Notes: generated from the letters alone by a model not told the origin. DNA of 64,000 nt from Betaproteobacteria bacterium (GCA_032125995.1 JAQBBQ010000267.1:3201-67200); one strand, 5' to 3'; counted from the first letter of the stretch, positions 1-64,000 are shown. Program-made: numbers and translations.

Positions 1-293
1 CCTACCTGCGCATCACCAAGGCGCTCGACTACTTTGACCCGGCCGCGGAGTTCGGGGGCAATTTGTCGGCTGCACTCGCGCGCGCGCAGGCGGCCTTCCT
101 CCTCGTTTCGTTCAAATCGGACTGGCGTTTTGCGCCGGCGCGCGGGCGCGAGATCGTTCGCGCGCTACTCGACAACCGCAGAATTCTTTCCTACCTCGAA
201 CTCGACGCGCCTGGCGGCCACGACGCCTTTCTGCTGGACGACCTGCACTATCACGGCGCGCTGCGCGCCTATTTCGGCAACATCGAACTCTGA
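1..293 (+). CDS. metX: homoserine O-acyltransferase MetX, C-terminal fragment (5' end upstream of window)
   Basis: Frame is open from the window edge (phase starts at nt 3) to a stop at 291-293. The tail ...[21 protein letters not shown]...[10 protein letters not shown]... matches the conserved MetX C-terminus, and metW follows 12 nt downstream. Confidence 0.85.
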
Positions 294-305
294 CGCCGTG
301 AACCA

Positions 306-914
306 ATGAACGCCACCGATCACGCCCTGCTTGCGGCACGCCCGGATTTCGCTGCCATCGCCCGGTGGGTTGTGCCGGGTGCGCGCGTGCTCGACCTGGG
401 CTGTGGCGATGGCGCGCTGCTGCGCTACCTCTGGGAGGCGCGCCAGGCCCCGGGCTACGGCGTCGAAATCGATTCCGCCGAAGTGGTCGCCTGCGTAAAG
501 AACGACGTCAACGTACTACAGATGAACCTTGAGGACGGGCTCTCGGTGTTCCGCGACCGGTCGTTCGACTACGTGCTGCTCTCGGAGACCCTGCAGACCA
601 TCCACCGCACCGAGCAGCTGATGCGCGAAATGCTGCGCGTCGGGCGCGAGGTGATCGTTTCGTTTCCAAATTTCGGTCATTGGCAGTCGCGCCTGCAGCT
701 CCTGCTCGGGCGGATGCCGGTCTCGGAAGCGTTGCCCTACGCGTGGTACGAGACACCGAACGTGCATCTGTGCACGCTCACCGATTTCGAAGATCTGTGC
801 CGCCGGCTCGGGACCCGCATCGAGGAGCGGCTCGTGTTGCACGCGGGCCAGCCGGTGAGTCTGCTGCCGAACCTCTTCGGCAGCCTCGCGGCGTACCGCT
901 GCACCCGCGACTAG
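306..914 (+). CDS. metW: methionine biosynthesis protein MetW
   Basis: 202 aa with a SAM-methyltransferase-like motif (VLDLGCGDGALL) and the conserved MetW tail FPNFGHWQSRLQLLLGRMPVS. Lies directly after metX. Confidence 0.9.
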   Translation: MNATDHALLAARPDFAAIARWVVPGARVLDLGCGDGALLRYLWEARQAPGYGVEIDSAEVVACVKNDVNVLQMNLEDGLSVFRDRSFDYVLLSETLQTIHRTEQLMREMLRVGREVIVSFPNFGHWQSRLQLLLGRMPVSEALPYAWYETPNVHLCTLTDFEDLCRRLGTRIEERLVLHAGQPVSLLPNLFGSLAAYRCTRD

Positions 915-934
915 CGGTGCGTGGGGCGCCGACG

Positions 935-1513
935 CTAGCCGCGACAGGTCGAGACGCTTTCTATCCAACGCGCCAGTTCGGCGACCGCGCGCGCAACCGC
1001 GCGCTGCATTGCCGCCACGCCCTGCGCGGCATTCGCGCCACCCTGGGGCTCCGAGATGCGCAGCGCGCGGGTTCCGATTCGGTCCGCGGGCGACGCAAGC
1101 GTCGCAATGAGCTCGAGCTGCGCCGTGCTCACGCCCTCCGCGCTGAACACCTGGCTGAATTCCTGCACCTCGATCTCCAGCGCGCAGCGCGCGGCACCCG
1201 GCTGCATCGCACGCGCGATCTGCTTACTGACGAGATCGGGCGGTCGCGCTGCCCAGCGCGAGTTTGCGAACGTACCCAGCTCGGCGCCGTCACGGTAGGC
1301 AAGCCGATAGTGCATCGCACGCTCGTCGAAGGGTTGTACGGCCCGCACGCTGCGTAGATGGACGGCGGGCATGTGCGCGGCCGGCGTCTCGATGCCGAGA
1401 TCATAGGCGCGCGGCAGTTCATCCGGCGCACCGCCGCCCGCGCAACCGGCAAGCCCCGCGACGATCGCGCAGCTGATCAAATCCCACAGGGTCCGTACAC
1501 GGTTCGCGCTCAT
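935..1513 (-). CDS. ABC-type transport auxiliary lipoprotein (DUF330-like) of the MCE/Mla-type system
   Basis: 192 aa with a lipobox (VAGLAGC) near the N-terminus. Start overlaps the stop of the upstream MCE gene by 4 nt (ATGA). Position and size fit the auxiliary lipoprotein usually found after MCE genes. Confidence 0.7.
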   Translation of the reverse strand: MSANRVRTLWDLISCAIVAGLAGCAGGGAPDELPRAYDLGIETPAAHMPAVHLRSVRAVQPFDERAMHYRLAYRDGAELGTFANSRWAARPPDLVSKQIARAMQPGAARCALEIEVQEFSQVFSAEGVSTAQLELIATLASPADRIGTRALRISEPQGGANAAQGVAAMQRAVARAVAELARWIESVSTCRG

Positions 1514-2484
1514 TGGAATCCCGCCTCACCGGGGCCCGGGCGCGCCGCGTTGCGCCCCCAAAGCAAACTGTCAGGTTTCTGCTCGATTTCCTCGGCCAGC
1601 TTGCCGACGCGCTGCGCGCTGCGCGCCACCGAATCCGCAAGCGCGTCCACCTTCGGCAGCGTGCTGGCGCGCACGCCGCCGAGCGCAGCCTTCGACTCAC
1701 GCGCCAACGCAGTGGCCTCGGCCGCCAGCTGCATCGCCTGCGCGGAGAGCGCACGCGCGTCGCGCACCAGCTGCTGCGAATCGGTAACCAACGCCGGTAG
1801 TTTTTGCGTCGCCGCGTTCATATTGGCAAGCGTCGCGGCAACATTGCGGCGGTTCTCCTCGTTCAGCCACGCCTGCAGGCGCTCATCGGTGCGCTTGACG
1901 ACGCCCGGTAGCTGCTTTGCGGTCACGTTGAGATCGGCAATGAGTTCCTCGATGTGGGCAAGCGAACGCCCGATGCGCTCGCGGTTCTCGTCGTTGACGA
2001 GCTTGGTCAACTCGGCGATCAGCACCCGTCCGTCACGCAGCACGGCCTCTGCGTTGTCGGTCAGCGCATCGAGGAACGAAGGCCGCAGATGAATCTCTGG
2101 AACGCCATCCCGGCCCTTGGCGGGCGGCTCCCGGGAGCTGAAATCGTCCTGCAGGTGGACATAGGCGATCCCGGTGATCCCCTCCTGTCCGAGCTGCGCG
2201 TAGGTGCCGCGGGTGATCGGGATCGACTTGTCAATCTCGATACCGATCTGGATCCGATTCGGGTTCGCCGCGTCAAGCTGGATGCTCGCCACCCGCCCCG
2301 CGTCAAGGCCACGATAGCTCACCCGCCCCTGCTCGCTCAAGCCGGTGATCGGCCGCAGTGCAACCACGCGATAGCTGCTGCGTTGGACGGGATCGCCGGC
2401 AAGCCAGTTTGCCCACACCGCGATCGCCACCGCGATCGCGACAATGAACACGCCGGTGATCAGCGCATAGGCGCGGTTTTCCAC
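1510..2484 (-). CDS. MCE/MlaD-family periplasmic substrate-binding protein
   Basis: 324 aa with an N-terminal TM helix (ALITGVFIVAIAVAIAVW), then an MCE-domain-like segment (YRVVALRPITGLSEQGRVSYRGLDAGRV) and a long helical C-terminus. Confidence 0.85.
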   Translation of the reverse strand: MENRAYALITGVFIVAIAVAIAVWANWLAGDPVQRSSYRVVALRPITGLSEQGRVSYRGLDAGRVASIQLDAANPNRIQIGIEIDKSIPITRGTYAQLGQEGITGIAYVHLQDDFSSREPPAKGRDGVPEIHLRPSFLDALTDNAEAVLRDGRVLIAELTKLVNDENRERIGRSLAHIEELIADLNVTAKQLPGVVKRTDERLQAWLNEENRRNVAATLANMNAATQKLPALVTDSQQLVRDARALSAQAMQLAAEATALARESKAALGGVRASTLPKVDALADSVARSAQRVGKLAEEIEQKPDSLLWGRNAARPGPGEAGFQ

Positions 2485-2498
2485 TGTCCCCTCCGCGC

Positions 2499-3302
2499 TT
2501 AGGCCGCCTTAAAGGCGCGCCGGCCGCGCTCCCCCCCGAAAAAACTCTGGACGAAACGGTGCTCTACCGAGCGTACTTCGTCGACTGAGCCGCAGGCGAT
2601 TATATGCTGGTCGGCGAGCACTGCGATCCGGTCAGTGAGGTCGTGTAGCGTGTCGAGATCGTGCGTCACCATCAGGACCGCGAACCGGTACTCGGTTCGC
2701 AGCCGCTTGATGAGGCGCACGAAGGCCTCCGAGCGGTCGGGGTCGAGCCCCGCAGTCGGCTCATCCAGAATCAGTAGTTCGGGCGAGAGCGCCATTGCGC
2801 GTGCGAGCGAGACGCGCTTGACCATGCCGCCCGAGAGATTCGCCGGCATCAGATCCGCGTGCTGCGGTTCGAGTTCGACCTGCGCGAGTTTCGCATGCAC
2901 GATCGCGTGGATCGCGTCCTCGTCCAGGCCACCGCGTTCGCGCAATGGAAAGGCGACATTCTGAAAAACCGTGAGCGCGGAATACAGGGCACCGTTCTGG
3001 AACAGCATGCCCATGCGTTCGCGCGTGGCGCGTATCTGCGCGTAGCCCGCGCCGTCCCAGGACACTCCGAACACCCGCACGACGCCCGCACTCGGCCGCT
3101 TCAGACCGAGGATCACGCGCACCAGTTGGGTCTTCCCGCTACCGGACCCGCCGACCAGCGTCATCACTTCGCCCGCGTGCACGTCAAAATCCAGATCGCG
3201 GTGCAGCACGAAGTTCGACACCTTGTTGAGGAGCTTGCGAATCTCGACCACATTCTCGCCGCTGTTCTCGGCGTCGTGCTCGACAGGGGTCTTAGCCGAC
3301 AT
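2499..3302 (-). CDS. ABC transporter ATP-binding protein (MlaF-like)
   Basis: Walker A GGSGSGKT, ABC signature LSGGMVKRVSLARA and Walker B LLILDEPTAGLD. Confidence 0.9.
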   Translation of the reverse strand: MSAKTPVEHDAENSGENVVEIRKLLNKVSNFVLHRDLDFDVHAGEVMTLVGGSGSGKTQLVRVILGLKRPSAGVVRVFGVSWDGAGYAQIRATRERMGMLFQNGALYSALTVFQNVAFPLRERGGLDEDAIHAIVHAKLAQVELEPQHADLMPANLSGGMVKRVSLARAMALSPELLILDEPTAGLDPDRSEAFVRLIKRLRTEYRFAVLMVTHDLDTLHDLTDRIAVLADQHIIACGSVDEVRSVEHRFVQSFFGGERGRRAFKAA

Positions 3303-4452
3303 TACGCAACAGTATCGCGAAAACGGAGTCGAGCAGGATTACGCAGGTGATCGACGCGACCACCGAACGCGTCACACCCGCTGCCAGGCTATCGGTGTTC
3401 GGCTGCACGCGCAGGCCGTAGTGGCAGGCGACGAACGCGACGGCGAACCCGAACGCGACCGACTTGCCAATTCCGATCCAGAAATTGACCACCTCGACCG
3501 CGCGCGGCAGCGCGACGAGAAACGCCGCCGGCGCGATATCCAGCGTGACGTCCGCGATCATCATGCCACCCGCGAGTGCTGCAATGTCGGTGCAGAACGT
3601 GACCATCGGCAGCGCGATCGCCAGGCCCAGGACCTTCGGCAGCACCAGTCGCGCGGTCACTGAAATGCCCATCACGGAAAGCGCCTCGATCTCCTCGGTG
3701 ACCCGCATGACGCCGAGTTGCGCGGTCATCGCCGAGCCCGAGCGACCCGCCGCGATGATCGAGGCAAGTAATGGCCCGAGTTCGCGCACCACGCCGATGC
3801 CGACGATGTTGATGACGAGCAGGTCGGCGCCGTAGCGCTTCAGCTGCAACGCCGAGAGATAGGTCAGCACGACCCCGATCAGGAACCCGACCAGCATGGT
3901 CACCGGCAACGCCGAGACGCCTGCGCGGTATACATTCGCCGACAGTTCGCGCAGCGGAAATTCGCGCCAGCGCCGCGTTACCCGCGCAAGATCGAGCACC
4001 AGTTGACCGAGCAGGGCCGTGGCATCCCGGATGTGGTGCCAGAAGTTGATGCCGCCCTCGCCCACGGCGACGATTGCGGCCAGCGGGTCGAGGCGCCGCG
4101 CCGGCCGACCGACGAGCAGGCCCTGGCTGGCCTGATTGAGCAGGTCGCGGTAACTGGGCGCCACGTCGATGCGCTCGGCCGAGCGGAGCGCACGCACCAG
4201 CCAGACCGCGCCCGCGTCGTCGAGTGCGGTGATTCCCGTCAGATCCCAGCGCAGCGTGTGGGCCGGTCGGCGCTCGAGGTCCGCGGCCAGCCGCGCCAAC
4301 GCGTAGCGCCGCGCCGACAGCGCGCCGAAGGTCCAGTCGCCGTGCACCCGGATCGCCGCCCCGGGCTCGGCGCCCGACAGCTCCCCGATCTCGAGCGCGG
4401 CTTGGGCAGCGGACATGGCGGACGATGTTACCAGCGCCGTGACGGTAGCCAC
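3292..4452 (-). CDS. MlaE-family ABC permease with N-terminal STAS-like extension
   Basis: 386 aa. The C-terminal ~260 aa is a polytopic MlaE-type permease (…TAQLGVMRVTEEIEALSVMGI…). The N-terminal ~115 aa is soluble and resembles a STAS/anti-sigma-antagonist (MlaB-like) module. Overlaps the ATPase gene by 11 nt. Confidence 0.8.
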   Translation of the reverse strand: MATVTALVTSSAMSAAQAALEIGELSGAEPGAAIRVHGDWTFGALSARRYALARLAADLERRPAHTLRWDLTGITALDDAGAVWLVRALRSAERIDVAPSYRDLLNQASQGLLVGRPARRLDPLAAIVAVGEGGINFWHHIRDATALLGQLVLDLARVTRRWREFPLRELSANVYRAGVSALPVTMLVGFLIGVVLTYLSALQLKRYGADLLVINIVGIGVVRELGPLLASIIAAGRSGSAMTAQLGVMRVTEEIEALSVMGISVTARLVLPKVLGLAIALPMVTFCTDIAALAGGMMIADVTLDIAPAAFLVALPRAVEVVNFWIGIGKSVAFGFAVAFVACHYGLRVQPNTDSLAAGVTRSVVASITCVILLDSVFAILLRNVG

Positions 4453-4480
4453 GGCGCAATGATCTACCCGCGACCACCCG

Positions 4481-5740
4481 CTAGCCGTGCGGCGCCACGT
4501 CGAGCGCCTCGATCCGCTTGCGCAGCCACACCAGCATGAGCACGCCTGGCAGCGCAGCGACGAAGGTGAACAGAAAGAAAACGACCCAACCCAGGCTCGC
4601 GGCCATCACGCCGGCCGCGGGACCGACATAGACCCGGCCGAATGCCGCGAGCGCCGAGAGCAGGGCGTACTGCGTCGCCGAAAAGCGTCGGTCGCACATC
4701 GCCATCAGCAGCGCGACAAAGGCGGCGGTCCCCATCCCGCCGCAGAGGTTCTCCGCGGCGATCACCGCGATCATCAGCCCGTAACTCTTGCCCGCGGACG
4801 CGAGCAGCATGAAGCCCAGATTGGTGAGCGCCTGCAGCAGGCCGAACAGGAGCAGTGCACCATACAGACGCAGCCGCGCCATCAGCACGCCGCCCAAGAG
4901 GGCCCCGAGGATCGTCGCAACGATGCCGAGCCACTTGTTGATCAGGCCCACCTCGGTGAGCGAGAACCCCGGGCCGCGCAGCAGGAACGCCGTGGTCAGG
5001 CTGCCGGCGAAGGCATCGCCCAGCTTGTAGAGAATCACCAGGATCAGCATGACCCACGCGCCGTGCCTCGAAAAGTACTCGGCCAGCGGTTCACGCACCG
5101 CCTCGGCGAGTGACTGCGGCGCGCGCGCAGGCGCGAGCGGTTCCCGACTGGCCCAAGTCGCCGCGAGCCCCACGAGCATCAACCCGGCCATCACGAAATA
5201 GGTGCCATGCCAGCCGAGCCAGCTGTCGGCGAGCATCAACGCGAGTCCGCCCGAGACCAGCATCGCGATGCGGTAACCGAGCACCGAGACCGCGGCTCCG
5301 GCGCCGCGCTCGTCGGCGTCGAGCACGTCAGCACGGTACGCGTCGAAGACGATGTCCTGCGACGCGGAGAGTAAGGCCACCGAAAACGCGACGCCCGCGA
5401 GCAGCCAGGGCGACGTTTGCGCCGAGAGCGTGCCCATCCAGGCAATCGCCGCGAGCAGCGCCAGTTGCGTCAGCGCCAGCCAGCCCCGGCGCCGCCCGAG
5501 GAACGGTATCCGGTACCGGTCCATCAAGGGTGCCCAGAGAAACTTGTAGGTGTAGGGCTGGCCAACGAGCGCAAACAGCCCGATCGTTCTCAGGTCGACC
5601 TGCTCGACTGCAAGCCAGGCCTGCAACGTGCCGGCGGTGAGCGCCAGCGGAAGCCCGGAGGCAAATCCGAGCACCAGGAGAAGGAAGATCTTGCGGCTGC
5701 GGAACACCGCAGCAAAGCCATGTGAGGCGTCGGTTGGCAT
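4481..5740 (-). CDS. ampG: AmpG-family muropeptide MFS permease
   Basis: 419 aa. The N-terminus LLLVLGFASGLPLALTAGTLQAWL...YKFLWAPLMDRY is characteristic of AmpG. Confidence 0.85.
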   Translation of the reverse strand: MPTDASHGFAAVFRSRKIFLLLVLGFASGLPLALTAGTLQAWLAVEQVDLRTIGLFALVGQPYTYKFLWAPLMDRYRIPFLGRRRGWLALTQLALLAAIAWMGTLSAQTSPWLLAGVAFSVALLSASQDIVFDAYRADVLDADERGAGAAVSVLGYRIAMLVSGGLALMLADSWLGWHGTYFVMAGLMLVGLAATWASREPLAPARAPQSLAEAVREPLAEYFSRHGAWVMLILVILYKLGDAFAGSLTTAFLLRGPGFSLTEVGLINKWLGIVATILGALLGGVLMARLRLYGALLLFGLLQALTNLGFMLLASAGKSYGLMIAVIAAENLCGGMGTAAFVALLMAMCDRRFSATQYALLSALAAFGRVYVGPAAGVMAASLGWVVFFLFTFVAALPGVLMLVWLRKRIEALDVAPHG

Positions 5741-5820
5741 GCGGTGCCTGAACGTTAACGGATTCTAAACGCCAGCATGAGGCGCCGCCGGGACGACCGC
5801 GCCTTGTATCCGGTACCCCG

Positions 5821-5841
5821 CACGCGGCACGCGGCACGCCG
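5821..5841. repeat. 7-bp tandem repeat, 3 units (CACGCGG CACGCGG CACGCCG), intergenic
   Basis: Read directly in the 112-nt gap between the xth stop (5853) and the ampG start (5740). Confidence 0.7.
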
Positions 5842-5852
5842 CAGATTGCACG

Positions 5853-6638
5853 TCAGTCAAGCGGCCAGTCGTAGTCGATCGTGAGCGGCGCGTGATCCGA
5901 GAAGCGCTGGCGTTTGAAGATCGACTCGCGCACGGCGCATGCCGCGAGGCTCGGCGTGGCGATCTGGTAGTCAATGCGCCAACCGACGTTCTTCGCCCAG
6001 GCCTGGCCGCGGTTCGACCACCACGTGTATTGCTCCGGCCGGGGATTGATCTGCCGGAAGACGTCGACGAAACCCACCGCGTCGAACACGCGCGAGAGCC
6101 AGGCGCGCTCCGCCGGAAGAAAGCCGGAATTTTTCTGGTTTGCGCGCCAGTTCTTGAGGTCGATTTCCTGGTGTGCGATGTTCCAGTCGCCGGCGAGCAG
6201 CACTTCGCGGCCCGAGCGTTTGAGCTTGCGCAGGTAGGGCAGAAAGACCTTCAGAAAGCGGAATTTTGATGCCTGCCGGTGCGGTCCGCTCGATCCCGAT
6301 GGCAGATAGAGCGAGATCACGGACAGCGCGCCGAAGCGCGCTTCGACCGACCGGCCCTCACGGTCGAATTCACGCGTCCCGAAGCCGCGGATGACGGCGT
6401 CCGGCGGGCGGCGGCTTAAGATCGCGACACCGCTATAGCCCTTCTTTTCCGCGAGCGCGTAGGTGGCGGCATAGCGCCGAGGAACATGCACCCCATGCTC
6501 GATGTCGGCGGCCTGCGCCTTCATCTCCTGCAGGCAGATGATGTCCGCGCGCTGGCGCCCGAGCCACGCCGGAAGGCCTTTCTTCGCCGCTGCGCGGATG
6601 CCGTTTACGTTTAGCGTGACGACCCGCACGCGGGGCAC
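5853..6638 (-). CDS. xth: exodeoxyribonuclease III
   Basis: 261 aa. N-terminus VVTLNVNGIRAA...DIICLQEMK and C-terminus ...SDHAPLTIDY are typical of the ExoIII/AP-endonuclease family. Confidence 0.9.
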   Translation of the reverse strand: MPRVRVVTLNVNGIRAAAKKGLPAWLGRQRADIICLQEMKAQAADIEHGVHVPRRYAATYALAEKKGYSGVAILSRRPPDAVIRGFGTREFDREGRSVEARFGALSVISLYLPSGSSGPHRQASKFRFLKVFLPYLRKLKRSGREVLLAGDWNIAHQEIDLKNWRANQKNSGFLPAERAWLSRVFDAVGFVDVFRQINPRPEQYTWWSNRGQAWAKNVGWRIDYQIATPSLAACAVRESIFKRQRFSDHAPLTIDYDWPLD

Positions 6639-7328
6639 TCAGGACGAGGGATAGCTCGAGACGCCGCCGTGCGCCGCCGACCACTCGGCGGGCGACTTGA
6701 GGAACTTCTCGACTTCTCCGACCTGCTTCGCGCCAAGGTATCCACCCTGCTTGACCACCGCCAGCACGTCCCACCATGTTGCCAGGTGGTGCAGGCGCAC
6801 GTTCAGATCGGACATGATGGTCTTCGACTCCGGGAAGATGTCGTAGAAGAAATTGACGAAGACATGGTCGACAACGGCGCCCGCCCCGCGCAGCGCCTGG
6901 CAAAAATTGATCTTCGAACGCCCGTCGGTCGTCAAATCCTCGACCAGCAGCGTACGCGCGCCGTCACGGATGTCGCCTTCGATTTGCGCATTGCGCCCGA
7001 AGCCCTTAGGCTTCTTACGCACGTACTGCATCGGCAAGCCGAAGCGGTCCGCAATCCAGGCCGCATAGGGAATTCCCGCGGTTTCGCCACCCGCAACGAC
7101 GTCGAACTGCTCGAAGCCCACATCGCGCGTCAGCGTCGCCTCGGCAAAATCCACCAGCCGCGCGCGAATGCGTGGATAAAAAATGAGCTTTCGGCAGTCG
7201 ATGTAGACCGGGCTCGCCCATCCCGAGGTAAAGATGAACGGCTTGTCCTCCCAAAACAGCACTGCCTTCACTTCGAGCAGCATCTTGGCGGTGGTCTCGG
7301 CGATAAACGCGCGGTCGGCGGACTGCAT
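6639..7328 (-). CDS. pyrE: orotate phosphoribosyltransferase
   Basis: 229 aa with the PRPP-binding motif [13 protein letters not shown] and [15 protein letters not shown]. Confidence 0.9.
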
Positions 7329-7439
7329 CTATCGCATCTGGGCGGCTGGCGGGAACACGGCGTGGATTTTATCAGGTGGGCGCGCCGTCACCGGGTGGCG
7401 TTAGAATCACATCATTCCTTGGATCGCGCAGGAGGCAAC

Positions 7440-8086
7440 ATGGTCCGCACCACCTCGCTCGCCGCACTCGCCGTCGGCGCCATGCTTGCCGCGTTGCCGC
7501 CGTTGGCTGAGGCGCAGTCCTATCGATGCGTCGGCGCGGACGGCAAGAAGTATTACGGTCAGACCATCCCGCGGCCGTGCATCGGTCTGGTCGTCGAGCA
7601 ACTCAACCAGCAGGGAATGGTCATTCGACGCATCGACCCGAAGGGTTCGGCGGCCGAGCGCGAGGCGAAGGAAGCCGAGGCACAGAAGAAGCGCCAGGAT
7701 GCAATCGCGCGCCGCGTTGAGTTGCGTCACAATCGCGCGTTGCTGGCGACCTACACGAGCGTCGAGGACATCGAGGCGGCACGCGGGCGGGCGCTCGCCG
7801 GCAACACCTTGGCGATCAAAGACGTGGATGACAAGATCGACCGGATCAAGAAGCGTCAAGAAAAGCTCGCCAGGAAATGGAAGTCTACAAGGACAAGGAG
7901 CCGCCGGCCGAGCTAAAGCGCGACATTAAGAACGCGGAGATCGACCTCGCCGCGCAGGAAGGCCTGCGCGCGTCCAAGCTGAAGGACGCTGACGCAATCA
8001 ACGCGAAATACGACGAGAACAAGAACCGCTACATCGAGCTGACGCAGCCTAAGAAGGAATCAAAGAAGGAAGCAAAGAAGGAATAG
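7440..8086 (+). pseudogene. secreted DUF4124-type protein, reading frame broken by an apparent 1-nt deletion (or assembly error) near 7860-7877
   Basis: Signal peptide MVRTTSLAALAVGAMLAALPPLAEA followed by QSYRCVGADGKKYYG (DUF4124-like). Frame 0 stops at 7916, while the coiled-coil/Lys-rich continuation (EMEVYKDKEPPAELKRDIKNAEIDL...) runs in another frame from 7877 to 8086. Total span is 647 nt, which is 3n-1. RBS AGGAGG lies before the ATG at 7440. Confidence 0.6.
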
Positions 8087-8105
8087 GCGCGCTGCTGGGC
8101 GCGGC

Positions 8106-9539
8106 CTAGCCCAGCCTGCGGCGCAGGATCTCGTTGACTTGCGCGGGGTTCGCCTTGCCCCGCGTCGCCTTCATGACCTGGCCAACGAGCGCATTGAGCG
8201 CTTTTTGCTTGCCCGCGCGGTAGTCTTCGACCTGGCGGGCGTTTGCGGCGAGCACCTTATCCACCGCTTTTTCGAGCGCGCCGGCGTCGCTGATCTGCTG
8301 CAGGCCGCGCTTGTCGATGATCTCATCCGCGCTGCCTTCGCCCGCCCACATCGCGTCATCGACCTCCTTGGCGAGCTTGGCCGAGAGCGTGCCGTCCACG
8401 AGGCGGTCGATGAGCCCGCGTAGCTGCGCGGGACTGACCGACGAATCCGCGATGCCGATTCCCCGCTCGTTTAGCTTTGCATTGGTATTCACCGCAATCC
8501 AATTCGCCGCCTGCCGCACCGTCTTCGGGTCCGCGTTCTCGATCACTTGCTCGAAGTAGTTCGCCATCGGCAGGCTGCTCGTGAGGATCGCCGCATTGGC
8601 CGGCGTCAGCGCGTGCGCTTCGCTAAATCGCCGGCAACGTTCGGCCGGCAACTCAGGCATCGCCGCACGAATACGCTCGATGTCCACCTCGCTCACGACG
8701 AGCGGCAGCAGATCCGGATCCGGAAAGTAGCGATAGTCCTGTGCGTCTTCCTTGGTCCGCATCGGGCGCGTCTCGTCGCGATCCGGATCGTAAAGCCGGG
8801 TCTCCTGGGCGATACGCCCACCGTCCTCGACAATCCCGATCTGGCGCCGTGCCTCGTATTCGATCGCCCGCTCCATGAAGCGGAACGAGTTCAGGTTCTT
8901 GATCTCGCAGCGCGTGCCGTACGCGGATTCGCCCAGGCGGCGCACCGAAACATTGGCGTCGCAGCGAAACGACCCTTCCTGCATGTTGCCGTCGCAGACG
9001 CCGATCCAGACGACCAGCGCGTGAAGCGCGCGCGCATAGGCGATCGCCTCCTTCGCGCCGCGCAGGTCCGGCTCGGTAACGATCTCGAGCAGCGGGGTGC
9101 CTGCGCGGTTGAGATCGATCCCGGACATGCCATGAAAGTCTTCATGCAGCGACTTGCCGGCATCCTCTTCTAGGTGCGCGCGTGTCAACGCGATGCGTTT
9201 CTCGCCCGCGTCCAGAACGACCGGCACCGCACCGCCCCGCACGATCGGGCTTTCGTACTGGCTGATTTGATAGCCCTTGGGAAGATCCGGATAAAAATAG
9301 TTCTTGCGCGCGAAAATCGAGCGGCGGTTGATGGACCCGCCGACCGCAAGCCCGAAGCGCACCGCAAGCTCGACCGCAGCCTGGTTTAGCACGGGCAGCA
9401 CGCCGGGCAGCGCAATGTCCACCGCGCAAGCCTGTGCATTCGGCTCGGCACCGAATGCGGTCGCCGCACCCGAGAAGATCTTGCTCCGGGTGCGCAACTG
9501 CGCGTGGGTCTCGATGCCGACGACGATTTCCCATTTCAT
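8106..9539 (-). CDS. gatB: Asp-tRNA(Asn)/Glu-tRNA(Gln) amidotransferase subunit B
   Basis: Start set at [15 protein letters not shown] (ATG at 9539). The ORF-track frame runs 87 codons further upstream only because no stop occurs. Homology runs full length to the C-terminal YqeY-like tail. Confidence 0.92.
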
Positions 9540-9564
9540 GACGGCATGCGCCCCAGGACTTCGC

Positions 9565-10362
9565 TCACCGGGTGACGGGCCGCAGCAACCGGCACTGGTC
9601 CTCGCCATCAACGACAATTGGCTCGATCCGCGCCTGTGCGCCGCAGTACGCACTGCAGCCCGCCGCGCTGACGCGTACCGCATCGCCAAGGTTGTGCACG
9701 CTGATTGTGCAGTCCGGACCATTCGTGGTTTCCGTGGCGCGCGTGCCGATCTTGAAGCGCAATCCGCGTGCATGCGCCACCTGACGCACGCCGGTGCCAC
9801 CGAGCACGCAGACCTGGCCGCTCACCGCGTCGCGCGATGTCCAGCTCAGGCTCCCGGCGTCCAAGCGACCCGCTTTGATCACGAAGGCAAGCGCCGCACT
9901 GGTTTCACCCTCACGCGCCGTACATTGCACGGCGGCACTGTAGTTCGCCATCGAGGGAAACGTCGCGCTGAACTTGAAGCGCTCGCGCAGCTGCCCGCTG
10001 GGCCCGTAGCGCGTTCCCTCAAATACGCCGTTACCCCAGATGCCCTGCAGCGTCGCCGTCGGCGAATGCCCGAACATGATCGGGGTGCGGCCCTCCTTGA
10101 GCGTCGTCACGCCAAGCTCCGGACCGCCCTCGCCCTCCAGAAAACGCCGATCAAATGTATCCAGAAGGAGATACTCGCCGGTAATGCGCCAGCCGCCGCG
10201 TGGCGATTGCGTCCGGTAGACCGTCAGCAGCGCGGCGCGGGTGCCAAGCTCACCGAGCAGCTCGTTCGCCCCCGCGTCGGCGCGCGCGGCGCGCGCACCA
10301 AGCCCAGCCATTGCACCAAGCGCAACCACCGCGAGCGCGAGGACCACCGCCGTCCATCTCAC
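9565..10362 (-). CDS. hypothetical secreted protein embedded in the gat operon
   Basis: 265 aa with a GTG start that overlaps the gatA stop (GTGA). Signal peptide [28 protein letters not shown]; 7 Cys residues; I recognise no family. It ends 25 nt before the gatB start. Confidence 0.6.
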
Positions 10363-11819
10363 AGTGGCACCCCCGGGGGCACGCGCAGGTGCCAGTCGCT
10401 CGCCTGCTGATAGCGGTGCGCGACGCCGAGAAGCCGCGCCTCGGAAAAATAGTCGCCGGTCAACTGCAGGCCGACCGGCAATCCCTGCGCATCAAAGCCG
10501 CAGGGAATTGACAGCGCGGGCAAGCCCGCGAGCGGCGCAGGAATCGTGTAGATGTCGTTCAGGTACATCTGCACCGGATCGTCCATCTTCGAGCCGAGCG
10601 CGAACGCCGTACCCGGCGTGGTCGGTCCCATGATGACATCACAGGCCCGATACGCCGCGGAGAAATCCTCTGCGATCAGGCGCCGCAGCTTCTGCGCCTG
10701 CAGGTAGTAGGCATCGTAATAGCCATGCGACAAAACGTAGGTGCCGACGAGGATCCGGCGCTTGACCTCTTCGCCAAACCCCTCGGTGCGGGTTCGCGTG
10801 TACAGGTCGACGAGGTCCTCGTAGTCCTGCGCGCGATGGCCATAGCGCACGCCGTCGTAGCGCGACAAGTTGGACGAGGCTTCGGCCGGCGCAAGCACGT
10901 AGTACACCGGCAGTGCGAGACCCGCGTTCGGCAGCCGGATCGGCACGGTCCGTGCACCCTGCGCGCCGAACCAGCGCAGGGCGTCCTCGACCCGCGCGCG
11001 CACGTCTGCATCGAGGCCGTCGCCGAAAAATTCCTCGGGTACACCGATCCGCAGACCCGCCAGGTCGATATCGAGCATGCGGGAATAGTCTTCGGGCGCA
11101 CGGTCGATGCTCGTCGAATCGCGCCGGTCGAACCCCGCCATTGCGTTCAGCAGCAACGCGAGGTCCTGTGCCGTCTTGGCGATTGGCCCGCCCTGATCGA
11201 GCGACGAGGCGAAGGCGACCATGCCGTAGCGTGAAACGAGGCCGTAGGTGGGTTTGAGCCCACAGGTTCCGGTCAGCGCCGCGGGCTGGCGAATCGATCC
11301 GCCGGTGTCGGTTCCGGTCGCCGCGGGCGCCATGCGGGCGGCGACGGCCACCGCCGACCCTCCGGACGACCCCCCTGGCACGCAGTCGACGTTCCAGGCG
11401 TTGCGCACCGGCCCGAAGTACGAGGTCTCGGTCGACGAGCCCATCGCGAACTCGTCCATATTCGTTTTTCCGAGCATCACCGCGCCCGCGTCGGCGAGCT
11501 GCTCGATCACATGCGCGTCGTAGGGACTGACAAAATTTTCCAGCATGCGCGACCCGCAGGTCGTACGCAGGCCCTTGGTGCAATAGATGTCCTTGTGTGC
11601 CATCGGGATGCCGGTGAGCGGGCCCGCATCGTCGCGCGCCAGACGCGCATCGGCACGCCGCGCGTCCGCGAACGTACGCGCCTCGTCGACCGTGATGAAC
11701 GCGTTCAGTGTCCCGTTCAAGCGGCCGATCCGGTCGAGGAACAGCTGTGCAAGCTCGACGCTCGAAACGCGGCGCGCCGCAAGCGCGGATGATAGTTCTA
11801 CAACGCTGGCGTTCAGCAT
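10359..11819 (-). CDS. gatA: Asp-tRNA(Asn)/Glu-tRNA(Gln) amidotransferase subunit A
   Basis: 486 aa with the amidase signature [13 protein letters not shown] and a full-length GatA-like sequence. Confidence 0.95.
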
Positions 11820-11875
11820 GTCATTCGCGGCCGACGCGCGCGTGCTCGCGCACTCACGGTTGCGGACCTGCCTGC

Positions 11876-12162
11876 CTACTCGATGACCTTCGGCACGAGG
11901 TACAGGCCGCGCTCGACGGCCGGCGCGACCGCCTGGAACAGCGCCCGCTGGTCGCGCTCCGTAACCGCGTCCGGGCGCAGGCGCTGCACCAGGTCGAGCG
12001 CGTGGGACATCGGTTCGACGCCGCGCGTGTCGACCGCGCGCATCGCCCGATCATGCCGAGAACCCGGTTCAGGCGCTCGATCACGGCGACCGATTCCTCC
12101 GGGCGGATAGCCAGGCGGGCGAGGCGGGCCAGGCGGGCGACTTCTTCTTGGGAGAGCGACAT
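11876..12162 (-). pseudogene. gatC: gatC with an apparent 1-nt deletion (frameshift or assembly error) at 12044-12048
   Basis: The N-terminal frame from 12162 gives [39 protein letters not shown]. The conserved C-terminal half, [55 protein letters not shown], is in a different frame ending at 11876. Span is 287 nt (3n-1). The junction lies at the run CCC (plus strand, 12046-12048). Confidence 0.75.
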
Positions 12163-12193
12163 TGTTGCAACGCAATAATCCCTTCTGTACGCC

Positions 12194-12221
12194 TGTACAG
12201 TGGGTTACGTTAGGGTATCAT
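12194..12221 (+). promoter_or_regulatory. candidate sigma70-type promoter for mreB (-35 TGTACA, 16-nt spacer, -10 TATCAT)
   Basis: Hexamers read directly in the 178-nt gatC/mreB divergent intergenic region. This is pattern matching only. Confidence 0.3.
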
Positions 12222-12307
12222 AGGAAGGCGGTTTCCAGCCGCCGCAGATTAGAGGAAGGATTAGTCCTGACGCGGCGTTAGGAGACGAACTTAAGGTACG
12301 ACACTAG

Positions 12308-13384
<1,077 letters not shown>

Positions 13385-13415
13385 GCGCGCCTCGGCACCT
13401 CGGCGCTAGGTGCAC

Positions 13416-14342
13416 ATGGAGCACTCGCCGCCGCCGTTCTTCAAACGTGGTCCGGCGCCGGTAGTACGGCTCGCGTTCTTCGCCTCTCTGTCCTTTGCGC
13501 TGCTCGTTCTCGACGCGCGCTTCGGCTACGTGGAGGGCCTGCGCCATGTCTTGGCGCTCGCCGCCTATCCCTTCCAACAGGCCGCCACCGCGCCCGTCGC
13601 CATCGCGCGGCGCGTGGCCGAATTTTTCGTCAGCCAACAACAGCTGCAGGCCGAAAACTCGACCCTGCGCGCGGAACTGCTCGACACCGCGCGCGACGCG
13701 CAGCGTTACGAGACCGCGGCGTCCGAGCTTGCCGAGCTCCGTCGCGTGAACGAAATGCGTGTGCGGCTCAAGCGCCGCACGATCCCGGCCGAAGTGCTCT
13801 ACAGCGGCCGTGATCCCTACGATTACAAGGTCATCCTCGACAAAGGCAGCCAGCATGCGATCGCCGCCGGCAGCCCGGTGCTCGACGCCGACGGCATTGT
13901 CGGGCAGGTGACGCGCGTGCACGCGCTGGTTTCCGAGGTGACCTTGCTCACCGACAAGGCGCAGGCGATCCCGGTTCAGGTCACGCGCAACGGTCTGCGT
14001 GCGGTCGCATTCGGCGCAGGCGCCTCGGGCACGATGGAGCTGCGCTTTCTCCCGGCCAACGCGGACGTGCGCAACGGCGACCGCTTGGTCACGTCAGGGA
14101 TCGACGGCACCTATCCGTCCGGTCTCGCGGTTGCAGAGGTCGTTCACGTCGAGCGCGACGCCGCGCAGGCGTTCGCACGGGTGATCTGCAAGCCCGTCGC
14201 GGGCGTCGATCGCAGCCGTTACGTGCTGGTGCTTGTGGGCGGCGAAGCGTTGCCGGCCTATCCGACGGCAGACACGGAACATGGCAGTACGCGGAGCGGG
14301 TCGCGGCGGGCCCGCCGAGGGAGCAAACGTGGAACCAAATAA
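13416..14342 (+). CDS. mreC: rod shape-determining protein MreC
   Basis: MEHSPPPFFKRGPAPVVRLAFFASL... resembles the MreC N-terminus. ATG 13416 preferred over the in-frame GTG at 13410. Confidence 0.85.
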   Translation: MEHSPPPFFKRGPAPVVRLAFFASLSFALLVLDARFGYVEGLRHVLALAAYPFQQAATAPVAIARRVAEFFVSQQQLQAENSTLRAELLDTARDAQRYETAASELAELRRVNEMRVRLKRRTIPAEVLYSGRDPYDYKVILDKGSQHAIAAGSPVLDADGIVGQVTRVHALVSEVTLLTDKAQAIPVQVTRNGLRAVAFGAGASGTMELRFLPANADVRNGDRLVTSGIDGTYPSGLAVAEVVHVERDAAQAFARVICKPVAGVDRSRYVLVLVGGEALPAYPTADTEHGSTRSGSRRARRGSKRGTK

Positions 14343-14838
14343 GCCGCAGCACATCCTGCTGCCGGTACGCGTGAGCACCATCATCGTCTCATTCGCGGCC
14401 GCGCTACTGCTGATGTTCCTGCCGTGGAACGACATGCGCCTGGTACCGGACTTCGTCGCCGTGGTGCTCGTATTCTGGTGCGTCCACCAGCCCCGGCGCG
14501 TCGGCCTCGGCGTTGGTTGGCTCATCGGGTTGGTGGCCGACGCCGGCAACGGCGTCCTTCTCGGGCAGCACGCGTTGGCGTACGCGCTGCTTGCATTCTT
14601 CGCGATCACGCTTTCGCGCCGGATCCTCTGGTTCAACCCCGGGTATCAGGCGCTGCACATCGCGCCGCTGCTCGTATTCGCGGAGGCGGTCGTGATGCTG
14701 GTGCGCCTCGCGACCGGCGCACCGCTGCCGGGTTGGTCGATCTTGGTCTCGCCCTTGGTCGGTGCGGCGCTGTGGCCTCTCGTTTCATGGCTGCTCTTGC
14801 TCCCGCAGCGTCGCGCACTCGAGGCGGGGTCGTTTTAG
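14329..14838 (+). CDS. mreD: rod shape-determining protein MreD
   Basis: GTG start at 14329 overlaps the mreC end. Polytopic membrane protein (…LLMFLPWNDMRLVPDFVAVVLVFW…) in the canonical mreBCD position. The start is uncertain. Confidence 0.75.
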   Translation: MEPNKPQHILLPVRVSTIIVSFAAALLLMFLPWNDMRLVPDFVAVVLVFWCVHQPRRVGLGVGWLIGLVADAGNGVLLGQHALAYALLAFFAITLSRRILWFNPGYQALHIAPLLVFAEAVVMLVRLATGAPLPGWSILVSPLVGAALWPLVSWLLLLPQRRALEAGSF

Positions 14839-14852
14839 CACGCTTCCGACGC

Positions 14853-16766
14853 ATGGCCGCGATCACGGAAATCAGAAATACGGAACGCGACCTGCGCGCC
14901 TTCCGCGCCCGCGTTCTGGTTGCCATCGCATTCGTGCTCGCGGCATTCGGCGCACTGGGCGCGCGTTTTGTATGGCTACAGCTCGTGCAGTATGAGTACT
15001 ACCACACGCGCGCCGAAGACAACCGGATCGCGATTGTTCCGCTGCCGCCGCACCGCGGCCTGATTCTCGATCGTAACGGGCGCGTGCTCGCGCGTAACTA
15101 TTCCGCGTACACGCTTGAGATCGCCCCGCGCAAAGTTGACGATCTCGAGCGCACCATAGAAGCGCTCTCCACGCTCGTCGAAATCGGACCGCGGGATCGC
15201 AGCCGCTTCGGCAAGCACGTCGCCGAGGCGCGCAACGCCGAGAGCCTGCCGATCCGCACGCGATTGTCGGACGAAGAGGTCGCGCGCTTCGCAGTGAACC
15301 GTTACCGGTTCCCCGGTGTCGAGATTAAGGCGCGGTTGTTCCGTCAGTACCCGTTCGGCAGCACGGCGTCTCACGTGCTCGGCTATATCGGACGCATCAA
15401 CGAGCGCGATCTTGTGCAGCTCAATGCGCTCGGCGTCGAGGCAAACTATCGCGGTACCGAGTACATCGGCAAGCGCGGTGTTGAGGTGAGCTACCAGCAG
15501 TCGCTCCACGGCGTTACGGGCCTCGAACAGGTTGAGATCGACGCCGCCGGTCGCGGGATTCGCACCCTGTCGCGTACCGCGGCCCACCCCGGACGCAACG
15601 TGACGCTAACCCTCGACATCGGACTGCAGCAGGTCGCCGAGGCCGCGTTCAGCGGACGGCGCGGCGCGCTCGTCGCGCTCGATCCGGCAAACGGTGCGGT
15701 GCTCGCATTCGTGTCCGTGCCGGCTTACGACCCGAATCTTTTCGTCGACGGCATCGACGTACAAAGCTGGAAGGCGTTGATTACGTCGGCAGACCGGCCG
15801 CTCAACAACCGTGCGATCGCCGGCCTGTATCCGCCGGGCTCGACGTTCAAGCCATTCATGGCGCTCGCGGCACTCGAACTCGGCAAACGCACTCGCGAGA
15901 GCACGATTCAGGACCCTGGCTACTTTGCGTTTGGCGGGCGCCGGTTCCGCGACTCGCGGCTGGGTGGCCATGGCACGGTGGATCTGCGCAAGTCGCTGGT
16001 CGTGTCGTCCGACGTCTACTACTACCAGCTTGCGCACGACTTGGGCATCGTGGCGATCGCCGGCTTCATGCAGCAGTTTGGTTTCGGCGCACGCACGGGC
16101 ATTGATCTCGACGGCGAGGCGACGGGCGTTCTACCGTCGCCGCAATGGAAAAAGCAGCGTTTTCGGCGCCGGGAACAGCAACATTGGTACGCGGGGGAGA
16201 CGATTTCGGTCGGTATCGGCCAGGGCTATAACGCGTATACGCCACTACAGCTTGCGGCCGCGACTGCGGCGCTTGCGAACGGCGGCGCGCTGTATCGGCC
16301 GCACGTGGTGTCGAATATCGATGATCCTCGGTCCGGCGCGCGCGAGACGGTCACACCCCATCTGATCCGTCGGGTTGCCGTAAAGCCAGCGCATGTTGCC
16401 TTCGTGCGTGAGGCGATGGCCGGGGTAAACAGCGAGGGCACCGCTGCGGGTGCGTTTGCCGATGCGCAGTACACGAGCGCTGGAAAAACCGGGACCGCGC
16501 AGGTCGTTGGCATCAAGCAGAACGAGAAATACGACGCCAGCAAGCTCGACGAGCGCTTGCGTGATCACTCGCTGTTCATCGCGTTCGCGCCGATGACGAG
16601 TCCCAAAATCGCGCTCGCAGTGGTGGTCGAAAACGGCGGTTTCGGATCACGCGCCGCGGCGCCGATCGCGCGCATCGTGCTCGACTATTATCTCCTCGGC
16701 AAACGACCGGACGCGGTCGGCGCGCCGGCGCAGAAAGCGGGCAAGCTGCCTGCCGGGCGTCTCTGA
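14853..16766 (+). CDS. mrdA: penicillin-binding protein 2 (elongasome transpeptidase)
   Basis: Start at MAAITEIRNTERDLRAFR. Carries the SxxK motif (GSTFKPF), SxN-like (SSD) and KTG (GKTGTAQ). The ORF-track frame is artefactually extended upstream. Confidence 0.9.
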   Translation: MAAITEIRNTERDLRAFRARVLVAIAFVLAAFGALGARFVWLQLVQYEYYHTRAEDNRIAIVPLPPHRGLILDRNGRVLARNYSAYTLEIAPRKVDDLERTIEALSTLVEIGPRDRSRFGKHVAEARNAESLPIRTRLSDEEVARFAVNRYRFPGVEIKARLFRQYPFGSTASHVLGYIGRINERDLVQLNALGVEANYRGTEYIGKRGVEVSYQQSLHGVTGLEQVEIDAAGRGIRTLSRTAAHPGRNVTLTLDIGLQQVAEAAFSGRRGALVALDPANGAVLAFVSVPAYDPNLFVDGIDVQSWKALITSADRPLNNRAIAGLYPPGSTFKPFMALAALELGKRTRESTIQDPGYFAFGGRRFRDSRLGGHGTVDLRKSLVVSSDVYYYQLAHDLGIVAIAGFMQQFGFGARTGIDLDGEATGVLPSPQWKKQRFRRREQQHWYAGETISVGIGQGYNAYTPLQLAAATAALANGGALYRPHVVSNIDDPRSGARETVTPHLIRRVAVKPAHVAFVREAMAGVNSEGTAAGAFADAQYTSAGKTGTAQVVGIKQNEKYDASKLDERLRDHSLFIAFAPMTSPKIALAVVVENGGFGSRAAAPIARIVLDYYLLGKRPDAVGAPAQKAGKLPAGRL

Positions 16767-17879
16767 GTGGAACTCACGTTCAGCACGATTCGGCGTCTCG
16801 CGCGCGCAAGCGTGGACAGCATTGACGCCACGCTGCTGACCGTCGCGCTATTGCTTGCCGCGCTCGGCGTCGCCACGCTGTACTCAGCAAGCGACGAAAG
16901 CCCGGCGCGTGTCATTGGGCAGCTACGGCATCTCGCGGTCGCCCTCTTCGCGATGTGGCTGATCGCGCGCGTGCCGCCGCAACTGCTCATGCGCTTTGCG
17001 GTTCCGGCGTACGTCGTTGGCGTGCTGCTATTGGTCGCCGTCGCCCTGTTCGGCGACGTCGTAAACGGCGCGCGGCGTTGGTTGAGCCTGGGTGTAATGC
17101 GATTTCAGCCCTCGGAGATGATGAAGATCGCGATGCCATTGATGCTCGCGTGGTATTTTCACCGCGAGGAGGAAGACCTGCGGCGACGCGCATTTGTGGT
17201 CGCCGGTCTCCTCGTCGCGATTCCGGCGGTGCTCATTGCGCGTCAGCCCGATCTCGGCACTGCGCTGCTCGTCGCGGCGGCTGGTTTCTACGTCATCTTT
17301 TTCGCCGGCCTGCGCTGGAAGTCGCTGGGTACGCTGACGGCAATCGCCCTCTTGAGTCTCGCGCCAATCTGGGGATTACTCCACGATTACCAGCGCCGAC
17401 GCATCCTCACCCTGCTCGATCCCACACAGGATCCACTCGGTGCGGGTTACCACATCATCCAGTCGACGATTGCGATCGGCTCGGGTGGCCTGTCCGGCAA
17501 AGGCTGGCTGAATGGCTCGCAGTCGCATCTCGAGTTCATTCCCGAGCGCCACACCGATTTCATCTTTGCGGTGTATTCAGAGGAGTTCGGTTTCATCGGC
17601 AGCTGCGTCCTGTTGTTGCTCTATGTGCTGCTGATCGCGCGCGGTCTGGTGATCGCAATGCAGGCGACGAACTGCTTTTCGCGTCTGCTGGCGAGCGCGA
17701 TCAGCCTGATGTTTTTCACCTATGCGTTCGTCAATATGGGCATGGTGTCTGGCGTCCTGCCGGTCGTCGGCGTGCCCTTGCCGTTTCTGTCCTATGGCGG
17801 CACCGCGTTGCTGACCTTGTTCGTCGCCATCGGCGTGCTGATGAGCGTTCACAAGGACCGCAAGCTCATCAGGACCTGA
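16767..17879 (+). CDS. rodA: peptidoglycan glycosyltransferase RodA (SEDS family)
   Basis: 370 aa, with a GTG start immediately after the mrdA stop. SEDS-type polytopic sequence (…FQPSEMMKIAMPLMLAWYF…, …LPFLSYGGTALL…). Confidence 0.9.
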   Translation: MELTFSTIRRLARASVDSIDATLLTVALLLAALGVATLYSASDESPARVIGQLRHLAVALFAMWLIARVPPQLLMRFAVPAYVVGVLLLVAVALFGDVVNGARRWLSLGVMRFQPSEMMKIAMPLMLAWYFHREEEDLRRRAFVVAGLLVAIPAVLIARQPDLGTALLVAAAGFYVIFFAGLRWKSLGTLTAIALLSLAPIWGLLHDYQRRRILTLLDPTQDPLGAGYHIIQSTIAIGSGGLSGKGWLNGSQSHLEFIPERHTDFIFAVYSEEFGFIGSCVLLLLYVLLIARGLVIAMQATNCFSRLLASAISLMFFTYAFVNMGMVSGVLPVVGVPLPFLSYGGTALLTLFVAIGVLMSVHKDRKLIRT

Positions 17880-17914
17880 GCGCCCGACCGCTGCGGAGGG
17901 TATATTGCGGCGCG

Positions 17915-18010
17915 TCATAGATATGAAACAGATTCCCGCATTATGAAATAGCGGCTGCATAAGCTGTTGTAAATGCTTGTTTTCAATTCCATCAGGTTCT
18001 CAAGACTAGA
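17915..18010 (+). promoter_or_regulatory. AT-rich aceA upstream region with two TATGAAA direct repeats 20 bp apart
   Basis: TATGAAA occurs at 17922-17928 and 17942-17948, and the extended matches ATATGAAACAG / TTATGAAATAG share 9 of 11 positions. The local A+T content stands out against the GC-rich window. No function is demonstrated. Confidence 0.3.
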
Positions 18011-18121
18011 TTGTTGCTGCGCGCCATCGGCGTCGGTTACTGTGGCCCATCCAGCCTGCAACGGCCTGCGTCCTTTGCCAGTCGGGCACTTCGCCATCCA
18101 GCCAACCGAAAGGAAGACTTC

Positions 18122-19432
<1,311 letters not shown>

Positions 19433-19436
19433 TGCA

Positions 19437-21239
19437 ATGAGCGCGCCGTCGCCCCGCCCTGCGCCCGTCGCGCCGCTCTCACCCGGGGTGGCCGCACGGG
19501 CGGAGACGGCCGAGGCGATCGCCCGCCTCATCCTCTCCGGTTTCGACCGGCACTACCGGTTGTTTCGCGCCGCCGCGCAGCGCGCAAAGACATTGTTCGA
19601 GTGCGCCGACTGGCGTTCGATGGCCGCGCTCGCGCGCGAGCGGATCCAGCTCTATGACCGGCGCGTCGCCGAGTCGGTCGATGCAGTACTTGGCGCCTTC
19701 CCGCAGGCCGAGACGGACGAATCGTTGTGGCCCGCGATCAAGCTCGCCACCATCGGTCTGCTGCCAGAGCATCGGCAGCCCGAGTGCGCGGAAACGTTTT
19801 ACAACTCGGTAGCCTGCCAAGTGCTGCACCGCCGCTACTACCGCAACGAGTTCATTTTCTGGCGCCCCGCGGTGGCCACCGAGCACCTTGAGGGCGACGC
19901 GCCGACCTATCGCTGCTATTACCCACTACAAAAAGGCCTGCGTGCGACGCTTGCCGAGATCGCCACCAGCTTCAGTCTGGCCAATCCGTTCGAGGACCTC
20001 CGGCGCGATTCACGCAACGTCCTGCGGGCGATGCGCACCGCCTTCCCCCGGCCCACGCGTGCACGTCCGAGCCTGCAGATTCAAGTGCTCAATGCGCTCT
20101 TTTTTCGCAACAAGGCGGCTTATATCATCGGCAAGATCATCAACGGACACCGCGAAATTCCATTCGCCGTCCCCATCCTGCAGAACGAGAAGCGCGAACT
20201 CTACCTAGACGCCGTACTGCTCGATGCCGACCAGCTGCAAGTCCTGTTTTCCTTCTCACGTGCGTATTTCCTCGTCGACATGGAGGTGCCCGCGGCCTAC
20301 GTCTCGTTCTTGCGCACCCTGATGCCGAGGAAGCCGCGCGCCGAGATGTACATGGCGGTGGGACTGCACAAGCAGGGCAAGACGCTTTTTTATCGCGACC
20401 TGCACTATCATCTGAAGCACTCGTCGGACAATTTCGTCATCGCCCCGGGCATCAAGGGAATGGTGATGCTGGTGTTCACCCTGCCGTCTTTCCCCTACGT
20501 GTTCAAGATCATCCGCGACCACTTCGCGCCGCCAAAGGACATCGACCGGCAGACCGTCAAGGACAAGTACCACCTCGTGAAGATGCACGATCGCGTCGGC
20601 CGGATGGCGGACACGCTGGAATACTCGCTGGTCGCGCTCCCCCTTGATCGCTTCGACCCGGCGCTGGTCGCCGAGTTGAAAGCCGAAGCCGGCTCGAGCA
20701 TCGAGATCGAGGGCGACAAAGTCGTCATCGGACACATGTACATCGAGCGACGCATGCAGCCGCTCAACCTGTACCTCGACGAGGCCGCCGCCGAAGGCGA
20801 CCTGCCGCGCACGCGGCATGCGCTGCTCGAATACGGCAACGCGATCAAGGAACTCGCCGGCGCAGGGATCTTCCCGGGCGACATGCTGCTGAAGAATTTC
20901 GGCGTCACGCGGCACGAGCGTGTCGTGTTCTACGACTACGACGAAATTGCGCCGCTCACGGAGTGTAATTTCCGCCACATTCCGCCCGCGCGCAGTTGGG
21001 AGGACGAAATGTCCGCCGAGCCCTACTATTCGGTGGGTCCGAGCGACGTGTTTCCGGAGCAGTTCGCGCATTTCCTCGTCGCCGATCCGAAGTCGCGCCG
21101 TGTCTTCCTCGGTTACCACGCCGAGCTGACCGATCCCGCGTTCTGGCAGAGCCGCCAGGCGCAACTGCGGGCCGGCGTCCAGGCCGACGTCTTTCCGTAC
21201 CCCGAGACGGTGCGCTTCCCGCGCACCCCGCGCCGCTAG
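19437..21239 (+). CDS. aceK: isocitrate dehydrogenase kinase/phosphatase
   Basis: 600 aa with full-length AceK-like sequence (…FDRHYRLFR…, …YDYDEI…). Starts 4 nt after the aceA stop. Confidence 0.92.
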   Translation: MSAPSPRPAPVAPLSPGVAARAETAEAIARLILSGFDRHYRLFRAAAQRAKTLFECADWRSMAALARERIQLYDRRVAESVDAVLGAFPQAETDESLWPAIKLATIGLLPEHRQPECAETFYNSVACQVLHRRYYRNEFIFWRPAVATEHLEGDAPTYRCYYPLQKGLRATLAEIATSFSLANPFEDLRRDSRNVLRAMRTAFPRPTRARPSLQIQVLNALFFRNKAAYIIGKIINGHREIPFAVPILQNEKRELYLDAVLLDADQLQVLFSFSRAYFLVDMEVPAAYVSFLRTLMPRKPRAEMYMAVGLHKQGKTLFYRDLHYHLKHSSDNFVIAPGIKGMVMLVFTLPSFPYVFKIIRDHFAPPKDIDRQTVKDKYHLVKMHDRVGRMADTLEYSLVALPLDRFDPALVAELKAEAGSSIEIEGDKVVIGHMYIERRMQPLNLYLDEAAAEGDLPRTRHALLEYGNAIKELAGAGIFPGDMLLKNFGVTRHERVVFYDYDEIAPLTECNFRHIPPARSWEDEMSAEPYYSVGPSDVFPEQFAHFLVADPKSRRVFLGYHAELTDPAFWQSRQAQLRAGVQADVFPYPETVRFPRTPRR

Positions 21240-21240
21240 C

Positions 21241-21537
21241 TCAGGCGTCCTTTAGCCGGAACAACACGTCGGGTGCGCGCGACGCGCCAACGACCTGCAC
21301 CCGTTTGCGCCGCGATGTCGCGCCCGCGTCGATATGGACCCCACGCTTCGCCGCGCCGAGTTCCGCCGCGACGAATTCGACCAGCGCAGCGTTCGCGCGT
21401 CCGTCCATGGCGCGCGCCGCAACGCGCACCTTGAGGCGACCATCGTGCAGGCCGACGACCTGCGTGCGGGCCGCGCCAGGCTGCACATGCAGCTCCAGGA
21501 CCCATCGCTCGCCCGCGCGGCGGTACCAGCCACTCAA
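21241..21537 (-). CDS. yggU: DUF167 (YggU-family) protein
   Basis: WVLELHVQPGAARTQVVGLHDGRLKVRVAARAMDGRANAALVEFVAAELG is typical of DUF167. The proposed TTG start at 21537 overlaps the yggT stop (TTGA). The start is uncertain. Confidence 0.7.
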   Translation of the reverse strand: MSGWYRRAGERWVLELHVQPGAARTQVVGLHDGRLKVRVAARAMDGRANAALVEFVAAELGAAKRGVHIDAGATSRRKRVQVVGASRAPDVLFRLKDA

Positions 21538-22106
21538 AGCATCGCCCCCAGCTGGGCACGCAAATGTTCCAGCGGAATGAGCAGCACCTGCAGGAGCACG
21601 ATCAGCACCAGCGGGGAGAGATCGACCTTCGCGATGGGCGGCACGAAACGGCGTACCGGGCGCAGGAACGGGCGCGTCATCGCGTCGAACACGGCGCCGA
21701 AGGGATGGTAGGGATTCACCCACGACATCACCGCTTGAACGATGACCGCGAACATCAGAATGTAGCTGCTATAGCGCAGGAGATCGACCAGCGCGAGCGC
21801 CGTGAGCGCGGCGAGTGCGGTGCCGATCCGCGCGCCGGCATCCCAGCCGCGCAACGCCAAGGTGACGTACAGCGCGAAACCCTGCACCAACCAGGCCGCG
21901 AGCCAGGTCGCGAGGTCGAGGCCGCCGAGTGCGGGAACGATACGACGCGCCGGAATCACGATCCAGTTGCTGCAGGCCAAGACAAACTCACCGGCTGGAT
22001 TGCGGAACGGCACGCGCAGCCACTGAAAGTGGAAGCGCGCCAGCAACAAAAAGACCAGAAACGTGGCCGCGGTATCGACCAGAAACCCGACGACCTGGCC
22101 GAGCAC
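21534..22106 (-). CDS. yggT: YggT-family membrane protein
   Basis: 190 aa with two YGGT-type repeats (…LLARFHFQWLRVPFRNP…, …SWVNPYHPF…). Confidence 0.85.
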   Translation of the reverse strand: MLGQVVGFLVDTAATFLVFLLLARFHFQWLRVPFRNPAGEFVLACSNWIVIPARRIVPALGGLDLATWLAAWLVQGFALYVTLALRGWDAGARIGTALAALTALALVDLLRYSSYILMFAVIVQAVMSWVNPYHPFGAVFDAMTRPFLRPVRRFVPPIAKVDLSPLVLIVLLQVLLIPLEHLRAQLGAML

Positions 22107-22919
22107 TCAGTCGTCTCCGAGCGCGTCGCCGAGCTCGGCGCCCCGACGGCTGGCGGCCTCGATCGCACGCGCCAGGCGCTCGGCCATGCGCTCCTCGGCG
22201 AACACGTTGAGCGCGGCCTCGGTGGTGCCGCCTTTCGAGGTGACCCGCTCACGCAGCACCGCTGGGGGGTCCGCAGCGCGCGCCGCAAGCTCCGCGGCGC
22301 CGAGTACCGTCGCAAGCGCAAGGCGCTGCGCGGTCTGCGGCGCGAGACCGAGCCGCTCACCCGAGGCGGCAAGCTGCTCAATGAACCAGAACACATACGC
22401 CGGTCCGCTGCCCGAAACCGCAGTCACCGGATCGAGCAGTGCCTCGGCCTCGACCCACACGGCTTCACCCACGGCGCCAAGCACCTGCTCGGCGCGCGTG
22501 CGCTCCTCGCGGCTCACGTCGGGCAGCGCGTACAGGCCAGAGATGCCTTTGCCGATCAGCGCGGGCGTGTTCGGCATGCAGCGCACGATTCGGCGATGTC
22601 CGCCGAGCCAGCGCGACAGATCCTCCAGCCTGAGCCCCGCCGCAATGCTGATCACGAGCGTGTCGCCAAGATCGCTGCCGAGCGAGGCCAGCGCGACGCG
22701 CATGTCCTGCGGTTTGACCGCGAGCACCAGCGTGTCGCACAAACGGGCGGCGGCATCGGGCGCCGTGCTCACGTGCACCGGGTACTGCGCCGCGAGCCGC
22801 TCGCGTGCTGCGGCGCTCACCTCAATCACGTGAATCGCGGTCGCGTCGAACCCCTGCGCGAGGAGCCCACCGATCAGCGCACTCGCCATGTTTCCACCGC
22901 CGAGAAAAGCAATCTTCAC
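22107..22919 (-). CDS. proC: pyrroline-5-carboxylate reductase
   Basis: GTG start at 22919 (MKIAFLGGGNMASALIGGL) overlaps the yggS stop (GTGA). Conserved SKGGTTEAAL near the C-terminus. Confidence 0.9.
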   Translation of the reverse strand: MKIAFLGGGNMASALIGGLLAQGFDATAIHVIEVSAAARERLAAQYPVHVSTAPDAAARLCDTLVLAVKPQDMRVALASLGSDLGDTLVISIAAGLRLEDLSRWLGGHRRIVRCMPNTPALIGKGISGLYALPDVSREERTRAEQVLGAVGEAVWVEAEALLDPVTAVSGSGPAYVFWFIEQLAASGERLGLAPQTAQRLALATVLGAAELAARAADPPAVLRERVTSKGGTTEAALNVFAEERMAERLARAIEAASRRGAELGDALGDD

Positions 22920-23629
22920 GCGACATCCCGCGTGTGTTCCCGCGCGCCGAAGATCGCCGTACCGATCCGTACCATGGTTGCGCCCTCCGCGATCGCGGCC
23001 TCCATGTCGTCCGACATGCCCATTGACAGTGTATCGAGCTCGAGGCCGTGCGCACGCGCGTCGTCGAACAGCTCGCGCAGCGTTCGAAAACGCGCGCGCT
23101 GCAGCGCCACATCCTCGGTCGGCTCCGGAATCGCCATGAATCCGCGCAGGCGCAGCCGCGGAAGCTCGGCCACGGCCCGCGCCAGCGCCTGCGCCGTGTG
23201 CGGCTCGACACCACTTTTCGACGCCTCTCCCGAGACGTTGACCTGCACGAGTACGTTTAGCGACGGGCTTGCATCCGGGCGCTGCGCCGAAAGCCGCTGC
23301 GCAATCTTCTCGCGCTCGATGGTCTGTACCCAGTCGAATCGCTCGGCCACCACGCGCGTCTTGTTGCCCTGCAAGGGGCCGATCAGATGCCATTCGATTT
23401 CGCGCGCCCGCGCCACGTTCACAAGCGCGTCCATTTTGTGAACCGCCTCCTGGACATAGTTCTCGCCGAACGCGCGTTGACCGGCGCTCAATCCTTCGAC
23501 CACGCGCTCGACCGGATGGGTTTTGGAGACCGCGAGAAGCTCGATTCCGCCCGCATCCCGGCCGGCGGCGCGCGCCGCCGCTGCGACGCGAAACCGCACC
23601 GCTTGCAAATTATCACCAATCGTTGCCAT
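22916..23629 (-). CDS. yggS: YggS-family pyridoxal-phosphate homeostasis protein
   Basis: 237 aa with LLAVSKTHP (PLP lysine) and FGENYVQE motifs. Confidence 0.9.
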   Translation of the reverse strand: MATIGDNLQAVRFRVAAAARAAGRDAGGIELLAVSKTHPVERVVEGLSAGQRAFGENYVQEAVHKMDALVNVARAREIEWHLIGPLQGNKTRVVAERFDWVQTIEREKIAQRLSAQRPDASPSLNVLVQVNVSGEASKSGVEPHTAQALARAVAELPRLRLRGFMAIPEPTEDVALQRARFRTLRELFDDARAHGLELDTLSMGMSDDMEAAIAEGATMVRIGTAIFGAREHTRDVA

Positions 23630-23682
23630 ACTTTTGAATTGGCGCGGGAATTTCTCCCGCTTAGCCGCCCGGGAGGATTGTA

Positions 23683-24726
23683 ATGGATCTCACCGAACTT
23701 CTCGCCTTCTGCGTCAAGAACAAGGCGTCCGACCTGCACCTCTCCTCGGGACTTCCACCCATGATCCGCGTGCACGGCGACGTTCGGCGCATCAACGTGC
23801 CGGCGCTCGAGCACAAAGAAGTGCACTCGATGATCTACGACATCATGAGCGACGGGCAACGCAAGTTCTATGAAGAGAATCTCGAGTGCGACTTTTCCTT
23901 CGCGGTGCCCAATCTCGCGCGCTTTCGGGTCAACGCCTTCGTCCAGCAGCGCGGCGCGGCCGCCGTGTTGCGGACGATTCCGACCAAGATCATGAGCCTC
24001 GAGGAACTGAATTGCCCAAAGATCTTCGCCGAGATCTCTGATCAGCCGCGCGGCATCGTGCTGGTCACCGGACCCACCGGTTCGGGGAAAAGCACCACGC
24101 TCGCCGCGATGGTGAACTACAAAAACGAGAATGAGTACGGTCACATTCTCACCATCGAGGATCCGATCGAATTCGTCCACGAGTCGAAGAAGTGCCTAAT
24201 CAATCAGCGTGAAGTCGGGCCGCATACCCTGTCGTTTTCCAATGCGCTGCGCAGCGCCCTGCGCGAGGACCCGGACGTGATTCTGGTCGGTGAGATGCGC
24301 GACTTGGAGACCATCCGGCTCGCCCTGTCGGGCGCCGAGACCGGTCACTTGGTGTTCGGCACCCTGCACACGTCGTCTGCCGCGAAGACGATCGACCGGA
24401 TCGTCGACGTGTTTCCCGCGGCCGAAAAGGAGATGGTGCGCTCGATGCTGTCGGAGTCGATCCGCGCGGTCATCTCGCAGACGCTGTGCAAGACCAAGGA
24501 CGGCTCAGGGCGCGTGGCGGCGCACGAGGTCATGATCGGCACCCCGGCGATCCGCAACCTGATCCGCGAGAACAAGATCGCGCAGATGTATTCTTCGATC
24601 CAGACCGGCCGCCAGGTGGGCATGCAGACGCTAGACCAGAACCTGCAGGAACTCGTGGCACGCAATAGCATCTCGATCGGCGAGGCCCGCGGCAAGGCGG
24701 CGAACAAGGATACGTTCGCGGGCTGA
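23683..24726 (+). CDS. pilT: type IV pilus retraction ATPase PilT
   Basis: 347 aa with Walker A GPTGSGKST and the AIRNLIRE motif typical of PilT. RBS GGAGG. Confidence 0.95.
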   Translation: MDLTELLAFCVKNKASDLHLSSGLPPMIRVHGDVRRINVPALEHKEVHSMIYDIMSDGQRKFYEENLECDFSFAVPNLARFRVNAFVQQRGAAAVLRTIPTKIMSLEELNCPKIFAEISDQPRGIVLVTGPTGSGKSTTLAAMVNYKNENEYGHILTIEDPIEFVHESKKCLINQREVGPHTLSFSNALRSALREDPDVILVGEMRDLETIRLALSGAETGHLVFGTLHTSSAAKTIDRIVDVFPAAEKEMVRSMLSESIRAVISQTLCKTKDGSGRVAAHEVMIGTPAIRNLIRENKIAQMYSSIQTGRQVGMQTLDQNLQELVARNSISIGEARGKAANKDTFAG

Positions 24727-24785
24727 ACGGCGCGCAGAACGCGGCGCGTCGGCAGGCGCGCCCACGGTAAGCAAAGGAGACAGGC

Positions 24786-25922
24786 ATGGAACGAGAACAA
24801 GCCACCAAATTCATGTACGACCTGCTGCGCGCGTTAACCGCGAAGAAGGGATCCGACCTGTTCATCACGGCGAACTTCCCGCCCGCGATGAAGATCGACG
24901 GCAAGATGACGCCAGTATCGCAGCAGGCGCTCGGCGCGCAGCACACCGCGATGCTCGCGCGCTCGATCATGAACGACAAGCAGGCCGCCGAGTTCGAGGC
25001 GACCAAGGAGTGTAACTTCGCGATCAGCCCCGCCACCATCGGCCGCTTCCGCGTCAATACCTTCATCCAGCAAGGCGTCGTCGGCATGGTGCTGCGGGTA
25101 ATCACCACGACGATCCCGAATTTTGAGGAACTGAACCTGCCGCCGGTTCTCAAGGACGTCGCGATGACCAAGCGTGGGCTCGTCATCTTCGTCGGCGGCA
25201 CGGGCTCGGGAAAATCGACCTCGCTCGCCGCGATGGTCGGCTACCGCAACGAAAACTCGTACGGGCACATCATCACGATCGAGGATCCCGTCGAGTACGT
25301 CCATCCGCACAAGAACTGCATCATCACCCAGCGCGAAGTCGGGGTCGACACCGACTCGTGGGCATCCGCGCTGAAGAACACGCTGCGCCAGGCGCCCGAC
25401 GTGATTCTGATCGGTGAAATCCGCGATCGCGAAGTGATGGAGCACGCGATTGCGTTCGCCGAGACCGGTCACCTGTGCCTGGGTACGCTGCACGCCAACA
25501 ATTCGAACCAGGCGCTCGACCGGATGATCAACTTCTTCCCCGAGGAGCGCCGCGACCAGCTCCTGATGGACCTGTCGCTAAACCTCAAGGGCGTGATCTC
25601 GCAGCGCCTGCTGCCGGTCAAAGAGGGTAAGGGACGCGCCGCCGCGGTCGAGGTGCTGCTCAACTCGCCGTTGATTTCGGACCTCATCTTCAAGGGCGAC
25701 GTGCACGAGATCAAGGAGATCATGAAAAAGTCGCGCGAGCTCGGCATGCAGACCTTCGACCAGGCGCTGTTCGATCTCTATGAACAGGGCCGCATCGGCT
25801 ACGAGGACGCGTTGCGCTTCGCCGACTCGACCAACGAGGTGCGTCTGCAGATCAAGCTGCACGGCAAGGAGGCGAAGGACAAGGACATGTCGAAGGGCAT
25901 CGAGCACCTCGACATCGTGTAG
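24786..25922 (+). CDS. pilU: PilT/PilU-family type IV pilus ATPase (PilU-like)
   Basis: 378 aa with Walker A GGTGSGKST. Paralogous to the preceding pilT, with a PilU-type C-terminal extension. RBS AGGAG. Confidence 0.88.
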   Translation: MEREQATKFMYDLLRALTAKKGSDLFITANFPPAMKIDGKMTPVSQQALGAQHTAMLARSIMNDKQAAEFEATKECNFAISPATIGRFRVNTFIQQGVVGMVLRVITTTIPNFEELNLPPVLKDVAMTKRGLVIFVGGTGSGKSTSLAAMVGYRNENSYGHIITIEDPVEYVHPHKNCIITQREVGVDTDSWASALKNTLRQAPDVILIGEIRDREVMEHAIAFAETGHLCLGTLHANNSNQALDRMINFFPEERRDQLLMDLSLNLKGVISQRLLPVKEGKGRAAAVEVLLNSPLISDLIFKGDVHEIKEIMKKSRELGMQTFDQALFDLYEQGRIGYEDALRFADSTNEVRLQIKLHGKEAKDKDMSKGIEHLDIV

Positions 25923-25950
25923 CCCCCGATCGCCAGACGTGGATGCGGAA

Positions 25951-25974
25951 AGGGGCGCGCAGGCGCCCCTTTTC
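25951..25974 (+). terminator. rho-independent terminator after pilU
   Basis: 8-bp GC-rich stem AGGGGCGC / GCGCCCCT with loop GCAG, followed by a T-run. Lies 29 nt after the pilU stop. Confidence 0.75.
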
Positions 25975-26031
25975 AGTCTCACCGACCGTCGATCGCCCGA
26001 GGTCCGTGCGACCCGCACCGCTGGAGACGAC

Positions 26032-27072
26032 ATGACGACGCTGCAATCGCTCCTCGGCATCGAGCTGCCGATCATCCAAGCGCCAATGGCGGGCGTGCAG
26101 GGCAGCGCGCTCGCGGTGGCGGTCTCGAACGCCGGCGGGCTCGGTTCGCTGCCCTGCGCAATGCTCGGCCTCGATGCCCTGCGCAGCGAGCTGGAGGTGC
26201 TGAAAGCGAGCACCACCAAGCCGTACAACGTCAATTTTTTCTGCCACAGGCCGCCGGTGGCCAGCGCCGATCGCGAAAAGGCCTGGCGTGCTGTGCTGTC
26301 CCCGTACTACGCGGAGTACGGCATCGACGCCGCGGCCATTCCGACCGGCCCTGCAAGGGCGCCCTTCAGCGCCGAGGCAGCGGATCTGCTTGAGGCGTTC
26401 AGACCCGCGGTGGTGAGCTTCCACTTCGGACTGCCCGAGGATGCGCTGCTCGTCCGGGCGCGCGCCCTGGGCGCAAAGATTCTCTGCTCCGCGACGACCG
26501 TGGAAGAAGCGCGCTGGCTCGAGGCGCGCGGCGTCGACGCCATCATTGCGCAGGGCATCGAAGCCGGCGGACACCGCGGCATCTTCCTGTCGGACGACCT
26601 GACCACCCAGGTGGGCACCTTTGCGCTGCTGCCTCAGATCGTCGATGCGGTGAAGGTCCCGGTGATCGCCGCGGGCGGCATCGCGAACGCCAAGGGCGTT
26701 GCCGCCGCGCTGGCGCTCGGCGCGGCCGGTGTACAGGTCGGTACCGCCTACCTGCTCTGCCCCGAAGCCACGACCAGCGCGCTGCATCGGGCGGCGCTGA
26801 AAAGCGAATCGGCGCGTCACACGGCGTTGACCAACGTGTTCACCGGCCGCCCCGCACGCGGCATCGTCAATCGGGTCATCGCCGAGCTCGGCCCGATCAG
26901 CGCAGCGGCACCCGCCTTCCCTCTGGCAACCGGGGCTCTCGCGCCCCTGCGCGCAGCGGCCGAACGTCGAGGCAGCGGCGACTTCACGCCCCTGTGGTCT
27001 GGGCAAAACGCGAGCGGCTGCGGTGAAATTCCGGCCGCCGACCTGACGCGAGCGCTGGCGGCCGATCTTTAG
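26032..27072 (+). CDS. nitronate monooxygenase (NMO / 2-nitropropane dioxygenase family)
   Basis: Start at MTTLQSLLGIELPIIQAPMAGV. The FMN-binding TIM-barrel family is recognisable (…VIAAGGIANAKG…). Confidence 0.85.
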   Translation: MTTLQSLLGIELPIIQAPMAGVQGSALAVAVSNAGGLGSLPCAMLGLDALRSELEVLKASTTKPYNVNFFCHRPPVASADREKAWRAVLSPYYAEYGIDAAAIPTGPARAPFSAEAADLLEAFRPAVVSFHFGLPEDALLVRARALGAKILCSATTVEEARWLEARGVDAIIAQGIEAGGHRGIFLSDDLTTQVGTFALLPQIVDAVKVPVIAAGGIANAKGVAAALALGAAGVQVGTAYLLCPEATTSALHRAALKSESARHTALTNVFTGRPARGIVNRVIAELGPISAAAPAFPLATGALAPLRAAAERRGSGDFTPLWSGQNASGCGEIPAADLTRALAADL

Positions 27073-28247
27073 GGGGCCGGGCGACGCCGCGCGCGGCCGC
27101 GGTGGCTGCCGGCGACGATGTCGAATTCATAGAGCCGGCATTCAAGCGCGCCGTTGTAGAGCGGCACGCGGCGCGCGGGCGTCAGGCGCACGAGTTTCGG
27201 CAGGCGCAGATCGGCGGTAATCAGGTGGCAGCGCCAGCCGGCAAAGTTCTTCTTCAGCACCTCGCCTAGTTTCGGGTAGAAGCGCTCGAGCGCCTCGGCC
27301 GAACCGGTCCGCTCGCCATACGGTGGATTGGTGACGAGCACGCCGGCTTCAGCGGGGGCTGTGCGCTCGAGCAGGTCGCACTGTTCGAGCTGCACCCAGC
27401 GCTCGACGCCCGCCGCCGCCAGATTGCGGCGCGTCGCATCCAGCGCGCTCGCATCGCTGTCGCTGCCGTAGAGCGCGAGCTTGGCGCCGTGCGCTGCAGG
27501 CTGCGCCGCCTCGTCGCGCAGCCGCTTCCAAACTGCGGCGTCGAAGCCGGCAAGCTTCTCGAAGCCGAACGCGCGCTTCAGCCCGGGCGCGCGGCCGCGC
27601 GCCATCGCCGCGGCCTCGACGAGCAGCGTCCCAGACCCGCACATGGGATCGAGCAGCGGCTGCTCGGGCCGCCAGCCGGTCAATTTGACGATGCCAGCAG
27701 CGAGGTTTTCGCGCAGCGGCGCGGCGCCGCTTTCGCCGCGCCAGCCGCGTTTGAACAACGCCTCGCCCGAGGTATCCAGGTACAACGCGGCGCGGTTCAT
27801 CTCGAGGAAGCCGTGCACGCGCACGTCGGGTCGCGCACGATCGACATCCGGCCGTTTACCGAGCACGTCGCGAAACCGATCGCAAACTGCATCCTTGATG
27901 CGCAGCGTGGCGAACTCGAGACTCTTGAGTGGACTTTTCTGCGCCGTGACGTTGACGCGGAGCGTGCAGTCGACGGGGAAATAGGACGGCCAGTCGAGCG
28001 CGCGAGCGCCGGCGTAGAGGTCGTTCTCATTCGTGTAGTCGAACGCGCCGACCCGCCACAGGATGCGCGAGGCAAGGCGCGACCAGAGGTTGGCGCGGTA
28101 GCAGGTCTCCCAGGATCCGGTGAACGCGACGCCGCCGGGCACGGGTCGTTCGTCGACCGCGCCGTACGCAGTCAACTCCTCGACGAGCAACCCTTCCAGG
28201 CCGCGCGGGCAGGAGGCAAAGAACGCCTCAGAACGGCTTGACGACAA
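27069..28247 (-). CDS. THUMP-domain class I SAM-dependent RNA methyltransferase (RlmL N-terminal-module-like)
   Basis: 392 aa. FFASCPRGLEGLLVEEL…, DPMCGSGTLLVEAA and LVTNPPYGER (NPPY) motifs. The TTG start at 28247 overlaps the hemJ 3' end by 20 nt. Confidence 0.8.
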   Translation of the reverse strand: MSSSRSEAFFASCPRGLEGLLVEELTAYGAVDERPVPGGVAFTGSWETCYRANLWSRLASRILWRVGAFDYTNENDLYAGARALDWPSYFPVDCTLRVNVTAQKSPLKSLEFATLRIKDAVCDRFRDVLGKRPDVDRARPDVRVHGFLEMNRAALYLDTSGEALFKRGWRGESGAAPLRENLAAGIVKLTGWRPEQPLLDPMCGSGTLLVEAAAMARGRAPGLKRAFGFEKLAGFDAAVWKRLRDEAAQPAAHGAKLALYGSDSDASALDATRRNLAAAGVERWVQLEQCDLLERTAPAEAGVLVTNPPYGERTGSAEALERFYPKLGEVLKKNFAGWRCHLITADLRLPKLVRLTPARRVPLYNGALECRLYEFDIVAGSHRGRARRRPAP

Positions 28248-28641
28248 CTAACGCGACCACGCAGATGAGCGCCAATACGGGAAACTCGTTGAACCAGCGA
28301 AACCACACATGGCTGTGGACGTTTCGCTCACGGCGAAAATCGACCAACAGCTTTCCGCACCACAGGTGATAGGCGACGAGCAGCGCGACAAGCACGAGCT
28401 TTGCATGCAACCACCCGCCGGAGAATCCCCAGCCGAGCCATAGCCAGGTGCCAAACACGAGCGTCAACACGGCCCCCGGGGTCATGATTCCCCAATAGAG
28501 TTTTCGTTCCATGAGCTTAAAGCGCTCGAGCGAGACGCGGTCATCGCTCATCGCGTGATAGACGAAAAGCCGCGGCAGATAAAACAGGCCGGCGAACCAG
28601 GTCACCATGAACACAATGTGTAGCGTCTTGACCCAGAGCAT
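28228..28641 (-). CDS. hemJ: protoporphyrinogen oxidase HemJ
   Basis: Start at MLWVKTLHIVFMVTWFAGLFYLPRLFVYH. 137 aa, a 4-TM protein typical of HemJ (UPF0093). Confidence 0.85.
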   Translation of the reverse strand: MLWVKTLHIVFMVTWFAGLFYLPRLFVYHAMSDDRVSLERFKLMERKLYWGIMTPGAVLTLVFGTWLWLGWGFSGGWLHAKLVLVALLVAYHLWCGKLLVDFRRERNVHSHVWFRWFNEFPVLALICVVALVVVKPF

Positions 28642-28771
28642 TGCGCCTGCTATCGCAGGAGTCGCCAACGGATGCGCACGACGGCGATCGTGAAGGCGAC
28701 CATAGCATAGGCGACACGCTCGAGCACGTCGTAAGACCTGCGCGATCCGAGGACCCGCAGCGCGACCGCGT

Positions 28772-29389
28772 TCATGCGCCCCAGGCACCGCGCACGATTT
28801 CGCGCAGCGACTGCAGTCTGCGATGGAAGAAGTGATCGGCGCCGGGCACGACGACGATCGGCAGGTCCTGCGGCCGCGCCCAGTCGAGCACCGCTGCGAG
28901 CGGCACCGTCTCGTCGCGCTCGCCGTGGATGACGAGTGTCCCCTTGGGGACGGAAGGCGATTCGAGACGCTCCACGGCCACCCCGACGAGCACCACGCGC
29001 GCGATGCGTTCGGGCGCAAGGCGCTGCGCGAGGCGGACCTGCATTGCCGCACCGAACGAGAATCCGGCAAGGACCGCCGGCGTGGCGCCAAACTCGGTCT
29101 GGACATGGGTCAGCACCGCGACAAGATCCTCCACTTCGCCTGCGCCCGCGTCATGCTCGCCTTCACTCGCGCCGACGCCGCGAAAATTGGGCCGCACGGC
29201 GACGTAGCCGAGGTCGACGAAGGTCTTCGCCAGCGTCTGGACCACCTTGTTGTCGAGCGTTCCGCCGTACAGCGGATGCGGGTGCGCAATGAGCGCAACG
29301 CCGCGCGGTGCCGACGACGGATCGTCGATTGCGCACTCGATGCGCCCGACCGGCCCCGGAACGGTGATCCGGCGGGTCGAGGCACGCAT
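28772..29389 (-). CDS. alpha/beta-fold hydrolase (COG2945-like)
   Basis: Start at MRASTRRITVPGPVG. Motifs HPHPLYGGTLDNKVV and GFSFGA (nucleophile elbow). Confidence 0.8.
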   Translation of the reverse strand: MRASTRRITVPGPVGRIECAIDDPSSAPRGVALIAHPHPLYGGTLDNKVVQTLAKTFVDLGYVAVRPNFRGVGASEGEHDAGAGEVEDLVAVLTHVQTEFGATPAVLAGFSFGAAMQVRLAQRLAPERIARVVLVGVAVERLESPSVPKGTLVIHGERDETVPLAAVLDWARPQDLPIVVVPGADHFFHRRLQSLREIVRGAWGA

Positions 29390-29697
29390 CAGATCCTCAG
29401 GCGCTCGACGATGCGGCCGTGGCGCAGATGCTCCTCGATGATTTCGTCGACGTCCGCCTGGTCGACGTAGGTGTACCAGACGGCGTCGGGATAGACGACC
29501 AAGCAGGGACCCTCCTCGCAACGGTCCAGACAGCCGGCCTGGTTGATCCTCACCTGGCTGGGCCCTGCAAGGTCCAGCGCCTTGACACATTGTTTCGCGT
29601 AGTCGCGCAGCGCGCTTGCCCCGCGGTCATTGCAGCACACGCGCGAACCGTCACGCTGGTTGCAGCAGAAAAATACATGCCTGCTGTAATAGGACAT
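29389..29697 (-). CDS. thioredoxin-like [2Fe-2S] ferredoxin
   Basis: 102 aa, MSYYSRHVFFCCNQR…GCLDRCEEGPCLVVYPD. The stop overlaps the hydrolase start (ATGA). Confidence 0.8.
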   Translation of the reverse strand: MSYYSRHVFFCCNQRDGSRVCCNDRGASALRDYAKQCVKALDLAGPSQVRINQAGCLDRCEEGPCLVVYPDAVWYTYVDQADVDEIIEEHLRHGRIVERLRI

Positions 29698-29708
29698 GGC
29701 GCGCGATT

Positions 29709-30776
29709 CTACCCGAGCGCCGCGCGCGCACGGCGCGAGGCAAGCCAGATCAGGTAAGCGAGCGTCGCGTACGGCCAGGTCGCGGACACGAGGCGCGTCA
29801 GGCCGTTGAAGTTTAGGAAATGTCCCTGCGACCAGACGCTGAGAATCGCGGCCAGGTAGGGGTTTGGCGGCGCGAGGTTGACGAGCACCGTCGCCGCCAT
29901 GAGGAGCACCGCTGCGAGCACCAGGCGTGCGACCTGACCGAGGCCGACGGAGAGGAGCGCAAGTACAAGGCCGAGCGCAAGCCCACGTTGCGCCCCCGGG
30001 GTGAGCCACGCCAACACGCCGCCTGCGTCTACCAGGATCGCGAATGCGACGACTTTTACCACCAGCGCCAAGACGACCAGCGCGAGGACCAGCGCGCGCA
30101 GCGGTGCGTTCGGCGCGGCAATCGATGCAAGCAGGAGCGCCGCCGCGGTCAGGTTTGCCGCCGCGGTGAGCGTTTCAATCGAAACGAACAGCGCGGGCGG
30201 CTGCTCGACACCCAAGGGGGCGGCGAACAGGTCGCGCAGATCGCCGAGCCCGAACAGGAGGATCGCCGGATTGAGTTGCGTTAACAGCCACAATCCGAGC
30301 AGCACCAGCCCGAGGTCAGCCGCAGCGCCCGCCTCAAACGTGGCCGCGCGAAGCCGTCTCAGCGGACCGGCCTCGAGCAACCACCCGGCGAGCGGCGTCA
30401 CCAGAAGGGCGCCGCCTAGAGCGCCCGCCATGTTGCAAAGCCAATCGAGGTTGGAACTGATGCGCGCGGGCAGATAGCCTTGCGCGGCCTCGAGCATGAA
30501 CGAAAGCAGCGCGCCGCCCGCGAGCGCCGCGACCACGGCGCCGGCGCCGCGCAAGCGCGGGTGGAGTGCCAGCACGCAGAGCACGCCGAATGGCAGGTAG
30601 GCCGCGACGTTCATCGCCATGTCGAGCACGGTGACGTAGCGCGGCCAGGGCGCAGCGACGAACGCGAAGGCGGAAACGCCCGCGTCGCGCCAACCCGAGA
30701 GCGGATACAGCGACGCGTAGACCGCGAGCAGAATCCACGCGACGAGCAGGAAACGGGCGAGCGGTGAAGCGCGCAC
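29709..30776 (-). CDS. VanZ-like family membrane protein with long polytopic C-terminal extension
   Basis: The N-terminal ~135 aa carries VanZ-like features (…NVAAYLPFG…, …EAAQGYLPARISSNLDWLCNMAGALGG…). About 220 aa of further predicted TM helices follow. Confidence 0.6.
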   Translation of the reverse strand: MRASPLARFLLVAWILLAVYASLYPLSGWRDAGVSAFAFVAAPWPRYVTVLDMAMNVAAYLPFGVLCVLALHPRLRGAGAVVAALAGGALLSFMLEAAQGYLPARISSNLDWLCNMAGALGGALLVTPLAGWLLEAGPLRRLRAATFEAGAAADLGLVLLGLWLLTQLNPAILLFGLGDLRDLFAAPLGVEQPPALFVSIETLTAAANLTAAALLLASIAAPNAPLRALVLALVVLALVVKVVAFAILVDAGGVLAWLTPGAQRGLALGLVLALLSVGLGQVARLVLAAVLLMAATVLVNLAPPNPYLAAILSVWSQGHFLNFNGLTRLVSATWPYATLAYLIWLASRRARAALG

Positions 30777-30844
30777 CCCTCAATTCTAAGTCCCAGGTGG
30801 TTTCGGCGGCCGCCGCGCGCCGGCGCAGCGACCTTCGGGCGCGA

Positions 30845-32368
30845 CTACCGCAGGAGCAACGCCGCGACCAGCGCCGCGACCAGCACGGCCAACAGTGCGA
30901 GCAGGCGATTGCGCTGCCGCCCGACTTCGGCGAGACGCTCGAGCCGGCCTTCGATCGCGCCGAGACGGTCCGCGGCGAGCAGGCGATAGGCCAGGCGCGG
31001 GATCTGCGGCAGGGTCGTGGCCCAATACGGTGCTTCGTGCTTCAGCGTCTTTAGCAGGCCGCGCCAGCCAATCTGCTCGCTCATCCAGCGCTCCAGATAC
31101 GGCTTGGCGGTCTGCCACAGATCGAGGTCCGGATCGAGCTCTCGGCCGAGGCCTTCAATGTTGAGCAGCGTCTTCTGCAGCATGACGAGCTGCGGCTGGA
31201 TTTCCACGTTGAACCGGCGCGAGGTCTGAAACAGCCGCAGCAACAACTTGCCGAAGTAGATCTCCTTCAGCGGCCGCGCGAAGATCGGCTCGCATACCGC
31301 GCGAATCGCCGCCTCGAACTCGTCAACACGCGTTTCGGGCGGCACCCAGCCCGCTTCAATATGGGCTTGGGCGACGCGCTGGTAGTCTCGATTGAAGAAC
31401 GCGATGAAGTTCTGCGCAAGATAGATTTTGTCGCCACCCGTCAGCGCGCCCATGATCCCGAAATCGAGCGCGACGTAGCGACCTTCGTCGTCGACCAGGA
31501 TATTGCCGGGATGCATGTCGGCATGAAAGAAGCCGTCGCGGAATACCTGCGTGAAGAAGATCTCGACGCCCGCGCGCGCGAGCGCCGCAATGTCGATACC
31601 GCGCGCGCGCAGCGTGGCGACCTGAGACACCGGCGTGCCAACCATGCGTTCCATGACCATGACGCGCGGCGCGCACCACTCCCAGACAATCTCGGGGACC
31701 CGCAGCAGCGCCGAACCCTCGAAATTGCGGCGTAGCTGGCTCGCATTCGCCGCCTCGCGCATGAGATCGAGTTCCTCGTCGAGGTGGCGCGCGAACTCGG
31801 CGACCACCTCGCGCGGCTTGAGGCGGCGACCGTCGACCCATAGCCGCTCGACGAGGCCCGCCGCAGTTTCGAGCAGCATGAGGTCGCGCGCTACAGCGGC
31901 CTCGACGCCGGGGCGCAGCACCTTCACCGCCACCTCGCGCCCGTCGGCAAGTTTGCCTAGATGAACCTGGGCGATCGAAGCGCTCGCGACCGGATCGTGT
32001 TCAAAGCTCCAGAACACCTCGTCGATCCGCCGTCCCAAGCTGCGCTCGATCTCCGTGACCGCGGCGTCGGATGGAAACGGCGGCACCTGATCCTGCAGTT
32101 TTGCGAGCTCGTCGGCGATATCCGTGGGCAGCAGGTCGCGACGCGTCGAGAGTACTTGCCCGAACTTGACGAAAATCGGTCCCAAGGTCTCAAGCGCGCG
32201 GCGCAGACGTTCGCCGCGTGGCGAGCGGGTGTCGGCGCCGACGAGTCGCCCGGCCAGGCGCGCCAGACGCACAACAAGCCCGCCGGGACGCGAGGCCGGC
32301 ACCAGCTCGTACAGCCCGAAACGCAGGGCGACGGCCAGGATGCGCAGAAGTCTTACGAGTCGGGACAT
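30845..32368 (-). CDS. ubiB: ubiquinone biosynthesis regulatory protein kinase UbiB
   Basis: 507 aa, [20 protein letters not shown]… and [12 protein letters not shown], with C-terminal TM helices. Confidence 0.93.
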
Positions 32369-32379
32369 GTCTTCGCCGC

Positions 32380-32955
32380 TCAGCCGAGCCGCCGCAGGCG
32401 CTGCTCGAAGCGAGCGATCGCGTCGCGCAGTCGCGAGACGACCGCCGCATGCGTATCAAACTCGCCGCGCGGCACGAGCATGCGGCGCTCCTCGACGACG
32501 TACTCCATCGCGCCATCGGCCAGGCGGCGCAGCGCGTCGCGTTGCCAGCCGCCAAACGCGCGCGCCCAACCGACAACTCGGTGCGCGGCGACGTCGCCGA
32601 CGACCCGCGCCAGATCCTCTTCAACGTCCCAGCGCAGGTGGCGCACCAGCAGGAGCACTTCCGCAGCGAGCTTTGCGTTGCCGCTCACCTCGACCGCGCG
32701 CATGAAATGCTCCTCGCCACGTAACAATGCCGACAGCGCATCGGGTCCAAGGCGCACCAGCAGCGACGGCTCAGTGTCGGGCGCCGCGGGGCTTACCCGG
32801 CCATCTTCCTGGATTGCGAGACGTAGCGCCGGGAGCGGCGGAAAGGCGAACTCAACCGCCTCGCCGGCGAACGGCGCGAGTTTCTCGCGCGCCCATTCCT
32901 CGGTCTCGAGCAGGCGGTTTAGCGCGGCGGCAATTGGGGATTCAAATGTCGTCAT
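32380..32955 (-). CDS. ubiJ: ubiquinone biosynthesis accessory factor UbiJ (SCP2 domain)
   Basis: Start at [16 protein letters not shown]. Lies between the Tim44-like gene and ubiB as in the conserved ubiE cluster; sequence is SCP2-like. Confidence 0.75.
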
Positions 32956-33010
32956 AACGCGTAAAAACAAAGGCCACCTCGCGGTGGCCCCGACTCGTCC
33001 ACCGCCTTGA

Positions 33011-33838
33011 TCATTCCGCCCGCCGGAGGCTCGCGAGGAGCCAGCCAGTCGTTCCGCTTGCCGGCTTTGCAAGCGTCCACAGTTCGGCAAATCCCACCGG
33101 CGTCGCACCCGGCTTCTCGCGCGCCATGCCGCTGAAGCGCACGCTTGCGCGATGCGTGTCGCCTTCGGTGACGAGCGCCGCGAGCTCGGCGCTCAGACTC
33201 ACGACGTCCGTCTGTTGGCCCGTGCCGCCGCGCGCAACGACCTGTTTGCTCAGTTGCGCAAATAGTTGTGGCATCAAAAACTCCCGAATCGCGTCCAGTT
33301 TGCCAAGATCGATTGCAAGCTGAACACGCACGAAGTTCAGCTTCGCCGTGCGCACGAAGCCGGCGAGGTCGAACCCGGCCGGCAGAGCCGGCCTGGTCGC
33401 CGCGGCGGGCGTAACGGCGTTCGCCTGAGGCGCCGGCGCCGCCGGCGTCAATGGTGGCGGCACGACAGCATCGGCGCCGAGCCCTGCAAGCTGTCCTGCC
33501 GGCACAGGCGTTTCACGGCCGCGCATCAGGATACGCACGACCGAAATGCCGATCGCGACGAGCAAAACGACCATCAGAATTCCGAACAAGGAATCGCCGC
33601 CGAACAGCGCGCCGAGCAGCCCGCCGGCGGCGAAATCCAGCAACCCGGACGCCCAGCCTCGCGACCGTACCGACGGTGCGCGCGCCGCTGGCGTCGCCGG
33701 CTTGACCGTCCCGAGCTGGGTGGCCGGGCGCTGCGCGCCGCTCGAGCGCGCGCCGGCCGCACTCTGGGCAGCGGCCGGGGGCAGTGCGATCGCGGCACCG
33801 ATCAGCGCAAACCCGAATCCCAATAGCAACCGTTTCAT
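33011..33838 (-). CDS. Tim44-like domain protein
   Basis: Start at MKRLLLGFGFALIGAAIA (signal/TM). A low-complexity Ala/Pro linker precedes the C-terminal Tim44-like domain (FDLAGFVRTAKLNFVRVQLA…). Confidence 0.75.
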   Translation of the reverse strand: MKRLLLGFGFALIGAAIALPPAAAQSAAGARSSGAQRPATQLGTVKPATPAARAPSVRSRGWASGLLDFAAGGLLGALFGGDSLFGILMVVLLVAIGISVVRILMRGRETPVPAGQLAGLGADAVVPPPLTPAAPAPQANAVTPAAATRPALPAGFDLAGFVRTAKLNFVRVQLAIDLGKLDAIREFLMPQLFAQLSKQVVARGGTGQQTDVVSLSAELAALVTEGDTHRASVRFSGMAREKPGATPVGFAELWTLAKPASGTTGWLLASLRRAE

Positions 33839-33949
33839 GCTTTCACCGGTGCGCATGGCGCAGCTGTTTCACGCATCGTATGCATCGTATCCTAGGCGAC
33901 GCGCGCGCAACAACGCAACAACACGACAATACGGCCGCCGCGCGTCGCG

Positions 33950-34684
33950 CTAGAGCCGCAGCCCGCGATGCACTGCAACCACACCGCCGGCGAGATTGAA
34001 CACATCGACCTCGGAAAGACCGGCGTCTTGCATCATCGTCGCGAGCGTTGCCTGATCGGGGTGCTGTCGGATCGACTCCGCGAGATAGCGATATGCTGGC
34101 GCGTCGCCCGCGACGCGCGCGCCGAGCCAAGGTAGTACCTTGAACGAATACAGATCGTAGAGCGGGGCGAGCGCCTTGCGCGCCCGGGAAAACTCGAGCA
34201 CGAACAGGCGTCCCCCGCGGCGCAGAACGCGCGTCATCTCGCCGAGCGCAATCTCCTTGTGAGTCATGTTGCGCAGCCCGAAACCCACCGTCACGCAGTC
34301 GAACGAAGCGTCCGGAAAGGGCAGTCGCTCGGCGTCACACTGGATGGCAGGCACCAGCAGTCCCGCGTCGTCCAGGCGCGCGCGTCCGTGGGCGAGCATG
34401 ACCCCATTGATGTCGGTCATGCAGACGCGGCCGCGCGCGCCAACGCGCCGTGCGAGCGCGCGCGCAAGGTCGCCGGTACCTGAGGCGATGTCGAGCACCT
34501 GCTCGCCCGGCCGTACCCGCGCCAGTGCCACGACGAACGCCTTCCAGAACCGGTGCAGACCGAACGACATCAGATCATTCATAAGATCGTAACGTCCGGC
34601 GACCTGGTCGAACACCGCGGCAACGCGCCGCGCCTTGTCGTCCTCGCCGACCTGCTCGAATCCGAAGTCCGTGGTTCGCGTCAT
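33950..34684 (-). CDS. ubiE: demethylmenaquinone/ubiquinone C-methyltransferase UbiE
   Basis: 244 aa, TDFGFEQV…[17 protein letters not shown]…[10 protein letters not shown]. Confidence 0.95.
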
Positions 34685-34825
34685 CGTGCTTTTCGAGTTC
34701 TCGTCATCAGTTGGGTCAGGGCTTACACTCTGGCGTGATCATACCCCCGCGCGAGGGCTGGAATTCGCGTTGCAACATTGGCGTCACGATGGTTTCATAG
34801 AATCGCGCATCCCGACCCCGCGCAC

Positions 34826-35518
34826 ATGCCAGCCAACATTCTCGTCGTCGAAGACGAACCCGCGATCCAGGAACTGATCGCGGTTAACCTGGAACATGCG
34901 GGGCACCACGTTATCCGCGCGCATGACGCCGAAACGGCCCTCGACATCGTGCGCAAGGCGCTGCCGGACCTGCTGCTGATCGACTGGATGCTGCCCGGTA
35001 CCTCGGGCGTCGCGCTTGCGCGCGCGCTGCGCAAAAAAGCGCGCACCAAACAAGTTCCGATCATCATGCTGACCGCGCGCGCGACCGAGCAAGACAAGGT
35101 CCTCGGCCTCGACGCGGGTGCCGACGACTACGTCACCAAGCCATTCTCGCCGCGCGAGCTGATCGCTCGCATCAACGCCGTCCTGCGCCGTCGCACACCG
35201 CAGACGACCGATGAAACGGTCGACAGCGCGGGCCTACGGCTCGAGCCCTCGACGCGGCGCGTCTTCGGCAACCACAGGCCACTCGCACTGGGGCCAACCG
35301 AATTCCGGCTGCTGCATTTCCTCATGACCCATGCCGAGCGCGTTCATTCGCGCGCGCAGTTGCTCGACCAGGTCTGGGGCGACCATGTGGTTGTCGAAGA
35401 GCGCACCGTCGACGTGCACATACGCCGCCTGCGCAAGGCGCTCGAGCCGACGGGCCATGACGGGTTGGTCGAGACGGTGCGCGGCGCGGGCTATCGATTC
35501 TCGTCGCAGCCTTTGTGA
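34826..35518 (+). CDS. phoB: phosphate regulon response regulator PhoB
   Basis: Start at MPANILVVEDEPAIQELI. Receiver domain plus winged-helix OmpR-type C-terminus (…VDVHIRRLRKAL…RGAGYRF). Confidence 0.92.
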   Translation: MPANILVVEDEPAIQELIAVNLEHAGHHVIRAHDAETALDIVRKALPDLLLIDWMLPGTSGVALARALRKKARTKQVPIIMLTARATEQDKVLGLDAGADDYVTKPFSPRELIARINAVLRRRTPQTTDETVDSAGLRLEPSTRRVFGNHRPLALGPTEFRLLHFLMTHAERVHSRAQLLDQVWGDHVVVEERTVDVHIRRLRKALEPTGHDGLVETVRGAGYRFSSQPL

Positions 35519-35536
35519 GAGAATCGCCATCGCGTC

Positions 35537-36856
35537 ATGAATCCGGTCTGGAGCAGCACGATCGGCGTCGCCATCGCTTCGGCAATCGTCGGGCTAATGG
35601 TCGGCGCATTTGCCGGCGCGACCTGGGCGTGGGTTGCGGTGGCCGGCGTCTTGGGGCTGCGGCTCGTCTACCATGCCCTACACCTTGCAGGGCTGTCCAA
35701 CTGGCTGCGGAAACCGCAGTTGCGCACGCTGCCAAGTGGACACGGCGTCTGGGAAGAGGTGCTCGCGAAGCTCCACCATACGCTCAAGAACCGCGAAGGC
35801 GAGCGCGATCATCTCGCCCGCGCCCTATTGCGCTTTCGCGCCGCAGCGCAAGCGCTTCCCGACGGCGTCGTCATCCTGGACCGAGACGACCATATCGAGT
35901 GGGCGAACGCCACAGCGCGTCGCCAGCTGGGCGTCGACGCGCGCCGCGACGCCGGGCGCCCGGTCGTCAACCTGGTACGTCATCCGGACTTTGTCGCCTA
36001 CCTTCGCCGCTCCGACTACGGCGCGCCGCTGGTGCTGCACTCGACGCGGTCCGACGCCGTGCTTTCCGTGCGCATCATCGAATTTGGCGCCGATCGAAAG
36101 CTGCTGAGTTCGCGCGACATCACCATCGAGGAGCGGCTCGACACGATGCGGCGTGACTTCGTCGCCAACGTGTCGCACGAACTGAAAACACCGATCACGG
36201 TACTTTCCGGCTTCGTCGAAACGCTCGCCGACGAGCAGGTCGAACTGACGCCTGCGCAGCGCAAGCGCTTCCTCGGCCTCATGACCGAGCAGGGACAGCG
36301 CATGCGGCGCCTGATCGAGGATTTGCTCACGCTTTCCGCGCTCGAATCGAGCCAGGCGCCGAACGACGAGCAGGAAATCAGCATGCGTCCGTTTTGCGAG
36401 CGACTGCTCGAGGAGGCGCGCGCCCTGTCCGCAGGCCGACACCGGATCGAGCTCGACCCGCTGCGCGACGCGACGCTCATCGGCAGTGTTGCCGAGTTGA
36501 CGAGCGCGTTTTCCAATCTGGTGTCGAACGCGATCCGCTATACGCCGGACGGCGGCACCGTGCGCATCAGGTGGCACATCGAGGACGGGTGCGGCGTGTT
36601 CAGCGTCACCGATTCCGGGATCGGCATCGATTCGCGCCACATTCCCCGCCTCACCGAGCGTTTCTATCGCGTCGACCAAGGGCGGTCGCGGGAGACGGGC
36701 GGTACCGGCCTCGGCTTGGCGATCGTCAAGCATGTGCTCACGCGACACGAAGCGACCCTCGAGATCGCGAGTGAAACCGGGCAAGGCTCGACGTTCAGCG
36801 CGGTGTTCCCCGAGCAGCGCCTGGTGCGCATCGACACGACGCGCGCCGCAGCCTAG
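35537..36856 (+). CDS. phoR: phosphate regulon sensor histidine kinase PhoR
   Basis: 439 aa with an N-terminal TM hairpin, a PAS-like segment, the H-box FVANVSHELKTPITV, and N/G boxes (NAIRYTP, DSGIGI, GGTGLGLAIV). Confidence 0.9.
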   Translation: MNPVWSSTIGVAIASAIVGLMVGAFAGATWAWVAVAGVLGLRLVYHALHLAGLSNWLRKPQLRTLPSGHGVWEEVLAKLHHTLKNREGERDHLARALLRFRAAAQALPDGVVILDRDDHIEWANATARRQLGVDARRDAGRPVVNLVRHPDFVAYLRRSDYGAPLVLHSTRSDAVLSVRIIEFGADRKLLSSRDITIEERLDTMRRDFVANVSHELKTPITVLSGFVETLADEQVELTPAQRKRFLGLMTEQGQRMRRLIEDLLTLSALESSQAPNDEQEISMRPFCERLLEEARALSAGRHRIELDPLRDATLIGSVAELTSAFSNLVSNAIRYTPDGGTVRIRWHIEDGCGVFSVTDSGIGIDSRHIPRLTERFYRVDQGRSRETGGTGLGLAIVKHVLTRHEATLEIASETGQGSTFSAVFPEQRLVRIDTTRAAA

Positions 36857-36904
36857 GCGGTAGCCGTCGGGCCGTAGGCCAATCGCACGACCCCTCGCTG
36901 CAGC

Positions 36905-38536
36905 TCAGGCGTCGAGCGTTTCGTAGGCTACGCGCTCAAAGTCGCTGCCCCGCTCGAGCACCTCGTCAAGGCGTACGCGCAGCGCCAACTCCACGTAGAC
37001 CTCGATGATGCGCTTCGGTTTGTACCAGCCGGCGGGCAGGATCAACGACGGCGGCGCGTTTTGCGCGGGGACCCCGGTCAGTAACAACGCCGGCACGTAT
37101 TTTTCGTTCGCCGCATTGACGCCGGCCGGGCGCACCGCGATCGCCGCGGGCAGACCCGGCATGATCTTCAGGCCGGCGTACAGATCGCCTTGGTCGCTGT
37201 TCATGAGCCAGCGCACCTGGGCAAGGAGGAAATTCTTCTCGTCAGACGGACGCACCGCGAGCAGCTGGCCGTGAGCGAAACGTCGCCCCGGCGTATCCGC
37301 CTTGCGCACCATCTTCAGGCCCTGCGCGCTCTGGTCGACGCGCTGCCATAGCTCCAGCGCAAAGCCCTGCAGGGTGACGTATTTATCGTCGCTGCGCGTG
37401 CTGACGCGGCCAAGGGTCGCGAGCTCGTCTTGCTCCTGATGCGTAAGCGCGCTGCTCGTCCGCGGCTGGCGGAACGCGCGGTCCGAAATGAAATAGTGAA
37501 TGCCTGCGATGCTGTTGCAGATCTGCGCAACGCCCGATACGCGCTGCCGCTCGGGGACGCGTGTCGCACGCATCTGGCACCACTGGCGATACAGAAACAC
37601 GAGCAGTTGTTCGCACGACGGCTGTACGCAGTCCTCGCCCAAGGCAAGGCGTGCCGGCGATTCTCCTTTGCGCAGCAACCCGACGCGGTTACGCAGGCTC
37701 TTGGCAAGCCGATCGGTATCGAGAAATCGAATCGAATCGCCCTGCGCGGCTGTCGGGTCAACGCGTTCCGGCACCACCTCGCCCGCGAGGTCGACGGCGA
37801 GCGGCGGTACATCCTTCCACGCGGGCGGCGTACGCCCAATCTCGACCTTGCTCGCCCAGCGCTCGAGCAGGTAGGTCACAAACGTGAGCTGGCGTTGCGT
37901 GAGCTCGTTCGGGTTGCATAGCCCGGTAAGCAGCGCGCGGACGTAGGCGATGCGCGGCGAGGTGTCGTGCACGTCGCGATTCAGATAATCCTTGATCAAC
38001 GCCTCGGCAACATCGAGCTCCTCGGCCCGCGCATAGGCTTCGTGCAGCGCGCGCCATTCAGGCGCCGGCACCTGCCGGTAGGCACGATAGTGATGGAACA
38101 TTTTCAGCCCGGAGTAGGCAAGCGCGCGCTGCGCTACGAGCGCACCCTGCACACGGATCGCGGCGTCGCCCATTGCCGCGGCTTCCAAGCAGCGCAGGTA
38201 GCCCAGCCGCATCTGTTCCCACAGCGCAAGCGTCTCCTGGAACACCGCAACCTCCGGTTCGGACATCGGCAACGCCCGATTCGTGAACCGCTTGGCCTGC
38301 TCGATCTGCACGAAGTGGACGGCCTCTCGAATCGCCTCCAGCGCGCCGAGGCGGGCCATTGCGCTTGTCGAAAACCGGTTGAACTCGCGGATCTGGGAAA
38401 GCAGTTGCTGCTGTGCCGCGGCGACGTTTGCGAGCGGCACGTTCTCGACCCACGCCTTGCAGGTCTCGGCGTCGATGAACTCCGGCGACGCATCGGGCGC
38501 GAGAACCGGAAGCGGGAACGCAGAAAAGTCCGTCAT
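36905..38536 (-). CDS. hypothetical protein with candidate C-terminal PilZ (c-di-GMP-binding) domain
   Basis: 543 aa. I recognise no family for residues 1-370. Residues 377-381 are RVSTR (RxxxR) and residues 401-406 are DQSAQG (DxSxxG), followed by beta-rich …LLAVRP…LAQVRWLMNSDQGDLYAGLKIM, as in PilZ barrels. Confidence 0.6.
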   Translation of the reverse strand: MTDFSAFPLPVLAPDASPEFIDAETCKAWVENVPLANVAAAQQQLLSQIREFNRFSTSAMARLGALEAIREAVHFVQIEQAKRFTNRALPMSEPEVAVFQETLALWEQMRLGYLRCLEAAAMGDAAIRVQGALVAQRALAYSGLKMFHHYRAYRQVPAPEWRALHEAYARAEELDVAEALIKDYLNRDVHDTSPRIAYVRALLTGLCNPNELTQRQLTFVTYLLERWASKVEIGRTPPAWKDVPPLAVDLAGEVVPERVDPTAAQGDSIRFLDTDRLAKSLRNRVGLLRKGESPARLALGEDCVQPSCEQLLVFLYRQWCQMRATRVPERQRVSGVAQICNSIAGIHYFISDRAFRQPRTSSALTHQEQDELATLGRVSTRSDDKYVTLQGFALELWQRVDQSAQGLKMVRKADTPGRRFAHGQLLAVRPSDEKNFLLAQVRWLMNSDQGDLYAGLKIMPGLPAAIAVRPAGVNAANEKYVPALLLTGVPAQNAPPSLILPAGWYKPKRIIEVYVELALRVRLDEVLERGSDFERVAYETLDA

Positions 38537-38546
38537 GACAGCACCC

Positions 38547-38954
38547 TCAGGCTAGAAGTTTCGTCAACCGCGCGCCGAGCTGCGCATCGGTCACGTCGGG
38601 CCGCGTCGCCCCCGCGCGCTGCGGCGCGCCCCAGGCCGGCTCCGGAAAGTGCGGGTCGTCGCGAAAACGCGGGATGACGTGCCAGTGCATGTGCGGCACC
38701 TGGTTGCCGAAGCTTGCAAGGTTCATTTTGTCCGGCCGGTACAGTTCACGCAGCGCGCGCTCGGTGGCAAAAACCACGTTCATGAGCCGGTCGCGCTCGC
38801 CCGGCGCCAGTTCGGTCATCTCGACGACGTGGCGTCCCAGCACCACCCGCAAAAAACCCGGATAGCCATCGACCTCTGCACGCACCACCCGACACAGGTC
38901 GTCCCGCCACAACACGGCGCCGCCGTCTCCGTCGCACAGGGCGCAGCGCAACAT
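38547..38954 (-). CDS. HIT-family (histidine triad) protein
   Basis: 135 aa with the histidine-triad motif VPHMHWHVIPR. Confidence 0.85.
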   Translation of the reverse strand: MLRCALCDGDGGAVLWRDDLCRVVRAEVDGYPGFLRVVLGRHVVEMTELAPGERDRLMNVVFATERALRELYRPDKMNLASFGNQVPHMHWHVIPRFRDDPHFPEPAWGAPQRAGATRPDVTDAQLGARLTKLLA

Positions 38955-38971
38955 GGCGCGGACTCCGGTAC

Positions 38972-39151
38972 TCAGAGCAGCACGCGCTCGGTTCCGCCGG
39001 GGTTGACCTTGGCCACACAGGCGTCGAGCCAGTTCCCACCGAGCAGTTGGCGCACCATTTCAACCACAATATAGTCGGCCTGTGCCCCGATGTCATCCGC
39101 TAACCGGGGCGATCCCGGCGCGCAGGAGGGGCAAAACGTGACAACGTTCAC
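38972..39151 (-). CDS. possible small CxxC protein (59 aa), unassigned
   Basis: A GTG start at 39151 gives MNVVTFCPSCAPGSPRLADDIGAQADYIVVEMVRQLLGGNWLDACVAKVNPGGTERVLL. It fills the gap between the membrane-protein gene and the HIT gene on the same strand. No family recognised, the start is uncertain, and the upstream part of the ORF-track frame overlaps the neighbouring gene. Confidence 0.3.
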   Translation of the reverse strand: MNVVTFCPSCAPGSPRLADDIGAQADYIVVEMVRQLLGGNWLDACVAKVNPGGTERVLL

Positions 39152-39194
39152 GTTTGCGCCTGCGTCGCGGCCGATGCACCTCAGTCGCGAGGAA

Positions 39195-39989
39195 TCAGTG
39201 CAGTGTTTCCGGCGTTGCCGTATCCGCGCCGAAGACGTCGCGATAGCTCGCGTAGAAGCTTGCAAACAGGATCGGCAACAAGACGAGGACGAGCGGAAAA
39301 ACGAGCGACACCACCGAGGCGCGTCCGGTGCCCTGCAGAAGCAAGGCGATCGCACCCAGCAGGAGGAACGGCAGCACGAGCGTTAGCGCCGTGGTGGCAA
39401 TGCCATAGGCGATGAACGCGCGCCAGTTGATGAGACAGGCGAACAGGCTGAAGAACAGCGCCTGCGCTGCACCGATGCCGTGCCAGGCCGCAAGCACCGG
39501 CGCGAACCAGAAGCTCATGATCACCGGCACGTACAGGCCCGCGGCGCATAGCAGCGCAAGCATGAATGCGTCCGATCGCACCGTCGCCTCGTCCGGGCGT
39601 TCGCCGACCAGCAGCCAACTCGCAAGCGCCCCGCCGTCGGCCAGCGCGGTGGCCGCGAGCAGCAGCGCGAGCGAAACCAAATAGATTCCGCCGAGCGTGA
39701 GTTGGACATCGACGCGCCTGCGGAAGCCCTCGAACAGCTGTCCGAGTTCGATCGGACCGCCGCGCTCGGCGGCACGGCTCGCCGCCATGAAGCCGACCGA
39801 AAACGGTGGCACGAGCAACGACGCGGCAACCACGCCAATGAAGGGCAGCACCGAGACCAGCGTCATCAACACCCAGTAGGAAAACACCAGCAGGAGCCAG
39901 CCGAGCGGCGAGACACGGAACAGTCGCCACCCCTGCAGGAGCCAGCCCACACCGCGACTCACCGATACGATCCGCGCCTGTGTCGTCAT
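39195..39989 (-). CDS. polytopic inner-membrane protein of unknown function (resembles the 'BPSS1780-family membrane protein' label, from memory)
   Basis: 264 aa with several predicted TM helices. The start overlaps the thrB stop (ATGA). Confidence 0.65.
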   Translation of the reverse strand: MTTQARIVSVSRGVGWLLQGWRLFRVSPLGWLLLVFSYWVLMTLVSVLPFIGVVAASLLVPPFSVGFMAASRAAERGGPIELGQLFEGFRRRVDVQLTLGGIYLVSLALLLAATALADGGALASWLLVGERPDEATVRSDAFMLALLCAAGLYVPVIMSFWFAPVLAAWHGIGAAQALFFSLFACLINWRAFIAYGIATTALTLVLPFLLLGAIALLLQGTGRASVVSLVFPLVLVLLPILFASFYASYRDVFGADTATPETLH

Positions 39990-40942
39990 GCGATCGGCCA
40001 GGACGCCGACGTCTCGGCGGCGCGGAGTTCGAGGATCGCCCGGAAGTGCTCTGGGTCGTGCGCATGCACGAGCGCACCGGGCCGCGGCAAATGAAGATCG
40101 CGCAAACGCGAGAGCCAGAAGCGCAGCGCGGCGGCACGCAGCAGCACCGGCCAGGCGCCGCGCTCAAGCGCGCTGAACGGCCGCACGGCGGCATAGGCCT
40201 CGAGCAACGCCCGCGTCTTCGCGGCGTCGAGCCGTCGATCCCGCGCGGGGTCGAGCAGGCACCAGTCGTTTGCGCACACGGCGCAATCGTAGAGGAAGCA
40301 GTCGACCCCTGCGAAATAGAAGTCGATCACCCCGCTGAGCGCGCCATCCTCGAACAACGCGTTGTCACGGAACAGATCGGCATGCACCGGACCGCGCGGC
40401 AGGTCAGGAAAACGGGCCGGCGCCTGGAACCGCAGCTCCTCGTCGAGCAATTCGGACTGCGCTTGGTCGAGGAACGGGCGCAACTCGCGCGCCGTGGCGC
40501 GCCACCATTGCGGGCCCCTCGGGTTCTCGAGCTGTGCATCATAGGTTTGTCCCGCAAGGTGCATGCGCGCGAGCAACGACCCGAGCGCCGCGCAATGCGC
40601 CGGCGCCGGCGCCTCGATCGAGGTGCCCGGAAGGCGCGTCACGAGCGCGGCGGGCTTGCCGTTCAGCTCGGACAGAAAGCTGCCCGACAGGTCCGCGATC
40701 GGCGCCGGGCATGGGATGCCGTGTCGCGCAAGATGCGACATCAGGTTGAGGTAGTACGGCAAGGCCTGTGCAGGCAAGCGCTCGAACAACGTCAGCACGT
40801 ATCGCCCCTGCATGGTCGTGACGAAGAAGTTGCTGTTCTCGATGCCCCTGGCGATCGGCTCGAGTGCCACGAGCCGACCGACCGAATACGCGCGCAGCCA
40901 TGCGTCGAGTTGCGCTTCCGAAATGGTGGTGTAGACCGACAT
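39986..40942 (-). CDS. thrB: homoserine kinase, Pseudomonas/Burkholderia type (APH-fold ThrB)
   Basis: 318 aa, MSVYTTISEAQLDAWLRAYSVGRLVALEPIARGIENSNFFVTT… and …HADLFRDNALF. Confidence 0.88.
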   Translation of the reverse strand: MSVYTTISEAQLDAWLRAYSVGRLVALEPIARGIENSNFFVTTMQGRYVLTLFERLPAQALPYYLNLMSHLARHGIPCPAPIADLSGSFLSELNGKPAALVTRLPGTSIEAPAPAHCAALGSLLARMHLAGQTYDAQLENPRGPQWWRATARELRPFLDQAQSELLDEELRFQAPARFPDLPRGPVHADLFRDNALFEDGALSGVIDFYFAGVDCFLYDCAVCANDWCLLDPARDRRLDAAKTRALLEAYAAVRPFSALERGAWPVLLRAAALRFWLSRLRDLHLPRPGALVHAHDPEHFRAILELRAAETSASWPIA

Positions 40943-41003
40943 CGCTAAATACGGAGCCCGGAAATGCGCCCGCGCGCTAAGCCACCGCGCGGGGAGAAGC
41001 GTG

Positions 41004-41330
41004 TCAGTCGAAGGTATGGATGGCCCACATGGGGACGCGGTTCCCGTCGTCGAGCGAATTGCGCCGCATCCAGCTGCCGGCGGCGGTTTCGACGAGGTAG
41101 TACGGCGGACCCTCCTTCGGCGTCACCTTGACCATCACCACTTCCCCGCCATCGCGGATCACTTCGATCGTGTCGCCTTCCTGTACCGGAATCCGTACCC
41201 CCGGGTCGTCGGCTGGGTCATCTACGCGCGGCGGCGGTTCGGGTAGCGGTTCGAGGGCGGGTGGCGGCGGGGCCTGTGCGAACGCACTGCCGGCGAGCGC
41301 CACAAAGACAAGGATTGCGAAGCGGGACAT
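41004..41330 (-). CDS. DUF2782-domain secreted protein
   Basis: Start at MSRFAILVFVALAGSAFA (signal peptide). A Pro-rich linker precedes …IEVIRDGGEVVMVKVTPKEGPPYYLVE…. Confidence 0.75.
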   Translation of the reverse strand: MSRFAILVFVALAGSAFAQAPPPPALEPLPEPPPRVDDPADDPGVRIPVQEGDTIEVIRDGGEVVMVKVTPKEGPPYYLVETAAGSWMRRNSLDDGNRVPMWAIHTFD

Positions 41331-41508
41331 GGGTTCGGGGAGCGCGTCGATTCTAACAGAGCGCATCCACGCGAATGACGCTGCGACGCGCTCGGTCGCC
41401 TCGAACAACTCTGCCATAATGCCAAACACCCGCCAGGCGTCGCGGGCGGAGATCCCGCTTCCCAGTTGGGGAGCAATCGATCGCTTTTCGATTCGCATTG
41501 TGTTCGCC

Positions 41509-44268
41509 GTGTCCGCCGGAGCTGAGCCCGTCGCCGAGAAAACGTTGTTGTTGGTCGACGGCTCGTCGTACCTGTACCGCGCATTTCACGCGCTGCCCGA
41601 GCTTCGAAGCCCGCAAGGCGATCCGACCGGCGCGATCTACGGCGTCCTCAACATGCTACGGCGCCTCGCCGCCGACTACGAGGCGCAGGCCCGCGCCTGC
41701 GTATTCGACGCCAAGGGCAAGACGTTCCGCGAGGATGTCTACCCCGAATACAAGGCGAACCGCCCGCCGATGCCGGACGACCTCGCGGCACAGATCGCAC
41801 CATTGGTCGAAGCGGTTGCCGCGCTCGGTTGGCCGGTGCTCAGCGTCGAGGGGGTAGAAGCCGACGACGTCATCGCGACGCTGGCTGAGAACGCCAGTGC
41901 ACAAGGCTGGCGCTGCGTCATTTCCACCGGCGACAAGGACCTCGCGCAACTCGTCGATGAGCGGGTGACACTTATCAACACGATGACCAACGAGACACTC
42001 GACGTCGAGGGCGTGAAGCGCAAGTTCGGCGTTACGCCCTCGAACATCGTCGACTACCTCGCGCTGGTCGGGGATGCCGTCGACAACGTGCCGGGGGTCG
42101 AAAAAGTCGGTCCCAAGACGGCGGTGAAGTGGCTCGCGCAATACGGCTCGCTTGAGGGCGTGATCGCACACGCCGGCGAGATCGGGGGCGTGGTCGGCGA
42201 CAACCTGAGGAAGGCGCTCGACTGGCTGCCGCAGGGCCGCGCGCTTCTGCGTGTGAAGCGCGACGTGCGCCTGCCGGTCTCCCTCACCGACCTGGTCGAC
42301 GGCAACGCCGATCCCGCTCAACTCAAGGCGCTGTTCACACGCTTCGGTTTCAAGACTTGGCGGCGCGAGCTCGAGGGTGGCGAAGCGCCAGCGCGCGAGG
42401 CGGTGGCGACCACCAGCGCTTCGACAAGCGAAGCGGCGGCGCCGCCAGACGCTGCCGCGCCCGCGCGCAGACGCATCGTGTCAATCCTTGACGAGGCCGC
42501 GCTGCGCGCGCTCATTACCGAACTCGACGCGGCGGAACTCGTCGGCTTCGACACCGAGACGACCGGCCTTGAGACCATGGTGGCGCGGCTGGTCGGAATG
42601 TCCTTCGCCTTCGGCGATACCGCAGCCTACCTGCCCCTCGCCCATGAATACCCCGGCGCCCCGGCACAGGTCGGCACCGAGCCGGCGCTCGCGCTGCTGC
42701 GACCCTGGCTGGAAAACCCGCAACGCCTCAAGGTTGGCCAAAACTTGAAGTTCGATGCACATGTACTCGCGAACCATGGCGTACATCTCGCGGGCGTAGC
42801 GCACGACACGCTGCTCGAGTCCTACGTGTATGAAGTACACCTGCGCCACGACCTCGACTCGCTCGCGCAGCGCCATCTCGGCTGGACCACCATCGGCTAC
42901 GACCAGGTGACCGGCAAGGGCGCGGCACGGATTTCGTTTTCGGCCGTCGAGCTCGGCCGTGCGGCCGAGTACGCCGCTGAGGATGCGGACTGCACGCTCG
43001 CCATCCACGACGTCCTCTATCCGAAAATTCTCGCCGACGAGAAGCTGCGCAAGGTCTATGAGGAAATCGAACTTCCCGTGACACCCGTGCTGCTCGAGAT
43101 GGAGCGCAATGGCGTACTGCTCGATCGTGCAAAACTCGAAGCGCAAAGTCACGAACTCGGCAAGACCATGCTCACGCTCGAGCAGAAGGCCTACACCGCC
43201 GCAGGGCAGCCGTTCAACCTGAACTCGCCCAAGCAGATCCAGGAGATCCTGTTCGAACGCCAGGGACTGCCGGTGAAAAAGAAGACGCCGTCTGGCCAGC
43301 CCTCGACCGACGAGGACGTGCTCGCCGAACTCGCGCAAGACTACCCACTGCCGAAACTGCTGCTCGAATACCGCGCGGTCGCCAAGCTGAAGTCGACCTA
43401 TACCGACAAGCTGCCGAAGATGACGCAGCCGGAGACCGGGCGCGTGCATACCACCTACTCGCAGGCCGTCGCGGTCACCGGACGGCTCGCGTCGAACGAT
43501 CCAAACCTGCAAAACATCCCGGTGCGCACGGCCGAGGGGCGGCGCATCCGCGAAGCCTTCATCGCGCCGCCCGGCTGGAAGCTCCTGTCGGCGGACTACT
43601 CTCAAATCGAGTTGCGCATCATGGCGCACCTGTCCGGCGACGAGGGTTTGCGCCACGCGTTTGCCCACGGCCATGACGTGCACCGCGCGACCGCGGCAGA
43701 GGTGTTCGGACTTCCGCTCGAGAAGGTAAGCGATGACGAGCGCCGCACCGCAAAGACGATCAATTTCGGACTCATTTACGGCATGTCGAGTTTTGGTCTC
43801 GCGCAAAACCTCGGCATCGAGCGTCCCACCGCGCAGGCCTACATCGACAGCTATTTTTCGCGCTACCCGGGCGTCAAGCGCTACATGGATGCCACGCGCG
43901 AGCAGGCGCGCAAGACGGGTTACGTCGAAACCTTATTCGGTCGGCGCCTGTGGCTGCCCGAAATGAAATCCGGCAACCCGGCGCGGCGCCAGGGCGCGGA
44001 GCGCGCGGCGATCAACGCACCGATGCAAGGCACCGCGGCCGACCTCATCAAGCTCGCCATGGTGTCCGTGCAGGACTGGCTGCACCGCGATCGCCTGCGC
44101 GCGCGGCTCGTCATGCAGGTGCATGACGAGCTCGTGCTCGAGGTGCCGGCCGAGGAGATCGACGTGGTGACCGAGGGCGTGCGCATGCGCATGCAGGATG
44201 TCGCCCAACTCGACGTGCCACTCATCGTCGACGTCGGCGTCGGCGACAACTGGGACCAAGCGCATTGA
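41509..44268 (+). CDS. polA: DNA polymerase I
   Basis: TLLLVDGSSYLYRAFHALP (5' nuclease), a 3'-5' exonuclease region, and polymerase motifs (…LLSADYSQIELRIMAHLS…, …QVHDELVLEV…). A GTG start at 41509 or 41500 is equally possible; the ORF-track frame is open further upstream. Confidence 0.92.
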   Translation: MSAGAEPVAEKTLLLVDGSSYLYRAFHALPELRSPQGDPTGAIYGVLNMLRRLAADYEAQARACVFDAKGKTFREDVYPEYKANRPPMPDDLAAQIAPLVEAVAALGWPVLSVEGVEADDVIATLAENASAQGWRCVISTGDKDLAQLVDERVTLINTMTNETLDVEGVKRKFGVTPSNIVDYLALVGDAVDNVPGVEKVGPKTAVKWLAQYGSLEGVIAHAGEIGGVVGDNLRKALDWLPQGRALLRVKRDVRLPVSLTDLVDGNADPAQLKALFTRFGFKTWRRELEGGEAPAREAVATTSASTSEAAAPPDAAAPARRRIVSILDEAALRALITELDAAELVGFDTETTGLETMVARLVGMSFAFGDTAAYLPLAHEYPGAPAQVGTEPALALLRPWLENPQRLKVGQNLKFDAHVLANHGVHLAGVAHDTLLESYVYEVHLRHDLDSLAQRHLGWTTIGYDQVTGKGAARISFSAVELGRAAEYAAEDADCTLAIHDVLYPKILADEKLRKVYEEIELPVTPVLLEMERNGVLLDRAKLEAQSHELGKTMLTLEQKAYTAAGQPFNLNSPKQIQEILFERQGLPVKKKTPSGQPSTDEDVLAELAQDYPLPKLLLEYRAVAKLKSTYTDKLPKMTQPETGRVHTTYSQAVAVTGRLASNDPNLQNIPVRTAEGRRIREAFIAPPGWKLLSADYSQIELRIMAHLSGDEGLRHAFAHGHDVHRATAAEVFGLPLEKVSDDERRTAKTINFGLIYGMSSFGLAQNLGIERPTAQAYIDSYFSRYPGVKRYMDATREQARKTGYVETLFGRRLWLPEMKSGNPARRQGAERAAINAPMQGTAADLIKLAMVSVQDWLHRDRLRARLVMQVHDELVLEVPAEEIDVVTEGVRMRMQDVAQLDVPLIVDVGVGDNWDQAH

Positions 44269-44279
44269 AGAACAACGAT

Positions 44280-44316
44280 GCGTTGCACGGCGGCATTCCA
44301 TGCCGCAGCGCAACGC
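44280..44316. terminator. interrupted 14-bp hairpin between convergent polA and the DUF4197 gene
   Basis: GCGTTGC-AC-GGCGGCAT-TCC-ATGCCGC-AGC-GCAACGC, that is 7-bp outer and 7-bp inner stems. A T-rich tail (TCGTTGTTCTTC) follows only on the minus-strand reading. Confidence 0.5.
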
Positions 44317-44343
44317 CAACGTTCAGAAAAAGCGGGTGCTCGA

Positions 44344-45024
44344 CTACTGGATGGCGCCGAATACTTTCTTGATGATGTTCGAGGCGCTGCCGACCGGGTC
44401 GTTGCGAATTTTCTTCTCTTCCTCGGCGATCATGAAGTACAGGCCGTCGAGCGCCTTCTGCGTCACGTAGGCATCGAGGTTGGCGTGCTCTTTCTTGATG
44501 AGACCGAAGCGCGCGCCCTGTTCCGCGTACCGGTTGTACTGCCGTGCGAGATCGACTTTTGCAGTGGCGCGCTTAACGATCGGTAGGAAACGCGCGCGTA
44601 GCGGATCTGAGGTCGCGCGCTGAAAGTACTCCGTGCCCGCCGTCTCGCCGCCGGTGAGAATGCCCTTCGCATCCCGAACCGTCATCTTCTTCACCGCGTC
44701 GACCAGCAAACGCTTGGCTTCCGGCACCGCCGCTTCGGCCGCCCGGTTCATGGTGAGAATCAGCTCGTCGGCAGTGCGGCCCATACCGAAGCCGCGCATC
44801 AGCTGCTCCGCAGTCTGCAGCGATTCTGGCAGGGGGATCTTCACCCGCGAATCGCCGAAGAATCCGTCGGTCCGCCCGAGCGTCTGCACCGCGAAACCGG
44901 CGCCTTTCTCCAGCGCCGCCTTGAGACCCGCGACGGCATCCCGGTTCGTGATGCTGTCGATTTGAGCCCAGGCAGGAAGCGCACTCGCAAAGGCGAGCAG
45001 CAGTGTCATCGATGTTCGAATCAT
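44344..45024 (-). CDS. DUF4197-domain periplasmic protein
   Basis: 226 aa with a signal peptide (MIRTSMTLLLAFASALPAWA). …GLKAALEKGAGFAV… and …YVTQKALDGLYFMIAEEEKKIRNDP… are typical of DUF4197. Confidence 0.8.
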   Translation of the reverse strand: MIRTSMTLLLAFASALPAWAQIDSITNRDAVAGLKAALEKGAGFAVQTLGRTDGFFGDSRVKIPLPESLQTAEQLMRGFGMGRTADELILTMNRAAEAAVPEAKRLLVDAVKKMTVRDAKGILTGGETAGTEYFQRATSDPLRARFLPIVKRATAKVDLARQYNRYAEQGARFGLIKKEHANLDAYVTQKALDGLYFMIAEEEKKIRNDPVGSASNIIKKVFGAIQ

Positions 45025-45059
45025 TCAGGTTCTCCACAGCATTCGATTGGTGCGTCGGA

Positions 45060-46010
45060 TCAGCGCGCCGCGTCAACGCCCGCCGCCTGCGCCTGCCGGT
45101 CGGCGTGATATGAGGAACGCACCAACGGCCCGATCGCCGCGTGGCGGAATCCCAGCGTCGCTGCCTCGCGCTCGAAGCGCGCGAAGGTCTCGGGCGTGAC
45201 GTAGCGCTCGACCGGTAAATGATGCGCCGACGGCGCCAGGTACTGGCCGATGGTCAGCATCTCGACGTCGTGCGCGCGCAGATCGCGCATCACCTGCAGG
45301 ATCTCCGCGTCGGTCTCGCCGAGACCCACCATGAGCCCCGACTTCGTGGGGATCGAGGGACTGCCCGCCTTGAACGCCTGCAGCAGCCGCAGCGAGTGTG
45401 CATAGTCGCCCCCCGGACGCGCCTTGCGGTAGATTCGCGGGACGGTTTCAAGATTGTGATTCATGACATCGGGCGGCGCAGCCTGGAGCACCTCGAGTGC
45501 GCGCTCGAGCCGCCCGCGGAAGTCCGGCACCAGGACCTCGATCGTGGTCGCTGGCGCGCGGGCGCGCACCGCGCGAATGCAATCGACGAAATGCTGCGCG
45601 CCGCCGTCCTTCATGTCGTCGCGATCGACGCTGGTGATCACGACGTAACCGAGCTTCAGCTGCGCGATGGTCTCGGCCAGATGCGCCGGCTCCTCTGCAT
45701 CTGGCGCGAGCGGTCGGCCGTGCGCAACGTCACAGAACGGGCAGCGCCGCGTGCAGATATCGCCGAGGATCATGAAGGTCGCGGTGCCCTTGCCGAAGCA
45801 CTCGGCGATGTTCGGACAGCTCGCCTCCTCGCAGACGGTATGCAGATTCTGCGCACGCAGCCTGTCCTTGATCTCGTAGAAGCGAGAGTTCGGGCTCGCG
45901 GCGCGCACCCGAATCCAGGACGGCTTGGCGAGCGGCGTGCGCGGCACGATTTTCACGGCGATGCGCGCGGTCTTCTGCGCGCCCTTTTCCTTGACGCCGG
46001 CTTCACGCAT
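45060..46010 (-). CDS. lipA: lipoyl synthase
   Basis: Start at [13 protein letters not shown]. Cluster motifs [12 protein letters not shown] and CTRRCPFC (radical SAM). Confidence 0.93.
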
Positions 46011-46644
46011 GGGCGAGTTTCTCCGCGAGAACCGTCGCGAGCCGCTCGCCGGCCTGCACTGGCGTGAGGGCGAGACCGAGGTCCTTGGTCTGGGTGACCC
46101 GAAGACCCGGATACCCGCAGGGGTCGATCGCGTCGAATGGCGCAAGATCCATGTCGACGTTCAACGCGAGACCGTGGAAGGCGCGGCCGCGCGCGACGCG
46201 GATGCCAAGCGCAGCGACCTTGGCGCCGCCGACATAGACGCCGGGCGCGCCCGGCCGGCGCTCGCCGGCAACGCCGTGCTCGGCGAGAACGTCGATGATC
46301 GTGTCTTCGAGCAGGCAGACGAACGCGCGCACCTTGATCGCGCGTCGCGCGAGATCGATGAGCGTGTACAGCACCGCCTGCCCCGGTCCGTGGTACGTCA
46401 CCTGCCCGCCGCGATCGACCCGAACGACCGGGATGTCGCTGCCGCGGGGTCCATGGGCCGCACGGCTCCCCTGCCCCAGCGTGTACACCGGCGGGTGCTC
46501 GAGGAGCCACAATGCGTCGGGCGTCGTTGCGTCGCGATCCCGTGTAAACGCGCGCATCGCCTCCAGCGTCGGCAGGTAGTCCGCCCGCCCGAGGCGCTGC
46601 AATGCGATTGCCGGTCGCAGGGTCGCGAGCACCGCCGACATCAC
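46003..46644 (-). CDS. lipB: octanoyltransferase LipB
   Basis: 213 aa, …[12 protein letters not shown]… and …KVAALGIRV…. Overlaps the lipA start by 8 nt. Confidence 0.9.
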
Positions 46645-46907
46645 AGCACCATCACCACGTGGGGGTCATCGCAAAGCTCCTGATAGAGTGCATCGAGCTG
46701 CTCGCGCGAGCGTGCCTCGATGGTTACGGTGAGGCTGAGGTACTTGCCTTGGCGGCTCGGGCGCATCTCCATGGTCGCCGGCTCGAAGTCCGGCGCGTGC
46801 TTGAGGACGATCTTCATCACGCTCTGCGCGAATCCACCCTCGCGCCGGCCCATGATCTTGAGCGGGAAGGGCGTGGGAAATGCGAGCAGCGTATGCCCGA
46901 GGTCCAT
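46641..46907 (-). CDS. ybeD: DUF493 (YbeD-family) protein
   Basis: 88 aa, FPTPFPLKIMGR…. In the canonical position upstream of lipB; 4-nt overlap. Confidence 0.85.
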   Translation of the reverse strand: MDLGHTLLAFPTPFPLKIMGRREGGFAQSVMKIVLKHAPDFEPATMEMRPSRQGKYLSLTVTIEARSREQLDALYQELCDDPHVVMVL

Positions 46908-47798
46908 TCAGGCGGCGGCTTTCTCCCGGCCGGCACGCATCACCGTGCGCTTGAACTCCTGATAGAGCACGTACATGCGCCGGAACATCGGCCCCGGCTT
47001 GCCGTCGCCGACCGCGGTGCCGTCGAGCGATACGATGGCAAGCACCTCTTTCGACGACGAGGTCACCCAGATTTCGTCAGCCGCGCGCGCCTCGCCCTCG
47101 CTGATCTCCCGAATCTCGAGCGGCAGGCCTGCCTCACGCGCGAGCTCGACCACCACATCGTAGGTGATGCCGGGCAGAATCAAGTTCGACTTTGGCGGCG
47201 CCTGGATCACACCGCCCTTGACGATGAACACGTTCGACGCCGAGGCTTCGGTAAGCTTGCCGTCGCGAAACAGAATCGTTTCGGCCGCGCCCGCTTCCGC
47301 GGAGACCTGGCGCAGCAGGCAGTTGCCGATCAGCGAGATCGACTTGATGTCGCAGCGCTGCCAGCGGAAATCCTCGGCACTGCGCGCGGCCGCACCACGC
47401 TCGACCAGCGCCGCGGGCGGGCTGACGAGCGGGTTTGACATTGCGAACACCGTCGGCTCGACGCCCTGCGGGAAGGCGTGATCGCGTTTCGCGACGCCGC
47501 GCGTGACCTGGAAATACAGGCCCTGGTCCTCGAACGGTTGCGCAGCGATCAAGCGCTGGATGACATCGCGCCACTGCGCACGGGTGTACGGATTCTTGAT
47601 GCGCACCGCGCCGAGGCTGCGCTCGAGTCGCGCCAAGTGCTCCTCGAGCCGGAACGGCACGCGTGAATACACTGGCACCAGCTCGTAAATCCCGTCGCCG
47701 AATATGAACCCGCGATCGAGCACCGGAATCTTGGCCTGCTCGATCGGCAGAATCTCGCCGTTCAGGAACACCATGTCGCTCACGGAAGCCCCCGTCAT
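46908..47798 (-). CDS. dat: D-amino-acid aminotransferase (fold-type IV PLP enzyme)
   Basis: …VFLNGEILPIEQAKIPVLDRGFIFGDGIYE… and …EASASNVFIVK…. The ATG at 47798 overlaps the upstream gene's stop (ATGA); an alternative ATG at 47774 is possible. Confidence 0.8.
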   Translation of the reverse strand: MTGASVSDMVFLNGEILPIEQAKIPVLDRGFIFGDGIYELVPVYSRVPFRLEEHLARLERSLGAVRIKNPYTRAQWRDVIQRLIAAQPFEDQGLYFQVTRGVAKRDHAFPQGVEPTVFAMSNPLVSPPAALVERGAAARSAEDFRWQRCDIKSISLIGNCLLRQVSAEAGAAETILFRDGKLTEASASNVFIVKGGVIQAPPKSNLILPGITYDVVVELAREAGLPLEIREISEGEARAADEIWVTSSSKEVLAIVSLDGTAVGDGKPGPMFRRMYVLYQEFKRTVMRAGREKAAA

Positions 47799-48934
47799 TT
47801 CAGCCACAGCCTCAGTGTATCCCACGTGCGGCCGAAGAATCCGGCGGCGGGCACTGCCTCGAGTGCGATCAGCGGGTACTCGCCCATGAGTTGATCTTCG
47901 AGGGTAACGCGCAAAACGCCGACCGGCTGATTCTGCGCCACCGGTGCGACGAGCGGCTGACGCGACAGCAACTCGGCGCTCAGCTTGGTGACCTGCGATT
48001 TGGGTACCGTAAGCACCAGGTCGCCTGCAAAGCCGGCGTTCACCAACTTCGCTTTCCCCTTCCATACCGGAATGGTCTTTACGACCTTGCCCTTTGCATA
48101 GATCTTCACGCTGTCAAACGCCTGATAGCCCCAGTTCAGCAGCTTGAGCGATTCCTGCGCGCGCGCGTCCTCAGAGCTCGACCCGAGCAGCACCGACAGC
48201 AGGCGCCGTTCCCCGCGCTGCGACGAAGCGATCAAACAATAGCCCGCCGCTTCCGTGTGCCCGGTTTTCACGCCGTCGACGCTCGGATCCAGCGACAGCA
48301 GCCGGTTGCGATTGGGCTGCGTGATGTTGTTGTAGCGGTATTCCTTTTGCGAGTAGTAGCGCGCGTACTCGGCGGGGAAGTCACGGATCAACGCCGCCGC
48401 GAGCCGATAGAGATCCTGCGCTGTCGTCAGATGTTGCGGATCGGGCAGACCAGAAGCGTTCATGAACTTCGTTTTCTTCATCCCAAGCCGAACGGCTTCC
48501 TCATTCATGCGGGTGACGAACACCTCCTCGCTGCCCGCAACCTGCTCGGCCAGGGCAATGCAGGCGTCGTTTCCGGACTGCACGACCATGCCATGAATGA
48601 GTTCCTCGACCGTTACCGGTTTTCTTGGCTCGATGAACATGCGCGATCCCTTGGTCTTCCACGCACGCGTCGACACGGTGACCTTCTGCTCGAGCGCGAT
48701 GCGCTTGTCGCGCAAGGCACTGAACACGACATAGGCGGTCATCAGCTTGGTAAGCGACGCTGGCTCGAATTGGTCCTCGGCCTTCTCGCTCGCCAGAATC
48801 TGCCCACTCGACAAGTCGGCGAGGAGCCACGCCCGAGCCGCGACCGACGGCGGCGCGGGTGCCGCGGCCTGCACGAACGCGCTCGCGGAGAGGAAAACTA
48901 CGCACAACAACCGTTTCAGCATGTGATTCCGCAT
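47795..48934 (-). CDS. D-alanyl-D-alanine carboxypeptidase (PBP5/6 family)
   Basis: Signal peptide, the SxxK motif (PASLTKLMT), SGN (VVQSGND), KTG (VKTGHT) and a C-terminal beta-domain. The start could be 48934 or 48922. Confidence 0.88.
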   Translation of the reverse strand: MRNHMLKRLLCVVFLSASAFVQAAAPAPPSVAARAWLLADLSSGQILASEKAEDQFEPASLTKLMTAYVVFSALRDKRIALEQKVTVSTRAWKTKGSRMFIEPRKPVTVEELIHGMVVQSGNDACIALAEQVAGSEEVFVTRMNEEAVRLGMKKTKFMNASGLPDPQHLTTAQDLYRLAAALIRDFPAEYARYYSQKEYRYNNITQPNRNRLLSLDPSVDGVKTGHTEAAGYCLIASSQRGERRLLSVLLGSSSEDARAQESLKLLNWGYQAFDSVKIYAKGKVVKTIPVWKGKAKLVNAGFAGDLVLTVPKSQVTKLSAELLSRQPLVAPVAQNQPVGVLRVTLEDQLMGEYPLIALEAVPAAGFFGRTWDTLRLWLK

Positions 48935-49011
48935 CAGGAAAAGGGATGCATTATAGAGAGCCAGGGCAGGTCTTCGGCAGCGGCGCCGAGATCGGACGAC
49001 GCGTGCCCGAC

Positions 49012-49875
49012 TCAGCGGACCACGACGAAGGGGCGAAAGTTCAACGCCGTGGCAATGCGTTCCGCATTCCCGCTCGCCTCATCGCGGCTTTCATAGGGGC
49101 CAAGCTGCACCTTGTACAGACCGCCGCTTGCCACGACATGGATGCGCTCGGCGGCCCAGTCGAACTGGCGCGCGAGCTGCTCGCGCATGCTTTCGGCGCC
49201 CCCACGCGCCGAGAACGCCGCAAGCTGCAGGTAGAACGCCGCAGTCGCTTCCGCGGCGGGCACGATCGCGGCGCTCGCTGACGGCGCAGCGGCCTGCGCC
49301 TCGGCCGCCCGCGCGCCCGGCACGATCGCGCTCACCTCGACGCGCGTGCTGCCGGCGCCAATGTAGCCCAGCTTGAAGGCGGCGACGTAGGACAGGTCGA
49401 TCACGCGTCCGCCGAGAAACGGCCCGCGGTCGTTGATGCGGACCACGACGCTGCGCCCGCTCGCCAGATGGGCGACACGCACGTAGCTCGGTATCGGCAA
49501 GGTCGGGTGCGCGGCCGTCATTGCGTACATGTCGTACGGTTCCCCGCTCGAGGTTTTCTTGCCGTGGTAGCGCCGACCGTACCAGCTGGCCATGCCCTGC
49601 TCGTGAAACGGCTGTACGCGGGTCAGCGGAACATAGCGCGTGCCGAAGACTTCGTAGGGGCGATTCGCAGCTCGGCTGAGCGGCTCGCGCTTCGGCACCG
49701 CATCGGGCACCTCGGCAAGGTTCGGCGGAATCGCGTCGCCCGGTCCGTCGTCCTTGTAATAGCCCCCGCCGCGCGGCGGCGTACTGCTTGCACCCTCATC
49801 GCGCGGGGGCGCGGAACCGCAGGCGACGAGACCCAACGCAAGTGCACAGACGAGCCATCGACCGGCGTGCGTCAT
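49012..49875 (-). CDS. rlpA: septal ring lytic transglycosylase RlpA with C-terminal SPOR domain
   Basis: Lipobox LVAC. DPBB domain (GMASWYGRRYHGKKTSSGEPYDMYAMTAAHPTLPIPSYVRV…). SPOR-like tail (FYLQLAAFSARGGAESM…). Confidence 0.88.
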   Translation of the reverse strand: MTHAGRWLVCALALGLVACGSAPPRDEGASSTPPRGGGYYKDDGPGDAIPPNLAEVPDAVPKREPLSRAANRPYEVFGTRYVPLTRVQPFHEQGMASWYGRRYHGKKTSSGEPYDMYAMTAAHPTLPIPSYVRVAHLASGRSVVVRINDRGPFLGGRVIDLSYVAAFKLGYIGAGSTRVEVSAIVPGARAAEAQAAAPSASAAIVPAAEATAAFYLQLAAFSARGGAESMREQLARQFDWAAERIHVVASGGLYKVQLGPYESRDEASGNAERIATALNFRPFVVVR

Positions 49876-51146
49876 TCCTGCTCGTACACCACCTTGCCCG
49901 CGACGATCGTGGCGCGTACGCGTCCCGGCAGTTCATAGCCGAGGAACGGTGTGTTCTTGCCCTGGCTCTTCAGCCCCTCGGCGGTGATTCGCACGGGCGC
50001 GTCGGGATCGAACACCACGAGGTCGCCGGGTGCGCCGATCTCGAGCCGCCCGCTCTGCACCCCCAGGATGCGCGCCGGGTCGCAGGTGATACGCGCGAGG
50101 GTTTGCAACAGCGAGCGCTTTTTCAGCACACCCCAGCGCAGGGTGAGCGGGAGCAGCAGTTCGAGCCCGGTCGTTCCAGGCGCGGCCTCCGCAAAGGGTT
50201 GGTGCTTGGCATCGTCGTCGACCGGTGTGTGGTCGGAGCACACGCAATCGATGGTGCCGTCGGCCAGACCCTCGGACAGCGCGTCGCGGTCGCGCTGCGC
50301 CCGTAGCGGCGGGTCGAGCCGGCACAGAGAGTCAAAATAGCCGAGATCGACGTCGCACAGGTGCAAGTGATGCACCCCGACATCGCAGGTTACGGGCAGG
50401 CGCTCGCGTTTCGCGGCGCGCACCATCGCCACCGCGCCTGCGGTCGAGAGCCGGCACAGATGAACGCGGGTCCCGGTCGCACGCACGATCTCGAGAATCG
50501 TGCCGAGCGCGATGGTCTCGGCAAACGACGGAATGCCCGGCAGCCCGAGACGGGTCGCGACCTCGCCGTCGTGCGCAACGCCGCGCATCAGCCATGGCTC
50601 CAGCGGTCGCAGCCAGACCGAAAATCCGAAGCTTCCCGCGTACTGCAGCGCGCGCCACAGCATCTGCGTGTCGAGGAGCGCAACGTTGGCCTGGGAAAAC
50701 GCAACGCAGCCCGAATCGGCGAGCTCGGACATCTCGGTCAGCGTCTCGCCCTGCAGCTTCACCGTCAGCGCGCCCACCGGGTAGAGACGCGCACGCGCCA
50801 GTGCGCGTGCGCGCCGACGCAGCATTTCGACCAGCCCCGGTTCGTCGAGCGGCGGGTCGGTGTCGGGTGGACAGGCGAGGCTCGTGACGCCGCCGGCAAC
50901 CGCGGCATCCATCTCCGATTCGAGCGTCGCCTTGTACTCCTCGCCGGGTTCGCGCAGCCGCGCGGCAAGATCGATGATCCCAGGCGCCACGACGAGCCCG
51001 GACGCATCGATTGTCTGCGCCGCCTTCGCAGCGCGGGCATCCGCGTCGAGCGCCGCGATTCGCCCCTTGGCGATGAACACATCGCCCTCGGCGTCGCGCC
51101 CGCTGGCCGGGTCGATCAGGCGAGCGTTGGTAATCAACAGCGTCAC
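49872..51146 (-). CDS. dihydroorotase-like protein, probably the non-catalytic PyrC' partner of aspartate carbamoyltransferase
   Basis: 424 aa with the amidohydrolase fold. The site where active DHOases carry D-x-H-x-H-LREPG reads [11 protein letters not shown] here (residues 58-68). The start overlaps the pyrB stop by 4 nt. Confidence 0.82.
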
Positions 51147-52099
51147 GCCGAAGCCCCTGCGACCATGCTCATCACCGCCATGCGCACTGCGATGCCGAAG
51201 GTGACCTGCGGCAGGATCACCGAGTGCGGGCCATCGGCCACCGTCGAATCGATCTCAACGCCGCGATTCATCGGCCCCGGGTGCATCACGATGACGTCGG
51301 GCTTCGCGACCGCGAGCTTCTCCGCGGTGAGGCCAAAGGTCTTGAAGAACTCCTGCGCCGAGGGGAGCAGCGCCCCGCGCATGCGCTCGTTCTGCAGCCG
51401 CAGCATCACCACGGCATCGCAGCCCTTGAGGCCTTCGCGCATGTTACGGAACACGTGGACCCCGAGCGCCTCCACGCCCGGCGGAATCAGAGTCTGCGGG
51501 CCAATCACCCGAACCTCGGGTGTGCCAAGGATGTTGAGGCCGTGGATAAGCGAGCGCGCGACGCGCGAGTGCAGCACATCGCCGACGATCGCCACCGTCA
51601 GCTGGGTGAAATCCTTCTTGTAATGGCGCAGCGTATACAAGTCGAGCAGCCCCTGCGTGGGATGGGCATGGCGCCCGTCGCCCGCGTTGATGACATGCTC
51701 GTGCGGCTTCACGTGCCGCGCGATCAGGTACGGGGCACCGGAGGATCCGTGCCGGACGACGAAGATGTCGGCCTGCATGGCCGAGAGGTTCGCGACCGTG
51801 TCGAGCAGCGATTCGCCCTTGGTCTGCGAGCTCACCCCGATGTTCAGGTTGATAACGTCGGCCGATAGCCGCTTAGCAGCGATCTCGAACGTCGTCCGGG
51901 TGCGCGTCGACGGTTCGAAGAACAGGTTGAACACGCTTTTGCCACGCAGCAACGGCACCGTCTTCACCTCGCGCTCGGTCACCCCGATGAACGACTCGGC
52001 GGTGTCGAGGATGCGCACGATTACTTCGCGCGGCAGCCCCTCGACCGATAGCAGGTGTTGCAGTTCACCGTTCTTGTTGAGCTGCGGATTAGGTTGCAT
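51143..52099 (-). CDS. pyrB: aspartate carbamoyltransferase catalytic subunit
   Basis: Start at [17 protein letters not shown]. Motifs FFEPSTRTR and HPTQ. Confidence 0.93.
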
Positions 52100-52589
52100 G
52101 TTCAAGCTGGAATGAGAGCAGGCCGTCGTCCCCGCGACGCAAGCGCAGGCGCGCGCCGGCGGGAACCTCGACGCGCGCGCCGCAGAACTGGGCGCAGATC
52201 GGCAGTTGGCGGCCACCACGCTCGGCGAGCACCGCAAGCGCGATGCGCTCGGGGCGACCGTAATCGAACAGCTCGTTCATCGCCGCGCGCACCGTCCGGC
52301 CGGTGTAGAGAACGTCGTCGATGAGCAGAACGTCGCGCCCCTCAATCGAGAACGGAATCTTCGTGCGCTTCGGATCGCGCGCCAGTCCCTGCTGATGGTA
52401 GTCATCGCGGTAAAAGGCGATGTCCATGGTGCCGAGCGGCTCGCCGATGCCGAGCAAGGCGTGCAGGCGCTCAGCGAGCCAGACGCCGCCGGTGTAGAGG
52501 CCGATCATCGCCGTCTTGGGCGTCAGCGCCGGCCGAATGACATCGGCCAACTGCACGCACAGTTGCTCCGCGTCAGGCAGCGGGTTCAT
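52089..52589 (-). CDS. pyrR: PyrR bifunctional pyrimidine regulator / uracil phosphoribosyltransferase
   Basis: 166 aa with the PRPP motif [17 protein letters not shown]. Confidence 0.9.
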
Positions 52590-53080
52590 GATTCGCGGTC
52601 CGCAAAATACTGCTCGAGCAGCAGTTGTGCCGCATGCCCGTCGAGCGATCGTGTGCGCGCGGCAGCCGCCGCGCGCCGCCCGCCGGCCGCGGCGCGCAAC
52701 CGCGCCTCGGCCTCGACCGAGCTGTAGCTTTCGTCTACACGCGCCACGGGCAGGCCGAAGCGCCCCTCGAGCTGGCGCGCGAAGCGCTCGACGCGCGGCG
52801 CGAGCGGGTGCGTCTCACCGTCGCGTGCAGGCACGCCGACAACCATCGCGCAGGGTTGCCACTCGGTCACCAAACGACGGATTTCGGCGAAGCGCGCCTG
52901 CCCCTCGGCGGCGATCACGGCCAGCGGGTGCGCACTGCGCGTCTCGAGGTCGCCGACCGCAACGCCGACGCGTCGCGCGCCGAAGTCGAACGCCAGCACG
53001 GTTCCACGAACCGGGGAGAAATGAAGGGGAACTGCAGGCGGGGCGTTTGGCGCTGAACGCGGCATCGCGCGCTCAGGCAT
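52586..53080 (-). CDS. ruvX: Holliday junction resolvase-like RuvX (YqgF)
   Basis: …[17 protein letters not shown]… and …[11 protein letters not shown]…. The start is uncertain (ATG 53080 or 53065). Confidence 0.85.
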
Positions 53081-53633
53081 GTCCCGCCACGTCCGAGAGG
53101 CGCGCGAAATCGATCCCCAGCAGTTCCATCGCTGCCGGCAGGCGCTCCTCGGCCGGAAGGTCGAAGATGATCGCGTCGCGCGCTTCGACCGACAGCCACG
53201 CGTTCTGCGACAGTTCGTGTTCGAGCTGACCGGCAGCCCACCCCGCGTAACCGAGCGTGACCATCATTCGTTGCGGTCCTTCGCCGCGCCCCACGGCCTC
53301 GAGGATGTCCTTCGAGGTCGTCAGACCGATGGCTTCGCGCACCCGCAGCGTCGACTGCCATTCGCCGGGCGGGGCGTGGAGGACGAATCCGCGGTCGGTC
53401 TGCACCGGCCCGCCGAAGTACACCGGCGCGCCAGCAAGGTCATGCTGTTTCAGGGCGAGCGATAGGCGCTCGAACAAGGCCTGCAGGGTGAGATCGATCG
53501 GCCGATTGACGACCAGGCCAAGCGCGCCCTGATCGTTGTGCTCGCACAGATAGGTCAAGGTCTTCGAAAAATAGGGATCCACCATGCTTGGCATGGCGAT
53601 CAGGAAGTGATTCGTCAGATTGATCGAGGACAT
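53073..53633 (-). CDS. yqgE: YqgE/AlgH-family protein
   Basis: 186 aa, [40 protein letters not shown]. Confidence 0.88.
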
Positions 53634-53772
53634 GCGTACGAGTATTTTAACCCCGTCCCCTATCCTAGACAGGGCCCCCCGGTCATGGTTCCGTCCGCCG
53701 GCAGCCTGATGTGGTTTCGCCGCGATCTGCGCGCCACGCCCGCGCGCTGCACATCATCAGCGGGTCGGCGTG

Positions 53773-53955
53773 TCAGATCTCCACCATCTCGAAATCTTCC
53801 TTCCGCGCGCCGCACTCAGGGCAGGTCCAGTTGATCGGCACGTCCTCCCAGCGCGTACCTGGCGCGAGGCCCTCGTCCGGAAGTCCCGCCGCCTCGTCAT
53901 AGACGAAGCCGCAGATCAGACACATCCAGGTGCGGGTAAGCGTGGTATCGGACAT
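53773..53955 (-). CDS. rubredoxin
   Basis: 60 aa with two CxxC pairs (CLICGFVYDE … WTCPECGARKEDF). Confidence 0.92.
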   Translation of the reverse strand: MSDTTLTRTWMCLICGFVYDEAAGLPDEGLAPGTRWEDVPINWTCPECGARKEDFEMVEI

Positions 53956-54054
53956 GAGGATTATTCGAGTGGTGAGTTAAAATCGCGTGGCATCTTAGCG
54001 CATTCCGCCGTGTCGGCTTTTGTAACGCGTCGGGCAGCGAGTGAGCCGCACCGC

Positions 54055-54891
54055 ATGGCATCGCTTCCACCCATTGTTCTCAGCTTTGCCGCATCGGATC
54101 CCACCGGCGGCGCGGGCCTGCAGGCCGATCTGCTCACGCTCGCCAGCATGGGCTGCCACCCACTGTCGGTTGTCACCGCGCTCACCGTCCAGGACACGCG
54201 CGGCGTCGAGGGTGTGCTTGCGATCGACGCCGAATGGGTCAGCGCACAGGCGCGCACGCTGCTCGAGGACATGCCGGTCGCGGCGTTCAAGCTCGGCGTG
54301 CTCGGCTCGGCGGAGAACGCGGCGGCGATTGCCGAGGTTCTCGCCGATTACCCGGCCGTGCCGGTAATTCTCGATCCGGTGCTCACGTCCGGGCGCGGTG
54401 ACGCGCTCGCCGACGACGCACTGGTACAGGCACTGCGAACCCTCATCGTTCCGCAGAGCACGATCGTGACGCCGAACAGTATCGAGGCGCGGCGGCTTGC
54501 GGAAGACGAGCTCGAAGACGAGGCGCTCGACCTTGACGATTGCGCGCAACGGCTGCTCGCCATGGGCTGTCACTACGTGCTCATTACCGGAACCCACGAG
54601 ATCGGAACCGAGGTCGTAAATACGCTGTACGCCGACGGCGGCGTGGTGCGTACCGACCGCTGGCCGCGCCTGCCCGGGAGCTACCACGGTTCCGGTTGCA
54701 CGCTCGCATCGGCCCTTGCTGCGGCGCTTGCAAACGGGCTGGACGTAGCGGAGGCCGCGCACGACGCCCAGGAATTCACCTGGCAGGCGCTCGCGAACGG
54801 CTTTCGTCCCGGCATGGGGCAGCTGCTGCCCGACCGTTTCTTCTGGGCACGCGACAGCGGCGGGCAAGAGAATGACGAGGCGGCCGCGTGA
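54055..54891 (+). CDS. thiD: hydroxymethylpyrimidine/phosphomethylpyrimidine kinase
   Basis: Start at MASLPPIVLSFAASDPTGGAGLQADL. ThiD-like over its full length. Confidence 0.9.
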   Translation: MASLPPIVLSFAASDPTGGAGLQADLLTLASMGCHPLSVVTALTVQDTRGVEGVLAIDAEWVSAQARTLLEDMPVAAFKLGVLGSAENAAAIAEVLADYPAVPVILDPVLTSGRGDALADDALVQALRTLIVPQSTIVTPNSIEARRLAEDELEDEALDLDDCAQRLLAMGCHYVLITGTHEIGTEVVNTLYADGGVVRTDRWPRLPGSYHGSGCTLASALAAALANGLDVAEAAHDAQEFTWQALANGFRPGMGQLLPDRFFWARDSGGQENDEAAA

Positions 54892-55535
54892 GGCTGCGAG
54901 GTCTTTACGCGATCACGCCGCTCGGCCTGCCACAGACCGAACTCGTCGCCCGCGTACAGCGCGCACTCGAGGGCGGCGCACGTCTGCTGCAATACCGCAG
55001 CAAGCAGAGTAAGGAGAGTAAAAACAACGACGCGGACCAGCGCATCAACGAGGCGCGCGCGCTCGCCGCGCTGTGCCGCGCGCATGGCGCGGCGTTCATC
55101 GTCAACGACGATGTCGAACTCGCGCTCGCGATCGATGCCGACGGGGTACATCTCGGCCGCGACGACGCTGATATTGCCGCCGCCCGCGGTCGCCTTCCCG
55201 GCAAGCTGGTCGGTGCCTCCTGCTATGACCGCGTCGACCTCGCGCGCGCCGCAGTCAGTGCCGGCGCGGACTATGTCGCGTTCGGCAGCGTGTTCGCCTC
55301 GCCCACCAAGCCCGGTGCGGTACGCGCGCCGCTCTCGCTGTTTGCGGAGGCGCGCGCGCTCGGCGTGCCACTGTGCGCGATCGGCGGCATCACGGTGGAC
55401 AATGCGCCCGCAGTCGTTGGCGCGGGCGCCGACCTCCTCGCGGTCATCTCCGACCTGTTCGATGCGCCCGACGTGGCGGTACGCGCGGGCGCTTTTGCGA
55501 AGCTGTTTGACCCTGAATCGGTGACATCGCCATGA
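54888..55535 (+). CDS. thiE: thiamine-phosphate synthase
   Basis: The GTG start overlaps the thiD stop (GTGA). LYAITP…, …[10 protein letters not shown]…DGVHLG… and …ICAIGGIT…. Confidence 0.9.
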
Positions 55536-56887
55536 GCTCAAGCGCCCCAACCACCCCAATCACGCCGCGTACGCCGAGTACGCCGAGTACGCCGAGTACG
55601 CCACTTACGTCACGCAACGAAACCCTGTTTGCGCGCGCGCAGGCGTGCATTCCGGCCGGGGTGAACTCGCCGGTGCGCGCATTTCGGGCGGTCGGCGGCA
55701 CGCCGCCATTTTTGGAGCGCGCACTGGGCGCCTATCTCTGGGATGCGGACGGCAAGCGCTACATCGACTACGTGGGGTCCTGGGGTCCGATGGTCGTCGG
55801 CCACACCGATGGCACGGTCGTCAAGGCGGTGCAGGAAGCGGCAGCGCGTGCGCTGTCCTTCGGCGCACCGACCGAAGCCGAGATTGAGCTGGCCGAAACG
55901 ATCTGCCGCCTCGTGCCGTCGATCGAGTTGGTACGGCTGGTATCTTCAGGTACTGAAGCGACGATGTCCGCATTGCGCCTCGCGCGCGGCGCCACCGGGC
56001 GCAGCGTGATCGTCAAATTCGAGGGCTGCTACCACGGCCACGCCGACAGCCTGCTGGTCAAGGCCGGCTCAGGTGCGCTCACCTTCGGCAACCCCTCCTC
56101 TGCCGGTGTACCCGCCGAGACCGCGGCGCAGTCCGTGGTGCTCGACTACAACGACGCGGCCCAGGTGCGCGCGCTGTTCGCCACGCGCGGCGGCGAAATC
56201 GCCGCAGTAATCGTCGAACCGGTCGCGGGCAACATGAACCTCGTACAGCCAGTGCCCGGGTTCCTGGAGGCGCTGCGCGAAGAATGCACCACGCACGGCG
56301 CGGTGCTGATCTTCGACGAGGTGATGACGGGCTTTCGCGTCGCGCTCGGCGGCGCGCAGGCGCGCTTCGGTATCCGCCCCGACCTCACGACGCTCGGCAA
56401 GGTGATCGGCGGCGGGATGCCGGTCGGCGCTTTCGGTGGCGCGCGCGAAATCATGCAGCACATCGCGCCGCTCGGCGCCGTGTACCAGGCAGGCACCCTG
56501 TCCGGCAATCCGGTCGCGGTTGCCGCGGGCCTGGCCACGCTCACGATCGTCGAGCGCACCGGATTCCAGGAGGCCATAGAAGCGACGACGCAGGCGCTGG
56601 TCGAAGGCCTTGCGGCCGAAGCGAAGTCTGCGGGCGCGACGTTTTCAGCGCAGTCGGTCGGCAGCATGTTCGGCCTCTATTTCCGCGCCGCACCGCCGAC
56701 GAGTTTTGCCGAGGTCATGCAGTGCGACAAGGATCGGTTCAACCAGTTCTTCCATGCGATGCTCGAGCGCGGGGTGTATCTCGCGCCGTCGGCGTTCGAG
56801 GCCGGGTTCGTCTCGGCGGCGCACGGCAGCGCCGAAATCGACGCGACGCTGGCTGCCGCGCGCGAGGCGTTCCGCAGCCTCGCCTAG
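55532..56887 (+). CDS. hemL: glutamate-1-semialdehyde 2,1-aminomutase with PxT-rich N-terminal extension
   Basis: The ATG overlaps the thiE stop (ATGA). The conserved HemL core begins at [25 protein letters not shown]. No in-frame ATG, GTG or TTG lies between 55532 and that core, so the 26-aa extension appears to be translated. Confidence 0.9.
55547..55609 (+). repeat. 9-bp in-frame tandem repeat array (7 units, 3 identical CCGAGTACG) encoding [21 protein letters not shown]
   Basis: Read directly. The perfect core is at 55574-55600 and the flanking units are degenerate. Confidence 0.9.
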
Positions 56888-58290
56888 ACCAGAAGTATCG
56901 TCGCCAGTCCGAGGAAGATGAAGAATCCGCCGCTGTCGGTGCAGGCGGTGATGAGCACCGACGAGCCGATCGCGGGGTCGCGCCCGAGGCGCGCGCGCAC
57001 CCAGGGAATGGCAACGCCCATGACCGCGGCAAGGACCAGCGTTAGCAGCATGGCGAGGGCCATCACGCCGCCCAGCGCAACATTGCCGTAGAGCCAGATC
57101 GTCACTACGCCGAGCAAGCTGCCCCAGACCACCCCGTTCAACAGCGCAACACTCAGCTCCTTGCGCAGCAGCGCGCGCCACGCCCCCTGGAGCTGACCGA
57201 GGGCGAGCGCGCGCACGATCATGGTCATCGTCTGATTGCCGGAATTGCCGCCGATGCCGGCCACGATCGGCATCAGCGCAGCCAACGCGACGAGCTGGGC
57301 GATCGAATGCTCGAAAGCGTCGATCACGCGCGACGCGATGAACGCCGTCACCAGGTTCACCGCCAGCCACGACCAGCGGTTCCGAAAGCTGTTCAGCACC
57401 GACGCGAAGATGTCTTCTTCTTCCGCCAGGCCGGCCTCGGCGAGCTGGGTTTCTTCGCTGCGCTCGCGAATGTAGTCGACCACCGCGTCCACCGTGACGC
57501 GTCCAACGAGGCGTCCCTCGGCGTCGACCACCGGCGCCGAGACGAGGTCGTAGCGTTCGAACGCACGCGCCGCATCTTCCGCGCGATCCTCCGGGTGCAG
57601 CGTGACCTGCTCCGGCACCAACACCGCGGCCACCTCGAGCTCGAGGTCCGACACGATCAGTCGCGTGATCGGCAACGCGCCGCACAAGCGGCGCGCGCGG
57701 TCGACGACGAACAACTGGTCGCTGTGGTCGGGCAGTTCGTCCATGCGGCGCAGGTAGCGCGTCACGACCTCCAGCGCGACGTCCTCGCGCACCGTGATGA
57801 ACTCGAAGTCCATCAGCGCACCGACGGTACCCTCCTTGTAAGACAGCGCGGCGCGGAGCTGCTCGCGCTCGTCCAGCGGTAGCGACTGGGCGACTTCCTG
57901 GATGACCTCATCGGGCAGATCGGGGGCGAGGTCGGCGAGCTCGTCGGCCTCGAGTGTCCCCGCCGCGGCGACGAGCTCGTCGGAGTCCATGTTCGCGATG
58001 AGCGATTCGCGCACCGCATCCGACACCTCGAGCAGGATCTCGCCGTCGCGGTCGGCCTTGACAAGATCCCAGACGACGAGCCGGTCCTCGACCGGCAAGG
58101 CCTCGAGGATGAAGGCAATATCGGCGGCGTGCAGCCTGTCGAGGCGGCCGCGCAGCTCGGCGAGCTGCTGCGAATGCATGAGCTGCTCGACCGGTCCGTG
58201 GCGCTCGAGCAGCGTCTGCACCTCGCGCAGGTGCCTCTCGAGATCCTCGACTTCGCGTCGCGTCTGCACCGTAGGCATTCTGCGAACCAT
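56884..58290 (-). CDS. mgtE: magnesium transporter MgtE
   Basis: 468 aa with the MgtE N-domain, tandem CBS domains and a C-terminal TM domain (…[13 protein letters not shown]…). Confidence 0.92.
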
Positions 58291-58357
58291 TGTATGGGTT
58301 CGCCGCCGGACGCGTCATGCCCGCGGCGCCCGCTGTCTTGCCGTGGCGCGGCGCCGC

Positions 58358-59077
58358 TCAGGGTATTCGGGCGCTGCGCATCCGCGTCAGGATCACGTCG
58401 ACGCGCTGCGCGAGATAGGGCGTCGTACCACCGCGCGCATAGCGCCGCGGGCTCGGCAGCACCGCCGCGAGCCACGCCGCCTGCGGCGCGGTCAGCGCTG
58501 CCGCCGGCACGCCAAAATGATGCCGCGCAGCCGCCTCTGCGCCGAACACGTCCTCGCCCCACTCCGCCACGTTCAGGTACAGCTCGAGGATGCGGCGCTT
58601 GCTCATACTGGCCTCGAGCATCCAGGCGATCGCGGCCTCCTGCACCTTGCGCAACCACGAACGATCGCCCGAGAGAAACAGATTCTTCGCCAGTTGTTGG
58701 CTGATCGTCGATGCGCCCGTCACGACGCGTCCGCGGCGCTGGTTCTTTTCGATCGCCTTGTGGATCGCGTCCCAGTCGAGCCCCCCGTGCTCGAGAAAAC
58801 GGGCGTCCTCGGCAGCAATGACCGCGCGCTTGAGATGAATCGAGATCTGCCCATACGGCACCCAGCGAACCGCGAGCCGCGCGTGCCGAACGGGATTCTT
58901 CCCCTCGAGCGCCGCGCGGGCACGCAGGGTTTCGCTGCGCGCCTGCATGAACGCCGTGCGCGCCGGATCGTTGTGCGCAACCCAGAGCACCTGGGCCAGG
59001 AACCAGAGTTGCACGACGAGGAAGACCGCGACGACGACGACGCCGACCGCGCCGACAAGCTTGGCGGCGAATCGCAT
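58358..59077 (-). CDS. mtgA: monofunctional biosynthetic peptidoglycan transglycosylase
   Basis: Start at MRFAAKLVGAVGVVVV. GT51 motifs (AAEDARFLEHGG, GASTISQQLAKNLF). Confidence 0.88.
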   Translation of the reverse strand: MRFAAKLVGAVGVVVVAVFLVVQLWFLAQVLWVAHNDPARTAFMQARSETLRARAALEGKNPVRHARLAVRWVPYGQISIHLKRAVIAAEDARFLEHGGLDWDAIHKAIEKNQRRGRVVTGASTISQQLAKNLFLSGDRSWLRKVQEAAIAWMLEASMSKRRILELYLNVAEWGEDVFGAEAAARHHFGVPAAALTAPQAAWLAAVLPSPRRYARGGTTPYLAQRVDVILTRMRSARIP

Positions 59078-59090
59078 CACGCGACGCGGC

Positions 59091-59891
59091 TTAGGCACCG
59101 CGCAGGGCGGCGAGGACCGGTCCGGTGTCTGGGCGCACGCCGCGCCAGATGGAAAACGATTCCGCGGCCTGCTCGACCAGCATCCCGATGCCGTCACAGG
59201 CGCGCACCTGGTGCGCGCGCGCGAAGGCGAGAAACGGCGTGTCTTTCCCGTACACCATGTCGTAGGCGAGCGCGCCACGCGCGAACAACTCACGTCGGAT
59301 CGGCGGCAGCACGCCAGTCAGACCGGCCGAGGTCGCGTTTACGACCAGGTCGAAAGCACCGCCATCGAGCAGGTCATAGCCCCCGCCCCGCACCCCGGCG
59401 AAGCGCACCGCAAGCGCCCGCGCACGCGCCGCGGTGCGGTTCACGATGACGAGCATCGACACGCCGGCGTCGAGCAAGGGTTGCACGACGCCCTGCGCCG
59501 CGCCGCCCGCGCCGAGCAGGAGCGCCCGCCGGCCTGCGAGCGCACAGTCGAGATTCGATTCGAGATCGCGTACCAGGCCTACCCCGTCCGTGTTGTCGCC
59601 GAAGACCGCAGCACGATCGAGCACCAGCGTATTGACCGCTTCAGCGGCGCGCGCCCGCGCGCTCAGCTCGCCGCAGTAGTGAAATGCCGCCGTCTTAAAC
59701 GGCAGTGTGACGTTCGCGCCGCGCCCGCCCGCGGTGCGAAACGTATCGACCGCCGTCTCGAATCCGTCGAGCGGCGCCTCGATGCGCCCGTAGTCCATGT
59801 CTTGGCCCATTGCACGCGCGAACGCGGCGTGGATCCAGGGCGATTTCGAATGCCCGATCGGATTCCCGATCACGACGTAGCGGTCAGTCAT
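59091..59891 (-). CDS. aroE: shikimate dehydrogenase
   Basis: Start at MTDRYVVIGNPIGHSKSPWIH, followed by …NVTLPFK…. Confidence 0.9.
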   Translation of the reverse strand: MTDRYVVIGNPIGHSKSPWIHAAFARAMGQDMDYGRIEAPLDGFETAVDTFRTAGGRGANVTLPFKTAAFHYCGELSARARAAEAVNTLVLDRAAVFGDNTDGVGLVRDLESNLDCALAGRRALLLGAGGAAQGVVQPLLDAGVSMLVIVNRTAARARALAVRFAGVRGGGYDLLDGGAFDLVVNATSAGLTGVLPPIRRELFARGALAYDMVYGKDTPFLAFARAHQVRACDGIGMLVEQAAESFSIWRGVRPDTGPVLAALRGA

Positions 59892-59984
59892 GCGCGTAGT
59901 GTACGAAGACGCGGCGCACCACGTCATTCAGGTTCATGGGCTGCCGGGGAAACGTCTCGCGTTTCCCCCCACATCAAAACCACG

Positions 59985-60917
59985 CTATTCAGTCCAGATC
60001 TTGTCGCCCCGACCGAAGAACCAGGTGCGCGTGATCACCAGCAGATCGGTATCGCGCCGGATGTTCGCAGGGAACGCCGCGAAGGGAGCCGCCATGCGAA
60101 CGATTTTGTAGGCTGCCTGGTCGAGCACTTTCAAGCCCGAGGACCGATCGAGTTCGACCGACTCGACGCCACCGTTGGCCCGGATCGTGACGGTCAGGCG
60201 CAGATTGCCGTAGATCTTCCCGCGCGCCTCCGGCGGGTAGTTGAGCGTGCCGACGCGCTCGACCTTCATCCGCCAGTCCTCTTCGTACTGCGCGAACCGG
60301 TACTCGATTGCGCGTGCGCCGATGAACTTCTTTCGCGGCCGCTTTTGGTAGGCTTGGACGCGCCGATCGAGCTGGGCCTGCAGCTTGAGCGCGGCGAGCG
60401 ACAGGTCCGCGAGTTCGCGTCCTGAGCGTTGCTCGACGGGCTTCTCGACCGGTTTCGGTTTGGGTTTGCGCGTCGGCTTCTGGACCTTCGCCGGCGTCTC
60501 GCGTTTTGTCTGTGCGAGCAGCGTGCGCTGCGTTTCTTCGAGCTCCTGGACCCGACGCTGGGCCTGCGCAATCGTCGCGCCGGTCGCGTCCGGCCGCGTC
60601 ACGGGCAACGGCGTTTTGGCGCGCACCGCCTGATCGGTGTTTCCGCCGCGATCCAGGTTCACCTGCGCGAGCGCATCGGCCTGCCGGGGTGCCTCCTTCG
60701 TCTTCGCGTTGACGAGGATGACTTCGAGCGGCAGGTTTGGCGACTTCCAGCGCAGCGCTTCCGGAAAGGTGAAGTGCACCGAAAGCAACACCGCATGCAG
60801 TGCGACGGAGACGACGACCGATGCGTGCAGTGCACGCGAGTGACGATGCGTGCCCGCCCAGACCCAGGGCGGGCGTATCGCAGCTGTCGCTAAAGCAGCC
60901 TGCAATTCTTGCCTCAA
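59985..60917 (-). CDS. TonB-family protein (C-terminal TonB domain)
   Basis: 310 aa with an N-terminal TM helix, a charged Pro/Lys linker (KPTRKPKPKPVEKPVE), and the C-terminal YPPEARGKIYGNLRLTVTIRANG…VELDRSSG…LDQAA. Confidence 0.75.
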   Translation of the reverse strand: MRQELQAALATAAIRPPWVWAGTHRHSRALHASVVVSVALHAVLLSVHFTFPEALRWKSPNLPLEVILVNAKTKEAPRQADALAQVNLDRGGNTDQAVRAKTPLPVTRPDATGATIAQAQRRVQELEETQRTLLAQTKRETPAKVQKPTRKPKPKPVEKPVEQRSGRELADLSLAALKLQAQLDRRVQAYQKRPRKKFIGARAIEYRFAQYEEDWRMKVERVGTLNYPPEARGKIYGNLRLTVTIRANGGVESVELDRSSGLKVLDQAAYKIVRMAAPFAAFPANIRRDTDLLVITRTWFFGRGDKIWTE

Positions 60918-60945
60918 GGAAACGGCCTGCCGCTATTCTACGACC

Positions 60946-62826
60946 TCAGGCCTCGGCGGGGGTGCCGTCCAAGGCGGCGTCGGCTTCGACGTCTCGCGTC
61001 TCGCGGTAGGTGCACGCGACCGTACGCTCAATCAAATCCACGGCACCGACCCCGAGCCGAACCCGTGTGCCGGGCTCGAGGTCAGGCAGCGAAGGTACCG
61101 CGACCGTCAATGGCAGCGCTGCCAACCGCGCAACGCGCTCGCGCAGCACCACCGCGTCGACGCTCTCGACCTGTTCCTGCAGCAACCAGCGCAGGCACCA
61201 ATAGGATTCCATTGCACGCTGGTGATCGACATAGCGCGCGTAGGTCAGTTCGAACGCGCGCATCGCCGACAACAGCGCGTCAGAGCTGCGTCCGAACGGG
61301 GCGCGCCGCCCCGCCAGCGTGGCGGCGAGCTGCCTCTGGTTTAGGAGATCGACGTAGCGCCGCAGCGGTGAGGTCATCCAGGCGTAGCACGAGACACCCA
61401 GTCCCTCATGCGCCTCCGGGTGCACGCTCAGACGGACCTTGCCCGATGACTGCACGCGGTAAATCGCCGCGATATCGCGCTCGGCGAGCAGGGTGCCCCA
61501 GGTCGTGTTGACCAGGATCATCAATTCGGCGACCAATTTGTCGAGCGGCGCACCACGTTTGCGGCGACGGATCTCGACGCGTCCGTTCTCGACAGCGACC
61601 GTGAACTCGTCGAACCCCGTGTTCACCGCGGGCCTGCCGCGCCGCGCTTCGAGTGCGCAGGCGAACTGCCACAGCGTGCGCAGCGCGTCCTCGAACGGTA
61701 GGCCGCAGGCGCTACCGTCAACAAACGCGACGTTCAGCGCGTCGTACTGCGCGTGGCGCAGGTTGGCGTCGATACGCACACGTTCGAGGCGCGTGGTGTG
61801 CCCACGCACACTGAAATCCTCGGGCGATACGTCGACATAAAGCGACATCGCAGGTTGCGCGGTGCCGTGATCGAGCGAGAAGCGTTCGATCACGTCCTCG
61901 GGCAGCATGGTGAATTTCTGCCCCGGCATGTAGGCCGTCGACAGCCGTTCGCGCGCGAGGGCGTCGATCGGCGAACCGGATTCAAACCCGAGCACCGGCG
62001 CCGCGATGTGAACGCCGATGCGCAATCCGCCGTCAGCGGTGCGCGTCACCGAGAAGGCGTCGTCGATCTCCGTCGTGCCAACGTCGTCCAGGCTAAAGGC
62101 CGCGTGCTCGGCGAGCGGAAGGTCTTCCGGCAGCTGCGGGGCGGCATGCGGCGGAAACTGCGCACCGTGTGGGAAGAACTCGTGAAGAAATGCATTCAGA
62201 TGGTAGGCGTAGCTGTCCGACAGCAGGCCGCAGCGTTCCAACAGACGCGCCGGCGCCAACCGCGTCTGTTTGCAGGCCTGCTCGAATGCTTTCGTTTCGG
62301 GCTTGTTGCGATCCGGGGCATAGAGCAACTCGTCCTTCAACGCCGCGATCTCGTCGGGACACTCGGCACGTGCAAGCTGTTCGGTCCACGTCTCGATACG
62401 CGCCTGCGTGTGGCGCTTTTTTTCCAAGCTCGCGATGGCGCGCTTGAGCGTCTCCTCGGATGCCGCCTGGAAGCGCCCACGGCCGCGGCGATAAAAGTAC
62501 ATTGGCGCCGAGTGCAGTTTCAGCAGCAAGCCCGCCGCTTCCACCGGCGTCGGCTCGTGACCGACGTAATCGCGCGCCAGTTCCTGGAAGCCGAATTCGC
62601 GCGCGCCGCAGCACTGCCAGAGAAAGTCCGTCTCGAGCGCCGCGGCGTAGTGCTGCGCCTGCGCCATCAGCTCCGCAGCCGCGGGGCGCTCGAAGTGCAT
62701 CAGCACGTTGCCCATCTTGACTTTGATCCGCCGCCCATGCGGCGTCTCGACCTGGTAGGAGGCCGTTGACTGGGCGAGCACCGCGGCGACCCGCAAGTCG
62801 CCCGACTCTTCGTACAGCACCTGCAT
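60946..62826 (-). CDS. RNase II-family 3'-5' exoribonuclease (RNB domain)
   Basis: Start at MQVLYEESGDLRVAAV. The RNB-like core has …TTEIDDAFSV… and …YAWMTSPLRRYVDL…. Confidence 0.8.
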   Translation of the reverse strand: MQVLYEESGDLRVAAVLAQSTASYQVETPHGRRIKVKMGNVLMHFERPAAAELMAQAQHYAAALETDFLWQCCGAREFGFQELARDYVGHEPTPVEAAGLLLKLHSAPMYFYRRGRGRFQAASEETLKRAIASLEKKRHTQARIETWTEQLARAECPDEIAALKDELLYAPDRNKPETKAFEQACKQTRLAPARLLERCGLLSDSYAYHLNAFLHEFFPHGAQFPPHAAPQLPEDLPLAEHAAFSLDDVGTTEIDDAFSVTRTADGGLRIGVHIAAPVLGFESGSPIDALARERLSTAYMPGQKFTMLPEDVIERFSLDHGTAQPAMSLYVDVSPEDFSVRGHTTRLERVRIDANLRHAQYDALNVAFVDGSACGLPFEDALRTLWQFACALEARRGRPAVNTGFDEFTVAVENGRVEIRRRKRGAPLDKLVAELMILVNTTWGTLLAERDIAAIYRVQSSGKVRLSVHPEAHEGLGVSCYAWMTSPLRRYVDLLNQRQLAATLAGRRAPFGRSSDALLSAMRAFELTYARYVDHQRAMESYWCLRWLLQEQVESVDAVVLRERVARLAALPLTVAVPSLPDLEPGTRVRLGVGAVDLIERTVACTYRETRDVEADAALDGTPAEA

Positions 62827-62881
62827 CGGGCGGGGATTATAGGGGCAGGCGTTGACGCCGCCTGCGCGCGGCGCGCCGCGC

Positions 62882-63454
62882 TCAGAGGTCGGTGATGCCC
62901 GCAAACGCGAGAATGCGCGGCAGATGCTCGGGAAAACTCTGCAAGGTATGGTCACCGCCGTCGCGGATCACCGTCCGCGCGCCTTCGTATTTGCGCGCCG
63001 CCTCGCGCCAGTCGAGCAGTTCATCGCCCGTCTCGAGCAGCAGCAGGTAGCGCTCCGGGTCAACGCGCCCGACGACGAGCGCGCGCCAGCCGGCGAGATG
63101 CGCCCGCGTCAACTCGAACGGTACGCCGGTGTAGAGGTTCTGCTGCTGACCGAGGAAGGCTTCGAGGCCCAGGTCCGGCCGGATTGCTGGATTGAGCAAC
63201 ACGGCGCGCCGGGCGTACTTCTCGGCGAACCAGGTTGCGTAGAACCCGCCAAGCGAGCTGCCGACGAAGGTCACATCCTGCGCCGCATGGCGCGCGTACG
63301 CCGCCTCGATGAGACCGACCGCCGCCTCAGGTTGGTGCGGTAGTGCGGGGCAGATGAAACGGTCGCCGAGTCCACGCGCGTCCATGCTGGCCTTCATCGC
63401 ACGCGCCTTGTGCGACGCCGGCGAGCTGTTGAAGCCGTGCAGATAAAGGATCAT
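62882..63454 (-). CDS. yqiA: YqiA/YcfP-family esterase (alpha/beta hydrolase)
   Basis: Start at MILYLHGFNSSPASHKA. Nucleophile elbow GSSLGG. Confidence 0.8.
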   Translation of the reverse strand: MILYLHGFNSSPASHKARAMKASMDARGLGDRFICPALPHQPEAAVGLIEAAYARHAAQDVTFVGSSLGGFYATWFAEKYARRAVLLNPAIRPDLGLEAFLGQQQNLYTGVPFELTRAHLAGWRALVVGRVDPERYLLLLETGDELLDWREAARKYEGARTVIRDGGDHTLQSFPEHLPRILAFAGITDL

Positions 63455-63783
63455 GCCGCGTCCGAGGACGACGGCGCGCGCCTCGAAAGCGGGAAGACGA
63501 CCAGATTTCGAATCAAGCCGCCAGCGGCAACGACGATGAGAAACGAGGTCCCGGCAGCCATGATCGCGAGGTAAGTTGCCATGCCCTTCTCGTCCGCCTT
63601 GACGCTGACCGCATCTCCATACAGCACGGTGCCGACAATCGCCCCGACGGCGACCGCGCCAAGCAGGACGATGATGTTCGCGGCCGCAAGCTTGACACCC
63701 GATACCCCGGTCGGATTGGCTTGAAAAAAGCCCCACACCACAACGCACAGGAGAAAGACGAGGATGATGATCATGAAGTGCAT
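63451..63783 (-). CDS. small hypothetical membrane protein
   Basis: 110 aa with three predicted TM helices. The stop overlaps the yqiA start (ATGA). No family recognised. Confidence 0.5.
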   Translation of the reverse strand: MHFMIIILVFLLCVVVWGFFQANPTGVSGVKLAAANIIVLLGAVAVGAIVGTVLYGDAVSVKADEKGMATYLAIMAAGTSFLIVVAAGGLIRNLVVFPLSRRAPSSSDAA

Positions 63784-63818
63784 GTACTAACTCCGTCGGA
63801 TTGGCGCGAGTCGCGAGA

Positions 63819-64000
63819 CTACGTTGCGCGAATGCCAGGCCCTTGATCTGCGTCAGCGTCCCCGCGCGCGAGTCCCTCAAGCAGCCGGCCGTGCAATCCG
63901 CCGAAGCTACCGTTCGACATCACCAGCAGCTGATCGCCGGGGCGCGCCGCGCGAACCACCGCGTCGGCGAGCACCTCAAGGTCGCTGTGGCATTGCACGC
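63819..64000 (-). CDS. mpl: UDP-N-acetylmuramate:L-Ala-gamma-D-Glu-meso-DAP ligase Mpl, C-terminal fragment (5' end beyond window)
   Basis: My own translation of the minus strand gives …LEVLADAVVRAARPGDQLLVMSNGSFGGLHGRLLEGL…, the characteristic Mpl C-terminus, with stop TAG at 63819-63821. It is absent from the ORF track because it has no start codon in the window. Confidence 0.7.
   Translation of the reverse strand, partial: VQCHSDLEVLADAVVRAARPGDQLLVMSNGSFGGLHGRLLEGLARGDADADQGPGIRAT

Follow-up and report, generated by a model that had tools for sequence, protein, structure and literature searches.

A FimW-family protein with a predicted insertion-split PilZ domain in an uncultured Burkholderiales bacterium

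Judged by its sequence, the protein encoded at positions 36905..38536 (minus strand) of the 64,000-nucleotide stretch of DNA analysed here, referred to as the window, belongs to the widespread and already known FimW family of c-di-GMP receptors rather than to a new kind of system. The fimW-like gene, delimited by its open reading frame and translation, comprises 543 codons plus a stop codon, and its host is an uncultured Burkholderiales bacterium. Our preferred model, to which we assign a probability of about 0.68 as a whole, is that of a FimW-family c-di-GMP receptor with an insertion-split PilZ site (R326/R330 plus DxSxxG) and a pilus-promoting FimW_N domain. The barrel of this receptor would be split in such a way that the R326xxxR330 loop and the first strand are parted from the second strand, which bears D401xS403xxG406, by a three-helix insertion of ~50 residues. 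As in canonical PilZ domains, the R326/R330 loop and the DxSxxG face would hold c-di-GMP between them. By analogy with FimW of Pseudomonas aeruginosa, binding may alter the oligomeric state or the localisation of the protein, whereupon the ~320-residue helical FimW_N domain would act on a partner and promote type IVa pilus assembly.

The family assignment was obtained from an exact-sequence look-up, which returned the precomputed Pfam domains PF27104 (FimW_N) and PF27125 (FimW_C) for the window protein, in N-to-C order and at E ≤ 1e-5. Both domains are likewise precomputed on all 120 homologues listed, which are ~535-545 aa long and align over 96-100% of the query. When 5.8 billion proteins were searched, 969 of the 8,000 candidates scored were relatives at E ≤ 1e-3. 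HMMER, run exhaustively over 1.84 billion cluster representatives, gave 2,748 clusters (50% identity) with E ≤ 1e-3, of which 364 reached E ≤ 1e-30, and nearly all matches ran end to end. A sequence-only reading of this DNA had described the protein as an orphan without a named family, a view that the Pfam domains, the clusters and the close relatives overturn. Several relatives, including ones that are 63-64% identical to the window protein, carry the JGI name 'cyclic-di-GMP-binding protein'. The same name was given by NCBI to MDQ5903100.1 (P0511), which matches the window protein at full length with 34% identity over 525 residues (E 5e-87). A scan of the full protein against local copies of Pfam and NCBIfam returned no match, even at E ≤ 10, because the FimW_N and FimW_C models are newer than the Pfam copy scanned. 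The FimW family is not mentioned in two PilZ survey preprints, one of them bioRxiv 10.1101/2020.02.11.943704. Cluster look-ups for 20 diverse representatives revealed metagenomic or Rhodocyclales members and no Pseudomonas sequence, and a tblastn search of a plasmid collection gave no match. The fimbrial regulator FimW of Salmonella was considered as the origin of the Pfam name and rejected, since the source annotations read cyclic-di-GMP-binding protein.

FimW of P. aeruginosa is PA4958, the gene of which is encoded with fimX; the primary study of this protein is that of Laventie et al. (2019, Cell Host Microbe 25:140). Reviews describe FimW as an effector that, after surface contact, binds c-di-GMP, forms dimers, gathers at the cell poles and promotes type IV pilus assembly (PMC10212136; PMC7322531). 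One review counts FimW among the PilZ-domain proteins (PMC12564702), and others state that its mode of action is unknown and that no partner has been identified (PMC11656802; PMC6581867). The earlier proposal of a c-di-GMP effector with an uncharacterised output was thus mistaken at the family level, because in P. aeruginosa FimW has type IV pilus assembly as its output. In the full-length AF2 model of the window protein (pLDDT 80.6), helices with short hairpins extend from residue ~23 to 320, and residues 387-540 are rich in beta-structure. The mostly alpha-helical N-terminal domain of this model, residues ~1-320 (37577..38536, minus strand), is assigned to FimW_N. C-terminal-only fragments carry PF27125 alone and longer fragments add PF27104, indicating that PF27104 represents the N-terminal part. 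Foldseek retrieved no confident PDB neighbour for the N-terminal domain.

For the C-terminal region, we used a second AF2 model that covers residues 328-543, was based on a more diverse alignment and left out the N-terminal domain. This model reached a pLDDT of 93.5 and a pTM of 0.87. A strand at residues 335-341 is followed by helices 343-351, 366-375 and 381-390, then by strands 395-402, 406-411, 425-430, 437-446, 452-458 and 463-470, and finally by five more strands between residues 481 and 540 with pLDDT values above 90. The proposed first beta-strand of the PilZ barrel, assigned from AF2 and DSSP, spans residues 331-342 (37511..37546, minus strand); DSSP delimits it to 331-340 in the full model and to 335-341 in the C-terminal model. 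Residues 338-347, the block that holds most of this strand, have a mean pLDDT of 97 in the C-terminal model despite the absent N-terminal domain. According to the same model, the first two barrel strands are separated by the three-helix insertion, residues 343-391 (37364..37510, minus strand), which contains the sequence RVSTR. The rest of the PilZ-like beta-barrel is formed by residues 392-470 (37127..37363, minus strand), including D401-Q-S403-A-Q-G406, W397 and R411, and a second C-terminal beta-domain of five strands occupies residues 481-540 (36917..37096, minus strand). The sequence-only reading had anticipated a beta-rich segment after its motifs, in agreement with the predicted strands from 392 to 540.

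Foldseek searches of the PDB with the C-terminal model returned almost exclusively PilZ proteins as top matches, namely MrkH, VCA0042/PlzD, MotI, PlzA and the PilZ domain of BcsA, with probabilities of 0.97-1.00, and the full-length model retrieved the same PilZ families. MrkH was matched by the C-terminal model with an E value of 4.5e-4 and a probability of 1.00. The BcsA PilZ domain superimposed with an rmsd of 2.8-3.5 Å over 134-140 alignment columns (probability 1.00), and the CeSA PilZ domain (4i86) gave a target-normalised TM score of 0.56-0.59. Further matches were the tPilZ protein XCC6012, a P. aeruginosa PilZ domain (4xrn), Alg44 and YcgR. The two-barrel PilZ proteins MrkH, VCA0042, MotI and PlzA aligned over ~185-255 columns, single PilZ domains of 98-109 residues over 134-138 columns. 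Thus, the structure prediction that had been suggested earlier yields a six-/seven-stranded PilZ beta-barrel fold with PilZ neighbours, and the C-terminal region (FimW_C, residues ~321-543) is modelled as a PilZ-type barrel of divergent sequence, with another, small beta-domain behind it.

In canonical PilZ domains, the loop ahead of the first strand carries the RxxxR motif, and [D/N]xSxxG is found where the second strand meets the third. Translation of the window gene places RVSTR at residues 377-381 (nt 37394-37408) and DQSAQG at residues 401-406 (nt 37319-37336). Both strings, together covering nt 37319-37408, and the 543-aa reading frame at 36905-38536 were found exactly as the sequence-only reading had given them. 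They could be taken to define a contiguous PilZ module at residues ~370-480 with a c-di-GMP site composed of R377xxxR381 and D401xSxxG406, which, with 19 residues between them, lie at canonical spacing. Arginine, however, accounts for 9% of the 543-aa protein, and RxxxR occurs four times (at residues 50, 83, 326 and 377) where ~4.4 occurrences are expected, so that RVSTR alone does not exceed chance. [DN]xSxxG occurs a single time in the window protein. In the AF2 models, moreover, RVSTR is flanked by two of the helices of the insertion and sits on a loop (residues 374-386) with a pLDDT below 50 in the full-length model, and it is separated from DxSxxG by one strand where canonical PilZ domains have two. 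The RxxxR sequence at residues 326-330, by contrast, directly precedes strand 331-341 in these models.

Conservation was analysed in a close set of 39 homologues with at least 63% identity and in a diverse set of 121 representatives with 29-59% identity. Within the close set, R377, S403, Q405, G406, R326 and R330 are invariant, and most members also have R381, with Ser in its place in four and Lys in one, which would also be compatible with a site built on R377 and R381. Among the diverse relatives, however, arginine is found in just 40/121 at position 377 and 32/121 at position 381, and an RxxxR 15-36 residues upstream of DxSxxG, where the sequence-only reading had located it, is present in 18/121 (15%). 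The 326-330 site, in comparison, has an RxxxR in 100/121 (83%), with R326 in 108 and R330 in 103 members. D or N at position 401 is found in 109 (90%), S403 in 91 (75%) and G406 in 107 (88%) of the 121 sequences, and 85 contain the complete [DN]xSxxG. Thus, D401, S403 and G406 proved to be conserved as had been supposed, while conservation of R377 and R381 is confined to the close clade. The RxxxR at 326-330 and DxSxxG are furthermore kept or lost together. Both are present in 81 of the 121 relatives and neither in 17, whereas 19 have the RxxxR only and 4 DxSxxG only (odds ratio 18, Fisher p 1e-7, uncorrected for phylogeny). The RxxxR site around residue 377 showed no association with DxSxxG in the same set (odds ratio 1.1, p = 1). 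That the two motifs are conserved and co-vary across the family implies that selection acts on a site of two parts.

The alignment and the models thus point to R326xxxR330 (R326-V-P-E-R330, 37547..37561, minus strand), and not R377xxxR381, as the family-wide PilZ arginine motif; its conservation and its position before the strand make R326 and R330 the proposed c-di-GMP-contacting arginines. We consider a binding site formed by R377 and R381 very unlikely. The sequence-only reading was right in substance about a C-terminal PilZ-type module joined to a large helical domain and wrong about the location of its RxxxR. Alignment A2 also contains residues that are better conserved than those of the classical PilZ motifs: W397 is present in 121/121, R411 in 115/121 and E395 in 103/121 sequences (residues 395-411, nt 37304-37354).

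We next consider how far the PilZ assignment is reflected in sequence profiles. The full protein gave no match to PF07238, the PilZ family model proposed earlier for such a search, even at E ≤ 10, and just one of 59 native C-terminal fragments matched it (E 0.023). Between R330 and D401 lie 70 residues, which exceeds the spacing of about 20-30 that characterises a contiguous domain. The wide gap is accounted for by the three-helix insertion at 343-391, which, according to the secondary-structure order of the AF2 models (strand 331-341, helices 343-391, strand 392-402), separates the RxxxR and the first strand from the DxSxxG strand. Removal of residues 343-390 in silico shortened the R330-D401 gap to 23 residues, corresponding to canonical spacing. 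Six of 61 insertion-deleted family members then matched PF07238, with a best E value of 4.3e-5, and PF07238 was the sole Pfam family matched by more than one of them. The insertion-deleted construct of the window protein itself had no PF07238 match, and the deletion boundaries were chosen by ourselves; the test is therefore supportive but not decisive. Using hhalign with a PilZ profile built from relatives of YcgR, FlgZ and MrkH, the DxSxxG of the family aligned in register with the D-I/L-S-x-x-G of PilZ in three comparisons (E 0.0015-0.022, probability 2-17%), and R326xxxR330 fell on the PilZ RxxxR in the extended alignments. In phmmer and hmmsearch runs of the protein and four family profiles (A1, A2, A3 and A5) against PDB sequences, no PilZ chain was detected; the matches obtained, to lysozyme and halohydrin dehalogenase, are chance matches. 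By these sequence-level tests, the likeness to PilZ is mainly structural and at the level of motifs.

The missing PF07238 match and the large insertion that splits the domain would also fit a degenerate PilZ-like (xPilZ) domain that has lost c-di-GMP binding and serves for protein interaction only, as in PilZ of P. aeruginosa (PA2960) or XCC6012. Members without DxSxxG (36/121) or without RxxxR (21/121) agree with such a loss, and non-binding PilZ relatives are common (bioRxiv 10.1101/2020.02.11.943704). We nevertheless regard this explanation as unlikely for the window protein, which retains R326, R330, D401, S403 and G406 and belongs to a family in which both motifs are conserved and co-vary. 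In addition, its namesake FimW has been reported to bind c-di-GMP (PMC10212136; PMC11656802). An equally placed insertion does not block binding in the YcgR-GAZ proteins of Leptospira described by Visnardi et al., PilZ proteins with an insertion after the RxxxR and the first strand, one of which binds c-di-GMP as measured by ITC (PMC11800159). An insertion of this kind is hence compatible with c-di-GMP binding, as our preferred model of a two-part R326/R330 and DxSxxG site would require.

The genomic neighbourhood bears on the output of the putative receptor. Annotation of the neighbouring genes agrees with the earlier description of the fimW-like gene as the last of a co-directional string that starts at thrB and as convergent with phoBR. 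Co-directional with it are thrB for homoserine kinase (39986-40942; NF003558, 404 bits), the gene of a BPSS1780-family membrane protein (39195-39989; NF041043, 221 bits), a short DUF3400 reading frame (38972-39151) and the gene of a HIT-domain protein (38547-38954). The phoB and phoR genes (34778-36856) are oriented convergently, with ubiE beyond them. The stop codon of thrB overlaps the start of the BPSS1780 gene by 4 nt (39986-39989). Scanned for promoters and terminators, the locus showed nothing over the shuffled background. Two tandem genes for type IVa pilus ATPases of the PilT/PilU family (23683-24726 and 24786-25922, plus strand; TIGR01420, 510 and 463 bits) lie 11-13 kb from the fimW-like gene within the window, suggesting that the organism possesses the machinery that is regulated by FimW in Pseudomonas. 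The window otherwise consists of housekeeping genes. Positions 12341-21239 hold mreB and mreC through rodA, then the genes for isocitrate lyase and the AceK kinase/phosphatase, and an Mla-like ABC transporter (MlaE, ABC ATPase, MlaD and an auxiliary lipoprotein) is encoded near the left end of the window (935-4452).

In 66 related loci from metagenome-assembled genomes (MAGs), the gene order is polA (divergent), thrB, the BPSS1780 gene, an oxidoreductase gene, the HIT gene, the fimW-like gene, phoR-phoB (convergent) and ubiE, with the oxidoreductase, HIT and phoR-phoB genes present in some loci. Of the 66 loci, 33 carry the phoB-phoR cassette, which separates the fimW-like gene from ubiE; in its absence, the two genes may be just ~10 nt apart, with ubiE downstream (L027 and L033). 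The oxidoreductase comprises 1,251 aa with DUF3683, FAD_binding_4, FAD-oxidase_C, Fer4, CCG and DUF3400 domains, the last of which forms its C-terminal tail; in the related MAGs, its gene is located between the BPSS1780 and HIT genes (L010, 1792-5547). At the corresponding place, the window contains a 59-aa reading frame (38972-39151, minus strand) that matches DUF3400 only. The window lineage thus appears to have lost ~3.7 kb of the oxidoreductase gene and to have retained the DUF3400 tail. The same oxidoreductase, in fragmented form, is encoded upstream of a distant FimW_N protein (L068, 840-5214). In loci without the HIT gene, the BPSS1780 stop and the fimW-like start codon are directly adjacent or overlap (L044, L046, L048 and L063), which suggests co-translation. 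No fimX-like gene is adjacent to the fimW-like gene in the window or in the 66 related loci.

The missing fimX neighbour, the conserved order of the 66 loci, the junction with the BPSS1780 gene and the recurrence of the oxidoreductase in L068 would be in line with a receptor of FimW fold that serves an output other than type IV pili in Burkholderiales. The target of such a protein might instead be the BPSS1780 membrane protein or some membrane or respiratory function, or the protein might bind a different nucleotide. We hold this to be distinctly unlikely. The surrounding genes have housekeeping roles and belong to a conserved chromosomal backbone, and their synteny may thus be functionally meaningless. 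L068 and L069, two distant loci, are devoid of the BPSS1780 gene, and the window encodes PilT and PilU. A related and equally doubtful speculation takes its lead from the embedding of the gene, apart from fimX, in a conserved neighbourhood of thrB, BPSS1780, FAD-FeS oxidoreductase, HIT and ubiE genes, with translational coupling in some lineages. From this embedding it might follow that the Burkholderiales FimW-type receptor ties c-di-GMP to a membrane or respiratory function instead of, or besides, pili; the three-helix insert with its clade-specific R377 and R381 could also tune ligand stoichiometry or specificity.

The value of these results is corrective, as a protein that appeared to be an orphan from its motifs and an older Pfam release belongs among the FimW receptors. 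The arginines worth mutating are R326 and R330, and not R377 and R381. The family alignment provides a usable start for mechanistic work, with a two-part site whose halves are retained or lost jointly, an invariant W397, a near-invariant R411 and a conserved insertion.

Compared with P. aeruginosa FimW, the window protein has both Pfam domains in the same order within a full length of ~540 aa, the two being tied through Pfam and source names and not by direct alignment. Its relatives are annotated as cyclic-di-GMP-binding proteins, and its genome, too, encodes type IVa pilus ATPases. It differs in that its host belongs to an uncultured Burkholderiales lineage and its gene is not located beside fimX but among thrB, BPSS1780, HIT, phoBR and ubiE genes. 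With the canonical PilZ proteins (PF07238; YcgR, BcsA, MrkH and VCA0042/PlzD) it shares the predicted beta-barrel, an RxxxR before the first strand, [D/N]xSxxG and, as in two-barrel PilZ proteins, a second beta-domain. Unlike these, it has no PF07238 match, an insertion-widened gap between the motifs and a helical N-terminal domain of 320 residues, and its second barrel follows the motif-bearing barrel, whereas that of the two-barrel proteins precedes it. An insertion between the RxxxR/first strand and the DxSxxG strand is likewise found in YcgR-GAZ and in the tetrameric tPilZ XCC6012 (PDB 3RQA/3PH1), and tPilZ structures are among the Foldseek matches of the window protein, at 15-18% identity. 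The insert of YcgR-GAZ is a GAF-like domain, whereas that of the window protein consists of three helices. In contrast to tPilZ, the window protein does not stand alone as a domain, and it differs from XCC6012 in having retained both binding motifs. The proposed insertion-split PilZ architecture is therefore one already known from tPilZ and YcgR-GAZ.
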